This document shows positions 1 through 64,000 of a DNA stretch of 64,000 nucleotides, piece by piece. Numbering within the stretch: position 1 is the first letter of the stretch; every line of letters begins with the position of its first letter. The position numbers were made by a program, and so were the translations under genes. The DNA is from an uncultured Methylomirabilota bacterium. Lineage in GTDB: Bacteria > Methylomirabilota > Methylomirabilia > Methylomirabilales > 2-02-FULL-66-22. Location: NCBI GenBank assembly GCA_963705305.1, contig OY970067.1:4512001-4576000 (forward strand), read 5' to 3'. A model generated the notes under the pieces. It was not told the origin of the DNA and made no database searches. It worked only from the letters and a program-made list of their open reading frames with translations.

Positions 1-368
1 TGTGCCTGATCATCCTCATCCGCGCGACCCTCCAGCGGGACCTCCCCTTTTCCACATCGGGCCGCTGGTATGTGAACACGGCCATCGCCCTGGCGTTTGT
101 GGGCGTGTTCCTGGCAAGCGTCTCCCTGGCCCTCCGGAAGCTGCCGGCGTTCGGGTCGCCGATCATGCGCGTGGCCTCCATCTATCTCCGCGACGGCTTC
201 GTCCAGACCGGCGCAACGAACCTGGTCGCCGCGGTGGTGCTGAATTACCGCGCCTATGATCGACTCGGCGAGTCGACCGCCCTGTTCACGGCCTTCATGG
301 CCGTGCTGGCGCTGCTTCGCCGCCGCGGCCGGAGGAGGGCGGGCGGCGCGGAGGGGGAAGAGGAATGA
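1..368 (+). CDS. MbhD/MbhE-like (MrpA C-terminal-like) membrane subunit, 5'-truncated by the window edge
   Basis: The frame is open from position 3 (CLIILIRATLQRD...) through the annotated GTG at 72. TGATNLVAAVVLNYRAYDRLGE resembles the MbhE/MrpA N-x-V-x-A-x-x-x-DYRxxDTLGE motif. Lies directly upstream of MnhB-G homologues. Confidence 0.75.
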   Translation, partial: CLIILIRATLQRDLPFSTSGRWYVNTAIALAFVGVFLASVSLALRKLPAFGSPIMRVASIYLRDGFVQTGATNLVAAVVLNYRAYDRLGESTALFTAFMAVLALLRRRGRRRAGGAEGEEE

Positions 369-817
369 GCCCGGAGGCCGATCGGGAGTTCTCGGTGATC
401 GTCCGCACCGTCGCCCGCAGCGTGGTGCGGGTCATGTTGATCTTCGGATTCTACATCGTTCTGCACGGACAGATCACCCATGGGGACGGCTTCGCAGGCG
501 GGGTGATCATCGCCCTGGCCTTCGTCATGCTCCTGCTGGTCTTCGGAGAGGAGATCGCCTGGAGCATCTTCTCGCGGCCCGCGGCCACCCGGCTGGGCAG
601 CCTGGGGGCCCTGGGCCTGCTGGCGATCGCCGCGCTGGGCTTCACCGGCGGCTACTTCTTCTACAACTTTCTGGGCCGGGGCCAGGCCTTCCAGTTCTGG
701 AGCGGCGGCATCATCCCCGTCTGCAACATCGCCATCGGCGTGCTGGCGAGCGCCGCCCTCTTCGGAATCTATGCCGCCCTGTCCCTGTTCACGCCCGATT
801 CGGAAAGGAAGCCCTGA
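365..817 (+). CDS. mnhB: MnhB/MrpB (MbhF-like) antiporter-module subunit
   Basis: Four hydrophobic segments; HGQITHGDGFAGG is a variant of HGHxxPGGGFxGG; C-terminal SGGIIPVCNIAIG; ATGA overlap with the previous gene. Confidence 0.85.
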   Translation: MSPEADREFSVIVRTVARSVVRVMLIFGFYIVLHGQITHGDGFAGGVIIALAFVMLLLVFGEEIAWSIFSRPAATRLGSLGALGLLAIAALGFTGGYFFYNFLGRGQAFQFWSGGIIPVCNIAIGVLASAALFGIYAALSLFTPDSERKP

Positions 818-1152
818 TGGCCTACTGGCTCTGCCTGGCCCTCTTCTGCATCGGTCTCTACGGCATCCTGCGGAAGCGCAGCCTCATCAAGATCATCATC
901 GGGATCATCATCTGCGAGTACGCCGCGAACCTCCTGTTCATCCTCATGGGGTACCGATGGGAGGGCCGCGCGCCCATCCTGGATCCCGGAGCCACCATCG
1001 AGAACATGGTGGATCCCCTGCCGCAGTCGGTCGTCCTCACCACGATCGTGATCGGCCTGGCGACCACCATCCTCCTGGTGGCGCTGGCCATGCGGCTGTA
1101 CGAGAAGTATGGCACCTTCGATATCACCAAGATCCGGGAGCTCCGGGGATGA
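817..1152 (+). CDS. mnhC: MnhC/MrpC (MbhG, NuoK-like) subunit
   Basis: ATG at 817 overlaps the TGA of mnhB; IGLYG..LIKIIIG and DPLPQSVVLTTIVIG motifs. Confidence 0.9.
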   Translation: MAYWLCLALFCIGLYGILRKRSLIKIIIGIIICEYAANLLFILMGYRWEGRAPILDPGATIENMVDPLPQSVVLTTIVIGLATTILLVALAMRLYEKYGTFDITKIRELRG

Positions 1153-2648
1153 GCGAATCCAGCCTGCTCCCCTTCTTCGTCGCCACCCCGCTGGCGGGAG
1201 CCTTCCTGGCCGCCCTGCTGGGAAGAACCTGGAGGCGCCTGCCGGAGCGCCTGGCGGTCCTGCTGTCCGGCGCCCTGTTCCTGCTGTCGCTCGTGCTGCT
1301 GCGGGCCTCCCTGGCCCGCGGGCCGCTCGTCCACTTCCTGGGCGGCTGGAAGCCCCCCGCGGGGATCCTCATGGTCGGCGACGGCCTGACCGCGTTCATG
1401 CTCGTCACGGTGTACGGGGTGGCGTCCTGCATCGCCCTCTTCTCGCTCTCCTACATGCGGCAGTACACCAGCCCCTGGCTGTTCTACACCCTGTTCCTGC
1501 TGATCCTGGCCGGGATGAGCGGGGTGCTCGTGACCGGGGACCTGTTCGACCTCTTCGTGTATCTGGAGGTCACCTCGCTCGCCGCGTGCGCGCTGGTGGG
1601 GTTCGGGACGGAGCGCCACGAGCTGGAGGCGGCGTTCAAGTACGGCGTGATGAACACCGTGGGCGCCCTCTTCATTCTCCTCGGGATCGCCTTTCTGTAC
1701 GGATACGCATCCACGCTCAACCTGGCCGACCTGGCCCGGACCTTGGCCGCCAAGGGCGGCGGCGGCCCGGTGATCCCGCTGGTGAGCGTGCTCTTCCTGG
1801 TCGGCTTCGGCCTGAAGGGGGCAATCGTTCCCTTCCACGGGTGGCTGCCGGACGCGCACCCGTCGGCGCCCGCCCCCATCTCGGCCATGCTCTCGGGGCT
1901 CATCATCAAGTGCCTCGGTGTGTATGCCCTGTTCCGAATCCTGTTCTGCGTGCTGGGCATGACGCCGATGTTGGCCGCCGTCCTGATGGGGCTCGGGACC
2001 CTGTCCATGCTGGTGGGGGTCCTGCTCGCCGTCGGCCAGTGGGACCTGAAGCGGCTGTTGGCCTACCACTCGATCAGCCAGATCGGGTACGTGATCCTGG
2101 GCGTCGGGTTGGGCACCCCCCTCGGAATCGTGGGAGGGCTGTACCATCTCTTCAACCACGCGGTCTTCAAGTCGCTCCTCTTCCTGAACTCGGGCGCCCT
2201 CGAATACGCCACCGGAACCCGGGACTTGCAGGAGATGGGGGGGCTGTCGACCCGTATGCCCGTGACCACAACGACCAATCTCGTCGCCTCGATGTCCATC
2301 GCAGGCATCCCCCCCTTCAACGGCTTCTGGAGCAAGCTGCTGATCATCGTCGCCGCCGTGCAGGCCGACCGGTACGGGTATGCGGCCGCCGCCGTGGTGG
2401 CCAGCATCCTGACCCTGGCATCCTTCGCCAAGGTGATGAAATACGCCTATCGCGGCGACCTGAGAGAGCGGTGGAACGGCGTGCAGGAAGTCCCCCGTCC
2501 CATGCAGTGGGCGATGGCGGCGCTCGCGGTGGTGTGCCTGGCGGGAGGACTCCTGCTCCTCCCCGCCCTGCGCGAGCTCTTCCTCCATCCGGCGGCGAAG
2601 GTGCTCCTCAACGGCACCGCCTACGCCAGGCTCGTCGGAGGGATCTGA
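1149..2648 (+). CDS. mnhD: MnhD/MrpD (MbhH) proton-translocating antiporter-like subunit
   Basis: ATGA overlap at 1149; DLFDLFVYLE, LKGAIVPFHGWLPDAHPSAP, DLKRLLAYHSISQIG and PPFNGFWSK motifs. Confidence 0.9.
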   Translation: MSESSLLPFFVATPLAGAFLAALLGRTWRRLPERLAVLLSGALFLLSLVLLRASLARGPLVHFLGGWKPPAGILMVGDGLTAFMLVTVYGVASCIALFSLSYMRQYTSPWLFYTLFLLILAGMSGVLVTGDLFDLFVYLEVTSLAACALVGFGTERHELEAAFKYGVMNTVGALFILLGIAFLYGYASTLNLADLARTLAAKGGGGPVIPLVSVLFLVGFGLKGAIVPFHGWLPDAHPSAPAPISAMLSGLIIKCLGVYALFRILFCVLGMTPMLAAVLMGLGTLSMLVGVLLAVGQWDLKRLLAYHSISQIGYVILGVGLGTPLGIVGGLYHLFNHAVFKSLLFLNSGALEYATGTRDLQEMGGLSTRMPVTTTTNLVASMSIAGIPPFNGFWSKLLIIVAAVQADRYGYAAAAVVASILTLASFAKVMKYAYRGDLRERWNGVQEVPRPMQWAMAALAVVCLAGGLLLLPALRELFLHPAAKVLLNGTAYARLVGGI

Positions 2649-2649
2649 C

Positions 2650-3153
2650 ATGCTGAGACGGCACGCCGGGCCGACCGTCGTCTGTTATGCCATCTGGTGC
2701 GTGCTGAATTGGCCGCCGGGCTGGCAGTCCCTGATCCTGGGACTTCCGGTCACGGCCCTGGTCGCCTGGCTGACCTGCGGCCTTCCGGCTGCGGCCTCCG
2801 GCCCGGCCCTGCTTCGGCCGGCGCGCCTGTGGTACTTCTGCGCCTGGTATCTTCCCGTCTACTGGTGGGAGTGTCTCAAGGCCAATCTGGATGTGGCCTA
2901 CCGCGTGCTTCACCCAGCCCTGCCCATCTGTCCGGCGGTGGTTCGCGTCCAGACCGGACTGCACTCCGACGTGGCCCTGACGATGCTGGCCAATACCATC
3001 TCGCTGACCCCCGGGACAACGTCCGTGGACGTCGACCAGGCGAGGGGAATTCTCTACGTGCACTGCATGGCCGTCTCGCCCGCCCAGATCGATCGGGACG
3101 CCGCGATCATCGTCGGCCGCTTTGCCCGGATCCTGCGCAGGGTCTTCGAGTAG
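2650..3153 (+). CDS. mnhE: MnhE/MrpE (MbhA) subunit
   Basis: KANLDVAYRVLHP and LANTISLTPGT motifs. Confidence 0.9.
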   Translation: MLRRHAGPTVVCYAIWCVLNWPPGWQSLILGLPVTALVAWLTCGLPAAASGPALLRPARLWYFCAWYLPVYWWECLKANLDVAYRVLHPALPICPAVVRVQTGLHSDVALTMLANTISLTPGTTSVDVDQARGILYVHCMAVSPAQIDRDAAIIVGRFARILRRVFE

Positions 3154-3165
3154 GAGGGAGACGCG

Positions 3166-3534
3166 GTGGAACGCTGGAGATGGCTGATCGGGGCTGCGGC
3201 CCTGGCGTGGGCCTTGATCGTGATCCTGTGGTGGCCGCTCCCCTTCCTGTTCTACCCGAGGCTCCCATTCGTGGCCCTCTTCGGCCGCGCCCTCTACATC
3301 CTGGTCCTGGCCTCCCTGCTGTGTCTCTACCGGGTGGCCCGCGGACCCACCAGCGCGGACCGGATCGTGGCGGTCGACCTGTTGGGCGTGATGATCATCG
3401 GGTTGTGCGCGGTGCTGACCATCACCACCCGCCGCAGCTGGTACCTGGACATCGGCCTGGCCTGGGCGCTGCAGAGCTTCATCACCGTGCTGGCGCTCAG
3501 CAAGTTTCTGGAGGGCAGGAATCGTGATGCGTGA
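3166..3534 (+). CDS. mnhF: MnhF/MrpF (MbhB) subunit with an N-terminal hydrophobic extension
   Basis: RVARGPTSADRIVAVD and YLDIGL motifs; SD GGAGGGAG before the GTG. Confidence 0.85.
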   Translation: MERWRWLIGAAALAWALIVILWWPLPFLFYPRLPFVALFGRALYILVLASLLCLYRVARGPTSADRIVAVDLLGVMIIGLCAVLTITTRRSWYLDIGLAWALQSFITVLALSKFLEGRNRDA

Positions 3535-3871
3535 ATGGGCGGGACTCCTGTTCGTCGGCCTGGGACTGGCCTTCGACCTCTTCGGCTGCATTGGGCTGAT
3601 CCGCCTGCCGGACGTGTACCTCCGACTCCAGGCCGCCACCAAGTGCATCACGTTGGGGACCTGCAGCATCCTGTTCGGGACGTTCCTGATCATGGGCTTC
3701 ACGGCCGGGGGGATCAAGGCCCTCCTGTGCATCTGTGTCATTGCCCTGACCAACCCGGTGGCCGCTCACGTCATCGCCCGCAGCGCCCATCGGGCCGGCA
3801 TCGCATTCTGGAAGGGAACGCTGGCGGACCAGTACGCAGAGGATCGAGGGAAGCGGCGTGAAGTGGCCTAA
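3527..3871 (+). CDS. mnhG: MnhG/MrpG (MbhC) subunit
   Basis: GLIRLPDVYLRLQAATKCITLG and TNPVAAHVIARSA motifs. Confidence 0.9.
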   Translation: MREWAGLLFVGLGLAFDLFGCIGLIRLPDVYLRLQAATKCITLGTCSILFGTFLIMGFTAGGIKALLCICVIALTNPVAAHVIARSAHRAGIAFWKGTLADQYAEDRGKRREVA

Positions 3872-4469
3872 GCTTCGAGAGCTTCGAGAGGCAGTCAGGG
3901 CGCTGGCGACGGGACCCTATACCTCTTCCTTCCCAGCCGTACCGCACCACCCGCACCCGAACTTCCGGGGCCGGTACACCTTCAACGAAGAGGCGTGCGT
4001 GGGCTGCCTGGCCTGTCAGGAGGTCTGCCCGGTGGGCGCCATCGCGCACGAGGACCGGGTGGAGGGAAAAGGAGCCGCGCGGACCCTGATCCATTACTCC
4101 GACACCTGCATCCTCTGTGGCGAGTGCGAAGCCCACTGCATCGCCGATCACGCGGGCATCCGGACGTCCAGCGAATGGGAGCTCTCCTTCTTCGATCGGA
4201 AGACCCAGTCGTTCGAGACGATCCGAAAGGAGCTCCAGCTCTGCGAGATCTGCGGCGCCGTGATCGCCGCCAAGGACCATCTGCGGTGGCTGGCGGAGCG
4301 ACTGGGCGAGCTCGCCTATTCCAGCCCGACGCTGTACCAGTCCCACCTCCAGCATCTCGGCCTGATCGACGGCAACCTGGTCGCCGCGTGCCGGGACGCG
4401 GCGCGCTCGGATCGGATGAAGATCCTGTGCGCGCCCTGCCGGCGGGCGACCACGCTCGTCGCGGACTGA
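3858..4469 (+). CDS. NuoI/MbhN-like 2x[4Fe-4S] subunit
   Basis: GPYT..FP..FRG N-terminus; CVGCLACQEVCP and CILCGECEAHC; extra CEIC...CAPC cysteines at the C-terminus. Confidence 0.85.
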   Translation: MKWPKLRELREAVRALATGPYTSSFPAVPHHPHPNFRGRYTFNEEACVGCLACQEVCPVGAIAHEDRVEGKGAARTLIHYSDTCILCGECEAHCIADHAGIRTSSEWELSFFDRKTQSFETIRKELQLCEICGAVIAAKDHLRWLAERLGELAYSSPTLYQSHLQHLGLIDGNLVAACRDAARSDRMKILCAPCRRATTLVAD

Positions 4470-4930
4470 TGCAACCCTCCTGGATCCGCCTCCTGCGCGG
4501 CAGGGTCGTCCTGGCGGGCATCGGCAACCCGCTGCGGGGGGACGATGCCGCCGGGCCCCGCCTCATCGAGCGGCTGCAGGGCCGCGTGCGGGCCGCCTGC
4601 GTGGACGCCGGCCCCGCCCCGGAAAACTATGCCGGCCGGATCACGCGGGAGGATCCGGATACAATTGTTCTCGTCGATGCGGTTCATTTGAACCAGGCAC
4701 CGGGTGCGTACGCCCTGCTGGAGCCGCTCGACATCCTGAAGGGCGGGCTCAGCACGCACGACCTCTCCCCTCGGCTGCTCATCGATTACCTCCGCAGACA
4801 CAGCCGGGCCCGCATCTACCTGCTGGGGATCCAGCCGCAAAACCTATCGCTGGGCGCCGATCTGTCCGAGCCGGTCCAGAGGGCCGTGGACGAGCTGGCG
4901 ACTTGCCTGGGCGCAGCGCTCTGCCCCTGA
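4469..4930 (+). CDS. HycI-type hydrogenase maturation protease
   Basis: GIGNPLRGDDAAG, PEN, VDAV, STH and LGIQP motifs; TGATG overlap. Confidence 0.9.
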   Translation: MQPSWIRLLRGRVVLAGIGNPLRGDDAAGPRLIERLQGRVRAACVDAGPAPENYAGRITREDPDTIVLVDAVHLNQAPGAYALLEPLDILKGGLSTHDLSPRLLIDYLRRHSRARIYLLGIQPQNLSLGADLSEPVQRAVDELATCLGAALCP

Positions 4931-5093
4931 AAGGCTGGCCCTCCGAGCCGTCCTTTCGCCCGCTGCTCTTTGGAAGCAATCCTCCCGGGTGCCCCAAACC
5001 GCTTGCGAGCTGCCACTGCCCCTTCCCACTCCGATCCTGGCGGCGCCGTGCCGGCATCACCGAATGCGGCACTCTTGTGAAATATGGAGCAAA

Positions 5094-5238
5094 TGTGAGA
5101 CATAAAACCCCACATCATCGGCCACGAACATCCAACGAAACGCTCTAAATATTATTTTCTAACCTATTGATTATTAAGCAAATATACCATATTAGCATCG
5201 ATCTTCAGCGCCCGAGGCCGAGTTGGTTCCAAACTTGC
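5094..5238 (+). promoter_or_regulatory. Putative sigma54 promoter with IHF site and candidate upstream activator dyad
   Basis: TGGTTCCAAACTTGC at 5224-5238 (GG-N10-GC, TTGC). TAACCTATTGATT at 5160-5172 is an exact reverse complement of the IHF consensus WATCAANNNNTTR, inside an AT-rich tract. Dyad TGTGAG-N9-CCCACA at 5094-5114. Confidence 0.6.
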
Positions 5239-5479
5239 CATGTCTTGTCTGGGAGATGCGGTAGCCGAAAACGGTATAGCCGCCCTCGCCGAGCCCCTGA
5301 AGCGCCTTCCTCATGATCGGCGGGAAGGCTCGGGGCTGGGGGGCCAGGGGAATCTCGCGGCCCCCAGCTGAGTCGCCCTGCCCGATTCCCAGGGTACCAC
5401 TGGCTCGATCACAGCTGGGCGATGGCCCAGGGCCGACGTCCGGCCGCGGGGATACGCCTGTGCGGAGGAGGAAGACGGG

Positions 5480-7510
5480 ATGCCCCACACGCTGACCACC
5501 TGCACCTTCTGTGGTGTGGGCTGTGGGATTTACCTCGAGACGGCCGGGAACAAGATCACGGGGGCGTATCCGAGCATGTCCCATCCGACCAACCAGGGGC
5601 GCATCTGCGTCCGCGGCTGGCACGTGAACGAGGTGGCCAGCGCTCCCGACCGGCCCCTGCGCCCCCTGCTCCGCCGCAACGGGGATTTCCAGGAGGTCGG
5701 CTGGGATGAGGCCTTGGGCTTCCTGGCCGACCGTTTGCGGAAGATTCGCGACCGCCACGGCCCCAACGCCATCGGCTTTCTGAACTCGCCGCGCAGCGGC
5801 AACGAGGAGAGTTACCTGCTCCAGAAGCTTGCCCGTGCGCTGATCGGAACGAACAACCTGGACCACGGGATGGGGGTCTACCGGCACAACAGCATCGAGG
5901 TCCTGCTGGCGATGCTGGGGGTACCGGCCACGACCAACTCGATCGGCGAGCTGGCCAAGAGCGAGGTGATCATCGTCAACGGGGTGGACCTGGGCCTGCA
6001 GCTTCCCACCGTCGGGGGAATCGTGATGCGGGCCAAGCTCAGGGGGGCGCGCCTCATCGTGATCGACCCCCGGCGGCATCGCATCGCGGAGCACGCCGAC
6101 TACTTCCTGCAGGTGCGGCCCGGCGGCGACACCCTGCTGTACGGGGCCATGGCCAAGGTGATCGTGGACCGGGGGCTCATGAACGCCAAGTTCATCAAGG
6201 CCCACTGCCGCCAGTACGAGCCGTTCCTGGAGCGCGTGCACGCCTACGACCTCCAGTGGGTCGCCGACACCTGCGGCGTCGCCCCGGGGTTGATCGAGGA
6301 GGCGGCCCTCACCTACGCCCGGGCCCACTCGGCCGCCATCCTGTTCTCCACCGGGGTCGAGGCCCGGGGGGACGAGGGGATCCAGGCGCTGGTCAACCTG
6401 GCCCTCCTGACGGGCAATATCGGGAAGGAGGGCTCCGGCATCTTCGCCCTGGCGGAGCACAACAATCTCCAGGGCGTGTGCGACATGGGCATGCTGCCCA
6501 ACCGGCTGCCCGGCTACAAACCCGTGACCGACCCCGAGGCGCGCCGGGAGTTCGAGCTGCTGTGGGGGGCAACGCTGCCGGCCGAGCCCGGAAAGGACGC
6601 CGACCGCCTGCTGGGCGACTGGGGCAACGGCGACGGGAAGGCTCTCTGGGTGTGCCGGCACGACCCCGTCATGGCCGCCTCGCTGGATGCCGCGACCGCC
6701 CTCCGGCAATTTGAGCTGGTGGTGGTGCAGCATCCCTTCCTGACGGAGACCGCCAAGTACGCCCACGTCTTCCTGCCGGCGGCCGCCTTCGGGGAGGAGC
6801 AGGTCACCTTCACCAATACCGAGCGGCGCATCCAGCTGGCCGAGAAGGCGGTCGACCCTCCCGCCGGCCTGACCCCCGCCTGGTGGCAGATCGCGCGCCT
6901 GGCCAACGCCCTGGGGGCATCCTGGAACTACCTGTCGGCCGCGGAGGTCATGGCGGAGATCGCCCGCGTCGTCCCGGCCTACCAGGGCGCCACATACGAC
7001 AATCTGGCCCGGGATTACGGCCGGCAGTGGCCGTGCACCAAGGAGAAGCTGCTGGGGACCCGGTTCCTGTTCGAGGAGGGGATCCAGGACCGCCCCTTCG
7101 CCTTCGCCCCGCTGAACCGGCCCGGTCCGGCGCCCTGTGTCTCCGAGGCATTTCCCTTCGCCCTGTCCTTCGGCAACTCGCTGTACTACTGGCACCACAA
7201 CGTCCTGGTGCAGCACAGCGAGACGCTCAAGCGGGAGTACCAGATCCTGCTGCTCGATTACCCCGAAGGCTTCGTGGACATCAACACGGAGGACGCCCGG
7301 CGCCTGAGCATCCGCGACGGGGCCAAGGTGCGCCTGATATCCGTGACCGGCTCCGCCACCACCACGGCCCGCGTCACCCCCGAGGTGAAGCCGGGCATGA
7401 TCTTCGTCCCGTACTTCCTGCGCGAGGTGCGCCAGCAAATCCTCGGCGAGGCGGGCCGCAGACGCGGCAGCAGCCGGCTGCCGGCCTGCGTGCGCCTGGA
7501 GAGGATGTGA
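5480..7510 (+). CDS. FdhF/NuoG-like molybdopterin-oxidoreductase-fold protein with an N-terminal [4Fe-4S] motif but lacking formate dehydrogenase catalytic residues
   Basis: CTFCGVGC...C cluster motif; GTNNLDH, NNLQGVCDMG and TFTNTERRIQ are FdhF family motifs; no Cys/Sec at the metal-ligand position (GVYRH). SD GGAGGAGG. Confidence 0.85.
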   Translation: MPHTLTTCTFCGVGCGIYLETAGNKITGAYPSMSHPTNQGRICVRGWHVNEVASAPDRPLRPLLRRNGDFQEVGWDEALGFLADRLRKIRDRHGPNAIGFLNSPRSGNEESYLLQKLARALIGTNNLDHGMGVYRHNSIEVLLAMLGVPATTNSIGELAKSEVIIVNGVDLGLQLPTVGGIVMRAKLRGARLIVIDPRRHRIAEHADYFLQVRPGGDTLLYGAMAKVIVDRGLMNAKFIKAHCRQYEPFLERVHAYDLQWVADTCGVAPGLIEEAALTYARAHSAAILFSTGVEARGDEGIQALVNLALLTGNIGKEGSGIFALAEHNNLQGVCDMGMLPNRLPGYKPVTDPEARREFELLWGATLPAEPGKDADRLLGDWGNGDGKALWVCRHDPVMAASLDAATALRQFELVVVQHPFLTETAKYAHVFLPAAAFGEEQVTFTNTERRIQLAEKAVDPPAGLTPAWWQIARLANALGASWNYLSAAEVMAEIARVVPAYQGATYDNLARDYGRQWPCTKEKLLGTRFLFEEGIQDRPFAFAPLNRPGPAPCVSEAFPFALSFGNSLYYWHHNVLVQHSETLKREYQILLLDYPEGFVDINTEDARRLSIRDGAKVRLISVTGSATTTARVTPEVKPGMIFVPYFLREVRQQILGEAGRRRGSSRLPACVRLERM

Positions 7511-7512
7511 GC

Positions 7513-8580
7513 ATGCGGGCACGTGTCATCGGCAAGGCCGACATCCCGGGGCTGCTGGATCTGCTCCGCGAGGAGTACGAGGTCATCGCCCCCTTCTACG
7601 GCCGCGGACGGGACACCTACTTCGACACGGTCACGGATGCGAACCGCGACCGGGTCCAGATCCACGTTCCCAATCCCTACTACCCGCCCAAGCGGTACGT
7701 CTTCCCCCACCTGGAGCAACTGCTCACGGTGGAGATGGACGGCCGGCTGCGCATCGAGCCGACCCAGGACGCCCCCAAGCGGGCGCTCTTCGGCATCCGC
7801 TCCTGCGACACCGCCGGCATCTACCACCTCGACCGGTTCTACCTCGGCCGGGACTACCGGGACGTCTACTACGAGCGCTTGCGGCGCAACCTCTTCCTGG
7901 TCAACGTCGTCTGCACCGACCCGGATCTGGACATCGATGACGACTGCTTCTGCGTCTGCGCCGACACCGGGCCGGCGGCCCGCGACCACTTCGACCTCCA
8001 GCTCATGGACCTGGGCGACGAGCTTCTGGCGGTCGCCGGATCGCCGCAGGGGGAGGCCCTCTTCGCGCACGCCATCTTCCGGCAGGGCACGCCGGCCCAC
8101 GTGGCCAGGCGGCGCGAGATCCTGACCAACGTCCGGAAGCGGTTCAAGCTGGCGACCAGCTGGTACGCGGGCACCGTCCGCTACATCACCACGGACCGCG
8201 TGGCCGACACCACCTGGCAAGGGATCGGCAACCGCTGCCTCGAGTGCGGCGGGTGCAGCTACATGTGCCCGACCTGCACCTGCTTCACCGTCACGGAGCG
8301 CCGCACCGGCCCCTCCACGGTGGAGCGGGTGCGCCTGTGGGATTCGTGCGCCCTGGGTGGATTTACCCGCATGGCCGGCGGGTTCAATCCGCGGCGCGCC
8401 GCCCACGACCGCCGCAACCGTCGCTTCTTCCGAAAGCTGGCCCACTATTTCATCCAGCGGGAGCTGTCGGTGGCCTGTGTGGGGTGCGGGCGCTGTGTGG
8501 AGGTCTGCCACGGGGACATCGGGATGCCCAACGTCGTCGAGACGATTCGGCGGGCCAGCGCGGAGAGCGAGACATCATGA
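7513..8580 (+). CDS. AsrA/HydB (sulfhydrogenase beta)-like Fe-S protein
   Basis: PPKRYVFP, FGIRSCD, CFC, CLECGGCSYMCPTCTCF, RLWDSC and CVGCGRCVEVC motifs. Confidence 0.85.
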   Translation: MRARVIGKADIPGLLDLLREEYEVIAPFYGRGRDTYFDTVTDANRDRVQIHVPNPYYPPKRYVFPHLEQLLTVEMDGRLRIEPTQDAPKRALFGIRSCDTAGIYHLDRFYLGRDYRDVYYERLRRNLFLVNVVCTDPDLDIDDDCFCVCADTGPAARDHFDLQLMDLGDELLAVAGSPQGEALFAHAIFRQGTPAHVARRREILTNVRKRFKLATSWYAGTVRYITTDRVADTTWQGIGNRCLECGGCSYMCPTCTCFTVTERRTGPSTVERVRLWDSCALGGFTRMAGGFNPRRAAHDRRNRRFFRKLAHYFIQRELSVACVGCGRCVEVCHGDIGMPNVVETIRRASAESETS

Positions 8581-9425
8581 GCGGGCTGCAGACGGAGAAC
8601 GTGTACCTCCCCAAAGTCGCGATCCTGGATCGCGTGGTCGACGACATCGCGGACGTCAAGACCTTCTACTGGCACTTCCAGGACCCCGCCGACCAGGCGG
8701 CGTTCCGGGCCTTCAAGCCGGGGCAGTTCGCGCAGGTCTCGGTGTTCGGCACCGGAGAGTTTCCCGCCTCGCTGCCGCCCAGCCCGACTGAGGCGGAGGT
8801 GTTCTTCACCATCCGGCGCGTGGGGGGCGTCACCTCCGCCTTGCACCAGCTGGCGCCCGGCAGCCAATTCGGCGTCCGGGGACCCTACGGGAACGGGTTC
8901 CCCATGCAGGACTACGCCGGGCGGAACCTGGTGTTCGTGGCCGGGGGCATCGGCCTCATCCCCCTGCGATCCTGCATCATCTACGCGCTCCACAACCGGG
9001 AGAAATTCGGGAAGATCCAGCTCTTCTACGGCGCACGCGGCCCGCGCGAGCTGATGTACCTGGACCAGCTGCGCACCTGGGAGCAGACCGAGGGCTTCGA
9101 GTGCTACCTGACCGTGGACCGCGCAGACGAATCCTGGCGCGGGCACGTGGGGGTGGTGGGCAGCCTGTTCAAAGTGGCCGGCGTCCAGGTCCCGGTGGAG
9201 AACACCACCGCCTTCGTCTGCGGGCCCCCAATCATGTTCCGATTCGTCATCCGGGACTTGAAGGACATGGGATTCGAGGACCGGCACATCATGTCCACCC
9301 TGGAGCGCTACATGAAGTGCGGCGTGGGAAAGTGCGGCCACTGCTGCATCGGGCTGGCCTACGTGTGTGTGGACGGTCCGGTCTTCACGTTCGAGCAGAT
9401 CAAGAAGCTGGGCGAGGTCATCTGA
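8577..9425 (+). CDS. AsrB/HydG (sulfhydrogenase gamma)-like FAD/NAD(P)-binding subunit with [2Fe-2S]
   Basis: FKPGQF, GVRGPYGNGF, AGGIGLIPLR, CGPPIM and MKCGVGKCGHC...VCVDGPVF motifs. Confidence 0.9.
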   Translation: MSGLQTENVYLPKVAILDRVVDDIADVKTFYWHFQDPADQAAFRAFKPGQFAQVSVFGTGEFPASLPPSPTEAEVFFTIRRVGGVTSALHQLAPGSQFGVRGPYGNGFPMQDYAGRNLVFVAGGIGLIPLRSCIIYALHNREKFGKIQLFYGARGPRELMYLDQLRTWEQTEGFECYLTVDRADESWRGHVGVVGSLFKVAGVQVPVENTTAFVCGPPIMFRFVIRDLKDMGFEDRHIMSTLERYMKCGVGKCGHCCIGLAYVCVDGPVFTFEQIKKLGEVI

Positions 9426-9937
9426 TGGGCGATCTTCGGTCCGATCTTCGCGCGTGCCTCGCCGGACGAGTCTGCCTCGTCGGCGTCGGCAATCCGGACC
9501 GGGGCGACGACGCCTTCGGCCCGCGGCTGGCCGAGGCCCTGCAGGCGGCCGGCGTGCCCGACGTGGTCGTAGCGGGCACCACGCCGGAGCATTGGATCGG
9601 CCGCCTCGGCGACGGGCGCTTCGAGACCATTATTTTTCTGGATGCGGTCGAGGTGGGGGCGGAGCCGGGCGCAGCAGTCCTCCTCGACGCCGGAGCGCTG
9701 GCCGCCCGGTTCCCCCAGATCTCCACCCACAAGATCTCCCTGGGGGCCCTGGCCCGGGTGCTGGAGAGCACGGGGCGCATCCGCGTCTGGCTGCTCGGCG
9801 TTCAGCCGAAGTCGCTGGCCATGGGACCCGATCTCAGCCCGCCCCTCCGGGCCACCCTGGACATCCTGAGGGATCTGCTCTACGACGCGCTGTCCGCCCG
9901 GATGGCGGGCGCGAACTCGGTGTGGGGGCAAGTATGA
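9425..9937 (+). CDS. HycI-type hydrogenase maturation protease
   Basis: GVGNPDRGDDAFG, TPE, LDAV, STH and LGVQP motifs. Confidence 0.9.
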   Translation: MGDLRSDLRACLAGRVCLVGVGNPDRGDDAFGPRLAEALQAAGVPDVVVAGTTPEHWIGRLGDGRFETIIFLDAVEVGAEPGAAVLLDAGALAARFPQISTHKISLGALARVLESTGRIRVWLLGVQPKSLAMGPDLSPPLRATLDILRDLLYDALSARMAGANSVWGQV

Positions 9938-11913
9938 CTGCGGCCAACGCCATCCTGATAGCCTTTCTCGCCTGCGCCGGCGGAGCCCTGCTGACCCTCG
10001 CCGCCTCCCGCAGCAAGCCCGTGGCTGGCTGGCTGGCGCTCATCGCAACCGCCCTGTCCAGCGGCCTGGCCATGTACGCGGCGGGGCGCGTCCTGTTTCA
10101 CGGACCCGACCCCGCGGTCGTCCTCTGGAGCCTGCCCCAGTTCGGCTCGACCCTGCGCATCACGGTGGACGGTCTGAGCGGGGTCTTCCTGGGCCTGATT
10201 GCCCTGATCGCCTTCCTGGCCGCCTTGTACTCCATCCCCTATCTGGAGCACTATCCGGACTACGGTGCGGGCCGCTATTACCCGTATTTCCTGCTCTTCG
10301 TCGGGGGAATGTACGGCATCGTCTCCACCAGCGACCTGATGCTCTTCTTCTGCCTGTTCTGGCAGGTCATGACCCTGGCGTCCTACGCCCTGGTCCGCTA
10401 CGAATACCGCAGGCCGGAGAACGTCCGGGCGGCCAACAAGTATCTGCTGCTGATGGAGATCGCCTGCGCCCTGATCTTGCTGGGGGCCCGTCTGCTGGCC
10501 AGCGGGCCGCTCACGCTGCCCACCGGGGAGGTCCTGGCACGCTACGACTTCGACGCCATCGCGCACGGCCTGCCGGGCCTTCTGCCGGGCGGCGCCGGCC
10601 TGGTGGCGGGGGCCCTCCTCCTGTTCCTGGTGGGCTTCGGGATCAAGGCCGGGATGTGGCCGCTCGGCCAGATCTGGCTGCCGGACGCCCATCCGGCCGC
10701 CCCCTCCCCGGTGAGCGCCCTCCTGTCGGGAGTCATGATCAAGACCGGGATCTACGGCCTCATGCGCTCCTTCCTGTGGCTCATCCCTGCAGAGGCGAGC
10801 GGGGCGCTTCGCCTACAAATCTGGGGGCTGGCCATCGCCCTCCTGGGGACGATCACCCTGTTCGTGGGGACCATGCAGGCCCTCCGGCAGGAGCAGTCCA
10901 AGCGACTGCTGGCCTTCAGCAGCATCGGCCAGGTGGGCTACATCCTGCTGGGGCTGGGGGCCTGCCTGGCGCTGTTCCCCGCGGGATCGGGCGCAAGCCC
11001 CGCTCTGCTCCTCTCCACCCTGGCCCTGTACGCCGCCCTCTTCCATACGCTGAACCACGGCCTGTTCAAGAGCCTGCTGTTCCTGAACGCCGGCTCGGTG
11101 CTGTACGCCACCGGCACGCAGGACCTGAATCGCCTGGGGGGCCTGATCCGGTTCATGCCCCTCACCGCCCTCACCACCCTGGTCGCCTCGCTGGCCATCT
11201 CGGGGGTCCCGCTGCTGAACGGCTTCGCCAGCAAGTGGAGCCTGTACGTCGCCGTCCTCCTGGGAAGCCGCTTCTCCCCCTTCCTGGCGGTCTGTGCGGT
11301 GGTGGCCATGCTGACGAGCGCCGTGACCCTGGCGCTCTTCCTCAAGTTCTTCGGCGCGGCCTTCCTGTCGCGGACCAGCCGACTGGTGGCGGACCGCGCC
11401 CGCCAGCCGCACGGCCTGAAGGTCGGCTGGTGCATGCAGGCCCCCCAGCTCGTCCTGGCAGTCCTCTGCCTGTTCCTCGGCCTGGCGCCGGCGGCGGCCT
11501 TCCAGATCATCCACCGGGCCCTGGCCGGCTCCCCGCAAGGACTGGGCACGGCCCTGGCCCAGGCCTCGCCCTTCGTCGTGGCGGCCCGAACGGGCATCGG
11601 GGCCCTGGACGGCCGGGCGGTCTTCGCCCCGTTGGCGGTGGCCGTCGTCTTCGCCGGCCTGCTGCTCGGCGTCGCCTGGGTCTCCCGCCTGGGAGGCACG
11701 GTGCGACGGTCGGCCGAGCCCTGGCTGTGCGGCTATGTCGCCGAATCGGAGCAGACCCGTTACGGCGCGCGGAATCTCTACCGGGAGGTCACCCGGTACT
11801 TTGGCTGGCTGGGAGGGACGCGCCCTCTCCCGGCCGCTCGACCCGTGACGGATCCGCCGACGGATGCACATTCCCCGGGGGGCCAAGCGTCCACCCCGGG
11901 CGCAAGGACATAA
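9934..11913 (+). CDS. HycC/HyfB-like antiporter-like membrane subunit
   Basis: ATGA overlap; GIKAGMWPLGQIWLPDAHPAAPSPVSALLSG, KRLLAFSS, PLLNGFASKW and C-terminal WLCG motifs. Confidence 0.88.
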   Translation: MTAANAILIAFLACAGGALLTLAASRSKPVAGWLALIATALSSGLAMYAAGRVLFHGPDPAVVLWSLPQFGSTLRITVDGLSGVFLGLIALIAFLAALYSIPYLEHYPDYGAGRYYPYFLLFVGGMYGIVSTSDLMLFFCLFWQVMTLASYALVRYEYRRPENVRAANKYLLLMEIACALILLGARLLASGPLTLPTGEVLARYDFDAIAHGLPGLLPGGAGLVAGALLLFLVGFGIKAGMWPLGQIWLPDAHPAAPSPVSALLSGVMIKTGIYGLMRSFLWLIPAEASGALRLQIWGLAIALLGTITLFVGTMQALRQEQSKRLLAFSSIGQVGYILLGLGACLALFPAGSGASPALLLSTLALYAALFHTLNHGLFKSLLFLNAGSVLYATGTQDLNRLGGLIRFMPLTALTTLVASLAISGVPLLNGFASKWSLYVAVLLGSRFSPFLAVCAVVAMLTSAVTLALFLKFFGAAFLSRTSRLVADRARQPHGLKVGWCMQAPQLVLAVLCLFLGLAPAAAFQIIHRALAGSPQGLGTALAQASPFVVAARTGIGALDGRAVFAPLAVAVVFAGLLLGVAWVSRLGGTVRRSAEPWLCGYVAESEQTRYGARNLYREVTRYFGWLGGTRPLPAARPVTDPPTDAHSPGGQASTPGART

Positions 11914-11914
11914 G

Positions 11915-13597
11915 ATGCCGGCACACAGGATTCTCCAGCAGCTGAACGAGAAGTTCGCGGCGGTCATCCAGCGGACCGATATCCCCGAGAACACTCGGCT
12001 GTTCGTGTACGTCGAGCCCCAGGCCGTGCCCGACATCTGCCGCCACATCTTTCGGGACCTGGACGCCCGCTATGTCGTGAGCATCGGCCTGGACGACCGG
12101 CCCATCTCGGGGAAGTTTCTGGTGGCCCACGATTTCGCCTTCGATGCCGCCCACGTCCTGTGCAGCATCCTGGCCTACGTGCCCAGCCCCGATCCGCGGA
12201 TCGACAGCATCGCTCCCGCCGTCCCGCCGGCCAACTGGGCCGAGCGCGAGTTTCGGGATCTGGTGGGCATCCAGCCGGTGGGGCACCCGTCCCCCAAGCG
12301 GCTGATCCTGCCGGACGGCTGGCCCGAGGGGGTGCATCCGCTGCGCCGGGACTACCCCTGGAACGCGGTGCCGCCCGGCTACGACGAGACCCGGGAGTAC
12401 GCCTTCGATGACGCGCCGGAGGGCTGCGTGGCCGTCCCCTTCGGCCCCTTCCACCCCACCCTGGACGAGCCGGCGCACTTCCGGCTGTACGTCGAGGGGG
12501 AGATCGTTCGCGGCTGCGAATACCGGGGCTTCATGGTCCATCGCGCCATCGAGAAGCTGGGCGACTCCGTCCTCACCTACAACGAGATCCCCATGGCCGC
12601 CGAGCGCATCTGCGGCATCTGCGGCTGCGTCCACAACGTGGCCTATGCCCAGGCGGTGGAACAGGCGGTGGCGCTCAAGCCGCCTCCCCGGGCCGAATAT
12701 ATCCGGACCATCATGCTGGAGATCGAGCGGCTGCACAGCCATCTCCTCTGGGTGGGGCTGGCCTGCCACATTCTGGGATTCGACACGCTGTTCATGCAGT
12801 GCTTCCGCATCCGCGAGCCCATCATGTGGGTGGCGGAGAAGATCAGCGGCAACCGCAAGACCTACGCCCTCTGCGTGGTGGGGGGCGTCCGCTGGGACAT
12901 CACCCCCCCGCTGAAGGCGGAGCTGCAGCAGGTCCTCTCCACCCTGGAGGCCGAGTGGCGGCCCGTCGCCGCCGCCGTCAGCGGAGATCGGAACATCCAG
13001 CAGCGGACGCGGGGGATCGGAATGGCCGGTCCGCGCCTGGTCAAGGAGGCGGCCCTCATCGGCCCGGTGGCCCGGGCCGCCGGCGTGGACATCGACTGCC
13101 GCCGCGACCACCCCTACGCCGCGTACGGGCGGGTGGACTTCGCGGTGGTGGTGCAGAGCGGAGGCGATGTCTGGTCGCGCCTCCTGGTGCGGGTCCTGGA
13201 GGTCTTCGAGTCCATCAAGATCATCCGCCAGTGCCTGGATCAGATGCCCGAGGGTCCGCTCTGCCTCCCCGCCGGGGACGAGCTGCCCGCCGGCCGCATG
13301 GGGGTGTCCTCGGTGGAAGCCCCGCGGGGCGAGTCCCACCACTTCGTGATCACCGGGGAAAACAACCGCCCCCGGCGCTGGCGCGTGCGGGCGCCGACGT
13401 ACCAGAATCTGCAGGGGGTCCCGGCCATGATCCGGGACCAGCAAATCGCCGACATGACCATCACGCTGGGGAGCATCGACCCGTGCTTCTCCTGCACGGA
13501 TCGCCTGGAGGTGGTCGACGTTCGTTCGGGCGCGGTGCGGGTGTATGCGCAGGCGGAGCTTCTGGCGCTGGCCCGCGCCCCCCGGACCGGGCAATAG
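11915..13597 (+). CDS. Group 4 [NiFe]-hydrogenase large subunit (HycE-like NuoC+NuoD fusion)
   Basis: N-terminal NuoC-like WAEREFRDLVG..GHP...HPLRRD; L1 ERICGICGCVH; L2 DPCFSCTDR followed by a cleavable C-terminal extension. Confidence 0.93.
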   Translation: MPAHRILQQLNEKFAAVIQRTDIPENTRLFVYVEPQAVPDICRHIFRDLDARYVVSIGLDDRPISGKFLVAHDFAFDAAHVLCSILAYVPSPDPRIDSIAPAVPPANWAEREFRDLVGIQPVGHPSPKRLILPDGWPEGVHPLRRDYPWNAVPPGYDETREYAFDDAPEGCVAVPFGPFHPTLDEPAHFRLYVEGEIVRGCEYRGFMVHRAIEKLGDSVLTYNEIPMAAERICGICGCVHNVAYAQAVEQAVALKPPPRAEYIRTIMLEIERLHSHLLWVGLACHILGFDTLFMQCFRIREPIMWVAEKISGNRKTYALCVVGGVRWDITPPLKAELQQVLSTLEAEWRPVAAAVSGDRNIQQRTRGIGMAGPRLVKEAALIGPVARAAGVDIDCRRDHPYAAYGRVDFAVVVQSGGDVWSRLLVRVLEVFESIKIIRQCLDQMPEGPLCLPAGDELPAGRMGVSSVEAPRGESHHFVITGENNRPRRWRVRAPTYQNLQGVPAMIRDQQIADMTITLGSIDPCFSCTDRLEVVDVRSGAVRVYAQAELLALARAPRTGQ

Positions 13598-13607
13598 GGA
13601 AGGAGCC

Positions 13608-14534
13608 ATGAACGCTGGCCTGGGCCTCATGCTGCTCTTCGCGGCGCTGAACGCGGCGCTGGTGCTCGCCGTGGCCCCCCTGTGCGAGGGGATCCTGCGC
13701 AAGGTCACTGCCAAGATCCAGTCCCGGCAGGGGCCGCCGCTCTGGCAGCCCTACTACGACTTGCTGAAGCTGCTGGGCAAGGAGGACCTCGAATCGGGGG
13801 AAAGTCCCCGGATGCAGCGGTTCGCGGCCGTCCTCGCCCTCTCCGCCATCCTGATGGTGGCCATGCTGATCCCCATGGGGCGCCCGGCCCCGCTGGGCGG
13901 GTACGGCGATGTCGTGCTCCTCATCTACCTGCTGACCCTCTGCGGGATCTCCACCATGCTGGCCGGTCTGGCCGCGGGCTCCACCTATTCCCTGGTGGGC
14001 ATGAGCCGGGAGATGATGTCTCTCATGACCCTGGAGCCGCTGCTGGCCGTGGCGATCATCATCGGGACCGTCCATGCCGGCTCGCTGCGCTTGGGGACGG
14101 TGCTGAACGGATCCCTGTACGCCTCGGGTGCGCTTCCCCTGGCCGGCCTCCTCATGCTGGTGGTGGTGCTCCTCTCCCTGCAGGGATTCGTGGGGCGGCT
14201 CCCCTTCGACATCGCCGAGGCCGAGACGGAGCTGATGGAGGGGCCGCTGGCGGAGTACTCGGGGGCCAAGCTGGCGCTCTTCAAGTTCGCCCAGATGGTC
14301 AAGCTGGTGGTGTACAGCGCGCTCCTGGTGGCCCTGTTCGCCCCCTGGGGGAGCGCCTGGCCATACCCCCTGAGCGCGCTCGTGCTGCTGGCCAAGATCT
14401 TGGTCCTGGTCCTGCTTGTGACGCTGGTGGCGGCGACCCACGCCCGCTACCGCATCGATCAGGCCATCCGCTACTACGCCGGCCTGTTCGGCGCCGCCTT
14501 TGTGGCCCTGCTTTTGGCCCTGTGGGGCTTTTGA
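13608..14534 (+). CDS. HycD/NuoH-like membrane subunit
   Basis: RKVTAKIQSRQGPPLWQPYYDLLKLLGKE and RLPFDIAEAETELMEGPLAEYSG motifs; SD AGGAG. Confidence 0.92.
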   Translation: MNAGLGLMLLFAALNAALVLAVAPLCEGILRKVTAKIQSRQGPPLWQPYYDLLKLLGKEDLESGESPRMQRFAAVLALSAILMVAMLIPMGRPAPLGGYGDVVLLIYLLTLCGISTMLAGLAAGSTYSLVGMSREMMSLMTLEPLLAVAIIIGTVHAGSLRLGTVLNGSLYASGALPLAGLLMLVVVLLSLQGFVGRLPFDIAEAETELMEGPLAEYSGAKLALFKFAQMVKLVVYSALLVALFAPWGSAWPYPLSALVLLAKILVLVLLVTLVAATHARYRIDQAIRYYAGLFGAAFVALLLALWGF

Positions 14535-14548
14535 GGAACGGGGGAGCC

Positions 14549-15073
14549 ATGTCGCTGCTGAGCAAGCTGAAGGAAACCGCGATCTGCCTGCGGGCTGGAA
14601 GGGTGACCCGGCCCTACCCGGCCCAGCCGGCCCCCACCCCTCCCGGCTTCCGGGGACGGCCGATCTTCGATGCGAGCAAGTGCATCGGCTGCGCCGGCTG
14701 CGCCAACAACTGCCCCGCCCGCGAGATCCTGGTCCACGACATCTGCCAGGAGATCCGCATCATCAAGTACATCGGGCGCCGCTGCACCTATTGCGGCCGC
14801 TGCGCCGACGTCTGTCCCGAAAAGGCCATCACGATGAGCACGGACTTCGAGACCGCCACCAACGACATCCACGACCTCCAGCAGGAGCTCGAGCTGTTCA
14901 TGGGGACCTGCCAGCGCTGCGGCCGCTGCTTCAAGGAGCCGGGGCCCCTCGAGCAGCTCATGATGAAGGGGTACCGGTTCGACGAGCTCAAGGACGATCG
15001 GTGGATCCACCGCTCGACGGCCTACCTTGAGGGCCAGCCGGTGGTCCGAGATATTGAGATCGAGCTGGATTGA
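14549..15073 (+). CDS. HycF/NuoI-like 2x[4Fe-4S] subunit
   Basis: TRPYP..FRGRP; CIGCAGCANNCP and CTYCGRCADVCP; additional CQRCGRC. Confidence 0.9.
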   Translation: MSLLSKLKETAICLRAGRVTRPYPAQPAPTPPGFRGRPIFDASKCIGCAGCANNCPAREILVHDICQEIRIIKYIGRRCTYCGRCADVCPEKAITMSTDFETATNDIHDLQQELELFMGTCQRCGRCFKEPGPLEQLMMKGYRFDELKDDRWIHRSTAYLEGQPVVRDIEIELD

Positions 15074-15081
15074 CGCCATAA

Positions 15082-15233
15082 CAGGCCGCTGAAAAAGGCC
15101 CATCTGCGGCGTTGGTCCGCTCGGGCACTCGCTGCGGCGTACTGAAAGTACGCCTCACTCAGCCCTTTGCGGACCGCCTTGCATCTGGACCTTTTTGAGC
15201 AGCCTGGGGGAAGGCGGGTTTTTCATCACACTG
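15082..15233. mobile_element. MITE-like structured repeat, copy 1
   Basis: CAGGCCGCTGAAAAAGGCCCATCTGCGG ... GCCTTGCATCTGGACCTTTTTGAGCAGCCTG, central GGCGTACTGAAAGTACGCC hairpin; related copies at 17280 and 40923. Confidence 0.7.
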
Positions 15234-15249
15234 ATAGGGGGGAACGGAC

Positions 15250-15785
15250 GTGTTAAAGGGACTCTGCCGGAAGGTCTTCCCGCGGTCGCTCTGGGTCTAC
15301 CACGCCAACAGCGGGGGCTGCAACGGATGCGACATCGAGGTCCTGAACGTCCTGACCCCGTATTATGATGTGGAGCGCTTCGGCATCCGGCTGGTGGGCT
15401 CCCCCCGCCACGCCGATGTGATGCTGTGCCAGGGACCCGCCATGCGGTCCACCGCCCGGGCGCTGCGGCGCGCCTACGAGGCCATGCCCGCCCCCAAACT
15501 GGTCTTCGCGATCGGCTCTTGCGCATGTGGGGGGGACTCTGGTATGATACATACAGCGTCCTGGGGCCGGTGGAGAAGGTGCTTCCCGTGGATTTCTACA
15601 TCCCGGGCTGCCCGCCCCGCCCCGAGGCGATCCTCTACGGGGTGGCGGTGGCGGTAGGGCTGGTGGACAAGAAGGTGGCGCCGGTCCAGCTCAAGCAGCT
15701 GGAGTTCCCGATCCCGAAATACCATCCGGAAGACCTCCAGCAGGACGACGGCATGGTCGTCTATCAGAAGCTCAACCGGGTGTAA
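15250..15785 (+). CDS. Group 4 [NiFe]-hydrogenase small subunit (HycG/NuoB-like), split by a 1-nt frameshift in a G7 run at 15529-15535
   Basis: First frame: [33 protein letters not shown]. Second frame: [24 protein letters not shown]. One extra G joins the two. Confidence 0.88.
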
Positions 15786-15844
15786 GCTGCCTCCGCGTCC
15801 CGCCGCCTGCCGTTCCCCCCGCGAGGGCCCTGTGAAGGAGTATC

Positions 15845-16186
15845 ATGCACGAAGTGGGCCTGATGCAGGACACGCTCATCATCGCGCTCCGGCACGCCAC
15901 GCAGGAGGGCGCCCGGCGGGTTCACCGCCTGACCATGCGGGTGGGTCCCCTGTCGGGTGCCGTCCCCGAGGCCCTGGAGTTCGCCTTTGACGTGCTGGCC
16001 CGCGGCACCATGGCCGAGGGCGCCCGTCTGGAGATCGAGCGCGTCCCCATCGTGTGCTACTGTCCGAGCTGTGCCCAGGAATTCACGGCCGACGATTTCC
16101 TCTGCGAATGTCCCCACTGCCATGCGCCCAGCGTGGAGGTTCGGCACGGCCGGGAGCTGGAGCTCGCCAGTCTGGAGGTATCCTGA
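15845..16186 (+). CDS. hypA: Hydrogenase maturation nickel metallochaperone HypA
   Basis: MHEVGL start, two CxxC motifs, GRELEL end. Confidence 0.95.
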
Positions 16187-16187
16187 C

Positions 16188-17084
16188 GTGTGCAAGGAAT
16201 GCGGCTGCGGCATCGTGGAAGGCTTTCGAGTCGACGGAGAGCCGGTCGTTGCGGACCCGGGGCCGGGTACCCCCGGGGTGGCCCCCGGGGCGGCGCATAC
16301 CCATTCGCACGAGGCCGGGGAGGACCACGGCCATTCCCATCCGCACCCGCACGGGCCGCATGTCCACGGCGCCGACCATGCGCACGACCACCGGACGGTC
16401 CCGGTGCACGAGGCGATCCTCGATAAGAACGACCGGCTGGCCGAGCGGAACCGCGGCTACTTCGCCGGCAAGGGCCTGCTCGTGCTCAACCTGCTCTCCT
16501 CCCCGGGCGCCGGCAAGACCGCTTTCATCGAGCGGACGGTGGCGGACCTGGGGGCGCGCCTCCGGGTCGGCGTGATCGTGGGCGACCTCGAAACGGACAA
16601 CGACGCGCGGCGGCTGCGCGGCCGCGGGGTACCGGCGGTCCAGATCACCACCGGCAACGTGTGCCACCTGGATGCGGAGATGGTCGCCCACGCCCTGGAG
16701 CGGCTGGAGCTGGACGCCCTGCAGGTCCTCATCATCGAAAACGTGGGGAACCTGGTCTGCCCGGCCTCCTACGATCTTGGCGAGGACTTCCGCGTGGTGA
16801 TCATGTCGGTCACCGAGGGCGAGGACAAGCCGCTCAAGTACCCGGTCATGTTTCGCACCGCGCAGGTGGTCGTGGTCAACAAGACCGACATCCTCGAAGC
16901 CGTCGGATTCGACCGCGAGACCGCCCTGCAAAACATCCGCCGCGTGGCCCCCCAGGCCACCATCTTCGAGCTTTCGGCGCGCACGGGAGAAGGCATGGCG
17001 CAGTGGTACCAATACCTCGAGGAGCGGCTGCGCCGGCCCCGCCACGGCGTGATCCGAAACCCGGCGGGAACGGCAGCCTCCTAA
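16188..17084 (+). CDS. hypB: Hydrogenase nickel incorporation GTPase HypB with His-rich segment
   Basis: GTG start MCKECGC; His-rich linker; [36 protein letters not shown]. Confidence 0.95.
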
Positions 17085-17100
17085 CCCCATTCCGAAAATA

Positions 17101-17256
17101 TCTCACCGCCAAGGCGCCAAGAAGGCCATGGCTGGAATGGGCGGAACACCCAGCGACTGGAGCCGCGTCAAGCCCCCCGGAGGGGGCGTTCCGGAGCACG
17201 GAGTCAAACCAGCCGAATTCCGTGGACTATGAGACCTCGGCGTCATGGCGGTTCAA
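17101..17256. repeat. Inverted pair of degenerate CGCCAAG-type repeats
   Basis: TCTCACCGCCAAGGCGCCAAG at about 17101-17121 and CTCGGCGTCATGGCGGTTCAA at about 17236-17256; resembles the repeats at 39823-39975. Confidence 0.45.
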
Positions 17257-17279
17257 GAGTATTCTCGGCTCAAGGCTAA

Positions 17280-17496
17280 CAGGCGTCTGAAAAACTCCCA
17301 TCTGCGGACACCCCGCCTTCGGCCGGGTACCCGCGCACTCCTGCGGGGCTGCGACGTACGCGCTCAGTACGCCTCCGACCCACCTCCGGTGGGTACCCCG
17401 CGGCGGGTACCGATCCCGAGGGATGGATGACGGCGCCTTGCATCTGGGCCTTTTTGAGCAGCCTGACCGAAAATGAGTTTTTCTGCCGATCCCCTG
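17280..17496. mobile_element. MITE-like structured repeat, copy 2
   Basis: CAGGCGTCTGAAAAACTCCCATCTGCGG ... GCCTTGCATCTGGGCCTTTTTGAGCAGCCTG with central CGTAC-GCGCTCA-GTACG. Confidence 0.7.
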
Positions 17497-17653
17497 CCCT
17501 TCGCCCGGCGACCGGCGATCGTCTCTATCCCTGCCATGATCCTTGCCAGCGTTCCAAGCGCTCGAGTTCTCCCTCACCTATTCTTCACGAGTTATCTCCA
17601 TTCATGGATAAATACGAGCAACATTATCTGCTAACTGTTTAAAATATTTACAC

Positions 17654-17682
17654 TTGACGCAATTCCATGCAGGTGCCATTCT
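17654..17682 (+). promoter_or_regulatory. Putative sigma70 promoter of the first hdrA-mvh operon
   Basis: TTGACG-17 nt-CATTCT with extended -10 TG; AT-rich UP-like tract immediately upstream; dyad TTATC-N10-GATAA at 17592-17611. Confidence 0.55.
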
Positions 17683-17936
17683 ATTTTCAAAGTGAGATTG
17701 GTCAGGCCAGCGGACCATCTGGCCTCAGGTGATAAGGGGAAGCTACGAAAGGAACCCAAACCAGGAAATAAGCCGCATTACCGGATTGAGCTCGTCGTCT
17801 CGACCCGTCAAACAACCATCGAAAGACGCCATGATTACACGCGATCAGCGCACCGACACCTCATAATTCTCGCGCGACCGACCCGTCACGACACCGGCCG
17901 CGCTGCGCCAAACCCCGCGACCTCCCGGAGGGGGCA

Positions 17937-19997
17937 ATGAGTCATCAGGTACGTTCGGAGGGTTTCCCGGGCAACGGCAACGGAGATACACCGCGCACGG
18001 GCGTATTCATATGCCACTGTGGCGGGAACATTTCCGACGTGGTAAACGTCCAACGCGTCGCGCAGGAGATCGGCGCCCTCCCGGGTGTGGCCTGCTCCAT
18101 GACCCACACCTTCATGTGCTCCGACCCCGGCCAAGCCCTCATCCAGGAGAAGATCAAGGAGTGCAATCTCAACCGGGTCGTCGTCGCCGCCTGCTCTCCC
18201 AGCCTGCATGAACTGACGTTTCGCCGCACCCTCACCCGCAGCGGCCTGAACCCCTACCTGTACGAACATTGCAACATCCGCGAGCAGTGCTCCTGGGTGG
18301 TCCGCAATAAGGAGCTGGCCACCCAGAAGGCCACGCGGCTGATCCGCGCGGCGGCAGCGCGCGCCGGCCATCTGACTCCCCTGCAGAAGCGCCGCATCCC
18401 CATCCACCCCGAGGCGCTCGTCATCGGCGGAGGCATCGCGGGCCTGGTGGCAGCCCGGGACCTGGCGCAGCGCGGCATCCGCGTCACGCTGGTCGAACAG
18501 TCGCCGTTCCTGGGAGGCCGGGTCGCCCAGATGGGGAAGGTCTTCCCCACCGAAGAGCGCGCCCGCGATCTTTTGAATCCCATCATCGCCGAGGTCGTCA
18601 AGCATCCCCGGGTGACCGTCCTCACCAATGCCCGGGTGACCCACGCCGAGGGGATTGTCGGCAATTTCAAGGCGCACATCCAGATCATTCCTCGCGGCGT
18701 GAACTCCAGGCTGGCCGCTCCCGGCCACGTCATGGCCGCCTGCCCCGTGGAGACCGAGAACGAGTTCGACTTCGGATTGACCAAGCGGAAGGCGATCTAC
18801 CAGCCCTACTACGGCTGCTATCCGCAGCTGCCCGCCATCGATTGGACCGCCTGCACCAAGTGCGGGAAGTGTATCGAGGCATCGGGGGGGAAAGGCATCG
18901 AGCTGGATGCACAGCCGCGCGAAACCGAAGTGCATGCCGGCGTGATCGTCCTGGCCACGGGCCACGACCCGTACGAGCCGCTGCCAGGCGAGTACGGGTA
19001 CGGGAAGTTCCCGGAGGTGGTGACCCTCCAGCAGATGTACCGGATGCTGGACACCGACGGGCCCACGGGCGGCGAGGTGAAAGCCAACGGCGCTCCCGTC
19101 CGCACGGTCGTCTTCATCTACTGCGTCGGCGCACGGCAGCGCGAGGGCATCAGCGTGCCCATGCCCGACGGGCGGGTGCGCGAGTACTGCGGCAGGACCT
19201 GCTGCACCGCCTCGCTGAAGATCGCCACCGAGCTGCAGGAGCGCTACCCCCGCATGAACATCTACAGCTTCTACCAGGATGTTCGCGCCTACGGCCGCGG
19301 GCACGAGGAATACTACACCCGGGCATCCGAGGGCGGCGCCATCTTCCTCCGCTACGACCCCAACCATCCCCCGCGGGTGGAGAAAGATTTTCGCGGGACG
19401 TCCGCGCTGATCGTGCGCGGCCGCGACCTCCTGACGGGGGATGTCGAGCTGGAGGTTCCGGCCGACCTGGTGGTCCTGTCCACCGGCGTCGTGCCCCACG
19501 ACATCAGCGACCTGGTCGAGATCTTCAAGTGCTCCATCGGTCCGGACACCTTCTTGCTGGAGGTCCATCCGAAGCTGCGGCCGGTCGAGCTGGCGGTGAG
19601 CGGGGTCTTCCTGGCGGGGACCTGCCAGAGTCCCATGGACATCACCGAGGCCTCGGCCGGCGGCGCGGCTGCCGCGTCCAAAGCCGCCGCCATGGTGGTG
19701 CAGGCCGAGGTCGAGATGGATCCCTTCATCGCCACCGTGGATGAGCAGCTCTGCACCGGATGCCAGACCTGCCTCACAGTGTGTCCCTACGACGCCCTCA
19801 GCCGGGACGAGGCCAAGCACATCGCCGTGGTCAACGAGGCCCTGTGCACCGGCTGCGGCAGCTGCGCCGCCACCTGCCCGAGCGATGCGATCCAGCAGCG
19901 GGGGTTCACAGACCGCCAGGTGCTTTCCGAGCTGCTGGCGCTCCTGGCGCGCCAGGCGCCGGCGGGAGCAGGCGATCTATTGACCGTCGGCCGATAA
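17937..19997 (+). CDS. hdrA: Heterodisulfide reductase subunit A-like flavoprotein (divergent, HdrA-1)
   Basis: GVFICHCGGNI, FMCS, AACSP, NIREQCSW, GGGIAG, CGRTCC, EVHPKLRPVE and a C-terminal 2x[4Fe-4S] domain. Confidence 0.9.
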   Translation: MSHQVRSEGFPGNGNGDTPRTGVFICHCGGNISDVVNVQRVAQEIGALPGVACSMTHTFMCSDPGQALIQEKIKECNLNRVVVAACSPSLHELTFRRTLTRSGLNPYLYEHCNIREQCSWVVRNKELATQKATRLIRAAAARAGHLTPLQKRRIPIHPEALVIGGGIAGLVAARDLAQRGIRVTLVEQSPFLGGRVAQMGKVFPTEERARDLLNPIIAEVVKHPRVTVLTNARVTHAEGIVGNFKAHIQIIPRGVNSRLAAPGHVMAACPVETENEFDFGLTKRKAIYQPYYGCYPQLPAIDWTACTKCGKCIEASGGKGIELDAQPRETEVHAGVIVLATGHDPYEPLPGEYGYGKFPEVVTLQQMYRMLDTDGPTGGEVKANGAPVRTVVFIYCVGARQREGISVPMPDGRVREYCGRTCCTASLKIATELQERYPRMNIYSFYQDVRAYGRGHEEYYTRASEGGAIFLRYDPNHPPRVEKDFRGTSALIVRGRDLLTGDVELEVPADLVVLSTGVVPHDISDLVEIFKCSIGPDTFLLEVHPKLRPVELAVSGVFLAGTCQSPMDITEASAGGAAAASKAAAMVVQAEVEMDPFIATVDEQLCTGCQTCLTVCPYDALSRDEAKHIAVVNEALCTGCGSCAATCPSDAIQQRGFTDRQVLSELLALLARQAPAGAGDLLTVGR

Positions 19998-20009
19998 GGG
20001 GGATTGGGC

Positions 20010-20525
20010 ATGACTGATCGCGCCATGCACGAGATGCAGGAGGCTCCATCGGCCCCGGGAAGCTGGGAGCCCCGGATCGTCGGATTCCTCTGCTACTGGT
20101 GCTCGTACACCGGGGCGGACGGGGCCGGGACAGCGCGCATGTCCTACCCCCCCAACGTGGACATCGTGCGCCTGATGTGCTCGGGACGCTGCGACCCCCA
20201 GCTGATTACCGCCGCGTATGCCAACGGCGCCGATGGGGTCCTCGTCCTGGGCTGCCACGTCGGCGATTGCCACTACATCAGCGGGAACCACAAGACCATG
20301 GCGCGCATGCCGCTGCTGCGCCGCGTCCTGGACGAGCTGGGCATCGAGCCGGAGCGGTTTCGCCACGACTGGGTGAGCGCCGCCGAGGGGGAGAAATTCA
20401 CCCGGGTGGTGACCGAGATGACCGAGCAGGTGCGCCGGCTGGGTCCCCTGAACTGGCCCGGGCTCCTGCATGCGCGAGGGGTCGGACACGGCATGGATCT
20501 CCATCCCTGGGGGGAGCGCCCATGA
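20010..20525 (+). CDS. mvhD: MvhD [2Fe-2S] subunit
   Basis: FLCYWCSYTGAD, MCSGR, GCHVGDCHY and WVSAAEG motifs. Confidence 0.93.
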   Translation: MTDRAMHEMQEAPSAPGSWEPRIVGFLCYWCSYTGADGAGTARMSYPPNVDIVRLMCSGRCDPQLITAAYANGADGVLVLGCHVGDCHYISGNHKTMARMPLLRRVLDELGIEPERFRHDWVSAAEGEKFTRVVTEMTEQVRRLGPLNWPGLLHARGVGHGMDLHPWGERP

Positions 20526-21523
20526 GCGCGGAACAGACCAAGAGCAAGCTGAAGGTGGCCAAGTACTGGGCGTCCAGCTGCGGCGGGTGCGACATCTCGC
20601 TCCTGGAGATCGGTCCCCGCCTGCTGGATCTGATCGCCATCGCCGATGTCGTCTTCTGGCCCTGCGCGGCGGACTTCAAGTATCGGGACGTCGCCAACTA
20701 TCCGGACGGCTACATCGATATCTGCTTCTACAACGGAGGGGTGCGGAACTCGGAGCAGGAAGAGGTTGCGCGCCTGCTGCGCCAGAAGAGCAAGACCCTG
20801 ATCGCCTACGGCGAGTGCGCCGTTGGCGGCGGCATTCCCGCCCTCGCCAACCTGAAGTCGCGCGCCGGGATCTTCGAGGCGGCCTATCACCAGAACCCCT
20901 CCATCGACAATCCGGACGGTGTGGAGCCCCGGCCGGTGGTCCAGTCCCCCGTCGGGGAGCTCGAGATCCCCGTCTTCTACCCCGGCGTCCTGCGCCTGAA
21001 GGATGTGATCGAGGTGGACTACGAGATCCCCGGCTGTCCGCCGCAGGCCGACCGGGTGTGGGAGGCCATCCAGGCCGTGGCAGGCGGGGCGGTGCCCGCG
21101 CGCAATACCGCCGTTCCGGTCGGCTGCGGGAACAAAAGCGTCTGCGACGAGTGCAGCCGGGAGAAGCGCCTGGTGAAAATCGGCCGGTTCACCCGCCATC
21201 ACCTGGTGCGCCCGGAGCCCGGCTGGTGCCTGCTGGAACAAGGGATCCTGTGCATGGGGCCGGCCACCCGCAGCGGCTGCGGGGCCCTCTGCCTCAAGGC
21301 CGATATGCCGTGCGAGGGCTGCTACGGCCCGTCGGGAGAGACGCTGGACCAGGGGACCGCCATGGTGGGCGCCGTGGGGGCCATCCTCGACGCCACGACC
21401 GAAGAGCGCGCCCACGAGCTCATCCAGCAGATCGTGGATCCCGCCGGCAGCTTCTACCGCTTCACGCTGGCCGGCGGCTACATGAAGGGCAGGAACGAGG
21501 CGCGGGGGGAGGACAGGGCATGA
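20522..21523 (+). CDS. mvhG: Group 3c [NiFe]-hydrogenase small subunit MvhG
   Basis: [43 protein letters not shown]. Confidence 0.92.
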
Positions 21524-23034
21524 CCAGTCCACAGGTGAAGACCGCCGAAGGGTTGCGCCGGATCAGCATCGATCCCGTGACCCGCCTGGAGGGCCACGGC
21601 AAGATCGATATCTTCCTGGATGCCGAGGGGAATGTGGCGGATTGCTTCTTCCAGGTGCCGGAGCTGCGCGGGTTCGAGAAGTTCTGCGAGGGGCGCCCGG
21701 TCGAGGAGATGCCGCGCATCACTCCCCGGATCTGCGGGGTCTGCCCGGAGGCGCACCTGATGGCCTCGGCGAAGGCGTGCGACGCGGTCTACGGGGCCGA
21801 GCTGCCGCTCACGGCCAAGCTCCTGCGCGAGCTGCAGTACAACATCTTCTTCGTCACGGACCACACCACCCACTTCTACGCCCTGGGGGCGCCGGACTTC
21901 GTCATGGGCCCGCAAAGCGACCCCGCACTGCGCAACCTGATCGGGGTCATCGGCAAGGTCGGCGTACAGATCGGCGGCGAGGTCATCAAGTGCCGTGCCT
22001 GGGGACACGAGGCCGCCGCCATCTTCGGCGGCAAGCCGGTGAATCCCGCCAACGCCATCCCGGGGGGGATGAGCAAGCCCCTCAAGCCCGAAGAGCGCGA
22101 CCGGGTGGAGGAGATCTGCCGCTTCATGGTGGAGTTCGGGAAGTTCACCCTGAAGCTGCTGCACGACGTCGTGCTTGCCAACAAGGAGTATGTGGACCTG
22201 ATCCTCACTGGCCCCTACTACCAGGAGACCTACTCCATGGGGCTGGTGGACGAGAAGAACCGGGTGAACTACTACGACGGGAAGGTGCGGGTCGTGGACC
22301 CCGAGGGGAACGAGCTCTGCAAGTACGCCCCGCCCGAGTACGCGCGGCACATCGCCGAGCGTGTGGAGCCCTGGAGCTACCTGAAGTTCCCGTACCTGAA
22401 GGCGGTGGGCTGGAAGGGGCTCGTCAGCGGCAAGGAGTCGGGGGTCTACCGGGCCACCCCGCAGTCCCGGTTGAACGCCGGGGACAGCATGAACAGCCCC
22501 TTGGCCCAGGAGGCCTACGAGGAGTATTTCGAGACGCTGACGGGAGACAAGAGCGGCAGGAAGCCCGTCCACCACACCCTGGCCATCCACTGGGCCCGGG
22601 TCATCGAGCTTCTGAACGCGGCCGAGCGGGCGCTGGAGTTGGTGCGACACCCGGAGATCACCCATCCCGAGCACTACCGGGTGGTGTGCGACAAGACCCC
22701 CAGGGAGGGGGTGGGCATCGTCGAGGCGCCGCGCGGAACCCTGACCCACCACTACGTCACGGACGAGACCGGTCGCGTGAAGAAGGCCAATCTGATCGTC
22801 GGGACGACGAACAATCATGCCGCCATCTGCATCTCCATCAAGCAGGCGGCTCAGGGGTTGATCAAGAAAGGCGTGGAGGTCACCGAGGGCGTCCTGAACA
22901 TGATCGAGATGGCCTTCCGCGCCTATGATCCATGTTTCGGCTGTGCCACCCACAGCCTGCCGGGTCAGATGCCGTTGATCGTGCGGGTGCGGGACGTGGA
23001 CGGCAGCGTGCTGAGCGAAAGGCGGCGAGGGTAA
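21520..23034 (+). CDS. mvhA: Group 3c [NiFe]-hydrogenase large subunit MvhA
   Basis: [11 protein letters not shown]1 [11 protein letters not shown]2 [12 protein letters not shown] plus C-terminal extension. Confidence 0.93.
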
Positions 23035-23071
23035 ACCGGCGGGACGGAGCCCCCCAGGGAAAGGGCGCACC

Positions 23072-24400
23072 ATGGCAGAGATCAAGGAACGCTACGACGG
23101 GTTGGTCATCGGGGCGGGGATCGCCGGTATGCAGGCGGCGCTGGATCTGGCCGGCCAGGGGTACCAGGTCCTCCTGGTGGAGAGTCAGCCCTCCATCGGC
23201 GGGGTCATGGTCTCCCTGAACAAGGTCTTCCCCACCCTGGACTGCTCCAGCTGCATCTGCACCCCCCGCATGGCCGAGGTTGCCCACGACGAGAACGTCA
23301 CCATCCTGACCTACACCGAGGTCGAGAAGGTCGAGCCCCAGGGATCCGGGTTCCGGGTCCGCCTGCGGCAGAAGCCCCGCTACGTCGTGGCGGAGGACTG
23401 CATCGGGTGCAGCCTGTGCGAGCTGGCGTGCGACGTCTACGTCCGCCACGAGTTCGACTACGGACTGGGGGCGCGGCGCGCCATCTACATCCCCCACGCC
23501 AACGCCATTCCCCAGGTGGCGGTCCTGGATGCGGAGCACTGCGTGTTCGACGGCAACTGCGCCAAGGTGTGTCCCACCGACTGCATCGACTTCACGCAGC
23601 AGCCGGTCGAGCGCACCATCCAGGTGGGGGCCGTCATCATCACCACCGGGCTCACCATCACCCCCATGGACGCCAAGAAGGAGTACGGGGGGGGCACGCA
23701 CCTCAACGTCATGAGCCCCCTGGCGATGGAGCGGGTCCAGTCCTCCAACGGACCCTACGGGCGGGTCCTTCGCCCGTCGGACGGGAAGATTCCTCAATCG
23801 GTCGCTTACGTCCAATGCGCCGGGAGCCGGGACGCCTCCATCGGCGTGTCGTATTGCTCCCGAGTGTGCTGCATGTACGCCATCAAGCAGGCGATCATGC
23901 TGAAGCATGAGCGGCACGACGTGAACGTCACGATCTACTACATGGACATCCGGGCCTTCGGCAAGAACTACGAGCAGTTCTACCGGCGCGCCGTCGCCGA
24001 CGGGATCCATTTCGTCAAGGCCAAGGTGGCAAAGATCGCGGAGGTGGACAACCACGACCTGGTCCTGCGCGTGGAGCTGATCGAGGAAGGGGGGCGCATC
24101 GGAGAGATCCGGCACGATCTGGTGGTGCTCAGCCAGGGGCTGAGGCCCGCCTGGCACGCGGACGGGGTGATCCCGGTGGAGGAGAGCCCGGACGGGTTCT
24201 TCACAACCCCCCAGGCGAAGGTTCGCCCGGTGAAGACCACCGTCGAGGGGATCTTCGTAGCGGGTGTGGCCGCCGGTCCGAAGGACATTCCCGATGCCAT
24301 CGTGGAGGCCGGCGCGGCTGCCATGGAGGCAGCCATCCATCTCGAGCGCACCGGCGCAGGCCGGCCGGCGCGGGCGGCGGTCGGCGTCAGCCACGATTGA
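23072..24400 (+). CDS. Short HdrA/QmoA-like flavoprotein (HdrA-2) lacking the N-terminal and C-terminal Fe-S domains
   Basis: Starts at GAGIAG; KVFPTLDCSSC; inserted 2x[4Fe-4S] domain; QCAGSR; CSRVCCMYAIK; ends shortly after GPKDIP. Confidence 0.88.
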   Translation: MAEIKERYDGLVIGAGIAGMQAALDLAGQGYQVLLVESQPSIGGVMVSLNKVFPTLDCSSCICTPRMAEVAHDENVTILTYTEVEKVEPQGSGFRVRLRQKPRYVVAEDCIGCSLCELACDVYVRHEFDYGLGARRAIYIPHANAIPQVAVLDAEHCVFDGNCAKVCPTDCIDFTQQPVERTIQVGAVIITTGLTITPMDAKKEYGGGTHLNVMSPLAMERVQSSNGPYGRVLRPSDGKIPQSVAYVQCAGSRDASIGVSYCSRVCCMYAIKQAIMLKHERHDVNVTIYYMDIRAFGKNYEQFYRRAVADGIHFVKAKVAKIAEVDNHDLVLRVELIEEGGRIGEIRHDLVVLSQGLRPAWHADGVIPVEESPDGFFTTPQAKVRPVKTTVEGIFVAGVAAGPKDIPDAIVEAGAAAMEAAIHLERTGAGRPARAAVGVSHD

Positions 24401-24430
24401 GCGACAGCGGAGGGATGACGGGGGGCAACC

Positions 24431-24724
24431 ATGAGTGAGTCGAAACGCGACTGGAGAGCAGACCTGAAGACCTTCCGCGAGCGAATGGGGGGGCTCACCG
24501 AGGCGAAGAAGGCCTACTTCAAGGCCGACCGCGACACGCGCAAGGCCCTGACAGAGGCGCTGAAGTCCGGTCCCAAAACGATCCCGGAGCTGACACGACA
24601 CTTGAAGCTCCCCGGTCCCGAGGTGGTGTGGTACGTCATGGCCCTGAAGCGGTACGGGGACGTGGTGGAGGCCGGCCAGGCCGGCGACTACCTCACATAC
24701 GCCCTGAAGGAGTCGGCGTCATGA
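24431..24724 (+). CDS. Small hypothetical protein, winged helix-turn-helix-like
   Basis: 97 aa; ALKSGPKTIPELTRHL...VVWYVMALKRYGDV pattern; ATGA-coupled to the next gene. Confidence 0.7.
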   Translation: MSESKRDWRADLKTFRERMGGLTEAKKAYFKADRDTRKALTEALKSGPKTIPELTRHLKLPGPEVVWYVMALKRYGDVVEAGQAGDYLTYALKESAS

Positions 24725-25884
24725 GCGTTCGTGTGGATCCGGATGTGGTCAGGGAGCTGGCAGAGTACGGAGCCGACACAGCCGTCAAGTGCTTCAATTG
24801 CGGCAACTGCACCGCCGTCTGCGCGCTGTCCAAGGAGGACACCACCTTCCCACGGCGGTACATCCGCAACATGCAGCTGGGACTCAAAGACAAGCTGCTG
24901 GAATCCATCGATCCCTGGCTGTGCTACTATTGCGGCAACTGCTCGGACACCTGTCCGCGCGAGGCCCAACCCGGCAAGCTCATGATGGCCAGCCGGCGCT
25001 GGCTCACCAGCATGTACGATTGGACCGGACTGAGCCGCCGGATGTACCAGCGGGCGCGGTGGGAGCTGGGACTGCTGGCGGCCGTGGCCGTGGCGGTCCT
25101 GCTGCTGTTCAGCCTGCCGTCCGATTTCGGGTTGCGCCTGCTTCTCCGGCACCCCGAGGCTCTCCGGACCGTCAATCTGGAATTCTTCGCCCCGATGGTG
25201 TACGTCCATTACGCGGACATCTTCCTGGCCGTCCTGCTGGGTCTTATGCTGGCCGTCAACGCCGGGCGCATGGTGGGCTTCGCCACGCGCAGCGGCCCCC
25301 GTGTCCCCCTGGGCATCTACCTGTCGCACGCGGCGGACCTGGTGGCCCACGGCCTGACCCAGAAGCGCTGGCAGCAGTGCGACACCAACACGATCAAGCA
25401 CTGGGTCCGACACATGACCCTCGTCACCGCGTACGGGACCATGTTTATTCTGGTGGTCGTCTTCCTGCCGTGGTTCCAGGTGCCGAACACCTCCTTTCAC
25501 TGGACCAGTTTCCTCGGGTACTACGCAACCCTCATCCTGCTCGGCGCCACCACCTGGATCATCCTGGACCGCCTGAAGAGGCGGGATCAGATGCACAAGC
25601 ATCCGGATCTCTCCGACTGGCTGTTCGTGATCCTGCTGTTCCTGACCGCCCTGACGGGAATTGTCCTCAACGTGTTCCGTTTGTTGGATCTGCCCGTCCC
25701 GACGTACGTCACCTACACCATCCACCTGATGATCGCCGTGCCCATGCTGGTGGTGGAGGTGCCCTTCAGCAAGTGGCCGCACCTCGTCTACCGGCCGCTG
25801 GCGGCGTTTCTCGCCGCAGCCCGCGCCAAGGCCGCCGAGCGGCAGCCGGCCGCCGTCCGCACGGCCCCTGCGCTCCCTTCCTGA
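24721..25884 (+). CDS. QmoC-like protein: HdrC-type 2x[4Fe-4S] domain fused to a NarI/cytochrome b-like membrane domain
   Basis: CFNCGNCTAVC and WLCYYCGNCSDTCP, then about 6 hydrophobic segments with His residues and a terminal PFSKWPHLVYRP. Confidence 0.85.
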   Translation: MSVRVDPDVVRELAEYGADTAVKCFNCGNCTAVCALSKEDTTFPRRYIRNMQLGLKDKLLESIDPWLCYYCGNCSDTCPREAQPGKLMMASRRWLTSMYDWTGLSRRMYQRARWELGLLAAVAVAVLLLFSLPSDFGLRLLLRHPEALRTVNLEFFAPMVYVHYADIFLAVLLGLMLAVNAGRMVGFATRSGPRVPLGIYLSHAADLVAHGLTQKRWQQCDTNTIKHWVRHMTLVTAYGTMFILVVVFLPWFQVPNTSFHWTSFLGYYATLILLGATTWIILDRLKRRDQMHKHPDLSDWLFVILLFLTALTGIVLNVFRLLDLPVPTYVTYTIHLMIAVPMLVVEVPFSKWPHLVYRPLAAFLAAARAKAAERQPAAVRTAPALPS

Positions 25885-25918
25885 GCGGGTCGCCGCGACG
25901 CCTTCAGCTCCTTCGACG

Positions 25919-25949
25919 GAAGAGGGCCTTCGGGCCCTCTTCGTGTTTC
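25919..25949 (+). terminator. Probable intrinsic terminator after the qmoC-like gene
   Basis: Perfect GAAGAGGGCC-TTCG-GGCCCTCTTC hairpin followed by GTGTTTC (weak U tract). Confidence 0.6.
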
Positions 25950-26333
25950 GGGCGCTCCGCGCCGACACGATCCATCCTGCCGTCTCTCCCACGCGTTCCG
26001 GCCGTACCCCACCCACTTGTTGCGCCCCGCTATCACGCGCCTCGCAGACCTCGGTCGGCTCAATCTCCGTCGCTGAAGCCGCCGTGCTGAATTTCTCAAC
26101 AGATGAATGCGACGACAGACATTCGCCCTAATGCGCTTGAATTTGCCGATCGCGAGAGTATCGTCATCGCAGATGCGGGGCGCGCCCGTATGCCCCCGCC
26201 CAGACAGGATGCCGGCCGATCCTGCGCCGGATTTCCGGAGCAGGGAGACCGGAAGACGACAGTCGGCGCCGAGAACCGGCGGTCTACACGCTCCGCCCCT
26301 CGGCCGAATCGTGGAGCCAGGAGGAATCAGGCC

Positions 26334-26984
26334 ATGCCCCATCTAGCCACGGGAGGGGAGGCGCCGCGTGCGGCGCGACCCATCCAGGAGCGGAAGGACG
26401 TCCGCCGACACATCACGTACGAATCCGAGCTGGACCCGGGGTTCGCCGAAAAAATCGCCCGGCTGGCCTACGGGGAAAAACTCTTCAGCTGCATCCAGTG
26501 CGGGACGTGCAGCGGCACCTGTCCGGTGAGCCACTACATGGACTACACGCCCCGCAAGATCATCGCCATGGTCCGAGAGGGCTTCCGGGACGAGGTCCTG
26601 AACAGTCTCACCATCTGGCTGTGCGCCTCGTGCTACTCCTGCACGGTGGACTGCCCCCGGGAGATCAAGATCACCGACGTGATGTACGCCCTCAAGCAGG
26701 AGGCCATGACCCAAGGGCTTTACCCGAAGCGGTTTCCCATCCCCGTCCTGGCGCGCGAGTTCTTCCGCGGCGTGGCCAGTCACGGCCGGAACAGTGAAGG
26801 CCCCCTGATGGTCAGGTTCTTCCTGAAGACGAACCCCCTTCGAATGCTCAGGAACGCGCCCGTCGCCTGGCGCCTCTGGCGGACGGGCCGACTCTCGCTG
26901 CTGGCGGAGAAGACGCAAAGCAAGGGCGTCGTCGGGAGGCTTTTACGCGCCGCCAAACAGGTCGAAGAAGGGAGTGCGCAATGA
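26334..26984 (+). CDS. hdrC: Heterodisulfide reductase subunit C
   Basis: SD AGGAGG before ATG 26334; CIQCGTCSGTCP, TPRKII and IWLCASCYSCTVDCP. Confidence 0.92.
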   Translation: MPHLATGGEAPRAARPIQERKDVRRHITYESELDPGFAEKIARLAYGEKLFSCIQCGTCSGTCPVSHYMDYTPRKIIAMVREGFRDEVLNSLTIWLCASCYSCTVDCPREIKITDVMYALKQEAMTQGLYPKRFPIPVLAREFFRGVASHGRNSEGPLMVRFFLKTNPLRMLRNAPVAWRLWRTGRLSLLAEKTQSKGVVGRLLRAAKQVEEGSAQ

Positions 26985-27889
26985 CCTACCTGTATTACCC
27001 GGGGTGCTCGCTCAAGAGCACCGGGAGGGCATATGAGGAGTCGGCACTGAAGGTGTTTCAGGCGCTGGAGGCCCCCCTTCAGGAGCTCGAGGATTGGAAC
27101 TGCTGCGGGGCGACCGCCTATATGTCGGTGGACGAGGTGCAGGCCTTCTCCCTGGCCGCCCGCAACCTCTGCCTGGCGGAGCAGCACGCGTCAGCGCAGA
27201 CGAAGGAGCCCGTACAGCTCGTCGCCCCCTGCGCCGCATGCTTCCTGGTCCTCACCAAGACGCAGCGCTACCTGGAGATGCATCCGGACCTGGACCGCCA
27301 GGTGAAGGCGGCCCTCCAGGCCGTGGGACTCACCTTTACGGGCCAGGTCCGTGTCCGCCACCCGCTGGACGTGTTCGTCAATGACATCGGCATCCCGCGG
27401 ATTACCAAGAGGGTCAAGCGCAGTCTGAGCGGCCTGAAGGTCGCCTGCTATTACGGGTGCCAGATCGTCCGCCCCTTCGCCACGTTCGACGACGCCCACA
27501 ATCCCACCACCATGGATCGCGTGGTCGCCGCCCTGGGGGCCAGCTCGGTCAAGTGGCCGCTCAAGACCCGCTGCTGCGGAGGCTCCCTCAGCGGCACCAT
27601 CCCCGATGCGGGTCTCCGGCTGAGCCAGATTCTGCTGCAGGAGGCCAAGCGCCGCGGGGCCGACATCGTGGTCACCGCGTGCCCGCTCTGCCAGTTCAAC
27701 CTCGAGTGCTACCAGAAGGAAATGGGCCGGGCGTTCGGCCAGCCGGTGGACATCCCGGTGCTCTACCTCACCCAGCTCATGGGCAGAGCCTTCGGGATCT
27801 CCGACCGGGAGCTGGGCATGCAGCGCCTGTTCGTGTCCCCCGCGGACGTATTTGCCCGGCAGGAAGGAGGTCAGGCCGTCCATGCGTGA
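26981..27889 (+). CDS. hdrB: Heterodisulfide reductase subunit B (two CCG domains)
   Basis: YYPGCS, WNCCGA, CAAC, YYGCQ, CCGG and CPLCQFNL motifs. Confidence 0.93.
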   Translation: MTYLYYPGCSLKSTGRAYEESALKVFQALEAPLQELEDWNCCGATAYMSVDEVQAFSLAARNLCLAEQHASAQTKEPVQLVAPCAACFLVLTKTQRYLEMHPDLDRQVKAALQAVGLTFTGQVRVRHPLDVFVNDIGIPRITKRVKRSLSGLKVACYYGCQIVRPFATFDDAHNPTTMDRVVAALGASSVKWPLKTRCCGGSLSGTIPDAGLRLSQILLQEAKRRGADIVVTACPLCQFNLECYQKEMGRAFGQPVDIPVLYLTQLMGRAFGISDRELGMQRLFVSPADVFARQEGGQAVHA

Positions 27890-29891
27890 GTCCACATCCA
27901 ACGGCACCCCACGGATCGGCGTGTATATCTGCCACTGTGGAACGAATATCGCGGGCACGGTGGACGTCAAGGCCGTGACCGAGTACTGCGCCACCCTGCC
28001 GGGAGTGGCGGTGTCCAGAGACTACAAGTACATGTGCTCCGACCCCGGCCAGGAGCTGATCCAGCAGGACATCCGCGACCACCAGCTCACCCGGATCGTG
28101 GTGGCCTCCTGCTCTCCCCTGCTGCACGAACATACCTTCCGCCACGCCGTCGCACAGGGCGGGTTGAATCCCTATTACTTTCAGATGGTCAACATCCGGG
28201 AGAACGTGTCCTGGGTGAACCCGGATCCGCCGGCGGCCACCGCGAAGGCCAAGGATCTGCTGCGGGCCGCCATCTACCGGGTGGCCCTGCACAAGGCCCT
28301 GGAGCCCAAGCAGGTGCCCATCAACCCCAACGTCCTGGTGGTGGGAGGCGGCATTGCGGGCATCCATGCCGCCCTGACCCTGGCCAATGCCGGCAAGCAC
28401 GTCATCCTGGTGGAGCGCGAGCCGACCATCGGCGGGCACATGGCCATGTTCGACAAGACCTTCCCGACCCTCGACTGCGCCGCCTGCATCCTGACCCCCA
28501 AGATGTCCGCGGTGAAGTGCCACCCGAACATCACCCTCTGGACCTACTCCGAGGTCACCCAGGTGGACGGATTCGTGGGGAGCTACAAGGTGCGGGTCCG
28601 GCGCAAGCCCCGCTACGTCAAGGAGGATCTCTGCATCGGCTGCCTGGAGTGCATCACCGCCTGCATCTACAAGGACGCCAGGTTCCCCGACGATTTCAAC
28701 CAGGGGCTGAGCAAGCGCAAGCCCGTCTACATCCCGTTCCCGCAGGCGACCCCCCAGGTCGTGCTGTTCGATCCGGAATCCTGCATCCAGCTCAAGTCCG
28801 GCAAGTGCAAGCAGGCCTGCGTGGACAGTTGCGATCGGGATGCCATCGATTTCGGACAGACGGAGGAGATCAAGGAGATCGAGGTCGGCACCATCATCCT
28901 GGCCACCGGCTTCCAGGCCTTCGATGCCAGCCGCCTCCCCTACTACGGCTACGGCGTCTACCCCAACGTCTACACCGCCCTGGAGGTCGAGCGGCTCATC
29001 AACGCCTCCGGCCCGACCGGGGGTGAGGTCGTGCTGCGCGACGGGCGGAAGCCCCAGACGGTGGGAATCATCCACTGCGTCGGCTCCCGCGATGAGAAGA
29101 CCAACCGCTGGTGCTCCCGGGTCTGCTGCATGTACTCGCTGAAGCTGGCCCACCTCGTGAAGGAGCACACCGGCGCCGAGGTGTACAACTTCTACATCGA
29201 CATGCGCACTCCCGGAAAGAGCTACGAGGAGTTCTACGACAAGCTGCTGAAAGAGGGAACGCACTTCATCCGGGGCCGTGTGGCGGAGGTCACCGACTGG
29301 GCCCGGTCGCCCGAGGAGGAGGGCAAGCTGGTGGTGCGCGTGGAGGACACGCTCGTCGGCACCGTCCGCCGCATCCCCCTCGACATGGTCATCCTGTCCG
29401 TGGGGCTGGAGCCGCGAGCCGACTCGCAGGAGATCCGGCGAATGTTCAACATCTCCTGCTCGACGGAGGGGTTCTTCCTGGAGCGCCATCCGAAGCTGGC
29501 CCCGGTGAACACCTTCACCGACGGGATCTTCATCGCGGGGGCCTGCCAGGGTCCCCGGGACATCCCGGATACGGTGGCCCAGGCGGGGGCCGCGGCCGCC
29601 GAGGCCCTGGTGCTCATCGACACGGGCCACGTGGAGCTGGAGCCCAATACCGCCTTCATCGTCGAGGAGGAATGCTCCGGGTGCAAGTCCTGCATCTCCC
29701 TGTGCCCCTACACGGCCATCAGCTTCCTGGACGACAAGAAGAAGGCAACCATCAACGAGGCCCTCTGCAAGGGCTGCGGGACGTGCGTGGCGGCGTGCCC
29801 GTCGGGCTCGATCAAGCAGAACCTCTTCGAGGACGAAGAGATCTTCAGCGAGCTCGAGGGCCTGTTCGCACGCGATGCGGCCGCCGTCTAG
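27882..29891 (+). CDS. hdrA: Heterodisulfide reductase subunit A (canonical, HdrA-3)
   Basis: GVYICHCGTNI, KTFPTLDCAAC, inserted ferredoxin, TALEVERL, CSRVCCMYSLK, ERHPKLAPV and a C-terminal 2x[4Fe-4S] domain. Confidence 0.95.
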   Translation: MRESTSNGTPRIGVYICHCGTNIAGTVDVKAVTEYCATLPGVAVSRDYKYMCSDPGQELIQQDIRDHQLTRIVVASCSPLLHEHTFRHAVAQGGLNPYYFQMVNIRENVSWVNPDPPAATAKAKDLLRAAIYRVALHKALEPKQVPINPNVLVVGGGIAGIHAALTLANAGKHVILVEREPTIGGHMAMFDKTFPTLDCAACILTPKMSAVKCHPNITLWTYSEVTQVDGFVGSYKVRVRRKPRYVKEDLCIGCLECITACIYKDARFPDDFNQGLSKRKPVYIPFPQATPQVVLFDPESCIQLKSGKCKQACVDSCDRDAIDFGQTEEIKEIEVGTIILATGFQAFDASRLPYYGYGVYPNVYTALEVERLINASGPTGGEVVLRDGRKPQTVGIIHCVGSRDEKTNRWCSRVCCMYSLKLAHLVKEHTGAEVYNFYIDMRTPGKSYEEFYDKLLKEGTHFIRGRVAEVTDWARSPEEEGKLVVRVEDTLVGTVRRIPLDMVILSVGLEPRADSQEIRRMFNISCSTEGFFLERHPKLAPVNTFTDGIFIAGACQGPRDIPDTVAQAGAAAAEALVLIDTGHVELEPNTAFIVEEECSGCKSCISLCPYTAISFLDDKKKATINEALCKGCGTCVAACPSGSIKQNLFEDEEIFSELEGLFARDAAAV

Positions 29892-29912
29892 CCGCAGACG
29901 GGAGGTGAAATT

Positions 29913-30443
29913 TTGACTGGCCACACGAACGCAAGCAGCGCTCCGGCGCCGGTCCAGGGGTGGGAGCCCCGCATCGTCGCCTTCTTCTGCAACTGGTGCA
30001 CCTACACCGCGGCGGACCTGGCAGGGGTCTCCCGCATGAAGCACGCGCCCAACATCCGGATCATCCGGCTGATGTGCTCCGGCCGCGTGGATCCGCAGTT
30101 CATTCTGGACGCCTTTGCCAAGGGGGCCGACGGCGTGCTCATCGGCGGCTGCCACATCGGCGATTGCCATTATGCCGAGGGGAACTACAAGACCGTCCGC
30201 CGGATGCACATGCTGAAGCGGGTCCTGGAGGAGATGGGGATCGAGGAGGAGCGCTTCCGGCTCGAGTGGATCTCCGCGTCGGAAGGCGAGAAGGTCAAGC
30301 TGGTCGTCAACGACATGGTGGAGAAAGTGCGGGCCCTCGGCCCGCTGGGCCTGCCCCGGCGCTTCCTGGAATGGGATGCCGAGATGGACTCGCTGGAGCA
30401 CGCCATCGAAGGAGCCAAGGAGGTCGAGGTCCATGCCAGATAA
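29913..30443 (+). CDS. mvhD: MvhD [2Fe-2S] subunit (second copy)
   Basis: TTG start after GGAGGTG; FFCNWCTYTAAD, MCSGRVDP, GCHIGDCHY. Confidence 0.93.
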   Translation: MTGHTNASSAPAPVQGWEPRIVAFFCNWCTYTAADLAGVSRMKHAPNIRIIRLMCSGRVDPQFILDAFAKGADGVLIGGCHIGDCHYAEGNYKTVRRMHMLKRVLEEMGIEEERFRLEWISASEGEKVKLVVNDMVEKVRALGPLGLPRRFLEWDAEMDSLEHAIEGAKEVEVHAR

Positions 30444-31407
30444 GCCCAAGCTCGCGTTCTACTGGTGCGCCTCCTGCGGCGGCTGCGAGGAGTCCGTGGT
30501 CGACCTCGCCGAGGGCATCCTGGACGTCATCCAGGCCGTGGACATCATCTTCTGGCCGGTGGCCATGGACTTCAAGCGCACCGACGTGGAGGCCAGGCCG
30601 GACGGCTCCATTCTGGTCAGCATGATCAACGGAGCCATCCGCACCTCCGAGCAGGAAGAGATGGTCCGGCTGCTTCGCCGGAAGAGCCAGCTGGTGATCG
30701 CCTACGGGGCCTGCGCCCACCTGGGCGGCCTGCCGGGCCTGGCCAACCAGTTCGAGCGGGAAGAGATCCTGCGGTACGCGTACGAGGGATCGCCGTCCGT
30801 CCAGAACCCGGACAAGGTATATCCCCAGCCGCGATTCCAGGAGAACGGACGGACGGCCACGCTTCCCACGCTGTGGAACGTCGTCCGCACGCTGGACCAG
30901 GTGGTTCCCGTAGACTATTACCTGCCCGGCTGCCCTCCCACGCCGAAGCTGCTGCAGCAGGCGGTGGCAACCCTGCTGTCCGGCGAGCTTCCCCCCAAGG
31001 GGAGCGTCCTCGCCCCCGACATCGCGCTGTGCGACGAATGCCCCCGCAAGGACAGCAAGCCTACCGACGTCAAGTTCACGGAGTTCAAACGCCCGCACCT
31101 GACCCTTCTGGATCCGCAGCAATGCTTCCTGACGCAGGGGGTGGTCTGTATGGGCCCGGCCACCCGCGGGGGGTGCGAGGCCCTCTGCACCAAGGGGAAC
31201 ATGCCCTGCAGCGGATGTTTTGGCCCCACCTCGCGGGTGAGGGACCAGGGGGCAAAGATCCTCTCCTCGCTCTGCTCGAACCTCGCCGCCAACGAGGAAA
31301 AGGACATCGAGCGGGTCGTCGCCACACTTCCCGACCCGCTGGGAACGTTTTACCGGTACAGCTTGGCAGGATCCCTGCTTCGCAGACGGGTGCCGCCCCA
31401 CGCGTGA
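30433..31407 (+). CDS. mvhG: MvhG small subunit (second copy)
   Basis: WCASCGGCE, GAC, PGCPP, LCDEC, CMGPATRGGC, PCSGCFGP. Confidence 0.92.
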   Translation: MPDKPKLAFYWCASCGGCEESVVDLAEGILDVIQAVDIIFWPVAMDFKRTDVEARPDGSILVSMINGAIRTSEQEEMVRLLRRKSQLVIAYGACAHLGGLPGLANQFEREEILRYAYEGSPSVQNPDKVYPQPRFQENGRTATLPTLWNVVRTLDQVVPVDYYLPGCPPTPKLLQQAVATLLSGELPPKGSVLAPDIALCDECPRKDSKPTDVKFTEFKRPHLTLLDPQQCFLTQGVVCMGPATRGGCEALCTKGNMPCSGCFGPTSRVRDQGAKILSSLCSNLAANEEKDIERVVATLPDPLGTFYRYSLAGSLLRRRVPPHA

Positions 31408-31432
31408 GGGGAGCACAGGAGGCCACGGAGAC

Positions 31433-32956
31433 ATGCAAGAGCCCATCCAGGCGGTGTGGAATACAGCCTACACGAAGGTCAACGAGGAGTACCTCAAGCG
31501 GCGCACCATCTCGATCGATCCCATCACGCGGCTGGAAGGCCACGGCAAGATCGATATCTTCCTGGACGAGAAGGGCGAGGTGGAGCGGGCCTACTTCCAG
31601 GTTCCCGAGCTCAGGGGCTTCGAGACCTTCAGCATTGGTCGTCCCGCCGAGGACATGCCCCAGATCACCAGCCGCATCTGCGGTGTCTGTCCCACCGCAC
31701 ACCACATGGCCGGCACCCGGGCCCTGGACGACCTGTACAAGGTGCAGCCGCCCCCCACGGCCACCAAAATCCGGGAGCTGGTCTACAACACCTTCATGCT
31801 GGAGGACCACGCCCTCCACGTGTATATCCTGGGCGGGCCGGACTTCATCGTCGGCCCCCAGGCGCCCAAGGAGCTGCGAAATGTCGTGGGGGTGATCCAG
31901 AAGGTGGGCGTGGATGTCGGCAAGAAGGTGATCTCCATGCGGCGCCGGCTCCGCGAGCTCATCAGCTACTTCGGCGGCAAGGTCATCCATCCCGTCCTGG
32001 GACTGCCGGGCGGCGTCTCCAAGGGGCTCGCCGCCGAGGACCTGCCCGGCTTCAAGCAGCTGGCCGAGGACGGTGTGGAGTTTGCCCGATTCACGCTGCA
32101 GGTGTTCAAGGACCTCGTCCTGAAGAACGACCAGTACGTTAAGCTCATCACCTCGGACACCTACACCCACCGGACGTATTACATGGGCCTGGTGGACGGG
32201 CAAGACCGGGTGAGCTTCTACGACGGCAAGCTCCGTGTGGTCGACCCGGCGGGGAAGGAGTTCGCGAAGTTCTCCGCCCAGCAGTACCTGGACTATGTGG
32301 GCGAACATGTGGAGCCGTGGAGCTACGTCAAGTTCTGCTACCTCAAGCCCCTCGGCTGGAAGGGATTTATCGACGGCCCCGAGACCAGCGTCTACTCTGT
32401 GGCCCCGCTGGCCCGGCTGAACGCCGCCGACGGCATGGCAACGCCGGAGGCCCAGCAGGCCTACGAGGAGTACGTCCGCACCCTGGGCGGCAAGCCCGTG
32501 CATTACACCCTGGCCAATCACTGGGCCCGCGTGGTCGAGATGCTGCAGGCCGCGGAGCGGATCCGCGAGCTGGTGGACGATCCGGGAATCACCGGCACGG
32601 ACCTCCGGACGATCCCCACGGCAACGCCCACGGTGGGGATCGGTGTGGTGGAGGCCCCGCGGGGCACGCTGTTCCATCACTATGAGACCGATGAGCGTGG
32701 GCTCATCCGCAAGGCCAACCTCATCGTCGCCACCCAGGGAAATTCGGCGCGCATGGCCATGGGCGTGGAGAAGAGCGCCAAGGGGCTCATCCACGGCGGA
32801 CAGGCCTCCGACGGCCTGCTGAACATGGTGGAGATGGCCTTCCGGGCCTACGATCCGTGCCACGGCTGCGCCACCCACTCCCTGCCCGGACAGATGCCTC
32901 TCCGGGTGCGCATCCACGACGCCGGGGGGCGCGTCGTCCAGGAACTCACGCGGTGA
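31433..32956 (+). CDS. mvhA: MvhA large subunit (second copy)
   Basis: IDPITRLEGH; L1 RICGVCPTAH; L2 RAYDPCHGCATH plus C-terminal extension. Confidence 0.93.
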   Translation: MQEPIQAVWNTAYTKVNEEYLKRRTISIDPITRLEGHGKIDIFLDEKGEVERAYFQVPELRGFETFSIGRPAEDMPQITSRICGVCPTAHHMAGTRALDDLYKVQPPPTATKIRELVYNTFMLEDHALHVYILGGPDFIVGPQAPKELRNVVGVIQKVGVDVGKKVISMRRRLRELISYFGGKVIHPVLGLPGGVSKGLAAEDLPGFKQLAEDGVEFARFTLQVFKDLVLKNDQYVKLITSDTYTHRTYYMGLVDGQDRVSFYDGKLRVVDPAGKEFAKFSAQQYLDYVGEHVEPWSYVKFCYLKPLGWKGFIDGPETSVYSVAPLARLNAADGMATPEAQQAYEEYVRTLGGKPVHYTLANHWARVVEMLQAAERIRELVDDPGITGTDLRTIPTATPTVGIGVVEAPRGTLFHHYETDERGLIRKANLIVATQGNSARMAMGVEKSAKGLIHGGQASDGLLNMVEMAFRAYDPCHGCATHSLPGQMPLRVRIHDAGGRVVQELTR

Positions 32957-33519
32957 CGGGGCCGGTCCCCTCCACCCTCGTGGTGGGGTTGGGAAACGAC
33001 ATTCTCGGAGACGACGCCGTCGGACTCTTGGCGGCCCGGTGCCTCCGCCGGCAGTTCCCGGACCTGGAGGTCGTCGAGGCCGGCAGCGGCGGCCTGGAGC
33101 TCCTGGATCTTCTCGCGGGATGGGATTGTGCCCTCCTGCTGGACGCCGTTTTGACCGGCCGTCACCCCGCGGGGACCCTCCTGGAGTTCTCCCGTCAGGA
33201 CTTCCATCAGATCGTCGGCCCCTCGCCCCACTACGCCGGCCTCCCCGAGATGCTGCGGCTGGCCGAGTGTCTGGCCATTCCGATGCCCGCGGAGCTCTGC
33301 GTCCTCGCCATGGAAGTCGAGGATCCCTACTGTGTCCGGGAAGGGATCAGCCCCTCGGTCGCGAACGCCCTCCCCGCTTACGTGCGGCGGGGCGAAGAGA
33401 TCTTGCGGAGTTGGCGGCGCGGCTCCCGGGGACCGGGAGTCGGGTGTTTCCAGGTGACCAATGCCGACCGGACAACGCACAGTGGTCCTGGGGCTGGGCA
33501 ACCCGGTCCTCCGCGATGA
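32953..33519 (+). CDS. Hydrogenase maturation protease
   Basis: GTGA overlap; GLGNDILGDDAVG, LDAV, SPH. Confidence 0.88.
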   Translation: MTGPVPSTLVVGLGNDILGDDAVGLLAARCLRRQFPDLEVVEAGSGGLELLDLLAGWDCALLLDAVLTGRHPAGTLLEFSRQDFHQIVGPSPHYAGLPEMLRLAECLAIPMPAELCVLAMEVEDPYCVREGISPSVANALPAYVRRGEEILRSWRRGSRGPGVGCFQVTNADRTTHSGPGAGQPGPPR

Positions 33520-34012
33520 CCGGGTGGGTCTGGCGGTGGTGCGCGAGCTCAGGCGACTCCTGAGCGAAGGCCCCATCCCGGGAGTGGACGTCCTCGCCAG
33601 CACGCGGGCGGGCTTCGAGCTGATCGATCTGCTGCGCGGGTACGGGCGCGCCATCATCGTCGACTGCCTGGAAGTCCCGGACCCTTCGCCCGGATGCGTC
33701 CGTCACCTGACATTGGACCAGGTCTCCGGCAGCGCCCGGCTGATCAGCGCCCACGAAGTCAGCGTCGGTACGGCCTTTCAGCTGGCGGAGCGGATGGGGA
33801 TCCCCATGCCCGGCGAGGTGGAGATTATCGCCGTGGAAGCCGGGGACACCACCAGCATCGCCGAGGACCTCAGCCCCGCCGTCCAGGCAGCCGTGATGCC
33901 TCTGGCGCGGGAAATTTACGAAGACCTCCGCCGTTGCGCACCCGCCGACGACCCTCCCGACGACGAGGATTTCCGAAGCCGACGGGCTTTCTACTCCCCC
34001 GATCCCGAATGA
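33461..34012 (+). CDS. Hydrogenase maturation protease
   Basis: GLGNPVLRDDRVG, IVDC, SAH; SD CAGGTG. Confidence 0.88.
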   Translation: MPTGQRTVVLGLGNPVLRDDRVGLAVVRELRRLLSEGPIPGVDVLASTRAGFELIDLLRGYGRAIIVDCLEVPDPSPGCVRHLTLDQVSGSARLISAHEVSVGTAFQLAERMGIPMPGEVEIIAVEAGDTTSIAEDLSPAVQAAVMPLAREIYEDLRRCAPADDPPDDEDFRSRRAFYSPDPE

Positions 34013-34047
34013 ACCGCCCCCCCGGCGGGCGCCCACTGCCGCCGACC

Positions 34048-34110
34048 GTGAGCTGTCAGCGATCAGCCATCGGCCATTGCCCTTTTGCTCATTTTGGTTA
34101 TTGGTCATTT
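34048..34110. repeat. Degenerate 7-mer then 8-mer tandem repeats
   Basis: GTGAGCT GTCAGCG ATCAGCC ATCGGCC ATTGCCC followed by TTTTGCTC/TTTTGGTT/ATTGGTCA-like units. Confidence 0.45.
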
Positions 34111-34125
34111 GTGGAGCCATTGGAC

Positions 34126-34154
34126 TTGCCACCGATGGCTTTCCAGCCTAAAAT
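34126..34154 (+). promoter_or_regulatory. Putative sigma70 promoter of hypFCDE
   Basis: TTGCCA-17 nt-TAAAAT, ending 6 nt before ATG 34161. Confidence 0.65.
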
Positions 34155-34160
34155 AGATAG

Positions 34161-36482
34161 ATGATGTCCAATCTACGGAACATAGCGAAAATTCAGCATC
34201 TCCAGCGCATGCGGATCGTCATCCGGGGGGCCGTGCAGGGAGTGGGATTCCGCCCCTTCGCCTACCGCCTCGCCCGGGAGATGGACCTTCCGGGCTGGGT
34301 GCTGAACTCGCCCCAGGGGGTCTTTCTGGAGGTTGAGGGCGAGACCGAGCGGCTGCACGACTTCCTGCTGCGCCTGGAGAGGGAGCGCCCGCCGCGGGCG
34401 ATCATCCAGAGCCTGGAATACTCGCTCCTCCCGCCGAAAGGGTTCACCGACTTCGTGATCCGTTCCAGCGACGGGCAGGGGGCGCGGGTAACCCTGGTCC
34501 TGCCGGACATCGCCACCTGCGGGGATTGCCTGCGCGAGCTGTTCGACCCGGCAGACCGGCGGTACCGCTATCCGTTCACCAACTGTACCAACTGCGGCCC
34601 GCGCTTTTCGATCATCCGGGGCCTGCCCTACGATCGCCCCAACACCACCATGGCCTCTTTCCCCCTGTGCGAAGCCTGCCAACGCGAATATGACGACCCG
34701 GCCGATCGCCGATTCCATGCCCAGCCGACCGCCTGTCCGGTCTGTGGACCGCACCTGGAGCTCTGGGACGGGCAGGGCAGCGTCCTGGCTCTCCACCATG
34801 ACGCCCTTCTGGCCGCCGTCGTGATCATCCGCCGGGGCGGCATCCTGGCGGTCAAGGGGCTCGGCGGCTTCCATCTCCTGGTGAACGCGGCCAACGAGGA
34901 GGCCGTCCGCCTGCTGCGCGCCAGGAAGCACCGCGAAGAGAAGCCGCTGGCCATGATGTATCCGTCGCTCGAGCAGATTCGACGGGACTGCGAGGTCTCG
35001 CCCCTGGAAGAACGCCTCCTGCGCTCGCCCGAGGCCCCCATCGTCCTGCTCCGCCGTCTGGCTCGGGAAGGAGGACCCGCGACGGCCGGCCCCATTGCCC
35101 CCTCCGTCGCGCCGCGCAATCCCTGTCTGGGCGTCATGCTGCCCTATACCCCACTGCATCACCTGCTGTTGCGAGAGGCGGGCGTCCCCCTGGTGGCCAC
35201 CAGCGGGAACCTCACCGACGAGCCGATTTGCATCGACGAGCAGGAGGCGGTTCGGCGCCTGGGGTCCATCGCCGACGCCTTCCTGGTGCACAACCGGCCC
35301 ATCGCCCGCCATGTGGACGATTCCATCGCCCGCGTGATCCTGGGACGAGAGCTGGTCCTGCGCCGCGCCCGGGGATACGCCCCCCTGCCGGTCCACCTGG
35401 AGCGGCCGGTCCCATGCCTCCTGGCCGTGGGCGGGCACCTCAAGAGTGCCGTGGCCGCCTCGCTGGGGCAGGACGTCTTTCTCTCACAGCACATCGGCGA
35501 CCTGGAGACGACGGAGGCCCTGGGCGCCTTCCGGCGGGTCATCGCCGACTTCGAGTCGCTGTATGATCTCCATCCCGTGTCGGTTGCGTGCGACGTCCAT
35601 CCCGACTACCTCTCGACGCAGTTTGCCCAGCGATCCGGTCTGCCCGTCGTCCGGGTGCAGCACCACTACGCCCACGTCCTGGCCTGCATGGCCGAGAACG
35701 GATTGGCGGCGCCCGTCCTGGGGGTCTCCTGGGATGGGACGGGATACGGACTCGATCATACGCTCTGGGGGGGTGAGTTCCTGCGAATCACCGAGACGGG
35801 GTTCGAGCGGGTGGCTTCGTTTCGGTCCTTTCGCCTCCCGGGCGGTGAACGGGCCATCCGCGAGCCCCGGCGCGCCGCCCTGGGACTGCTGTACGAGCTC
35901 TTCGGAGAGGATCTGTTCCGGCAGGAGGATTTGCCCCCCGTCCGCACCTTCCCGGCCCCGGAGCGGCCCGTTCTCGCGCAGATGCTGGCGCGTCGCCTTA
36001 ACGCCCCCGCCACCACCAGCGCCGGCCGCCTGTTCGACGTCGTGGCCGCGCTCCTGGCCCTGCGGCTGGACGCCCAGTTCGAAGGGCAGGCCGCCATGGA
36101 GCTGGAATGGTCCCTCGAGGGTACCGCGACCGATGAGGCCTACCTTTTCCCGCTCACGACCGGAGAGGTGCCGGCCCTCCTGGACTGGGAGCCGGCCATC
36201 CGACAAATCCTGCAGGACCTGCGGGGCGGTCGGCCCCCGGCCACGATCGCCGCGAAGTTCCACAACGGCCTGGCGGACGCGGTGTTGACCGTGGCGAAAT
36301 GGGTCGGGGAACCCCGGGTCGTCCTGACGGGCGGTTGCTTTCAGAATCGGTATCTCACGGAGCGCACGGTTGGCCGCCTGCTGGCCGCGGGGCTCTCCCC
36401 GCTCTGGCACCAGCGCGTCCCGCCCAACGACGGCGGGATCGCCCTGGGGCAGATCCTGGCGGCGGCCCGCAGCAAGGAGTAG
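34161..36482 (+). CDS. hypF: Carbamoyltransferase HypF
   Basis: [11 protein letters not shown] acylphosphatase domain, two CxxC-x18-CxxC zinc fingers, [23 protein letters not shown]. Confidence 0.96.
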
Positions 36483-36487
36483 ACGCG

Positions 36488-36742
36488 ATGTGTCTGGCGG
36501 TTCCCGGAAAGGTTCTCAGCATCACGGGCGAGGACCCCATGCAACGCATGGGGAAGGTGAGCTTCGGCGGGGTTCTCAAGGACGTCAATCTGGCCTGCGT
36601 CCCCGAGGCCAAGCCGGGGGATTACGTCATCGTCCATGCGGGCCTCGCCATCAGCATCCTCGACGAGGCGGAGGCGCAGGAGGTCTTCAGCTACCTCGCG
36701 GAGATGGATATCGCCAGCGGGGCGGAGGAAGCGCCGGCGTGA
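36488..36742 (+). CDS. hypC: HypC chaperone
   Basis: MCLAVPG start; [11 protein letters not shown]. Confidence 0.95.
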
Positions 36743-37836
36743 AATTCATCGACGAGTACCGCGACGGCCGCGCCGCCCAGGGGTACGCCAGGGCCATCGC
36801 CCGGGTCACCACCCGTCCCTGGACCATCATGGAGATCTGTGGCGGCCAGACGCACACCATCGTCAAGTACGGCCTGGATCAGCTCCTGCCGGACGGCATC
36901 ACCCTAGTGCACGGCCCCGGCTGCCCGGTCTGCGTCACTCCGGTGGAGCTGATCGACAAGGCGACCGAGATCGCGGCCCGGCCCGAGGTCATCTTCTGCT
37001 CCTTTGGGGATATGCTGCGGGTCCCGGGCACGTCCCACGACCTGTTCTCCGTCAAGGCCAACGGGGGGGATGTCCGGATCGTCTATTCTCCGCTGGATGC
37101 CCTGCCCATCGCGCGGGCCAACCCCGCCAGGCAGGTGGTGTTCTTCGCGGTCGGCTTCGAGACCACCGCCCCGGCCAATGCCCTGGCGGTGGCGCAGGCC
37201 AAGCGGGAGGGGCTCGGGAATTTCTCTTTACTCGTCTCCCACGTCCTCGTCCCTCCCGCCATGGAGGCCATCCTGGGATCGCCCAGAAACCGCGTCCAGG
37301 GTTTTCTGGCCGCCGGCCACGTGTGCGCCGTCATGGGCGTGACCGAATACGAGCCGATCGCCCGAAGATACCATGTCCCCATCGTGGCGACAGGCTTCGA
37401 GCCGCTGGACATCCTCCAGGGCATCTACCTGTGCGTGAAGCAGCTGGAGGAAGGCCGGGCGGAGGTGGAGAACCAGTATGCGCGATCGGTTCGCCGCGAA
37501 GGGAATCGGACTGCGCAGCAGCTCATCCGCGACGTATTTCGGGTCGTCCCCCGGAGATGGCGAGGCGTCGGCGAAATCCCGCAGAGCGGCCTGGGTCTCA
37601 GCGAGGCGTATGCCTCCTTCGACGCGGAGCAGCGGTTCGGTCCGGCCGTCGCGCAACCCGATGCGTCCTCCGAGTGCCAGAGCGGGCTGGTCCTCCAGGG
37701 CGTCCTCAAGCCCCACGAGTGCCCGGCCTTCGGAGTGCGCTGCACCCCCGAGCGCCCGCTGGGCGCGCCCATGGTCTCGTCGGAAGGGGCCTGCGCGGCC
37801 TACTACCACTACCGTCGCATCCACAAGGAGCCGTAG
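36739..37836 (+). CDS. hypD: HypD
   Basis: [36 protein letters not shown]. Confidence 0.96.
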
Positions 37837-37839
37837 TTC

Positions 37840-38895
37840 GTGACCACGCTTCCGGAGTTCGTCCCGTCCTGCCCGAGCCCCATCGGCGACTACCCACAGG
37901 TCCTGCTCGCCCACGGCGGCGGAGGGCGGCTGATGCACCAGCTCATCGAGCAGGTGTTTCTGCCCGCTTTCCGGAATCCGCTGCTGGAGGCGCGCCACGA
38001 CGGGGCCACCCTCGAGGTCGCCGGCCGCCGATTGGCCTTCACCACGGATGCCTACGTCGTCCGACCGCTGCAGTTTCCCGGCGGGGACATCGGGACGCTG
38101 GCGGTCAACGGCACCGTGAACGATCTGGCCATGTGCGGGGCGCGCCCCCTCTACCTGAGCGCGGCGCTCATCCTCGAGGAGGGCCTGCCCATGCACACCC
38201 TTCGGGAGATCGTCCAGTCCATGCGGGAGGCCGCCCGGACGGCCGGGGTACAGATCGTCACCGGGGATACCAAGGTCGTGGATCGCGGAAAGGGTGATGG
38301 CATCTTCATCACCACGGCCGGCGTCGGCCTGATCGAGCATCCCCGGGAGATCGGACCCGCGCAGGTCCGCCGTGGCGATGTCCTCCTCCTCAACGGAGAC
38401 ATCGGACGCCACGGGATCGCGATCATGGCGGTGCGGGAGGGATTGGCTTTCGAGACCACGATCGAGAGCGACTGTGCCCCCCTGGCCGACCCCGTCCTGA
38501 CCCTGCTGGATGCCGGGGTCCAGATCCACTGTCTGCGCGACCTGACCCGCGGCGGGCTGGCCAGCGCCCTGATCGAGATCGCCGAGGCGGCCCGCGTCCA
38601 GATCGCCATCGAGGAGGCCAGGATCCCCGTGCGCGAGGATGTCCAGGGGGCCTGTGAACTGCTCGGCTTTGACCCCCTCTACGTCGCCAACGAGGGTCGC
38701 TTCGTCTGTTTCGTCCCGGCGGCCGAAGCAGAGTGGGCCCTCGCGCTCCTGCGCTCCCGTCCGCTGGGGGCGGACGCGTGCGCCATCGGCACGGTCGAAC
38801 CCCACACCTCCGGCCTGGTCACGCTGCGGAGCCGGGTCGGCGCCAGCCGCGTGGTGGATATGCTGAGCGGCGAGCAGCTCCCCAGGATCTGCTGA
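37840..38895 (+). CDS. hypE: HypE
   Basis: [21 protein letters not shown] and terminal LPRIC. Confidence 0.96.
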
Positions 38896-38973
38896 CGCCA
38901 GCGCAGTATGTCTGTCCGACGGCACGGCCGCGCGGCCGAACCCCCGGGCACCCCCAGGCCTATATGGATGTCC

Positions 38974-39738
38974 CTACTGATTCCGCTCGAAGAGGATGCG
39001 GAGACCGTTGAGGGTCAGGAGCGGGTCCACGTGGTCGACCAGCGTGGTCTCGCCCAGGAGGAGCGGGGCCAAGCCGCCCGTGGCCACCACCGTGGGTTGG
39101 CCGCCCAGCTCGACCCGGATGCGCGCCACCAGCCCCTCCACCAGGCTGAGGTAGCCGTAAAAGAGACCGGCCTGCATGCTGGCCACCGTGTTTTTGCCGA
39201 TGGCCGTCTTGGGGCGGGCGATCTCCACGCGGGGGAGCTTGGCCGCCCGCTGGAACAGGGCCTCCGAGGAGATCCCGATCCCCGGGCAGATGGCGCCTCC
39301 CAGGTATTCGCCGCGGGCGGAGATGGCGTCGAATGTCGTGGCGGTGCCGAAGTCCACAACGATGCAGGGTCCTCCATAGGTCTCGAACGCCGCCACCGCA
39401 TTGACGATGCGATCCGCCCCCACCTCGCGCGGCGCCTCGTACAGAATCGGCATGCCCGTCTTGATGCCGGGCCCCACCACCACCGGCTCCACGCCGAAGT
39501 ACTGCCGGCTCATGTCTTCCAGGGGCGCCTCGATGGGGGGGACGACGGTGGAGAGGATGACGGCCGTCACGCCGCGGAAGTCCAGCCCTGCGAAATCGAA
39601 GAGAGCCTTGATCAGGATCCCGTACTCGTCGCTGGTGCCCGCACGGCGGGTGGGGAGCCGCCAGTGGGCCTTGAGGACCATCTCCTCGAAGACGCCGATC
39701 ACCGTGTTGGTGTTGCCCACATCCAGCGCCAGCAGCAT
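38974..39738 (-). CDS. coaX: Type III pantothenate kinase
   Basis: LALDVGNT, VGADR, VDFGTATT and ATGG motifs. Confidence 0.95.
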   Translation of the reverse strand: MLLALDVGNTNTVIGVFEEMVLKAHWRLPTRRAGTSDEYGILIKALFDFAGLDFRGVTAVILSTVVPPIEAPLEDMSRQYFGVEPVVVGPGIKTGMPILYEAPREVGADRIVNAVAAFETYGGPCIVVDFGTATTFDAISARGEYLGGAICPGIGISSEALFQRAAKLPRVEIARPKTAIGKNTVASMQAGLFYGYLSLVEGLVARIRVELGGQPTVVATGGLAPLLLGETTLVDHVDPLLTLNGLRILFERNQ

Positions 39739-39756
39739 GAAGGCCTCCTGCAGCCT

Positions 39757-40051
39757 TTCAGGGGTCAAGGGTCAGTAGTCAGGGGTCAGTGGCCCTGTAT
39801 TCCACCTTCCCGTTCGGTCTTCCTTTGCGACCTTTGCGCCTTGGCGTGAGAACTCCGAGCCTGATCTCACGCAAAGATCGCCAAGCGCGCCAAGAAGAGC
39901 CTCACTGTTGTTTCAGATTCCCGATCCGAACCCGCCCCTATTCTACTTTGCGACCTTTGCGTGCTTTGCGTGAGACATGTTCTTGAACTTCCGTCCGCTC
40001 GTCCGCCTTTGCCCCGTCTCTCTGGTTCTCTGGTTCTCCGGTTTTCCGATC
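39757..40051. repeat. Mosaic of 7-mer (GTCAGNN), 9-mer (CTTTGCGNN) and 8-mer (CTCTGGTT) degenerate tandem repeats
   Basis: Five 7-mers at 39757-39791; 9-mer blocks at 39823-39851, 39865-39894 (inverted) and 39946-39975; 8-mers at 40012-40051. Confidence 0.65.
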
Positions 40052-40067
40052 CTGGGGCAGCAGCTGG

Positions 40068-40878
40068 TCAGACGGCGTCGCGGATGGAGACGTCGCCGGC
40101 GAGCACCCGATGGATTCGCCCCGCGTCATCCTGAACCAGCAGGGCCCCCTCCGCATCCAAGTCGCTTGCCAGACCGTTCCAGCCCACCCCTCCATCGCCG
40201 ACTTCCACCCGCTTCCCGATGGTCTCCATCCGGGCGCGGGCCGCCTCCACGATCGCCACCCCGCCGCCGTCGCAAAAGACGCCGTACCAGAACGTCCAGA
40301 CGATTGTACAGGGCGGCCGCGAGGTCGCCCCGGGCAAAGGCGCGTCCGCATGCCAATCGGAGCGAGGTCGCCGTTTCCGCCAGCCCGGCGGGAAAATCCT
40401 CCTGCCGCTGATTCACGTTGATCCCCACCCCCACCACGGTGCAGGCGACGCGGGCCCCTTCGGTCGCCATCTCCGTCAAGATACCGGCCACCTTCCTCCC
40501 CCCCAAGAGGACATCGTTGGGCCATTTGAGGCGGGGAAGTAGGCCGGCTTCCTTCTCGATGGCCTCCACGACCGCAACGCCCGCGGCCAGCGTCAGAAGG
40601 GAGCCTCCGGGAGGGCGCATGGCCGGCCGCAACAGGATCGAGGTGTAGAGGCCCAGTCCCGGCGGAGACGCCCAGACCCGTCCGCGCCGGCCCCGGCCGG
40701 CCGCCTGCCGGTCCGCCAGGACACAGAGCCCTTCCTCCTCGCCTCGACGGCCAGCCGCCATGGCCGTGGTATTGGTCGAGTCAACCGTCCCCAGGATCTC
40801 CAGGCGCCGCCCGATCACCTGTGAGGACAGTTGCGAGCGGATCCGCTCGGGTGCGATGTCCGGCGCGAGCCGTTCCAT
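40068..40878 (-). CDS. birA: Biotin-protein ligase BirA (no HTH domain), with a 1-nt frameshift near 40291
   Basis: DSTN, QAAGRGRRGRVW, KWPND and KVAGIL motifs. The C-terminal domain (GALLV...AGDV) continues in another frame after GAC GTT C TGG. Confidence 0.9.
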
Positions 40879-40922
40879 GGCCGGCCTTGCGGGGATCTCA
40901 GACCCCCGACGAATCCCCCTAG

Positions 40923-41116
40923 CAGGCTGCTGAAAAAGTCCCATCTGCGGGGACCCGTCCTGCGGACAGGTGCCCCCCGCGCTCCCGTGGCGCTGCGACG
41001 TACGCGCTGAGTACGCCTCGCGCCTACACCCACCCTACGGGCGGGTACCCGGCGCGGCGCCTTGCATCTGGGCCTTTTTGAGCAGCCTCAGCGAAAACGA
41101 GTCTTTCGGCGCCCTG
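40923..41116. mobile_element. MITE-like structured repeat, copy 3, flanked by CTAG direct repeats
   Basis: CTAG(40919-22) CAGGCTGCTGAAAAAG ... CTTTTTGAGCAGCCTC ... CTTTCGGCGCCCTG CTAG(41117-20); the right CTAG contains the valS stop codon. Confidence 0.75.
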
Positions 41117-43909
41117 CTAGGGGCGATGGGCCTCGACGTGGCTCAAGCTCTCCCGCAGCTTGGCCCGCAGCTGGAGCAGCTCCTCCCGGCTGGCCCGCTC
41201 GCGGCTGACCACTGCGGCGGGGGCCTTGCTCAGGAACTCGTCGTTGCCGAGCTTCTTGTTGATCCGCTCCAGACCCTGCTCAGCCTTCTGGAGCTCCCGG
41301 CCCAGTCGTCGCCGCTCCTCCTCCAGATCGATCACTCCCTCCAGGGGAACGTACACCTCGATCCCTTTGACCACGGCGGTGGCGGACAGCGCCGGCTTGA
41401 GGGCCGCTGCCCCGAACTCCAGCGAGGAAAGCCGTCCCAGGGTGATCAGGTAGTCCCGGCAGCCCCGCAGGACCGCGTCCTGGGTCTCCCCCGTCGTGCG
41501 GAGGATCAGCGGCACCCGCTGGGCGGGGGAGATATTGTGGCTGGAGCGGATATTGCGCACCTCCCGGGTGATCTCCATGAAGTAGGTCATGCTCTCCACC
41601 GCGTCGGGGAAGGCACGCGCAGGATCCACCTGGGGCCAGAGTGCCGTCATGATGCTGGCTCCCTGGTGAGGAAGGCGCTGCCAGATCTCCTCCGTGAGGA
41701 AAGGCATGATGGGGTGCAGCAGCCGCAAGGATTGCTCCAGCACATCCACCAGGAGGGTCCGCCCAATGCGCTGGTCCTCCCCATCCTCGGCGGACGCCAG
41801 CCGGTTCTTGACGATCTCGAGATACCAGTCGCAGTACTCGTGCCACAGGAACTGATACAAGAGGTTGGCGGCATCGTTGAAGCGGTAGGCTTCCAGGGAT
41901 TCCGTGACTCCGGCGACCACCTCGTTCAGCCGGCTCAGGATCCAGCGATCGGCCATGGTCAGGGGCAGCCCTGCCGGCTGGCCAGCCACCTCTTCGCCTT
42001 CTTTCAGATGCCCCGCCACAAACCGGTAGGCGTTCCAGATCTTGTTGCAAAAATGGCGGTAGCCCTCGATTCGCTTCACCGACAGCTTCACGTCGCTGCC
42101 TTGGCCCGCCAAAGCCGCCAAGGTGAAGCGCAGCGCATCCGCCCCGAACGCCGGGAACCCCTCGGGGAACTGCCGCCGCATGCTCTCCTGTACCTCGGGC
42201 GAGGCCCCCTCCAGCAGTTCGCCCAGGCTGGCCCCGTTGATCACGTGCAGGGGATCCAGGACATTCCCCCGCGTCTTGGACATCTTCTCGCCCTGCTCGT
42301 CCCGGATCAGGCCGTGAATGACCACGTCCCTGAAGGGAACATCCCCCATGAATCGGAGGCCCATCATGATCATGCGGGCCACCCAGAAGAACAGGATGTC
42401 GAACCCCGTGACCAGGCAGGAGGTCGGATAGTAGACCGCCAGCTCCCGTGTCCGCTCGGGCCAGCCCAGGGTCGAGAACGGCCAAAGCGCCGAGCTGAAC
42501 CAGGTGTCCAGGACGTCGGTTTCCTGCCGCAGACTCGCGCTCCCGCAGCGCGGGCAGGCTGTCGGCGTCGTGCGGGAAACGATGGTTTCCCCGCAGGGGT
42601 CGCAGTACCAGGCGGGGATGCGATGGCCCCACCAGATCTGGCGCGACACGCACCAGTCGCGGATGTTGCGCATCCATTCGAAGTAGGTCTTTTCCCACAG
42701 ACTGGGGACGATCCGGATCCGCCCCGACTCCACCGCCTGGATGGCCGGCTCGGCCAGCGGCTGCATGCGTACGAACCACTGGCGAGACAGGGACGGCTCG
42801 ACCACCGTCTGGCAGCGATAGCAGTGGCCCACGGCGTGCTGATGGTCCTCGACGCGCACCAGGAAGCCGTCGCGCTGGAGATCCTTGACCAGCTGGGTTC
42901 GGCAGGCGAACCGATCCATCCCCTGGTACGGTCCGGCGTTGGCGTTCATCCGGCCGTCTTCGGCGATGACCTTGATCTGCGGCAGATCATGGCGCAGGCC
43001 GCACTCGAAGTCCTTGGGGTCGTGCGCCGGGGTCACCTTGACCAGCCCGGTGCCGAATTCCCGATCCACATAGGCGTCGGCAATGACAGGAATCTCGCGA
43101 TTCATGACCGGCAGCAAGACCTTCCGCCCCACCAATCCGGTGAAGCGCGCGTCGTCGGGATGTACGGCCACGGCCGTATCTCCCAGCATGGTTTCCGGAC
43201 GCGTCGTGGCCACCACCACCTCACCGGCACCCGAGACCAGCGGGTACCGGATGTGCCAGAGCTTGCCCATCCGATCGGAGTACTCCACCTCCAGATCCGA
43301 CAGGGCTGTCTGGCAGCGAGGACACCAGTTGATGATGTAATCCCCCCGGTACATCAGGCCGGCGTCGTACAGCTGGCAGAAGACCTCCTTGACCGCCTCA
43401 GAGAGTCCGGGGTCCAGCGTGAATCGCTGGCGATCCCAATCGCAGGAGGCCCCCAGCGTTCGGAGCTGCCGGATGATGGTCCCCCCGGATTCCTGCTTCC
43501 ACCTCCACACCCGCTCCACGAAGGCTTCACGCCCGAGCTGCTCGCGGGTCAATCCCTCCTGCCGGAGCTGCCGCTCGACCACATTCTGCGTGGCGATGCC
43601 GGCATGGTCCGTGCCCGGCATCCAGAGGGTGTTGTCCCCCCGCATCCGGTGCCAGCGGATGAGGATGTCCTGCAAGGTGTTATTGAGCGCGTGTCCCATG
43701 TGGAGCGAGCCGGTCACGTTGGGGGGCGGAATGACAATGCAATACGGGGGAGACCCGGCGGCCTCATCCGCGTGAAACAGCCGGTGCGCCTCCCAATCCC
43801 GGTACCACCGCTCCTCCACCCCGCGTGGGTCATACCCCTGTTTCCCGGAAAGCTCCGTCTCGGGGCTCGGGGAGCCCTGAACACGGACTGGCTCGCCATG
43901 CTCGGTCAT
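41117..43909 (-). CDS. valS: Valine--tRNA ligase
   Basis: [36 protein letters not shown] and a C-terminal coiled coil. Confidence 0.98.
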
Positions 43910-44011
43910 GCTGTGCTCCCAAAATGAACGGGGACGCGCCGAACGAGATGCGGCCCGGTCAAGGGCCGCCGGCGCCCCGTTCGATTCATCCCCGGTCGGA
44001 ACGTAATCGCC

Positions 44012-45637
44012 TCAGGATGCCTTCTGATCGTCCGCGATCTGCCGGATGCGCTCGATCTCCCTGGCGATCAATACCTCGGCGAGGTCGGGGACCACCTCCC
44101 AGACGACCCGCTCGATACGCTCCAGCACCCTGTCGGTCAGCTCCTGCTTCAGGTCGCGCGCCACCCGCTCTGTGACGGCTTCCCTGAGCGCGTCCATCTC
44201 CCCGCCCGCCTTCGCCGGTGCAAACGGCGCCGGCTCCGGCGCTGCAGATGCCTCCATCGCCGGGGCCTCGGGCAGCTCGGCCCGGGCCGGTGCCGGCTCC
44301 GGCAGCGTCACCCCCTCCGCAGGCGGAGCCGGGGCCGCCAGATCGAGGGATGGAGCGGCCTCGACGGCATCGGAAAGCCTCAACTCGACCGGAATCGCTT
44401 CCAGCCCCTCCACAGCAATCGCATCCTGCTCCACTTCCGGCTCGGCCGCGGCGGACGGCTTCTCGGGCGCCGCTTCCCGGCTGGCGGCCTCCAGGGGAGA
44501 CTCCAGCTCCAGCTCGCCCAAAATCGATGCGGCCTCCCCGGTCGGAGCGGCGACCGCCTCCGGAGCGGACGTCAGATCTTCGATGGAAAAGGCCGGGGAC
44601 TCGGGCTGTCCGACCGGGACCATCGACAACGGCGGCGTCTCCTCATCCAGGGCAAGCTCGAAGACCGCCCCCGCCTCCCCCCCGGCCGGGGACATCGGCT
44701 CCTCCGGGGAGACGACCGGTGCGCTCTCTACGCCCGCGGCCAGCAGATCATCCAAGGAGAGGCTCTCTGGCACCCCGAGGTTGCTCGGCTCCGCCGGTGA
44801 CGGGGTCTCTGAGGGCACCAGGTCGAGCTCCAGAGACTCCGGCTGTGCCGCAACCGATTCGGTCGACACCAGGTCGTCGGTCCGCCTTTCCGGTCCGCCC
44901 GGCGCGACCGCAGCCTCCGCGGGGGACGGCTCCAACTCGAGCACGAGCTCCTCCGCGGGGGATGTCTCAACTCGGACGGCAGGCGCGCTTCGGTTTGTCT
45001 CGGCCGCCGGTGATTCCAGCCGGGGCTCGGCAGATGGCAGGCCGAGATCGAGCGTGCTCACCTCCGGCGCCGGGGACTTGACGGCCGGAGCCGCAGGCGG
45101 CGCGGCGGCGACGCCGGGGAGCGTCGAGGCCGGCGGAGAGTCCAGCAGCTGCCAGAGCTGATCCTGCGAGATCTCTTCCGTGGGGGGGGAGAGGGTGAAC
45201 GAAGAGGCTGCGGCCGCGGCAGCTCCCCGGGACGCCGCGGCATCTGCCGCCGGCGTGCCCTCCACCGTCCTGGCGAACAGCAACTGCTTAACCTTGCTGA
45301 TCAGCACCTGCGACTCGAACGGCTTGGTTACGTAATCCGTCGCACCCGAGTGGACCGCGCGCTCTCGGTCGAAGGACTCGAAGGTTCCCACCAGGAGGAC
45401 GATGGGAACCGCTCGCTGACCGAGCTCCTCGCGAATGGCCCGACACACCTCGTAGCCATTCTTGTCGGGCATGACCAGATCCAGCAGGATGAGGTCCGGC
45501 CGCTCTTCTCTGGCCCGGCGGATTGCTTCCTCGCCGCTCCGCGCCTGAACGAGGACGAAATTCTCCTTGTTGAAGGTGAGCTCGACCACCTTTTGGATCG
45601 TCACGCTGTCATCCGCGACCAGGATTCGAGCGCTCAT
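44012..45637 (-). CDS. RomR-like response regulator (receiver domain + long acidic Pro/Ala-rich linker + RomR-type C-terminus)
   Basis: ILVADDSVTIQKVV..LLDLVMP..KPF receiver; roughly 350 aa low-complexity E/P/A linker; C-terminal IERVVWEVVPDLAEVLIAREIERI. Confidence 0.8.
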   Translation of the reverse strand: MSARILVADDSVTIQKVVELTFNKENFVLVQARSGEEAIRRAREERPDLILLDLVMPDKNGYEVCRAIREELGQRAVPIVLLVGTFESFDRERAVHSGATDYVTKPFESQVLISKVKQLLFARTVEGTPAADAAASRGAAAAAASSFTLSPPTEEISQDQLWQLLDSPPASTLPGVAAAPPAAPAVKSPAPEVSTLDLGLPSAEPRLESPAAETNRSAPAVRVETSPAEELVLELEPSPAEAAVAPGGPERRTDDLVSTESVAAQPESLELDLVPSETPSPAEPSNLGVPESLSLDDLLAAGVESAPVVSPEEPMSPAGGEAGAVFELALDEETPPLSMVPVGQPESPAFSIEDLTSAPEAVAAPTGEAASILGELELESPLEAASREAAPEKPSAAAEPEVEQDAIAVEGLEAIPVELRLSDAVEAAPSLDLAAPAPPAEGVTLPEPAPARAELPEAPAMEASAAPEPAPFAPAKAGGEMDALREAVTERVARDLKQELTDRVLERIERVVWEVVPDLAEVLIAREIERIRQIADDQKAS

Positions 45638-45794
45638 CGGATCCTCCCGGGCCCGTCCGACCCGCCTCCTCGTGCTGGCGGCCCGGCCTTCGGCCAGAAT
45701 GTCCCGCGTGCTCCCGCCTCTCGAACCGGACCGCCGCTCCGCCCGCCTTCTCCAGAGCCCGCCCGGTCGTACCGCGGGTCCGCCCGGCCCTCGC

Positions 45795-46280
45795 CTACAC
45801 CAGCAGCCTGATCGGCTCCGTCGACGCCAGCAGCCTTGCCAGATCCACCCATACGATGGCGCGGCCACCGGAATTGGCCACCCCACGGATGAACTCCGCC
45901 CGCAGACCGAATACCTTCGGTGGAGGGGACAGCACGGACTCGGCCGGGAGGGTCATGACTTGGTGAACGCCGTCCACCACCAGGCACACACCCGGCTCGT
46001 GTCCGACCCCCTTGACGACCAAGACGGCGGGGTGTGCCGGCCCCACGTCCGCCAGCCCAAACCGCTTCCGCAGGCTGACCACCGGAAGGAAGAGACCCCG
46101 GTGCTCCATCACCCCGTCCACGTACGGAGGTCGTCGGGGGGTCCGGGTCGGCCGGCAATAATCAACGATCTGGACCATGTGCTCCAGGTCCAGGGCAAAA
46201 AGTCTCCCCGCCACCTGGAAGATCAGGACGGACGCCTGCTTCGCGCTCTGAGGCCTGCGGTTGGAAGCCGCCTGCGTCAT
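45795..46280 (-). CDS. CheW-like protein
   Basis: LIFQVAGRLFAL, TRTPRRPPYVDGVMEHRG..PVVSLRKRFG, LVVDGV, FIRGV. Confidence 0.88.
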   Translation of the reverse strand: MTQAASNRRPQSAKQASVLIFQVAGRLFALDLEHMVQIVDYCRPTRTPRRPPYVDGVMEHRGLFLPVVSLRKRFGLADVGPAHPAVLVVKGVGHEPGVCLVVDGVHQVMTLPAESVLSPPPKVFGLRAEFIRGVANSGGRAIVWVDLARLLASTEPIRLLV

Positions 46281-46819
46281 GGTTGCCGATCGATCGCCTC
46301 GCCGGAGGCATCCGACTGCTCGGGAAACCGCGCGACCTCGTCCATGCCCCCGAATCCGTCCTCGGAAAGCAGGAGGACGGCGCCGCCCCGGTGGCTGAAG
46401 ACTCCTCGGAACAGTGTGAGACTCAACTGGGTCGCCAGCGCCGGCACTGGCGCGATCCGCGGCGGGTCCACCTCATCGACACCCAGCACCTCTTCCACCA
46501 GAAGGCCCATGGCCCTCCCCTGGCCCCGAATCAACAGAACCCGCGCTGTGGCCGGCACTTGGTCGGAGGGAGTCCCGAAAAGCTCGCTCACCCGAATCAA
46601 CGGCAGCCTGTCCCCACGATATGCCAGCGAGGTGCAGAACTGGTACGATGGGGTGGGGAGCATGGTCACCCCCTCCGGCATCAAAACCTCCCACAGGCCT
46701 CGCAGCCCGATGCCGTAGGTCTCCTCACCCACCCGAAACAGCAGAACCTGCTCTCCGCCCTTCGTCGATTTCGGCGACCGGTTCTGGACCCGCCGCTTCG
46801 CCAGCGATAGAGGCGCCAC
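46277..46819 (-). CDS. CheW-like protein
   Basis: LLFRVGEETYGI, YRGDRLPLI, GLLVEEV, FRGV. GTG at 46819 follows GGGAGG and lies downstream of the promoter at 46869-46897. Confidence 0.82.
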   Translation of the reverse strand: MAPLSLAKRRVQNRSPKSTKGGEQVLLFRVGEETYGIGLRGLWEVLMPEGVTMLPTPSYQFCTSLAYRGDRLPLIRVSELFGTPSDQVPATARVLLIRGQGRAMGLLVEEVLGVDEVDPPRIAPVPALATQLSLTLFRGVFSHRGGAVLLLSEDGFGGMDEVARFPEQSDASGEAIDRQP

Positions 46820-46868
46820 GCCCCCCCTCCCGTGCGCTCGTTCGTGCTTCAAGACCGCGCGTGGCGTC

Positions 46869-46897
46869 ACAATACCGAGCAGCCTCCGCATTGTCAA
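46869..46897 (-). promoter_or_regulatory. Putative sigma70 promoter of the cheW-cheW-romR-like-valS run
   Basis: Minus-strand TTGACA-17 nt-TATTGT. Confidence 0.65.
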
Positions 46898-47256
46898 GCC
46901 ATTTCCCTGCCGATAAGCCTGCATGAAACCTCGTAACTACTCACAGGCACAGGCTGCGCGGCCTCAATGCATTTGTCGGACCATTCAGTCTCCTCGATCC
47001 GCCAGTCTGCCCCTCCCTTTTTTTCGGACAGATGCCTCCTGGAAGGCCTCATCCGGCGGCCCGGCGTACTTGCGGCTAATCCGGGCGCGGGCCGCATTCA
47101 GCTCACAAGAGCGCCCAGGCCTGCCAATCGCTCGATGGTGAGAGCCAGGATGATGAGGCGGATTTCCAGCGTGGAGGCTGCGGCGATGGCCAGCTGACCG
47201 CCCTCGAACTGGAGGCAGTCGAGTCTCATCGCGCGCGCCGGGCGCAGACTTTGTCG

Positions 47257-47285
47257 TTGACTTTTACCCCCGCCCTGGATAGGGT
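47257..47285 (+). promoter_or_regulatory. Putative sigma70 promoter of ilvE
   Basis: TTGACT-17 nt-TAGGGT. Confidence 0.45.
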
Positions 47286-47321
47286 GAGGACGAAGGGACA
47301 TTCGGGCCGATTACAAGGGAG

Positions 47322-48239
47322 ATGCCCATGCAGACTGTCTATTTTCACAACCAGTTCGTGCCCCTCGCCGATGCCAAGGTGAGCATCCGGACGAATGCCC
47401 TGCAGTACGGCACGGGCGTGTTCGAGGGCATCCGCGCGTATTGGAACGCCGGGGAGTCGCAGCTGTTCGTCTTCAAGCTTCCCGAGCACTATGAGCGCAT
47501 GCTCAACAACTGCCGGGTCTTGCGGCTGAAGGTCCCGCACAACGTCAAGGAGCTCTGCGCCATCACGGTGGATCTCTTGCGCCGCAATCAGCCTAAAGAG
47601 GACACCTACATCCGCCCCATCGCCTACATCAGCTCCGAGGGCATCGGGCCCAAGCTGATCGGCTACGAAACCGGATTTGCCATATACACTCTCCCCCTCG
47701 GGGAGTACATCGATACCTCCCGGGGCATCAAGGTCGGCTGCTCCTCGTGGCGGCGCATCAGCGACAACACCATCCCCGCCCGCTGCAAAGTGACCGGCGG
47801 CTATGTGAATTCGGCCCTGGCCAAGACCGAGGCCCTGGACCAGGGCTTGGACGAGGCCGTCTTTCTCACCCAGGACGGATTCGTGTCCGAAGGCTCTGCG
47901 GAAAATCTTTTTCTGGTGCGAAACGGGAGCTTGGTGACGCCGGATTTGTCCCAAGACATTCTGGAGGGTATCACCCGCGACGTTTTGCTGACGCTCTGCC
48001 GGGAGGAGCTCGGGCTGACCGTCAGCGAGCGTCTGGTGGGACGCACAGAGCTATACGTGGCGGAAGAACTCTTTTTGTGCGGGACCGGCGCCCAGATCTC
48101 GCCGGTCGTCGAGGTAGACCGCCGGCCGGTCGGCAGCGGTCGCATCGGCCCCATCACGGCCCGCATCCAGCAGCTCTACTTCGAGGTCGTCAAGGGGCGC
48201 CACCCCAAGTACCGCCACTGGTGCACGCCCGTCTACTGA
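47322..48239 (+). CDS. ilvE: Branched-chain amino acid aminotransferase
   Basis: LQYGTGVFEGIRAY, KVTGGYVNS, EGSAEN, ILEGITR, CGTGA. Confidence 0.95.
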   Translation: MPMQTVYFHNQFVPLADAKVSIRTNALQYGTGVFEGIRAYWNAGESQLFVFKLPEHYERMLNNCRVLRLKVPHNVKELCAITVDLLRRNQPKEDTYIRPIAYISSEGIGPKLIGYETGFAIYTLPLGEYIDTSRGIKVGCSSWRRISDNTIPARCKVTGGYVNSALAKTEALDQGLDEAVFLTQDGFVSEGSAENLFLVRNGSLVTPDLSQDILEGITRDVLLTLCREELGLTVSERLVGRTELYVAEELFLCGTGAQISPVVEVDRRPVGSGRIGPITARIQQLYFEVVKGRHPKYRHWCTPVY

Positions 48240-48274
48240 CGACCCAGATACCACGGCACCCGACCCTTAACCTG

Positions 48275-48306
48275 CCACGCGGCCCGGGAATTCCCGGGCC
48301 GCGTGG
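48275..48306. repeat. 32-bp perfect palindrome between convergent genes (possible bidirectional terminator or binding site)
   Basis: CCACGCGGCCCGGGAA|TTCCCGGGCCGCGTGG. Confidence 0.7.
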
Positions 48307-48344
48307 TCAATCGGGCCGTCGTCGCGCTCCTGCCGGGCCGCCCG

Positions 48345-48617
48345 CTACCAGATCCTGGACGGCACCTCCCCTTGCCCCTTCACCAGGATATCCACAACCG
48401 CCAGATCGAAATAATCGACCTCGGCCGCCACCGCGGCATCCACGTTCTTCTCGTAGTAGCGGCGTCCCTCCTGCAGCTCTTTCTCCAGGAGCTCGAAGAG
48501 GGTGTCGTTTTTCACCCCTTCCGCAATCTTCTCTTTATTGTAGAGCGCGATCTCCCCCACGATCAGTCGGGCCAAACGCTGCGCGCGTGCATGCGGGCTG
48601 TTCCGTTCATTGGCCAT
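48345..48617 (-). CDS. RomX-like small protein
   Basis: 90 aa; AQRLARLIVGEIALYNKEKI..G...D.LFE.L..EL.EGR..Y...V ... SRIW matches the Myxococcus RomX pattern as I recall it. Confidence 0.75.
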   Translation of the reverse strand: MANERNSPHARAQRLARLIVGEIALYNKEKIAEGVKNDTLFELLEKELQEGRRYYEKNVDAAVAAEVDYFDLAVVDILVKGQGEVPSRIW

Positions 48618-48686
48618 GAGTGCCTTCCTGCCGATACCGCGGTAGCCTGGTGCCGATGATGGCGAGAGCCAGCGGAAACGCCATGC

Positions 48687-50081
48687 CTACTGCTCGAACA
48701 GTGTGAGCTGCGTCTGATCCTCTGTCGGGAAGGGAACCGGGTACAACAAGCTGAAACAGGCATGGCAAAAGCCCGTCTCCTTGCCGACGGATTTGAGCAA
48801 ACCCTGCAGCGTCAGATAGCCGAGGCTATCCGCCCGGATGTAGCGACAGATCTCATCCACGGCGTGGCTGGAGGCAATGAGCTCTCGTCGGGTCGGGGTG
48901 TCGATGCCGTAGTAGCACGGCGAGAGGGTTGGCGGCGAGCTGATGCGCATGTGAACCTCGCGCGCCCCGGCGCTGCGCACCATGGTCACGATCTTTCGGC
49001 TGGTGGTGCCGCGGACGATCGAGTCGTCCACAACCACCACCCGCTTTCCCTCCAGGATTTCGCGCACCGGGTTCAATTTGATCTTGACCCCGAAGTGCCG
49101 GATGTTCTGCTTGGGCTCGATGAAGGTCCGCCCGACATAGTGATTGCGAATCAACCCATGGTCGAACGGGAGACTCGATTCCTCGGCGAATCCCAGGGCG
49201 GCAGGCACCCCCGAGTCCGGTACGGGGATCACCAGATCGGCCTCGGCCGGTGCTTCCTGAGCCAGTCGACGTCCCAACGCCCTGCGAACCGTGGCAACAT
49301 TCTGCCCGAACAGCAGGCTGTCCGGCCGGGCGAAATAGATGTATTCGAAGATGCACTGAGCCGGCGGGCTGGGAGGCATGGGAAAGTAGGATTTCATTCC
49401 CCGGGGGGTGATGTGGAGAAACTCGCCGGGCTCCAGGTCGCGGACAAATGTGGCGTCGATGAGATCGAAGGCGCAGCTCTCCGAGGCCAAGACCCACGCA
49501 TCCCCCAACCGGCCCAGCGACAGGGGGCGGAACCCGCGCGGATCACGAATCCCCAGGAGTTCGGTTTCGTTCATGATGACCAGGGAGTAGGCGCCGCTGA
49601 CCCGGCCCAGGGCCTCGGCCGCGGCCTCAACCAGGTCATCGCTCCGCGAGCGCGCGATCAGATGGACGACTACTTCGCTGTCGGTGCTGGAGCTGAAGAT
49701 GGATCCTTGGCCCTCCAACTCCGTCTTCAGCGACTGGGCGTTGACCAGGTTCCCGTTGTGTGCCAGGGCCACCGTCCCGTGCCGGTAGCTGGCCACGATC
49801 GGCTGGGCGTTCTTGAGGTGGGAGCTTCCGGTCGTCGAGTATCGCACATGGCCGATGGCGAGATCCCCCTGCAAACGTCGGAGTCGCGCCTCCGAGAAGA
49901 CATCCGCCACCAGTCCCATAGCCTTTTCCAGGTGGACGCTCCGCCCGTCGGAGGCCACGATGCCCGCGCTCTCCTGACCGCGGTGCTGAAGGGCATACAG
50001 CCCGAGGTAGGTCAGGTTCGCCGCCTCCGGAGAGCCCAGAATCCCGAAGATCCCGCACGCGTCGTGGAACCTATCCGCCAT
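48687..50081 (-). CDS. purF: Amidophosphoribosyltransferase
   Basis: CGIFG after a short propeptide; [22 protein letters not shown]. Confidence 0.97.
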
Positions 50082-50120
50082 CTTCCGCCCCCATCCTCAC
50101 CATCTCTCGGGATGGAATTC

Positions 50121-50268
50121 ACAACCGACAACCGACCTGTGAAATTCAAAACCGACAACGGACACTTGCACACCGTTCAACATGCGCCCCGGCCCCCGCC
50201 CCTCGTCGTCGGTTTACCATTTTCCATTGTCGGTTCTCAGTTTTCAATTGTCAGTTTTGAGTTTTCCG
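50121..50268. repeat. Degenerate heptamer tandem repeats in inverted arrangement
   Basis: ACAACCG/AAAACCG/ACAACGG units at 50121-50161 and eight TT[T/G/C]-type 7-mers at 50213-50268. Confidence 0.65.
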
Positions 50269-51441
50269 ATGCCCTTCCAGCACCCGCTTGATCCCCTGGA
50301 TGGCTTGTCGCGTGCGGTGCTCGTTCTCCACCAGGGCGAAGCGGACGTACTCGTCCCCGTGCTGCCCGAAGCCGATGCCGGGCGAGACCGCCACCTTGGC
50401 CTGCTCCAGGAGGCACTTGCTGAACTCCAGCGAGCCCATCATGCGGAACTGATCCGGTATCCTGGCCCAGACGAACATCGTGCCGCGAGGCTTCTCGATC
50501 TTCCACCCCACCCGGCTGAGGCCGTCGCAGAGCACGTCGCGCCGGGAGGCATACGTCCGGACGATCTCCGCCACGCACTCTTGCGGGCCGTTCAGGGCAA
50601 TGATGGAGGCGACTTGGATCGGCTGAAACATGCCGTAGTCCAGATAGCTCTTGATGCGGGTCAAGGCGGCGATGATCCGCGGATTTCCCACGGCGAAGCC
50701 GACTCGCCAGCCGGGCATGTTATAGCTCTTGGAGAGGGTGAAAAACTCCACCCCTACCTCTTTGGCCCCCGGTGCCTGCAGGAAGCTGGGCGCCCGGTAG
50801 CCATCGAAGGCCAGGTCGGCGTACGCAAAATCGTGGACCACGATGAGGTCGTGCTCCTGCGCAAAGGCCACGATCTCCTTGAAGAACTCCAGATCCACCA
50901 CCGTGGTGGTGGGGTTGTGGGGGAAGCTCAGGATCAAGAGCTTGGGCTGCGGCCAGGACTCGTGGAAAGCCGCCAGGAGGTTGGCGGAGAAGTCCTCGCC
51001 GGGCCCCAGCCGGACGTGGCGAACGTCGCCACCCGCGATGATGACGGAATAGGCGTGGATCGGATAGGTGGGGTTGGGCACGAGGGCTACATCACCGGGC
51101 TCGACGACGGCGAGGGCCAGGTGGGCCAATCCTTCTTTGGCTCCGATAGTGGCGATGGCCTCCGTCTCCGGATCCAATTCCACCCCGTATCGGCGCCGAT
51201 ACCAGTCGCCAATGGCATGCCGGAGCTTGGTGATCCCGCGCGAAGCCGAGTAGCGATGATTGCGGGGGTTCCTCGCCGCCTCGCAGAGCTTGTCCACGAT
51301 GTGGGGGGGAGTGGCCAGGTCGGGATTCCCCATGCCGAAGTCGATGATGTCCTCGCCCCGGCCGCGCGCCTTGACCTTGAGGTCATTGACGATGGCAAAG
51401 ACGTACGGCGGAAGCCGCTTGATCCGCTTGAACTCTTCCAT
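50251..51441 (-). CDS. Class I/II PLP aminotransferase, AlaC-like
   Basis: [29 protein letters not shown] and [12 protein letters not shown]. Confidence 0.9.
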
Positions 51442-51509
51442 GCTCCTCCCACCCCACTGAACAGCCGCCAATCACCTCGACGACTGGATGGGCGGCGAAC
51501 TCCTCTATT

Positions 51510-52445
51510 TCACGACCCGACGGCCAGCTCTCCGGCCCCCTCGACCGTCCGTGCGGCGCGGTGGGCCGTCAGCTCGGCGTGATACGAACTCCGCACCAGA
51601 GGCCCGGAGTACACCGCTCGGAACCCCATCGCGTTGCCGGCCTCCTCCAGCGCCCGGAACCGATCCGGATGAACGAATTCCACCACTGCCAGGTGGTGCG
51701 CGGTGGGCTGCAAATACTGGCCGATGGTCAAGATGTCGCAGTCGACGCCCCGCGTGTCCCGCATCGCAGCCAGAACCTCCTCCTCGGTCTCGCCCAGTCC
51801 CAGCATGAACCCGGTCTTGGTGATCGGCTGGCCCATCTCTTTGGCGAGGCGCAGGACGTCCAGCGATCGCCGGTACCGCGCTTGGACACGGACACGCTTC
51901 GAGAGGCGCTCCACCGTCTCCAAGTTGTGATTGAACACGGTCGGTTCGCTTTGCACCACGGTGCCGATGTGTTCGCGGCTGCCCTTGAAATCCGGCACCA
52001 GAACCTCCACCTGGGCGGCGGGATTGTACTCGCGAATGGCCCGGACCGTCGCCGCAAAATGGGCCGCCCCGCCGTCCGGCAGGTCGTCCCGCGCCACCGA
52101 GGTGATGACGACGAATCGCAGGCCCAGGCGGCGGCTCACCTCCGCCACGTGGCGCGGCTCGTCCGGATCGGGCGGAGCCGGGCGGCCGGTGGTGACGGCG
52201 CAGAAGCCGCAGCTGCGTGTGCAGATCTCCCCCAGCAGCATGAAGGTGGCGGTCCCGCGCGTCCAGCACTCACCCTGATTGGGGCAGCGGGCCGATTCGC
52301 ACACGGTGTGCAGCCGGCCCTGGCCGAGGAGAACGCGCATGCCGTGCACGCGCTCCCAGTGGCCCGATTTGGCGCGGAGCCACGGCGGCAGACGCCGGGG
52401 CGCGGCAGGTGGAGTCTGGATTCCGTCGATCTGGAGCAGGTGCAC
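51510..52445 (-). CDS. lipA: Lipoyl synthase
   Basis: CESARCPNQGEC, CTRSCGFC, NHNLET and VRSSY. Confidence 0.97.
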   Translation of the reverse strand: MHLLQIDGIQTPPAAPRRLPPWLRAKSGHWERVHGMRVLLGQGRLHTVCESARCPNQGECWTRGTATFMLLGEICTRSCGFCAVTTGRPAPPDPDEPRHVAEVSRRLGLRFVVITSVARDDLPDGGAAHFAATVRAIREYNPAAQVEVLVPDFKGSREHIGTVVQSEPTVFNHNLETVERLSKRVRVQARYRRSLDVLRLAKEMGQPITKTGFMLGLGETEEEVLAAMRDTRGVDCDILTIGQYLQPTAHHLAVVEFVHPDRFRALEEAGNAMGFRAVYSGPLVRSSYHAELTAHRAARTVEGAGELAVGS

Positions 52446-52466
52446 TGCTGCCCTCCCGTCCTTCCT

Positions 52467-53861
52467 CTAGGATGCGCGGAGGCGGGCCTTGTGAACGGCT
52501 TCCCCGTGGACGTCGTGCATCGCTTCCGCGACGGCCTCGGGCAGGGTCGGATGGGCGTGCATGGCCTCCGACACCTGCCGGACCGTCAGCCCGTGTCGAA
52601 CCGCCAGCACCCCCTCCGCAATCAGATCGGTCGCGCGCCCTCCCACAATCCCGACCCCCAGCACGGCATCGGTCTCTGCATCCGCGATCACCTTGACCAT
52701 CCCCGCCGTCTCCCCCACACACATAGCCTTTCCCAGGGCGGCGAAATTGAATCGCCCGATCTTCACGGCCCGCCCCTGCTGCTTGGCCGCGGGCTCCGAG
52801 AGGCCCACGCTGGCAATCTCGGGATCGGTGTAGATGCAGTTGGGAATCGCCGAATAGTCCATGCGGGCGTCCGCCCCGGTCGCATTGAAGGCGGCCACCA
52901 ACCCCTGCATGGACGCCACATGGGCCAACAGCGAGATGCCGGTCACATCGCCGATGGCGTAGATGCCTGGCACAGAAGTCTCCATCCGCTCGTTCACCGG
53001 AATGGCGCCCCGCTCCACCCGCACGCCGGCCGCGTCCAGGCCAATGCCGTCGCTGTTCAGGCGGCGCCCCACGGAGACCAAAGCCCGCTCCGCCTCCACG
53101 CTGACCCCGCTGCTGAGATCCGCCCGCACCCCCCCGGCGGTCGGCTCCAGGGCGGTGACCTTGGCATCCGCGTGAAACGTCACCCCCCGCTTCTGCAGGG
53201 CCCCCTGGACGACCCGGACCAGCATCGGATCTTCCATGGCCAGCACCTGCGGCAGCATCTCCACCACCGTGACCTGTGCGCCGAGAGCGGAGAGCATGGA
53301 GGCAAACTCCATCCCGATCACCCCGCCGCCCACGATGAGGAAGGACGTGGGGACGACGGTCATCCGGAGGGCATCGGTGCTGCTCAGGAACCGCTGGCCG
53401 TCGCATGCGACCCCCGGCAGGCTTTGCGGCTCGGAGCCCGATGCGATGATGATCGCCTTGGCCGAAACGGTCTCGCTGCCGCCAGCACCCCGAATTTCGA
53501 CCCGCCGCGCATCCAGCAGACGGCCCGTTCCCTGTTTCAAGGTGACCTTGGCCGCCCCCAGGAGCATGGTCACGCCCTTCACCTGTGTGGCGACGATTTC
53601 GTCCTTTCGCTTCTGGGCCCGCGCCATGTCGAAGGCCCAGGCGTCCGCCCGGACGCCGAAGTCCGCCCCCTCCCGGGCGTGCCTCCACAGTTCCGCCGAG
53701 TGGATCAACGCCTTGCTGGGTATGCAGCCGCGGTTGAGGCAGGTGCCCCCCACAACATCCCGCTCCACCAGACACACGGCTGCCCCGCGCTGCGCCGCAC
53801 GCAGGGCGGCCACGTATCCGCCTGGACCGGCTCCGACGACGACGACGTCGTATGCGCTCAT
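52467..53861 (-). CDS. lpdA: Dihydrolipoyl dehydrogenase
   Basis: GAGPGG, GGTCLNRGCIPSK, GGGVIGME and HPTLPE. Confidence 0.96.
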   Translation of the reverse strand: MSAYDVVVVGAGPGGYVAALRAAQRGAAVCLVERDVVGGTCLNRGCIPSKALIHSAELWRHAREGADFGVRADAWAFDMARAQKRKDEIVATQVKGVTMLLGAAKVTLKQGTGRLLDARRVEIRGAGGSETVSAKAIIIASGSEPQSLPGVACDGQRFLSSTDALRMTVVPTSFLIVGGGVIGMEFASMLSALGAQVTVVEMLPQVLAMEDPMLVRVVQGALQKRGVTFHADAKVTALEPTAGGVRADLSSGVSVEAERALVSVGRRLNSDGIGLDAAGVRVERGAIPVNERMETSVPGIYAIGDVTGISLLAHVASMQGLVAAFNATGADARMDYSAIPNCIYTDPEIASVGLSEPAAKQQGRAVKIGRFNFAALGKAMCVGETAGMVKVIADAETDAVLGVGIVGGRATDLIAEGVLAVRHGLTVRQVSEAMHAHPTLPEAVAEAMHDVHGEAVHKARLRAS

Positions 53862-53916
53862 TCGAATCGGTCCCTCCGCTGGCTTTTACGGGCCGTATTC
53901 CCCGGCGTGACGGGTC

Positions 53917-54098
53917 ACATGCGGCGGTCGCAACGGACCCGGTGCGCCCCGGTCCCCCACAACAATGAAGCCCCCGTTCGGGGGCTCATCAGCCTTCGGC
54001 GGCGACTGGCGGGCAGGTCGGCAAGCGGCTGACCATATTCCCCCTGAAGATACCAACTCCTCCCCCCGCCGCTTTGGTCCGCCCACGCCGCCGCATGT
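53917..54098 (-). ncRNA. Candidate structured RNA or 5' leader upstream of lpdA
   Basis: 11-bp terminal inverted repeat ACATGCGGCGG, extended by CGGACC/GGTCCG; internal hairpin at 53969-53986; begins just after a predicted promoter. Confidence 0.4.
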
Positions 54099-54101
54099 CG
54101 A

Positions 54102-54130
54102 AGGCTACCAAACGAACCTAGGGGTGTCAA
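54102..54130 (-). promoter_or_regulatory. Putative sigma70 promoter upstream of lpdA
   Basis: Minus-strand TTGACA-17 nt-TAGCCT with extended -10 TG. Confidence 0.65.
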
Positions 54131-54279
54131 CGGGTTCTTGGCCCGGGAGATCAGCCTTTCGGCGCTGCGCGAGAGTCCGCCTCGGGGAGGAGGGCAATGC
54201 GCAGGCTCTCGCTGTCCGCCGGCGGATCGGAGGAGGTCCTGACCGCTCCGTCCCGTCTCTCCAGCCGGAACCTTCGCGT

Positions 54280-55962
54280 TCACATCCGCTCGGGGGCCCC
54301 CACTCCCAGGAGCTCGAGCGCGTTCCCCACCACCTGCCGCACCGCTGCGACCATGGCCAGCCGCGCCCGGCTCTGCGGTCGGTCTCCCGAGATGACCCGC
54401 TCTTCGCTGTCCTTGTAGCGGGTGAAGTAGCCGTGGAATCCCGCGGCCAGCTCCTGCAGATACGTGGTGACCCGGTGCGGCTCGTAGGCCAGCGCCGCCT
54501 GGAGGACCAGCTCCGGATAGATCGCCAGCCGCTTGGTGATCGCAAGCTCCTCGGGGAGGGTCAAGCGGGAGAGGTCGGCATCCCCGTAGGGGCCGGACAG
54601 GCCCGCCTCCGCCGCCTTGCGCAGGATGCTGCAGGCCCTGGCGTGGGCGTACTGGACATAGAAGACCGGATTGTCCATGCTCTGCCGTTTTGCCACCTCG
54701 ATATCGAAATCCAGCTGGGCCTCCGACCGGCGCGTCAGGAACAGAAAGCGGGCCGCGTCCTTGCCGACCTCGCCGACGACCTCTTTCAGCTCCACGAACT
54801 GGCCCGTCCGCTTCGACATGGGTACCGGCACGCCGTCACGCAGGACCCGCACCATCTGCAGCAGGATCACATGCAGGATCTCCGGGTCGCCGCCCAGCGC
54901 CTGAATCGCCGCCTTGACCCGTGGAATGTAGCCGCCATGATCGGCTCCCCAGATGTTGATGAGCCGCTGGTAACCCCGCTGGATCTTATTGGCGTGGTAG
55001 GCGATATCCGACGTGAAGTAGGTGGGCTCCCCCGTGCTCCGGATCAGGATGCGGTCCTTCTCGTCACCGAAGCCGCTGGCCCGGAAGCCGACCGCCTGTC
55101 CCTCCTCGTACAGATACCCCCCCGCCCGCAGCGTGGCCAGGACGGCCCCGACCTCGCCGGACTCATAGAGGCTCCGCTCTGAAAACCACCGATCGAATGC
55201 GACCCCGAACGCCTCCAGGTCCGCCTTGATCTCTGCCAGGAGGATCTTGGATCCGCGCTCGGCACAGAGGGGGATCGCCTGGTCTGGTGAAAGCTCTGCC
55301 AATCCCGGCTGCTCCGATGCCACACGCTCCGCCACCTCCCGCACATAGTCGCCGTGGTAGCCGTTCTCCGGAAAGCTGTACGGCCTGCCGATCGCCTCCA
55401 TCCGGCGGGCGAACACCGACTCTCCCAAGAGGCGGACCTGGCTTCCCGCGTCGTTGATGTAGTATTCCCGCTGGACCTCGTATCCGACCGCCTGGAGGAG
55501 ACGGCCCACCGCGTCTCCCAGCACGGCCCCCCGGCCGTGTCCCACGTGGAGGGGGCCCGTGGGGTTCGCGCTCACGAACTCGACCTGCACCCGCAGCCCC
55601 CGCCCGACCCCTGCGCGTCCGTAAGCCGGACCGGCGGCCAGCATGTCCCGCAGGGCCTGCTGCCACCACTCGCGCGCCACGAACACGTTGAGGTAGCCCG
55701 CTCCCGCCACCTCCAGCCTCTCTACCACCGCGGGGTCGATCGCAAAGGCCCGGCAGATTCCGTCGGCGATCTCCCGAGGCTTGCGGCGCACCTGCTTGGC
55801 CAGGCCGAAGCTCACCGTAGTGGACAGGTCGCCGAACTGGGCGTCCGCTGGATACTCCCACTGGACGTCCGGCACCGGACACTCCGGCCAGGCATTGGAC
55901 GCGCTCGCCCGGCCGATGGCCGCCACCACCTTCGCAGCTAGAATCTGCTTCAGTCTCTCCAC
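54280..55962 (-). CDS. argS: Arginine--tRNA ligase
   Basis: VEFVSANPTGPLHVGHGRGA, EYYINDAG, MSKRTG, YVQYAHAR and terminal APERM; GTG start after AGAGGA. Confidence 0.97.
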   Translation of the reverse strand: MERLKQILAAKVVAAIGRASASNAWPECPVPDVQWEYPADAQFGDLSTTVSFGLAKQVRRKPREIADGICRAFAIDPAVVERLEVAGAGYLNVFVAREWWQQALRDMLAAGPAYGRAGVGRGLRVQVEFVSANPTGPLHVGHGRGAVLGDAVGRLLQAVGYEVQREYYINDAGSQVRLLGESVFARRMEAIGRPYSFPENGYHGDYVREVAERVASEQPGLAELSPDQAIPLCAERGSKILLAEIKADLEAFGVAFDRWFSERSLYESGEVGAVLATLRAGGYLYEEGQAVGFRASGFGDEKDRILIRSTGEPTYFTSDIAYHANKIQRGYQRLINIWGADHGGYIPRVKAAIQALGGDPEILHVILLQMVRVLRDGVPVPMSKRTGQFVELKEVVGEVGKDAARFLFLTRRSEAQLDFDIEVAKRQSMDNPVFYVQYAHARACSILRKAAEAGLSGPYGDADLSRLTLPEELAITKRLAIYPELVLQAALAYEPHRVTTYLQELAAGFHGYFTRYKDSEERVISGDRPQSRARLAMVAAVRQVVGNALELLGVGAPERM

Positions 55963-56042
55963 GGACAATCCTCTTGGCTGGACACCCTCGGAGCCGCACG
56001 CCCGTATCCCGGCCGCACCGCCCACGGCGTGCCGGCTGCTGC

Positions 56043-57260
56043 TCAGGTCTGCTCGATCGCCATACCGGGCGCAGGCGCCTCGCACCGCCGAGCGGGGGGC
56101 TCTGGAAATTCGAAGGTCCGGATCTCCATCCGGTCCAGGCCCGTCTGCACCAGCCGGTCGACCGCCAGGCACCCTTCGGCCTTCCGCACCTCCTCCAGGG
56201 TTGAAAAGGTGGCAGGGTGCTGCGGAACGAAGAGGCGGCAGCAGTCCTGATCAGGAATGATGGAGATGTCGTAGGTGCCGAGGGCGCGCGCCTGCCGGAC
56301 GATCTCTTCCTTGTCGCTGCCGATCAGGGGCCGCAGGATCGGCAGGCCCACCGCCTCCTCGATGACGGTCAGGTTGTCGAGGGTCTGGGAGGCCACCTGT
56401 CCCAGGCTCTCCCCCGTCACCAGCGCCTTGGCGCCCTCGCGCCGGGCGATGGCCTCGGCGATGCGGCCCATCAACCGGCGGTACAGGATCACGCGCAGCC
56501 GTGCCGGCGCGCCGGCCACCACCTCCCGCTGAATCTCTCCGAACGGAACGAGGTACAGCCGGGACTCATACTGGAACCGCGTCAGCCGTGCGGCCAACTC
56601 CACGGCCTTGTCCCGGGAGGTGGCGTCCAGGAACGGAAAGCTGTGAAAATGAACGAAGGCGGCCTGGCAGCCCCGCTTCAGCAGGCGCTGGGCCGCCACC
56701 GGGGAGTCGATCCCGCCGGACAGCAGGCACGCCACCTTCCCGCTCACGCCTACCGGAAGGCCCCCGGGCCCCGGCTCTCGACCGAGGGAAAAATAGATCT
56801 GGCGCGGCAGGACTTCGACGTGGACGGTGAGATCGGGCTGCTCCAGGTCCACCGTGGCCCGGGTCCGGGCCGCGACGAAGGCGCCCAACTCTCCGTTGAC
56901 ACCCTCCGATGTCAAAGGAAACTGCTTGAAGGCCCGTCGGGTGGCCACCTTGAAGGTGGTGAACGCCCGGCCCTCGACCGCCTTCCCCACGGCGGCCTTC
57001 AATGCCTCCATGTCCAGACCCACACGCTGGCTCAGGGAGAAGTTGGCGATCCCAAAGACCCATTGCAGCCGCTCGCGGATCGTCTCCCAATCGGCCGTGC
57101 GGTCGAGGGACAGCATCATGCGTCCGGAGCGCTGCTCCACTGCCCGCACGCCCGCCCCGCTGGTGGCGCGGAGCAGATTGGCCTCCAGCCGGCGCAGGAA
57201 CAGGGGCTGGTTCTTCCCCTTGAGGCTGATCTCGTTGTAGTGGACTACCACGCAGCACAC
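56043..57260 (-). CDS. thiI: tRNA 4-thiouridine synthase ThiI (no rhodanese domain)
   Basis: YNEISLKGKN, THUMP region, LLSGGIDSPVA and GESLGQVASQT; start position uncertain. Confidence 0.93.
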   Translation of the reverse strand: MCCVVVHYNEISLKGKNQPLFLRRLEANLLRATSGAGVRAVEQRSGRMMLSLDRTADWETIRERLQWVFGIANFSLSQRVGLDMEALKAAVGKAVEGRAFTTFKVATRRAFKQFPLTSEGVNGELGAFVAARTRATVDLEQPDLTVHVEVLPRQIYFSLGREPGPGGLPVGVSGKVACLLSGGIDSPVAAQRLLKRGCQAAFVHFHSFPFLDATSRDKAVELAARLTRFQYESRLYLVPFGEIQREVVAGAPARLRVILYRRLMGRIAEAIARREGAKALVTGESLGQVASQTLDNLTVIEEAVGLPILRPLIGSDKEEIVRQARALGTYDISIIPDQDCCRLFVPQHPATFSTLEEVRKAEGCLAVDRLVQTGLDRMEIRTFEFPEPPARRCEAPAPGMAIEQT

Positions 57261-57405
57261 ACGCACCTCGATGCTGCAGCGTATCATTCTGCCCCGCCGA
57301 ACCAAAGCAGAATGTCGGTCCCGGGGGCACGCACCGAACCGCCGCCTAGAGGACCGGGCCGACGCATCCCATTCGCACCCGGCCTTTCTCGACGGCCGTC
57401 CGCCG

Positions 57406-58041
57406 TCAGAAGCCGACGACGTCTTCGGCGCTGCGCCACAGGTACCAGCAGGCCGCGCTGCTGTGAGGGCGCCAGCTCCGTCCCAGCCGCCCTACCCTGG
57501 CGGGGGTCGGGAGCGTGCGCAGACCATAGGCCTTCCGGACGGCGGCACGGATTCCGAGATCTCCCGCCGCCAGCACATCGGGCCGCCGGAGCGCAAACAT
57601 CAGGAACATCTGGGCGGTCCAGACGCCCACGCCTTTCACCGCCCGCAGCTCTTCGATCACGGCCGCATCCGGCAGCCTCGCCAGGCGGGAAAAATCGACC
57701 ACCCCGCCCCGCACCTTCTCCGCCAGGTCGTGCAGGTAGCCGGCCTTCTGCTGCGACAGGCCCAGGCGGCGAAGTTCCCCCCTCGTCCGACCCAGGATCT
57801 CCTCCGGCGTCATGCGCGAGTCTCGCGCGACCGCGTCCTTGAGCCGGCCGAAGATGGCCCTGGCCGCCCTGCCGGAAAGCTGCTGGAGGACGATGCAGCG
57901 GACCAGGGTCTCGAAATCCGGATCGGCATAACGGATCCGGTACGGCCCCACGCGCTGGATGATCGTCCCCAGAATCGGATCCGCCCTGGCGAGATGCCGT
58001 AAAGCCCGCCGCATCACAAGGGGACGTCCCGTCTTCCCCAT
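57406..58041 (-). CDS. AlkA-like HhH-GPD DNA-3-methyladenine glycosylase
   Basis: QQLS, VKGVGVWTAQMFLMF, DLGIR and WRPHSS. Confidence 0.9.
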   Translation of the reverse strand: MGKTGRPLVMRRALRHLARADPILGTIIQRVGPYRIRYADPDFETLVRCIVLQQLSGRAARAIFGRLKDAVARDSRMTPEEILGRTRGELRRLGLSQQKAGYLHDLAEKVRGGVVDFSRLARLPDAAVIEELRAVKGVGVWTAQMFLMFALRRPDVLAAGDLGIRAAVRKAYGLRTLPTPARVGRLGRSWRPHSSAACWYLWRSAEDVVGF

Positions 58042-58051
58042 CGACCGGGGT

Positions 58052-59380
58052 TCAGGCGGCCAGGGGCGCCATGGCGCCGCTGAGGACCGCCTGTACCAGG
58101 CCTCGGGCGGACGCCCTCACCCGCAGGGCAGGGCGCGCCAAACGAGCCGCCAAGTCATTTATCCGGATGTCATCCAGGAAAACGTCCTCGTCGTCTTTGA
58201 ACGCCACCGCCGGAATGAGGAGGGCACGGCCCAGTGTGGCGCGCCGTCCCTCCAGGGCCTTCAGGATGTCCGCCCCCGTCAGCAGGCCGGCGCAGGTCAC
58301 CGAACCGCCGAAGAACTCGTTCACCACGGGGACCAGATCGAGGTGCAGCCCCTGGATGCGATTCAGACGCTCAATCGCCCCGCGGAGGACGGGAGCGGCC
58401 AGCGTTCCGGTGACAACGGTCAGGCGCCGGGGCGGCAGGGCGGCGCCGGGAAGCTTTGGCTCCAGCCGGCGGAATTCGTCCAGGAACTTCCGGCAACCTC
58501 CGACGCCGTTTCCAAGCTGCGGATACCCCTCGTACGTCCGGCCTCCGGGAAAAGCAAGGCCGCCCAGAAGGTAGAATTCGTCCGAGGGGAACGCCAAGCG
58601 GGTTCTCAGGTCTCTCAGAAACCGCCGGCGCCGCGGCGCCACCCACTCCAGGAGGCTCCGGGCGTATGCCGGATCCGGCGCGCGCAGAGCGGGGAGCTTT
58701 TCGCGGTACTGGGTGAGCCCAACCGGAACCAGGGCCACCGTCCGGACATGGGGGTGAAATCGCGCCAGATCCTCCAGGGTCCGCTGGAGGTGCGGTCCGT
58801 CGTTGATCCCCGGACACAGCACCACCTGGGTATGCATGGCGATCCGGCCGGCCGCGAAGAATCCAATCTGCTCCAGGATGTCTGGCGCGCGCGGGTTTCC
58901 CAGGATCTCGTTCCGCAGCTTCCAGTCGGTGGCGTGCACGGAGACATACAGGGGGCTCAGCCGTTCTCGCACGATCCGCTCCATCTCCGCTGCGGAGAGG
59001 TTGGTAAGCGTGGCGAAGTTGCCGTTCAGAAACGAGAACCGGAAGTCGTCGTCCTTGAAGTACAGGGCGCGGCGCATCCCGCGCCCGTTCTGGTGCGCAA
59101 AGCAGAAGGCGCACTTGTTGTTGCAGGCCCGCATCTTGAGGGGGTCCACCTCCAGGCCCAAGGGCCGGTCTTCCGCCTTCCGGACGCGCGCCCGATGCAC
59201 CATCCCATCCCCGTCCTGCCACACCAGATCCAGGCGCCCGGCCGTCTCGGCGAATCGCAGCGCCAGAGCGTCGGTGACCGGACGCCCGTTGATGCTCAGC
59301 AAGGCCGCCCCGGGGCTCACACCCGCCTGCGCGGCCGGGCTGCCCGCTTCGACCGCATGAATGCCCAATGGCTTGTTCAT
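58052..59380 (-). CDS. PDZ + DUF512 putative Fe-S (radical SAM-like) protein
   Basis: N-terminal PDZ-like VEAGSPAAQAG; CNNKCAFCF; KDDDFRFSFL; QVVLCPGINDG; QLGNGVG; FLDD. Confidence 0.85.
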   Translation of the reverse strand: MNKPLGIHAVEAGSPAAQAGVSPGAALLSINGRPVTDALALRFAETAGRLDLVWQDGDGMVHRARVRKAEDRPLGLEVDPLKMRACNNKCAFCFAHQNGRGMRRALYFKDDDFRFSFLNGNFATLTNLSAAEMERIVRERLSPLYVSVHATDWKLRNEILGNPRAPDILEQIGFFAAGRIAMHTQVVLCPGINDGPHLQRTLEDLARFHPHVRTVALVPVGLTQYREKLPALRAPDPAYARSLLEWVAPRRRRFLRDLRTRLAFPSDEFYLLGGLAFPGGRTYEGYPQLGNGVGGCRKFLDEFRRLEPKLPGAALPPRRLTVVTGTLAAPVLRGAIERLNRIQGLHLDLVPVVNEFFGGSVTCAGLLTGADILKALEGRRATLGRALLIPAVAFKDDEDVFLDDIRINDLAARLARPALRVRASARGLVQAVLSGAMAPLAA

Positions 59381-59520
59381 CCTGCCGTCCTGCATCTCTC
59401 CCAAAGCGGCTTCCCTCTCTCGGGAATCAGGACCCCGAGGTCTGCCGCGACGTCCCCCGCAGGGACGGAGCGTCCGCCCCGCGGCCGGGAGACCCAGCCG
59501 GAGTCCCGTGCGTCCTTGCG

Positions 59521-60054
59521 TCATAAATAATCGTTCAGGAGGCGGGTTCCCCGATAGACATACTGCAGCCCAGAGGCAACTGTGAAGACCAAGGTGACGA
59601 TGGCGAATGGGCAGATCGCAGGTGTGATGAACGGCAGCAGGTCCTTCAGCATGGCCAGCAGAACCGTGGCCAGCTGGAGGCCTGTGGTGATCTTGCCGAC
59701 CCACGAGGGCGGATAGCTCAGCTTGCCGACGAACATGTGCAGGATGACCGCCCCGCCGATGATCAGGACGTCCCGGCTCACCACGATAATGGTAAACCAG
59801 CGCGGGAGCACCTTGAGGATGGTGAGAACGATGATCGTGGAGGTCAGCAAGAGCTTGTCGGCCAGGGGATCCAGGACCATCCCCAGCTCGGTCTTCTGTC
59901 GCCAGGAGCGTGCCACGAACCCGTCGAGGCCATCCGTGAGGCCGGCCAGCAGGAACAGTGCCAGCCCTGCCGCCGTCTGCCGGTAGAGCAGCAGGGTGGT
60001 GATCACCGGCGTCATCAGGATGCGGAGAATGGTGAGTCGGTTGGCCAGCGTCAC
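59521..60054 (-). CDS. CDP-alcohol phosphatidyltransferase (PgsA-like)
   Basis: ANRLTILRI and TDGLDGFVAR...LGMVLDPLADK. Confidence 0.92.
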   Translation of the reverse strand: MTLANRLTILRILMTPVITTLLLYRQTAAGLALFLLAGLTDGLDGFVARSWRQKTELGMVLDPLADKLLLTSTIIVLTILKVLPRWFTIIVVSRDVLIIGGAVILHMFVGKLSYPPSWVGKITTGLQLATVLLAMLKDLLPFITPAICPFAIVTLVFTVASGLQYVYRGTRLLNDYL

Positions 60055-61202
60055 AGTCTCGCCTCGGCGCGTTCGATCGACTCGGCCGCGGGCCCTCCCC
60101 CGGGCCGGATCGTTCCGTCCAGGCAGGTCGCGATTTCTTCCCGCAGGTCATCCAGCCCGACTCCCGTCCGGGCCGACACGGCCACACGCCCGCTCCCCCG
60201 CCGCCAGGAGAACGGCGCGTGCGCCAGCCGGTCGACCTTGTTGCAGACGAGGATGGTGGGACGGTCGGAAAGGCCCAGCTCGCCCAGCACGCTCTCCACC
60301 GCCGTCTGCTGCAGGCCGGCATTCGGATGGCTGATGTCCACGACGTGCAGGAGCACGCACGCCTCCTGGATCTCTTCCAGGGTGGCCTTGAACGCCTCCA
60401 CCAGCTGGTGGGGGATCTTTCGAATGAACCCCACCGTGTCCGACAGCAGGGCCGCGCGGCCTCCCGGCAGGACCAGCCGGCGCAGGGTGGGGTCCAGCGT
60501 GGCGAACAGCTGATTCCGGACCGGAACGCCGGCGTGGGTCAGGGCGTTCATCAGCGACGACTTGCCGGCATTCGTGTAGCCCACCAACGCCAGGACGGGG
60601 AAAGGAGCCTTCTGGCGCGGCCGGCGGAGCACGGCCCGATGCCGGCGCACCTGCTCCAGGTCGCGGCGGATCTTGGCCAGGCGCGTTCGGATCCGTCGGC
60701 GGTCCGACTCCAGCTGCGTCTCGCCGGGCCCGCGCGTCCCGATGCCGCCCCCCAGCCGCTCCAGGTGGCTCCAGGCGCCGGCCAGCCGCGGCAGGAGGTA
60801 ATCCAACTGGGCCAACTCGACCTGGAGCTTTCCCTCGCGCGTCTGGGCCCGCTGGGCGAAGATGTCCAGGATGAGTCCGGTCCGGTCCACCACCCGCCGG
60901 CTGAGCAGCTGCTCCAGATTGCGCTGCTGCGAGCCGGACAGCTCTTCATCCAGGATAATGACGTCCACCCCGGCGCATCTCTCCCGGATCTCCAGGGCTT
61001 TTCCCTTCCCGATCAGGTACCGGGGATCCAGCCGGCCGCGGTCCTGCAGGATCGCCTCCGCCACCCGGGCGCCCGCCGACCGCGCCAGCTGCTCCAACTC
61101 GGCCAGGGAATCCTCTGCCTCCCAGCGAGGCTGCCGGTGGCGGACCACCCCGACGAGGAGCGCCGTCTCCCGCGCTCGATGCGTTACGACTTCGTGTGCG
61201 AT
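60051..61202 (-). CDS. hflX: GTPase HflX (probable non-canonical ATC start)
   Basis: GKGK, ILDIFAQRA, GPGETQLE, GYTNAGKS, DTVG and NKVD. The 679-aa track ORF is an artefactual read-through from frameshifted tyrA. Confidence 0.93.
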   Translation of the reverse strand: MAHEVVTHRARETALLVGVVRHRQPRWEAEDSLAELEQLARSAGARVAEAILQDRGRLDPRYLIGKGKALEIRERCAGVDVIILDEELSGSQQRNLEQLLSRRVVDRTGLILDIFAQRAQTREGKLQVELAQLDYLLPRLAGAWSHLERLGGGIGTRGPGETQLESDRRRIRTRLAKIRRDLEQVRRHRAVLRRPRQKAPFPVLALVGYTNAGKSSLMNALTHAGVPVRNQLFATLDPTLRRLVLPGGRAALLSDTVGFIRKIPHQLVEAFKATLEEIQEACVLLHVVDISHPNAGLQQTAVESVLGELGLSDRPTILVCNKVDRLAHAPFSWRRGSGRVAVSARTGVGLDDLREEIATCLDGTIRPGGGPAAESIERAEARL

Positions 61203-62090
61203 GGGGTGATCTCCTCCCTCGTGCTGCGCGATCGAGCTAGCCGCCGCGTGAGCCCTTCCCCGTCCCCGGACCGGATGGCACCCTCCAGCCGATCCAGCGC
61301 CTGTCGGTAGGCAGCCAAGGCACGCAGCAGCGGACCCTGATTGAGCAGAAAGATGTCCCGCCACATATCGGGATCGCTTCCGGCCACCCGCGTGAAGTCC
61401 CGCAGGCCGCCGGCCGAGAATTTGATCCGCTCCCCTCCGGCCTCCAACTCCGCCAGGGCGTCCATCAGGCCGTACGCGACCAGATGGGGCAGGTGGCTTA
61501 CCGCGGCGAACACCTCGTCGTGCCAGGCGGACTCCATGGGAACCACGCTGGCTCCCGTTGCCCGGCACAGGGCGGCCACGCGCTCGAGTGCCTCGGGCCG
61601 GGTTCGCGGACTGGCGGTCAGGATCCAGTTCGCGCGCCGGAACAGATCCGCCCTGGCCGCCGCCGGCCCAGAGCGCTCCGCCCCGGCGATCGGGTGGCCG
61701 GCCACAAATCGCCCGTCGGGAAAGGCCGCGTCGCCCGCCTCGAGGATCGGGCCCTTCACGCTGCCGACGTCGGTGACGAGGGCCGTCGGATCCGCCATCC
61801 GGGCCACGGCGGGCAGCAGGCTCAGGATGGTCCCGACCGGAGTGGCCAGGACGATAAGGTCGGACCCCGCCACCGCGAACGCGAGAATCGTCGGTGGCCT
61901 CATCGACGAGCCCCAGGTCCCGCGCCGCCTCGCGTGTCGCCCGCGAGCGGGCGACCCCCACCACCCGCTCCACCCTGCCGGCTTGCCTGGCCGCCAGGGC
62001 CAGGCTGCCGCCGATCAGGCCGACCCCCACGACGGCCATCCGGCGGAACGGCGCCGGCGAGGAGCCGGGGCGAGCCGCGGACGCACTCAC
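61184..62090 (-). CDS. tyrA: Prephenate/arogenate dehydrogenase, with a 1-nt frameshift near 61886
   Basis: GVGLIGGS in one frame; TDVGSVK, GHPIAG, SHLPH and GLRDFTRVA in the other; junction GAT T CTC. Confidence 0.9.
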
Positions 62091-62112
62091 CGTTCCCTCC
62101 CCAGGGCGATGA

Positions 62113-63249
62113 TCACGATCGCTCCCCTTGCCTTCCGGGCGGCAGGCGCTCCCCGCGCAGGACGGCCCGCAGGGCGGCCAGGCACCGTTCGATCTCCGGG
62201 GGAGTCCCGATGGTGATCCGGAGATGGGTGGGAAAGCCGGGGCCCGCGGTGCGCACGATCACGCCACGCCGGAGGAGGGCCTCAGCCACCGCCGGGGCGG
62301 GCCGCCCGACATCCACCAGCAGAAAGTTGGCCACGCTCGGCACCACCGCCAGGCCGAGGTCCCGGCACTGCTGTGCCAGAGCCGCCCGTCCCACTTCCGT
62401 CAGCTGCCGGCTGCTGGTCACGTGCGGCGTATCCCCCAGGGCCGCCACCGCCGCCACTTGGGCCAGGCTGTTGGTATTGAACGGCTCCCGGATCCGGTTG
62501 AGCAGGGCCACCAGGGGGGCCGGCCCGATGCCGTAGCCGATGCACAGCCCTGCCAGGCCGTAGACTTTTGAAAATGTCCGCAGAACCAAGACCAGGCGCC
62601 CTTCCCGCACGAATCGCAGGGCATCCGGCTGGCACGCCGGGGGCATGTACTCGTAGTACGCCTCGTCCAGCACGACCACAACGTCCGGCGGCACGGCAGC
62701 CAGAAACGACTCCAGGGCCTCCGGCCGGACGCAGGTGCCCGTCGGATTGTTCGGATTCGCCACGAACACGAGCTTCGTCCGCGGGGTGACAGCCGCCCGC
62801 ATGGACTCCAGGTCGTGGGTGAAATCCTTCAGTGGGACGACGATCTTGGTGGCCCCCGTCACCTGCGCCACCATGTCGTACACGATGAACGCCTGCGCCG
62901 CGTACACGGCCTCGTCACCGGGGCACAGGAAGCAGCGGCCGACCAGCTCCAGCAGCTCGTTGGAGCCGTTGCCCAGGATGATCTGATCCGCGGATACCTT
63001 CCAGTGGGCCGCCAGCGCATGCCGCAGGGCGTGGCCGCTGCCGTCCGGATAGCGGTGGATGGCGGGAAGTGCCTCCCGCATTGCCTTGAGCGCGGCCGGG
63101 GAGGGACCCAGTGGATTCTCGTTGGAGGCGAGCTTCACCGGATCGGAAATCCCGAACTCGCGTTCCACCTCTTCGATCGGCTTGCCGGGAGCGTAGGGGA
63201 TGAGGTTGTGGAGAAACGGCGAAGCGAGCTCTTCAAGGCGACGGGTCAA
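62113..63249 (-). CDS. hisC: Histidinol-phosphate aminotransferase
   Basis: KLASNENPLG, NPNNPTG, DEAY and RTFSKVYGLAG. Confidence 0.95.
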   Translation of the reverse strand: MTRRLEELASPFLHNLIPYAPGKPIEEVEREFGISDPVKLASNENPLGPSPAALKAMREALPAIHRYPDGSGHALRHALAAHWKVSADQIILGNGSNELLELVGRCFLCPGDEAVYAAQAFIVYDMVAQVTGATKIVVPLKDFTHDLESMRAAVTPRTKLVFVANPNNPTGTCVRPEALESFLAAVPPDVVVVLDEAYYEYMPPACQPDALRFVREGRLVLVLRTFSKVYGLAGLCIGYGIGPAPLVALLNRIREPFNTNSLAQVAAVAALGDTPHVTSSRQLTEVGRAALAQQCRDLGLAVVPSVANFLLVDVGRPAPAVAEALLRRGVIVRTAGPGFPTHLRITIGTPPEIERCLAALRAVLRGERLPPGRQGERS

Positions 63250-63285
63250 GGTGTGCCCTCCGTGCGGCGCTGCCGGGGAAGCCTC

Positions 63286-64000
63286 TCAGGTCTCGGAGGA
63301 GCGGCGCCCCCTCGGATACGAGCCAAGGATCTTGAGGAAGACGCAGTCCTCCCGCAGGCAGTCCAGGGCCTCCTGCACCCGCGGCTCGTTGGCGTGGCCT
63401 TCGAAATCCACATAGAACACATACTCCCACACCTTCTTCTTGGATGGCCGAGACTCGATCTTGGTGAGGTTGATCCTGCGCTCCGCGAACGGCTGCAGCA
63501 TCCGATGCAGCGCGCCCACCCGATCCTTGATGGAAAACAGGACGGAGGTCTTGTCGCCCGCCGAGGGGGGCGCGGCCTTCTTCCCCACGACCAGGAAGCG
63601 GGTCAGGTTGTTGGGATGGTCCTCGATACGGCGCTGCAGCAGATTCAATCCGTAGAGGCCGGCCGCCACCTCGGACGCGATGGCGGCAGCCCCCGGCTCG
63701 GTCGCCGCGGTCTCGGCCGCGGCCCCCGTGCTGCCGGTCTCCACCTGGGGGATGTGCGCCGCGTTCGCCTCCAGCCACTTCCGGGATTCCGCCAACGCGT
63801 GGGGGTGGGAGTAGATCTTGCGGACTTCCGAGAGCCGGGCGACCCTGCTCAGCAGATGCAGCGCCGCCTCCACGATGACCTCGCCGCAGATCAGGAGCCC
63901 GGAGTCGACGAACATGTCCAGGGTATGGCTGACCACCCCTTCGGTGGAGTTTTCAACCGGGACGACCCCGAAGTCGGCATTGCCTTTCTCCACCTCCGCA
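63286..64000 (-). CDS. pheA: Prephenate dehydratase (P-protein), 5'-truncated by the window edge
   Basis: VPVENSTEG, SHPHAL, TRF, ACT domain with IESRP, LGSYP. Confidence 0.95.
   Translation of the reverse strand, partial: AEVEKGNADFGVVPVENSTEGVVSHTLDMFVDSGLLICGEVIVEAALHLLSRVARLSEVRKIYSHPHALAESRKWLEANAAHIPQVETGSTGAAAETAATEPGAAAIASEVAAGLYGLNLLQRRIEDHPNNLTRFLVVGKKAAPPSAGDKTSVLFSIKDRVGALHRMLQPFAERRINLTKIESRPSKKKVWEYVFYVDFEGHANEPRVQEALDCLREDCVFLKILGSYPRGRRSSET

Follow-up and report, generated by a model that had tools for sequence, protein, structure and literature searches.

A nine-gene group 4 [NiFe] hydrogenase operon with a degenerate formate dehydrogenase-like subunit and a putative NAD(P)H input module in an uncultured Methylomirabilota bacterium

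The beta and gamma subunits of sulfhydrogenase I (SHI) form its NADPH-reacting module, and because modules of this AsrAB/HydBG type work with differing terminal enzymes, homology to them fixes neither direction nor partner. In complex I, the molybdoenzyme-derived domain of NuoG is devoid of a catalytic centre. Clusters in which such elements meet have been described in silico by Takano et al. (2026; Front Microbiol, PMC13582414): a formate dehydrogenase (Fdh)-like protein without the Cys or Sec molybdenum ligand is encoded in Group 4b clusters beside SHI-beta and SHI-gamma homologues and a group 4 core, bifurcation is proposed, and the supplement names the modelled cluster (MDI6776830.1–MDI6776841.1). 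The composition of the operon analyzed here has thus already been noted in print from sequence. An earlier, sequence-only reading of the locus had held that no characterised complex of this composition was known, and what stands of that statement is the biochemical part, as our literature search found no activity, expression or purification data for any member of this operon type.

The window is a stretch of 64,000 nucleotides, in which operon genes were assigned using Pfam and NCBIfam profiles and gene starts were refined afterwards (Table 1). All nine genes that had been read from the letters alone at 5480–15785 on the forward strand were borne out by these profiles. They had also been described as tightly coupled, which is true of the first five junctions, all of which overlap or abut, but not of the remainder: HycE/HycD and HycD/HycF are separated by gaps of 10 nt and 14 nt, respectively, and the HycF/HycG spacer of 176 nt contains a dispersed repeat. 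The AT-rich island upstream of the operon, whose richest 40-nt window is 85% A+T against a background of 64–71% G+C in the 64-kb window, may act as a promoter or in regulation; a sigma-70 consensus scan of this upstream spacer returned 0 sites.

Table 1. Features of the hydrogenase operon and its surroundings, in window positions
Feature	Position	Strand	Evidence or remark
AT-rich island in 549-nt spacer upstream of operon	5070–5200	+	base composition
FdhX (FdhF-like)	5480–7510	+	676 aa; Pfam Molybdop_Fe4S4, Molybdopterin, Molydop_binding
AsrA/HydB (SHI-beta)-like Fe-S subunit	7513–8580	+	Pfam Fer4_22
AsrB/HydG (SHI-gamma)-like subunit; FAD, NAD(P), [2Fe-2S] binding predicted	8577–9425	+	Pfam NAD_binding_1, DHODB_Fe-S_bind
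HycI-type maturation endopeptidase	9425–9937	+	Pfam HycI; TIGR00072
HyfB/HycC-like antiporter-type membrane subunit	9934–11913	+	Pfam Proton_antipo_M, Proton_antipo_N
HycE-like [NiFe] large subunit, NuoC-like N-terminal domain fused	11915–13597	+	Pfam Complex1_30kDa, Complex1_49kDa, NiFeSe_Hases
HycD/NuoH-like membrane subunit	13608–14534	+	Pfam NADHdh 8.8e-60
HycF/NuoI-like 2x[4Fe-4S] subunit	14549–15073	+	NCBIfam formate hydrogenlyase iron-sulfur subunit 3.2e-30
Dispersed intergenic repeat copy, ~160 nt	15079–15240	.	between hycF and hycG; blastn
HycG/NuoB-like small subunit, two frames	15250–15785	+	Oxidored_q6; 1-nt deletion
hypA, nickel insertion	15845–16186	+	TIGR00100 118 bits, above cut-off
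hypB, nickel insertion	16188–17084	+	TIGR00073 298 bits, above cut-off

The operon resembles the clusters of Takano et al. in its gene neighbours, and the phyla in their Group 4b table overlap with those of the present type (Methylomirabilota, Acidobacteriota, Armatimonadota). However, while their typical cluster encodes a HyfE-like protein, several antiporter subunits and several ferredoxins (12 genes in the modelled example), ours comprises nine genes with one antiporter-like subunit, and neither a HyfE homologue nor an extra ferredoxin was found among the nine. Moreover, their focus is on Sec variants, whereas all four Ni-Fe ligand positions are Cys in the present HycE-like protein and the 56 orthologues examined.

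With E. coli formate hydrogenlyase-1 (FdhF-HycBCDEFG; PDB 7z0s/7z0t) the operon shares the HycC, D, E, F and G core (30–53% identity to Hyc/Hyf proteins), the HycE domain fusion, a C-terminal extension of HycE (30 residues here) and the HycI protease (TIGR00072, 96.8 bits, above cut-off; 31% identity to E. coli HycI). The large subunit has HycE as its best PDB match (7z0s_E, 2.8e-127), is 39% identical to HycE and likewise to HyfG, and retains the L1 and L2 motifs that had been reported as intact, RICGICG and DPCFSCTDR being invariant in 57 of 57 sequences. HycD is 32–39% identical to E. coli HycD and HyfC; HycF was aligned with E. coli HycF and HyfH. The antiporter-like subunit (best NCBIfam model hydrogenase 4 subunit B, 394.8 bits) is, unlike that of formate hydrogenlyase-1, nearer to HyfB (192 bits) than to HycC (124 bits), and its K270, H371, H375, K379 and K434, which align with E. 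coli HycC K239, H328, H332, K336 and E391, are invariant in all 62 sequences. The operon also differs from formate hydrogenlyase-1 in having no HycB, HycA or HycH, and in two added sulfhydrogenase-type subunits. The absence of a HycB-like linker, which had been noted from the sequence, was confirmed, as E. coli HycB and HyfA have no counterpart among the operon proteins at E<1e-3.

The two added subunits had been read as an AsrAB/HydBG-type unit, and both are indeed homologous to the NADPH-reacting subunits of P. furiosus SHI (group 3b; PDB 9nez/9nf0), whose Cys ligands and FAD and NAD(P) motifs they keep. The sole PDB match of the AsrA-like protein is SHI-beta (9nez_B, 1.2e-35), its NCBIfam matches include sulfhyd_HydB (4e-42) and AsrA (1.2e-38), all under cut-off, and 16 Cys are invariant in 81 of 81 sequences. 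The AsrB-like protein has its best PDB match in SHI-gamma (9nez_C, 3.3e-57); CGPP, each of the [2Fe-2S] cysteines (C248, C253, C256, C264) and six of the seven GGIGLIP positions are conserved in 74 of 74 sequences, and L127 in 62. This homology to SHI-gamma is what leads us to infer NAD(P)H binding by the AsrB-like subunit. While SHI is soluble and joins its beta and gamma subunits to group 3b alpha and delta subunits, their homologues here are encoded beside a membrane-bound group 4 core, where we propose that the AsrA-like subunit replaces HycB. A structure prediction of the kind that the sequence-only reading had suggested, run for the single pair of beta-like subunit and HycF, weakly suggests direct docking: the score was 0.52, against 0.00 for the best of three controls, with at least 36% of contacts shared between runs and a partner pLDDT of at least 64. 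Of 157 solved complexes, 116 attained the mark, as did 2 of 215 mismatches; just 18 of the 157 complexes, but both passing mismatches, did so with a score of 0.60 or below.

Automated annotation, like some MAG papers, labels clusters of this kind formate hydrogenlyase. Were the operon an ordinary formate hydrogenlyase, its FdhF-like subunit, FdhX, would oxidise formate and pass the electrons on to H2, and several likenesses agree with this, namely (i) the best family match of FdhX, TIGR01591 (NCBIfam; 584.5 bits); (ii) its 35% identity to E. coli FdhF, besides the similarity of the core to Hyc/Hyf proteins; (iii) the name 'formate dehydrogenase' that relatives bear in their source annotations; and (iv) the formate hydrogenlyase ('fdhF, hyf operon') of an acidobacterial MAG in Hausmann et al. 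(2018), which is a putative member of the type only. However, the TIGR01591 score is under the cut-off of 666.25, and U140, H141, R333 and K44 of E. coli FdhF align with Y134, R135, A325 and R45 of FdhX. Among 74 FdhX sequences the U/C140 position is Y in 60, F in 10, H in 3 and S in 1; that of H141 is C, R, S, T or G; that of R333 is T, S, A or N, and Arg in none; and that of K44 is R in all 74. Furthermore, 30 canonical Fdh-alpha sequences from the same phylum share 154 invariant columns, of which 69 are lost across the 74 orthologues. These replacements support the view, also put forward in the earlier reading, that the FdhF-fold protein is catalytically degenerate; its cofactor positions are degenerate as well. 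The lack of HycB likewise speaks against a formate hydrogenlyase, as do the flanks (HypA, HypB, other hydrogenase parts and unrelated enzymes), where even the most frequent gene family is shared by no more than 8 of 80 loci, and the sigma-54-type motif TGG-N9-TTGC, found upstream in just 2 of 69 loci compared with 5 on the control strand. We therefore regard ordinary formate-dependent H2 production as highly improbable; since the Fdh-like subunit is without its catalytic residues, the electron partner is most likely NAD(P)H rather than formate. In this genome, which is 98.9% complete, no other Mo/W formate dehydrogenase attains the cut-off of TIGR01591 or of TIGR01553.

A different role for FdhX follows from the proposal of Takano et al. 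(PMC13582414), in which a three-terminal bifurcating or confurcating complex links the Ni-Fe site, an NAD(P)H flavin and an Fdh-like subunit with a third substrate; their AlphaFold models of the related 12-gene Group 4b cluster show three Fe-S branches, one of them ending at the Fdh-like protein. FdhX is strongly conserved (mean pairwise identity 0.63 across phyla), as such a role would imply, 85 of the 154 canonical columns are kept, 16 of the lost ones are fixed to new residues (e.g., R45, W47, E326), and a Cys stands one residue past the former Sec/Cys position (position 135) in 42 of the 74 orthologues; the kept columns and the neighbouring Cys may reflect a residual cofactor site. However, the metal-ligand, catalytic His and catalytic Arg positions vary between close orthologues, unlike a conserved active site, 26 of the 65 ungapped lost columns are highly variable (mean conservation of the 65, 0.683; FdhX average, 0.726), and the canonical C-terminal P-E-x-K columns are gapped in most FdhX sequences. 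Nor is a known bifurcating cofactor evident in the operon, and flavoproteins of the SHI-gamma/AsrB type are not known to bifurcate electrons. In addition, the published model covers a larger cluster, and six contigs of the present clade that we looked for were not found in the table of Takano et al. (2026). While those authors read the clusters as bifurcating, our residue analysis favours a dead formate dehydrogenase, and we consider bifurcation distinctly unlikely. By analogy with the molybdoenzyme-derived C-terminal domain of NuoG, FdhX, having kept only its fold and its [4Fe-4S] cluster, would most likely serve as a scaffold whose cluster is auxiliary or lies off the electron pathway; C8, C11 and C15 of its [4Fe-4S] site are present in all 74 orthologues and C43 in 73.

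The HycG-like gene is present as claimed, but it is split by a one-base deletion into two frames (15250–15657 and 15426–15785), which cover Oxidored_q6 profile positions 1–81 and 80–125. The G run at 15529–15535 has 7 G where in-frame reading requires 8; orthologues read GSCACGGGLWYD in frame at this site, and six of them read through. An error in the assembly or a recent inactivation of the gene would account for the frameshift, and as a repeat also lies between hycF and the frameshifted hycG, the copy in this genome may be inactive. If frameshift and insertion are real, the small subunit is abolished and the operon is decaying into pseudogenes, a reading with which the short G run is consistent, as is the spacer directly upstream of hycG, where 15074–15249 gives 182 blastn HSPs in the genome, self included, while the hycF/hycG junction of most orthologous loci is only about 10–40 nt. 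Close orthologues of the beta-like gene (at least 77% identity) were found in only 2 of 151 genomes of the phylum sample, so that the operon is dispensable in the lineage. However, the remaining operon genes are all intact and the hycG halves keep 66–94% identity to orthologues; genome-wide, frameshift-like frame changes are enriched at G/C 7-mers, with 12 of 335 (3.6%) versus 325 of 40,000 random coding positions (0.8%), as would be expected if homopolymers were under-called in a single-contig assembly; and in MAGs of four relatives these genes likewise carry in-frame stops and give split HSPs. Decay is therefore unlikely in our estimation, if somewhat less so than bifurcation.

The sequence-only reading had named failure of the three input genes to co-occur with group 4 cores elsewhere as grounds for abandoning it. 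They do co-occur with such a core, in practically every relative. Of 54 full-length loci, 51 carry the whole gene set in the same order, in at least eight phyla; FdhX lies upstream of the AsrA-like gene in all 74 loci that are long enough to include it, and the AsrB-like gene is present in 77 of 77. Co-occurrence of the block is far above chance. The loci are labelled Acidobacteriota (33), Verrucomicrobiota (27), Planctomycetota (6), Methylomirabilota (4), Armatimonadota (4) and others.

The arrangement recalls complex I, in which an NAD(P)H flavoprotein module feeds an Fe-S chain and NuoB/NuoD homologues on NuoH/NuoL-type membrane subunits, and which also has a molybdoenzyme-fold subunit (FdhX matches NuoG, TIGR01973, at 1.3e-33). 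However, a HydBG-type module takes the place of the NuoEF input, an intact Ni-Fe centre that of the quinone pocket as the terminal site, and the Fdh-like protein forms a polypeptide of its own. We consider it somewhat probable that the operon encodes an H2:NAD(P)(H) oxidoreductase that translocates ions and contains a degenerate, NuoG-like Fdh subunit, that is, a complex-I-like membrane-bound [NiFe] hydrogenase whose soluble redox partner would be NAD(P)(H), not formate. Gene content, synteny, the conservation of motifs and the loss of catalytic residues from the Fdh-like subunit are observed here; the electron path, nucleotide partner, direction and ion coupling are inferred. NAD(P)H would dock at the AsrB/SHI-gamma-like subunit (FAD, [2Fe-2S]), and electrons would next reach the AsrA/SHI-beta-like clusters on the 16 invariant Cys, in the place of HycB, and then HycF (2x[4Fe-4S]), HycG ([4Fe-4S]) and the Ni-Fe site of HycE, with ion movement coupled via HycD and the HyfB/HycC-like antiporter subunit. 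As the standard potentials are about -320 mV for NAD(P)H and -414 mV for H2, formation of H2 from NAD(P)H is uphill by ~18 kJ/mol, so that the enzyme would either make H2 at low H2 pressure or by spending membrane potential, or oxidise H2 to yield NAD(P)H with ion pumping. The nine-gene operon, known in silico only, is a widely shared type of membrane-bound [NiFe] hydrogenase.

The nine co-directional genes that the sequence-only reading had described as one operon were confirmed with Pfam and NCBIfam. In order, they encode FdhX, the FdhF-fold first protein; an AsrA/HydB-like Fe-S protein (beta-like) and an AsrB/HydG-like flavoprotein (gamma-like), named after the corresponding subunits of Pyrococcus furiosus sulfhydrogenase I (SHI); a HycI protease; a HyfB/HycC-like antiporter subunit; a HycE-like large subunit with a fused NuoC-like domain; and HycD, HycF and HycG. 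Comparison with orthologues, together with the start codons and ribosome-binding sites seen in the sequence, refined the starts to 7513, 9425, 11915, 13608 and 14549. The genes had been said to overlap for the most part, which holds for the first five junctions, where they abut or overlap, but not for the later ones: there are short gaps at HycE/HycD and HycD/HycF, and a spacer of 176 nt separates HycF from HycG. The hypA and hypB genes lie directly 3' of the operon. The source genome (G000) is a single contig of 5.65 Mb, 98.9% complete, of which the window (G+C 64-71%) represents positions 4,512,001-4,576,000.

Features of the window, with positions in nucleotides
Feature	Position	Strand	Basis or context
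Tail of Mrp-type group 4 hydrogenase operon	1-4930	+	
MrpD-like gene	507-2648	+	Mrp-type operon
MrpF-like gene	3154-3534	+	Mrp-type operon
HycF/NuoI-like gene	3858-4469	+	Mrp-type operon
HycI-like protease gene	4466-4930	+	Mrp-type operon
Nine co-directional genes, FdhX to HycG	5480-15785	+	Pfam, NCBIfam
FdhX	5480-7510	+	First gene of operon
Dispersed intergenic repeat, ~160 nt	15079-15240		hycF-hycG spacer; blastn
Heterodisulfide-reductase and group 3c hydrogenase gene cluster	17835-32956	+	
HdrA+MvhD	17835-20525	+	Hdr cluster
Short HdrA-like gene	23015-24400	+	Hdr cluster
QmoC-like gene	24439-25884	+	Hdr cluster
HdrC/HdrB-like genes	26091-27889	+	Hdr cluster
HdrA-MvhD-MvhG-MvhA	27624-32956	+	Hdr cluster

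A scan with the beta-like protein, using one genome per species, identified 119 relatives, of which the best 80 loci (66-80% identity) were kept. By record title, these belong to Acidobacteriota (33), Verrucomicrobiota (27), Planctomycetota (6), Methylomirabilota (4) and Armatimonadota (4), with two unclassified and one each from Baltobacteraceae, Ca. Fervidifonticultor, Thermodesulfobacteriota and Chlamydiota. The order FdhX-beta-gamma-HycI-HycC(-HycC2)-HycE-HycD-HycF-HycG is kept throughout. Counting a gene as present at a 45% identity threshold, and only in loci with room for it, we found FdhX in 74/74, gamma in 77/77, HycI in 72/74, HycC in 66/67, HycE in 62/63, HycD in 59/60, HycF in 57/58 and HycG in 55/56. 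The co-occurrence of the three input genes with a group 4 core, on which the earlier proposal depended, is therefore borne out elsewhere, as 51 of the 54 loci with room hold the full set. Among the three incomplete loci, L056 lacks HycD, HycF and HycG, L057 lacks HycC and HycE, and L080 does have HycI, at 41% identity, below the threshold. The genes scanned in the flanks were HypA, HypB, other hydrogenase parts and unrelated enzymes; conserved flanking regulators or transporters were rejected, and since no flank gene family occurs in more than 8 of the 80 loci, the nine genes are the conserved unit.

FdhX clearly belongs to the FdhF family: it matches the FdhF of HDCR (PDB 7qv7_S) at 1.1e-130 and E. 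coli FdhH at 1.1e-108, and is 35% identical to E. coli FdhF. Its TIGR01591 score is 584.5 bits, the curated cut-off being 666.25. We aligned 74 FdhX sequences with E. coli FdhF and with 30 canonical Fdh-alpha proteins of the window's phylum, and compared them at U140, H141, R333 and K44, which, from the structural literature, we take to be functional residues of E. coli FdhH. Where the canonical proteins have C or U at position 140 (30/30), FdhX has Y (60), F (10), H (3) or S (1); canonical H141 (29/30) is most commonly replaced by C (42), R (12), S (11), T (5) or G (3); R333 (30/30) has given way to T (40), S (16), A (13) or N (5) and is never R; and K44, present in all 27 canonical sequences covering the position, is R in 74/74. 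The window copy has Y134, R135 and A325 at the three catalytic positions. All four [4Fe-4S] cysteines, on the other hand, are kept in 73-74 of the 74 sequences.

The loss extends beyond the catalytic residues. The canonical set has 154 columns that are at least 93% invariant; FdhX has lost 69 of these and retains 85, counted as retained when at least 80% of its sequences agree, although some of these invariants may be specific to the single phylum from which that set was drawn. The 65 lost columns without gaps comprise 26 that are highly variable, 23 intermediate ones and 16 in which a new residue has become fixed; their mean conservation (0.683) is below that of the protein as a whole (0.726). 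The lost blocks G-x-N...H-P, G-E-N-P, T-G-R and the C-terminal P-E-x-K are presumably pterin-contact segments. Both the architecture of the operon and the loss of catalytic function in its formate dehydrogenase (FDH) subunit, as the sequence-only reading had proposed, are thus well supported. Nor does any other Mo/W FDH gene in the whole genome reach the TIGR01591 or TIGR01553 cut-off, the two next-best matches being DMSO-reductase-family proteins. At position 135, immediately after the former Sec/Cys, the window copy is one of the 12 with Arg; in the Cys135-bearing majority (42 of 74) it is possible that some metal site has been kept. Sec in place of Cys in the operon proteins of relatives was rejected, as the in-frame stops found lie at HSP edges or in split-HSP genes and none falls at a Cys position.

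The motifs of the NAD(P)H module, by comparison, are conserved. The single solved relative of the beta-like protein is SHI beta (PDB 9nez_B, 1.2e-35), and all 16 of its cysteines are invariant in 81/81 sequences; its NCBIfam scores fall under the equivalog cut-offs, which makes it a homologue rather than an orthologue. The best solved relative of the gamma-like protein is 9nez_C (3.3e-57), with which its FAD, NAD(P) and [2Fe-2S] motifs align. In the GGIGLIP motif, six of seven positions are identical in 74/74 sequences and the remaining one, L127, in 62/74; CGPP and the four [2Fe-2S] cysteines are each found in 74/74.

The hydrogenase core is likewise conserved. The Ni-Fe motifs of the large subunit, RICGICG and DPCFSCTDR, which had previously been read as intact, are present and invariant in 57/57 sequences, and are followed by a 30-residue extension; the nearest solved protein is HycE of group 4a, and identity is 39% to HycE and HyfG alike. 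In the antiporter-like subunit, K270, H371, H375, K379 and K434, which we assume to be ion-path residues, are found in 62/62 sequences and correspond to K239, H328, H332, K336 and E391 of E. coli HycC. The absence of a HycB-like linker also stands: no operon protein matches E. coli HycB or HyfA at E<1e-3, and the conserved block of the 80 loci contains no gene of this type. Fold prediction offers a weak pointer that the beta-like subunit may touch HycF directly. This pair scored 0.52 (best of three controls, 0.00), in a range, at or below 0.60, that holds only 18 of the 157 solved complexes and both of the mismatched pairs that passed; overall, 116 of the 157 complexes and 2 of 215 mismatched pairs reached the mark. 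The runs share at least 36% of contacts, with a partner pLDDT of at least 64.

Set against known systems, the operon combines parts of two of them. With formate hydrogenlyase (FHL, group 4a) it shares the HycC/D/E/F/G core, the Ni-Fe cysteines, the C-terminal extension and HycI (hycG being frameshifted in the assembly), whereas it lacks all three residues of catalytic FdhF (Sec/Cys140, His141, Arg333) and the 4x[4Fe-4S] ferredoxin (HycB/HyfA) that joins FdhF to HycF. With the SHI/HydBG/AsrAB module it shares a beta-type Fe-S subunit with conserved cluster cysteines and a gamma flavoprotein with the NAD(P) Gly motif, CGPP and [2Fe-2S] cysteines; however, that module pairs with group 3b alpha/delta subunits or AsrC sulfite reductase, none of which was found in the operon block, while the partners here are group 4 HycE and HycG. 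Complex I, with NuoEF as its NADH-FMN module and with a NuoD/NuoB quinone site, differs: the operon has no NuoE or NuoF domain and its NuoD homologue keeps the Ni-Fe cysteines. The likeness to complex I is functional only.

E. coli FHL is under sigma-54/FhlA-type regulation and has the accessory genes HycA and HycH. We found no match to HycH in the operon, and a sigma-54/FhlA-type promoter was rejected: the window lacks TGG-N9-TTGC and has TGG-N8-TTGC, whose spacing is wrong, and of 69 upstream regions 2 contain TGG-N9-TTGC, compared with 5 on the reverse-strand control. A sigma-70 consensus scan upstream of the operon returned 0 sites. No sequencing run exceeded 0.11 in its share of the sampled words, and the runs listed as sharing them include none of RNA.

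This composition had been thought unreported, a view that does not survive the literature: the operon type is already in print as an in-silico remark in a survey of Group 4 hydrogenase clusters (Takano et al. 2026, PMC13582414). According to the available portion of that survey, the Mo-ligand Cys/Sec is missing from roughly half of the Fdh proteins encoded by Group 4b clusters, the clusters concerned co-occur with SHI-gamma and SHI-beta homologues, and AlphaFold models with a three-branched Fe-S network suggest bifurcation or confurcation in which an unidentified substrate takes part. The operon is alike in combining such an Fdh and such homologues with a group 4 core, but the typical cluster described there is larger, having a HyfE-like subunit, several antiporters and several ferredoxins, while the window has one antiporter-like gene, no HyfE match and no extra ferredoxin. 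Six contigs of this clade were not present in the accessible part of the supplementary table. Assignment to 'Group 4f' was rejected, since the available literature describes that class differently, as putatively formate-coupled or Ehr-like, and the HydDB entries at hand include no NAD(P)-coupled group 4 class. As far as the accessible text goes, Hausmann et al. 2018 applied the name formate hydrogenlyase to an 'fdhF, hyf operon' of acidobacterial origin, which may or may not be of the present type, and Matheus Carnevali et al. 2018 dealt with different clusters. No biochemical study of this hydrogenase type was found in the full-text literature covered, which excludes most subscription journals.

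In the assembly, hycG is split between two frames at a run of seven G (15529-15535). Six orthologues are in frame there, reading GSCA[C/G]GGG[L/I/V]W, which requires one base more. Genome-wide, frame changes without a nearby stop were found at 12 of 335 G/C 7-mers in clear coding context (3.6%), as opposed to 325 of 40,000 random coding positions (0.8%), a four-fold excess that fits homopolymer under-calling. Several other metagenome-assembled genomes among the relatives also have operon genes with split HSPs and in-frame stops. We consider an assembly error more likely than real inactivation of hycG. Among the contig pieces listed from four metagenome runs on 14900-15900, none spans the G run; in G054, a genome of the same genus that encodes FdhX-AsrA-AsrB-HycI at 61-80% identity, the contig stops before hycG. 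At G/C runs of at least 6, G000 has 29 sites that look like frameshifts, and the enrichment at length-7 runs suggests about ten homopolymer indels, errors or real, in this assembly, the hycG run being one case.

The repeat in the hycF-hycG spacer gives 182 blastn HSPs in G000, itself included, at 70-92% identity. In metagenome runs from wetland, groundwater and sediment, contigs accumulate on the repeat to a summed word depth in the thousands, compared with less than 130 over the flanking genes in all but two short bins; given this pile-up, the repeat family seems to be widespread.

The Mrp-type operon extends upstream of the window to about G000:C1:4509285, its HycE-length large subunit lying just outside the window. 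Its genes were matched in none of the 80 related loci and are thus outside the conserved unit. The two group 4 operons, hypAB and the Hdr/group 3c cluster form a 'hydrogen island' that exceeds 33 kb. Elsewhere in the genome, two further HycE-length ORFs, at G000:C1:5302671 and 5606970 (567 and 530 aa), show the split match to Complex1_49kDa that is the pattern of group 4 large subunits; in all, G000 has four HycE-length large-subunit genes of group 4 pattern, plus two NuoD genes.

The operon is rare in the window's own phylum: of 151 genomes searched, two (G000 and G054) have the beta-like gene at an identity of at least 77%, and two more have paralogues of 33-37%. The FDH-profile tallies for the phylum, and presumably those for the beta gene, which cover a sample of equal size from that phylum, include three unpublished genomes (G029, G058, G101); none of their sequences was used, and no conclusion rests on them. 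Phylum matches of ~560-595 bits to TIGR01591, first taken for FdhX orthologues, were not counted; as the beta-like gene is confined to two of these genomes at that identity, they represent a different FDH-like family. The patchy distribution of the operon, given that identities between phyla reach 60-80%, fits horizontal spread. Of the 90%-identity clusters of FdhX relatives listed from metagenome protein collections, all 120 are at least 64% identical to the window copy, and their source names are 'molybdopterin-dependent oxidoreductase' or 'formate dehydrogenase'.

Two variations were seen among the Verrucomicrobiota. In nine loci so labelled (L009, L015, L027, L047, L052, L065, L070, L072, L073), a second HycC/HyfB-like gene directly follows the first, which makes this a two-antiporter variant of the same complex. 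In five loci, L074 (6791-7957) and four other Verrucomicrobiota, a gene for a 388-aa protein with a DHO_dh (dihydroorotate-dehydrogenase-type) domain lies ~14 nt upstream of FdhX on the same strand. Its product could be an added subunit or substrate module of that sub-lineage.

The interpretation given by the sequence-only reading is supported in part: besides the architecture and the loss of FDH function, we strongly infer that the hydrogenase is coupled to NAD(P)H. In the best-supported electron path, NAD(P)H would reduce the FAD and [2Fe-2S] of the gamma-like subunit, from which electrons would travel by way of the beta-like subunit's Fe-S clusters to HycF, HycG and the Ni-Fe site, with HycD and the HyfB-like subunit coupling this path to ion movement. 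H2 evolution from NAD(P)H is uphill by ~18 kJ/mol at standard potentials. It would depend on a low pressure of H2 or on energy drawn from the membrane potential; the reverse reaction, H2 oxidation, could pump ions.

Our fuller interpretation is tentative, and we give it slightly less than an even chance: that the operon encodes an ion-translocating membrane [NiFe] hydrogenase using NAD(P)(H) via a recruited sulfhydrogenase beta/gamma module, in which the FDH has decayed to a cofactor-less, NuoG-like scaffold with an N7-like side cluster, and that this complex is a living analogue of the step from FHL to complex I, reversibly linking H2, pyridine nucleotides and membrane potential in soil and peat bacteria of many phyla. 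If so, it would represent a third wiring of energy-converting hydrogenases, beside formate/CO and ferredoxin, one that ties H2 directly to both NAD(P)(H) and the membrane potential. Operons of this kind are common, and routine annotation labels them as formate dehydrogenase or formate hydrogenlyase; models of metabolism in peat, soil and groundwater communities may consequently assign formate-driven H2 production wrongly. It also provides a natural test case for the conversion of an FDH subunit into the inert NuoG domain of complex I.

Follow-up and report, generated by a model that had tools for sequence, protein, structure and literature searches.

The locus described here raises the question of where the electrons from an Mvh-type hydrogenase go when its genes share an operon with two dissimilar HdrA flavoproteins and a QmoC-like membrane protein, and no HdrB. 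It lies in a 64,000-nt stretch of DNA (the window) from an uncultured Methylomirabilota bacterium. The original prediction was a hybrid Mvh-Qmo complex that connects cytoplasmic H2 to the quinone pool, and our comparison of sequences supports such a link. The word "hybrid" fits the architecture and the QmoC-type subunit, but not the descent of the flavoprotein pair.

Operon structure and gene calls

The operon is a seven-gene unit on the plus strand (17937–25884), with spacings between neighbouring genes of -4 to 37 nt, and NCBIfam and Pfam searches confirmed all seven genes in the places where they had been predicted. It opens with hdrA-1 (17937–19997, +), which encodes a full-length HdrA of 686 aa. 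The gene for the [2Fe-2S] connector subunit, mvhD (20004–20525, +), begins 6 nt 3' of hdrA-1 and has an alternative ATG at 20010; its stop codon is overlapped by the ATG of mvhG (20522–21523, +), the [NiFe]-hydrogenase small subunit. This is followed by mvhA (21520–23034, +), which encodes a Mvh/Vhu-type (group 3c-like) large subunit, by a short hdrA (23072–24400, +; 442 aa) that lacks the N- and C-terminal domains, and by a small winged-helix gene (24431–24724, +; 97 aa). The last gene is of the QmoC type (24721–25884, +), and its true ATG at 24721 overlaps the stop codon of the small gene as ATGA.

Two longer ORFs were rejected during curation. A 418-aa qmoC ORF starting at 24628 is over-long in comparison with the call from 24721, and in an 854-aa ORF (20470–23034) mvhA is extended on its 5' side by an open frame overlapping mvhG.

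The boundaries of the unit are less even in quality. A sigma70-type promoter had been proposed at 17654, and a candidate can be read from the sequence at 17655–17690 (+), which would give a leader of approximately 250–280 nt. Its -35 hexamer (TTGACG) is good, but the -10 is poor; a consensus promoter scan made no plus-strand call near 17654 (one site in the region versus 1.4 expected), and we treat the promoter as uncertain. The predicted closing hairpin is real: at 25919–25942 (+), GAAGAGGGCC-TTCG-GGCCCTCTTC forms a stem of 10 G+C base pairs capped by a TTCG loop (minimum free energy -30.9 kcal/mol in a 60-nt context) and has the appearance of a terminator with a weak T-tail. No Rfam families were found in the window.

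Hydrogenase and winged-helix proteins

The top NCBIfam models for the large subunit, small subunit and MvhD are VhuA (366 bits), VhuG (202.7 bits) and VhuD (130.8 bits), all under their equivalog cut-offs, and MvhD also matches Pfam FlpD (170.8 bits). MvhA possesses both Ni-Fe ligand motifs, RICGVC at residue 70 and DPCFGCATH at residue 470, with a C-terminal extension after the latter. The small protein is ArsR/HTH_20-like, with weak matches to HTH_5 and HTH_20 (28.4 bits in one relative, where the cut-off is 27 bits). Homologues are found in 37 loci with W67 and Y90 invariant, and in this lineage the gene is always directly upstream of qmoC.

The long and short HdrA

The two flavoproteins have lost complementary domains. 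HdrA-1 aligns to residues 3–646 of 5odc_A (E 3e-163) and has the FAD motif GGGIAG and two C-terminal CxxCxxCxxxC motifs; its inserted ferredoxin domain has decayed, the first Cys motif being gone and most of the cysteines lost. The short HdrA aligns to residues 146–567 (E 1.9e-112) and retains both its FAD motifs and the Cys motifs of the inserted 2x[4Fe-4S] ferredoxin domain. This is the pattern of canonical QmoB and QmoA, and on domain content we assign HdrA-1 the QmoB-like "long" role and the short HdrA the QmoA-like role.

Likeness of role should not be taken for orthology. In a quick tree (52 rows from 23 hand-picked loci, deep nodes weak at 55), long HdrAs from operons of this type make up one supported clade (98) and the short ones another (100); canonical QmoA and QmoB have their own clade (99), and the long and short HdrA of this operon lie outside it. 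HdrA-1 also ends after its C-terminal ferredoxin domain, without the fused C-terminal MvhD-like domain that is a trait of QmoB.

The QmoC-type membrane subunit

The original prediction gave the last gene two [4Fe-4S] motifs and a membrane domain with candidate haem-ligating histidines, and suggested a comparison with QmoC; both parts of this description stood. The protein is 52–55% identical to QmoC of verified aprBA-qmoABC loci, and all eight Fe-S cysteines are invariant. The motifs VRHM, FHW, TIHL and WPHL correspond to H232, H261, H336 and H355 (in the numbering of the translation that begins at 24718), which are kept in 81/81, 70/81, 80/81 and 80/81 close relatives, respectively; H261 is present in all 14 sequences of the same operon type. 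The NCBIfam model NF038018 aligns over its positions 4–357 of 360 at 203.7 bits; this is below its equivalog cut-off of 300 bits, which no match in the genome exceeds. Phylogenetically, the protein is placed outside the Apr-linked clade (100).

An AF2 model (pLDDT 92.8) combines an HdrC-like head with six long helices, and its best fold match is HdrC (Z 13.4). The cytochrome-b-like helical domain resembles the haem-b proteins EtfD (Z 10.4), CybB and NarI (Z 8.8), though scores of 8.8–10.4 can also arise by chance between helical bundles. Judged by its sequence, the protein belongs to the QmoC family: an HdrC-like 2x[4Fe-4S] domain is fused to a multi-helix membrane domain with predicted haem ligands.

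Genome context and distribution

As predicted, there is no CCG protein (HdrB) in 17937–25884 and no aprAB in the window. A profile search also found no aprA anywhere in the 5.65-Mb genome (best match 45 bits versus a cut-off of 641.75). Present in the genome are dsrAB, dsrC and dsrMKJOP, all over their cut-offs, and two PF02621 (MqnA/MqnD) genes of the futalosine pathway to menaquinone (259.7 and 222 bits).

The synteny survey showed that the gene order is conserved across phyla. From 594 relatives, the 80 best related loci were compared, and 13 of them, in Acidobacteriota and Methylomirabilota, share the seven-gene order, as do 6/7 positive genomes of the organism's own genus-level group. Uncultured members of these two phyla in soil and sediment widely carry the operon, which may be a common, uncharacterised route of H2 into anaerobic respiration. 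It falls together with hydrogenase-free clusters, from both bacteria and archaea, in which the winged-helix gene is present, and a hydrogenase-free cluster is its likely origin. Genes for TusA, DsrE2, DsrE and ArsR lie beside hydrogenase-free sister clusters (type B) and beside a paralogous cluster in this genome.

Proposed function

Our preferred reading, to which we give a probability of about 55%, is that Mvh, the long and short HdrA and the QmoC-type protein form one membrane-anchored complex that would carry electrons from H2 to menaquinone, probably bifurcating to ferredoxin. MvhA and MvhG would oxidise H2 in the cytoplasm, and MvhD would hand the electrons to a heterodimer of the two complementary flavoproteins, in which the long HdrA-1 would provide the N- and C-terminal domains and the short HdrA the inserted ferredoxin domain. 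Of the electrons leaving the flavin, one would reach menaquinone by way of the QmoC-type subunit, with its two [4Fe-4S] clusters and two haems b, and the other would reduce ferredoxin; this would be flavin-based bifurcation with menaquinone replacing the heterodisulfide. With most cysteines gone from the inserted domain of HdrA-1, only one ferredoxin-reducing branch would remain, a point against this reading. The complex would operate without HdrBC, and in this bacterium, which has dsr genes but no aprA, DsrMKJOP or other quinol oxidases may draw on the menaquinol.

Bifurcation is not readable from sequence, and the quinol-oxidising direction, as in canonical Qmo, is equally compatible with it. 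If reduction takes place at the outer haem, proton-motive force would be dissipated, which counts against the proposed flow from H2 to menaquinone.

Alternative explanations

A complete hdrCBA-mvhDGA operon lies downstream, with HdrB at 26981–27889, and the first unit might feed it as one heterodisulfide- or DsrC-type reductase supercomplex in which the QmoC anchor would be optional, a reading that the original prediction had named as speaking against it. Its hdrC starts only 220 nt after qmoC and also follows the operon in 3/5 fetched genus relatives (L145, L146 and L148). However, the strong hairpin stands between the two units, and the second operon has its own HdrA, MvhD, MvhG and MvhA, only 40–62% identical to the first set. 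Moreover, hdrB is found in none of the 13 same-order loci (for 11 of these the sequence extends at least 4 kb downstream); a genome of the same genus that is 98% complete (G423) has the operon and gives no HdrB match at E ≤ 1e-10, and a further genome (G003) carries it with no HdrB match. The operon thus occurs independently of HdrB in its relatives, and we consider its dependence on the downstream HdrBC unlikely and the supercomplex very improbable, though cross-talk is possible in this genome because of the 220-nt spacing and the hdrC genes of the three relatives.

The other two alternatives keep the complex and change its chemistry. The complex could run in the Qmo direction, oxidising menaquinol (through QmoC) and H2 (through Mvh) to reduce jointly an intermediate-potential cytoplasmic acceptor docked on the short HdrA; a sulfur-cycle protein is conceivable, for example DsrC or a sulfur carrier, docking as AprAB does on QmoA. 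Such confurcation would conserve energy by quinol oxidation at the outer face, and the sulfur-relay genes beside the sister and paralogous clusters speak for it. Ramos 2012 put forward the same logic for QmoABC, naming a hydrogenase as possible third partner, and observed contact between QmoA and AprAB. We nevertheless hold it to be rather unlikely: no conserved acceptor gene lies in or beside the 13 hydrogenase loci (the neighbours differ in the three annotated flanks, L019, L022 and L094), aprA is absent, and the operon is complete without a catalytic reductase subunit. More doubtful still is a plain, non-bifurcating H2:menaquinone oxidoreductase, or its reverse, with the HdrA pair as a mere electron wire. 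Electron transfer from H2 to menaquinone is, by established redox potentials, strongly exergonic by itself, and the decay of one of the two inserted ferredoxin domains would suit a wire. Two conserved flavoproteins would make it a costly one, though: both keep FAD motifs, the long protein its full C-terminal ferredoxin domain and the short one its inserted 2x[4Fe-4S] domain. With at least seven [NiFe] large-subunit loci, the genome also has other routes for H2.

Beyond the preferred reading of a bifurcating complex from H2 to menaquinone and ferredoxin, we offer a tentative generalisation. QmoC and an asymmetric HdrA pair, here with the winged-helix protein, might be a general quinone-coupled bifurcation platform into which input modules were plugged repeatedly: Mvh in this operon and, independently, in Archaeoglobi; TusA/DsrE sulfur relays in the sister clusters that lack a hydrogenase; and AprAB in canonical Qmo. 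The hydrogenase form might then be the missing route from H2 to menaquinone-dependent sulfite respiration plus reduced ferredoxin, and the winged-helix protein a seventh subunit or a redox-sensing part.

Comparison with known systems

The MvhAGD-HdrABC complex of hydrogenotrophic methanogens (PDB 5odc, 8rvu) shares with the operon the Mvh/Vhu-type subunits, a full-length HdrA (ours matches 5odc_A from end to end) and an HdrC-like Fe-S domain. Unlike that complex, the operon has no HdrB, its HdrC domain is fused to a membrane cytochrome, and an asymmetric HdrA pair takes the place of the homodimer; the true hdrCBA-mvhDGA operon is next door.

QmoABC of sulfate reducers and sulfur oxidisers likewise combines a short flavoprotein, a long flavoprotein, an MvhD module and the QmoC membrane subunit. 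There the MvhD module is fused to the long subunit, whereas here MvhD has its own gene; canonical QmoB is entirely without the inserted domain, of which our long HdrA keeps a decayed copy; and QmoABC is linked to AprBA, whereas this genome has no aprA and its operon includes a hydrogenase and a winged-helix gene. The partner of QmoB's HdrA/MvhD-like module has been a question since Ramos 2012, where a hydrogenase is among the missing partners proposed, and this operon wires one into a Qmo-type core.

The closest parts list is already in print, together with the hypothesis of electron flow from H2 to menaquinone and ferredoxin, for Mcr-bearing Archaeoglobi: Ca. Methanoglobus nevadensis (Buessecker et al., bioRxiv 10.1101/2022.12.01.518715) and Ca. 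M. hypatiae (Lynes et al. 2024, bioRxiv 10.1101/2023.09.08.556235). As listed there, the cluster has MvhA, MvhG, MvhD, a long and a short HdrA and a QmoC-type cytochrome b, with no HdrB or Apr. We located one such cluster (L143) in an archaeal genome that also carries mcrA (G314). Its order is qmoC-hdrA(short)-hdrA(long)-mvhD-mvhG-mvhA, which differs from the bacterial order, and it has no winged-helix gene, unlike the bacterial operon; its QmoC is only 29% identical to ours and the other subunits 41–53%. Neither common descent nor a common gene order was found with this single archaeal example, and the two hydrogenase-bearing forms look separately assembled because the bacterial operon groups with hydrogenase-free clusters that bear the winged-helix gene. 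The idea itself is therefore not new, having been published for archaea; what is added here is incremental, namely a distinct bacterial lineage, a likely origin from a hydrogenase-free cluster, and evidence of independence from HdrBC. The enzyme would be a direct test case for whether HdrA-type flavoproteins can bifurcate with quinone as the high-potential acceptor.

Operon Structure and Gene Calling

The predicted seven-gene feature does exist, is conserved, and is of mechanistic interest. Because the window has a G+C content of 64–71%, long spurious ORFs are abundant, and gene calls in the operon region were based on third-position G+C together with family scans. All seven expected genes were found on the + strand between 17937 and 25884: hdrA-1 (17937–19997; 686 aa), mvhD (20004–20525), mvhG (20522–21523), mvhA (21520–23034), a short hdrA (23072–24400; 442 aa), a small winged-helix gene (24431–24724; 97 aa), and the QmoC-type gene (24721–25884, with its ATG at 24721). 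Three junctions (mvhD/mvhG, mvhG/mvhA, and small ORF/qmoC) are 4-nt overlaps, and the remaining junctions are gaps of 6–37 nt.

Two candidates were rejected during annotation. An 854-aa ORF (20470–23034) is a false protein: the mvhA frame is open for about 350 codons 5′ of the real start, where it overlaps mvhG in another frame. A possible resemblance of the 97-aa protein to DsrD was also dropped, since a Pfam scan at E ≤ 10 listed no DsrD family.

The hairpin proposed 3′ of qmoC is borne out, with a 10-bp G+C stem and a TTCG loop at 25919–25942 (−30.9 kcal/mol for the 60-nt context). The promoter proposed near 17654 stands only in its −35 hexamer, which is good; the −10 is poor, and a promoter scan called no site on the + strand there. 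An Rfam search of the window returned no family.

The Membrane Subunit

The window's QmoC-type protein matches the full length of the NCBIfam qmoC model at 203.7 bits, below the cut-off of 300 bits. PDB sequence searches with this protein and both HdrAs returned no solved Qmo subunit; with the QmoC-type protein, HdrC alone matched, over the first ~95 residues. The AlphaFold2 model (85 family representatives; mean pLDDT 92.8) consists of an Fe–S head followed by six long helices. Foldseek against the PDB matched the HdrC-like head alone, with nothing at E ≤ 0.001. With VIA-align, HdrC matched the head (Z 13.4 and 12.9), and four haem-b proteins matched the helical part: EtfD (Z 10.4 over 227 residues), CybB (Z 9.6), NarI (Z 8.8 over 149 residues), and FdnI (Z 6.7). 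The Z values for the helical part are middling for helical bundles, and the membrane domain surfaced with VIA-align alone.

The eight Fe–S cysteines are invariant or near-invariant across the 85 representatives. The candidate haem histidines named in the original prediction are likewise kept, with H232 in 85/85, H336 in 83/85, and H355 in 84/85 representatives, and H261 in 70 of 81 close relatives; all four are present in 14/14 proteins from operons of this type. H164 is found in 45 of the 81 close relatives. This numbering follows the translation from 24718, so the true protein residue is the number minus one. From helix order, H232 and H355 would lie near the cytoplasmic face and H336 and H261 towards the outer face, a predicted placement that would fit two stacked haems. 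The 97-aa winged-helix protein may be a subunit or a regulator; complex prediction for it with QmoC scored 0.00 in both runs, which speaks for neither.

The Two HdrA Flavoproteins

Roles of the individual HdrA domains follow the 5ODC literature. The long HdrA (HdrA-1) can be aligned over its full length to methanogen HdrA (5odc_A residues 3–646), and the short HdrA covers residues 146–567 only. A five-way alignment shows that the inserted ferredoxin domain of HdrA-1 has lost its first Cys motif and part of the second, and that the short HdrA keeps both. In canonical QmoB, taken from a verified apr locus, the inserted domain is wholly absent, whereas canonical QmoA keeps it, as does the window's short HdrA. 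Because of these losses, the window's pair would divide labour in the complementary manner of QmoB and QmoA, which fits a heterodimer standing in for the HdrA homodimer.

Distribution and Origin of the Operon

Of 8,000 candidates scored, 2,868 are related to the QmoC-type protein at E ≤ 1e-10, the best named ones being from Methylomirabilota MAGs (60–70% identity). At E ≤ 1e-30, the protein has 185 clusters at 50% identity. Loci were sought in one genome per species with a closer alignment (A2) as seed, an alignment of the 85 diverse representatives (A1) being too diverse for this purpose; confirmed relatives numbered 594, and the 80 best loci among them were compared and typed by tblastn of the window's proteins.

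The synteny survey recovered the window's exact seven-gene order (type A) in 13 of these 80 loci; L016, cut at a contig end, is compatible with it. Type B (23 loci and one probable) lacks a hydrogenase and has the order short hdrA, long hdrA, winged-helix gene, qmoC. Type C (15 loci) has qmoA, qmoB with a fused MvhD, and qmoC; the two of these 15 loci that were annotated both carry aprA (889 and 898 bits), and one carries dsrAB. The other 28 loci include 12 from Desulfobacterales with QmoC as part of a longer fusion protein. In these (L085 10001–20740 of the cultured Desulfospira joergensenii DSM 10085, and 11 similar loci), the QmoC-like domain lies inside a protein of 760–850 aa, followed by giant HdrA fusions (1126 and 1136 aa) and MvhD. 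A GltD-like NAD(P)-binding module sits in one fusion and a response-regulator receiver domain in the other. These clusters are a different relative of the QmoC/HdrA platform.

Two trees were built, each by a quick search with SH-aLRT as its sole measure of support. The QmoC tree holds all 80 loci and three proteins from the window's own genome, with proteins over 500 aa cut to 420 aa and one over-extended row (L018) on a long branch. A single clade (100) of 25 rows unites Apr-linked QmoC with its relatives from Ignavibacteriota/Bacteroidota; the window's protein falls outside it, grouped with type-A proteins of Bryobacteraceae (98), and type-A rows are scattered over several poorly resolved groups. 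The HdrA tree has 52 rows from 23 hand-picked loci (seven type A, eight type B, and eight type C) and five own-genome proteins. Here, type-A long subunits group together (98) and have the type-B long subunits as their sister (100). The short subunits of type A are a clade (100) within an A/B short clade (100), and canonical QmoA and QmoB fall together in another clade (99). Most simply, the operon would have arisen when mvhDGA was placed into a hydrogenase-free, winged-helix-bearing Qmo-like cluster. Hydrogenase-free clusters of short hdrA, long hdrA, small gene, and qmoC also occur in archaea (L125–L132, from the phylum of locus L093), where the winged-helix protein is 35–48% identical to the window's; the platform with this gene thus crosses domains.

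The window's ValRS shares 73–79% identity with proteins that carry the names Methylomirabilis, NC10, or Methylomirabilales. Eight of 251 genomes of the phylum, the window's included, gave a QmoC match (E ≤ 1e-60), all in one genus-level group (7/20 other members, and 0/230 genomes elsewhere). Six of the seven other positive members have the type-A order, one of them (L148) being fragmentary, and the seventh has a type-B-like locus. The 13 type-A loci all come from MAGs of uncultured organisms, namely of Acidobacteriota and Methylomirabilales, with three under the label Pseudomonadota or Enterobacterales. Because the distribution is patchy and common to Acidobacteriota, lateral spread of the operon is suggested.

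The Hydrogenase Island and the Downstream HdrBC

The window is a hydrogenase island. Upstream of the operon lie a formate-hydrogenlyase-like group-4 [NiFe] hydrogenase (5480–17084), with molybdopterin FdhH-like, NuoL/Mrp-like, fused NuoC/D-like large, NuoH-like, and NuoB-like subunits, and then hypB; since two more [NiFe] large subunits are encoded 3 and 9 kb ahead of the window, the island spans ~50 kb. In the whole genome, seven loci account for nine matches to the [NiFe] large-subunit family. Directly downstream of qmoC is a complete hdrC-hdrB-hdrA-mvhD-mvhG-mvhA operon (26103–32956), whose 293-aa HdrC has an N-terminal extension of ~110 aa. It is followed by two adjacent HycI-type maturation proteases (32857–33519 and 33461–34012), possibly one per MvhA, and by hypF, hypD, and hypE. 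Old paralogues of each other, the two Mvh/Hdr sets share 40% identity in HdrA, 62% in MvhD, 42% in MvhG, and 55% in MvhA. A further hydrogenase island surrounds the seven-gene operon of a Thermoanaerobaculaceae MAG (L022 11243–20430), where a hydrogenase maturation protease follows immediately and genes for Fdh-alpha-like, sulfhydrogenase beta/gamma-like, HycI, and Hyf-type membrane subunits lie beyond.

The hdrC gene starts 220 nt past qmoC, and hdrC also follows the operon in three of five genus relatives compared. Other results speak against a need for this HdrBC. Across the 13 type-A loci, 11 of them with at least 4 kb of downstream sequence, hdrB had no match, and the hdrC matches were the QmoC head itself and nothing else. 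Whole genomes were then searched with the window's HdrB (E ≤ 1e-10). No match was found in G423, a 98%-complete genome of the same genus whose type-A operon is 64–90% identical to the window's, nor in G003; the search gave a 69-residue fragment in G004, and in G413 and G002 the matches were proteins with just 36% identity.

Sulfur Metabolism and Quinones

The window's own genome (G000) lacks aprA, and dsrA (572 bits), dsrB, dsrC, dsrM, dsrK, dsrJ, dsrO, and dsrP are above cut-offs, accompanied by a DsrL-like gene. They lie at G000:C1:2548001-2568000 (L014), as DsrL-like, dsrAB, dsrN-like, dsrC, and dsrMKJOP. A further DsrK/HmcE/HmcC-like set is found at this locus, as is a split-Soret cytochrome c. 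With dsr present and aprA absent, the organism looks to be of the sulfite/thiosulfate or reverse-dsr type rather than a sulfate reducer. The best menA match (35.9 bits) is below the cut-off, and two MqnA/MqnD-family genes (259.7 and 222 bits) point to menaquinone synthesis by the futalosine route.

A second Qmo-like cluster, with neither hydrogenase nor apr, lies on the − strand at G000:C1:2194000-2202300 (L012 8893–16251). Its order is ArsR, TusA, short HdrA, long HdrA, QmoC-like (185.9 bits), DsrE2-like, DsrE-like, and it is a relative of the same platform with a link to sulfur relay.

Proposed Mechanism

The original prediction was a hybrid Mvh–Qmo complex joining cytoplasmic H2 to the quinone pool, possibly bifurcating to ferredoxin and quinone. 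The potentials are about −414 mV for H2 and about −75 mV for menaquinone; H2 would reduce menaquinone, with the surplus energy driving ferredoxin reduction. The parallel is MvhADG–HdrABC, from which the window's complex would differ in taking quinone in place of heterodisulfide. The operon encodes a hydrogenase, the MvhD connector, an HdrC-like relay, a candidate haem-b anchor, a long HdrA carrying a C-terminal ferredoxin domain, and a short HdrA carrying an inserted one. All parts needed for electron flow from H2 to menaquinone and ferredoxin are present. Direction and coupling are not readable from sequence, and a confurcating route in which menaquinol and H2 together reduce a further acceptor may apply instead. 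This alternative follows the model proposed for QmoABC by Ramos 2012.

Comparison with Known Clusters

Full-text searches of the open literature turned up two accounts of such a cluster, both archaeal, and no description of a bacterial operon of this kind. Hausmann et al. report peat Acidobacteria with group 3c mvh genes and draw no link to Qmo. Buessecker et al. (bioRxiv 10.1101/2022.12.01.518715) describe the archaeal cluster in Ca. Methanoglobus nevadensis and speculate on how electrons flow among H2, ferredoxin, and menaquinone; Lynes et al. (bioRxiv 10.1101/2023.09.08.556235) find this cluster to be highly expressed in Ca. M. hypatiae and hypothesize bifurcation from H2 to menaquinone and ferredoxin.

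In the archaeal phylum holding L093, 50 of 401 sampled genomes had a QmoC match, and among L093 and the 20 loci from the archaeal search, L143 is the only one with the order qmoC, short hdrA, long hdrA, mvhD, mvhG, mvhA. Its genome carries mcrA (998 bits). Unlike the window's operon, L143 has no winged-helix gene, and the two QmoC proteins are 29% identical. The operon described here looks to be a bacterial variant that was assembled separately, and the hypothesis for its type of cluster has already been published.
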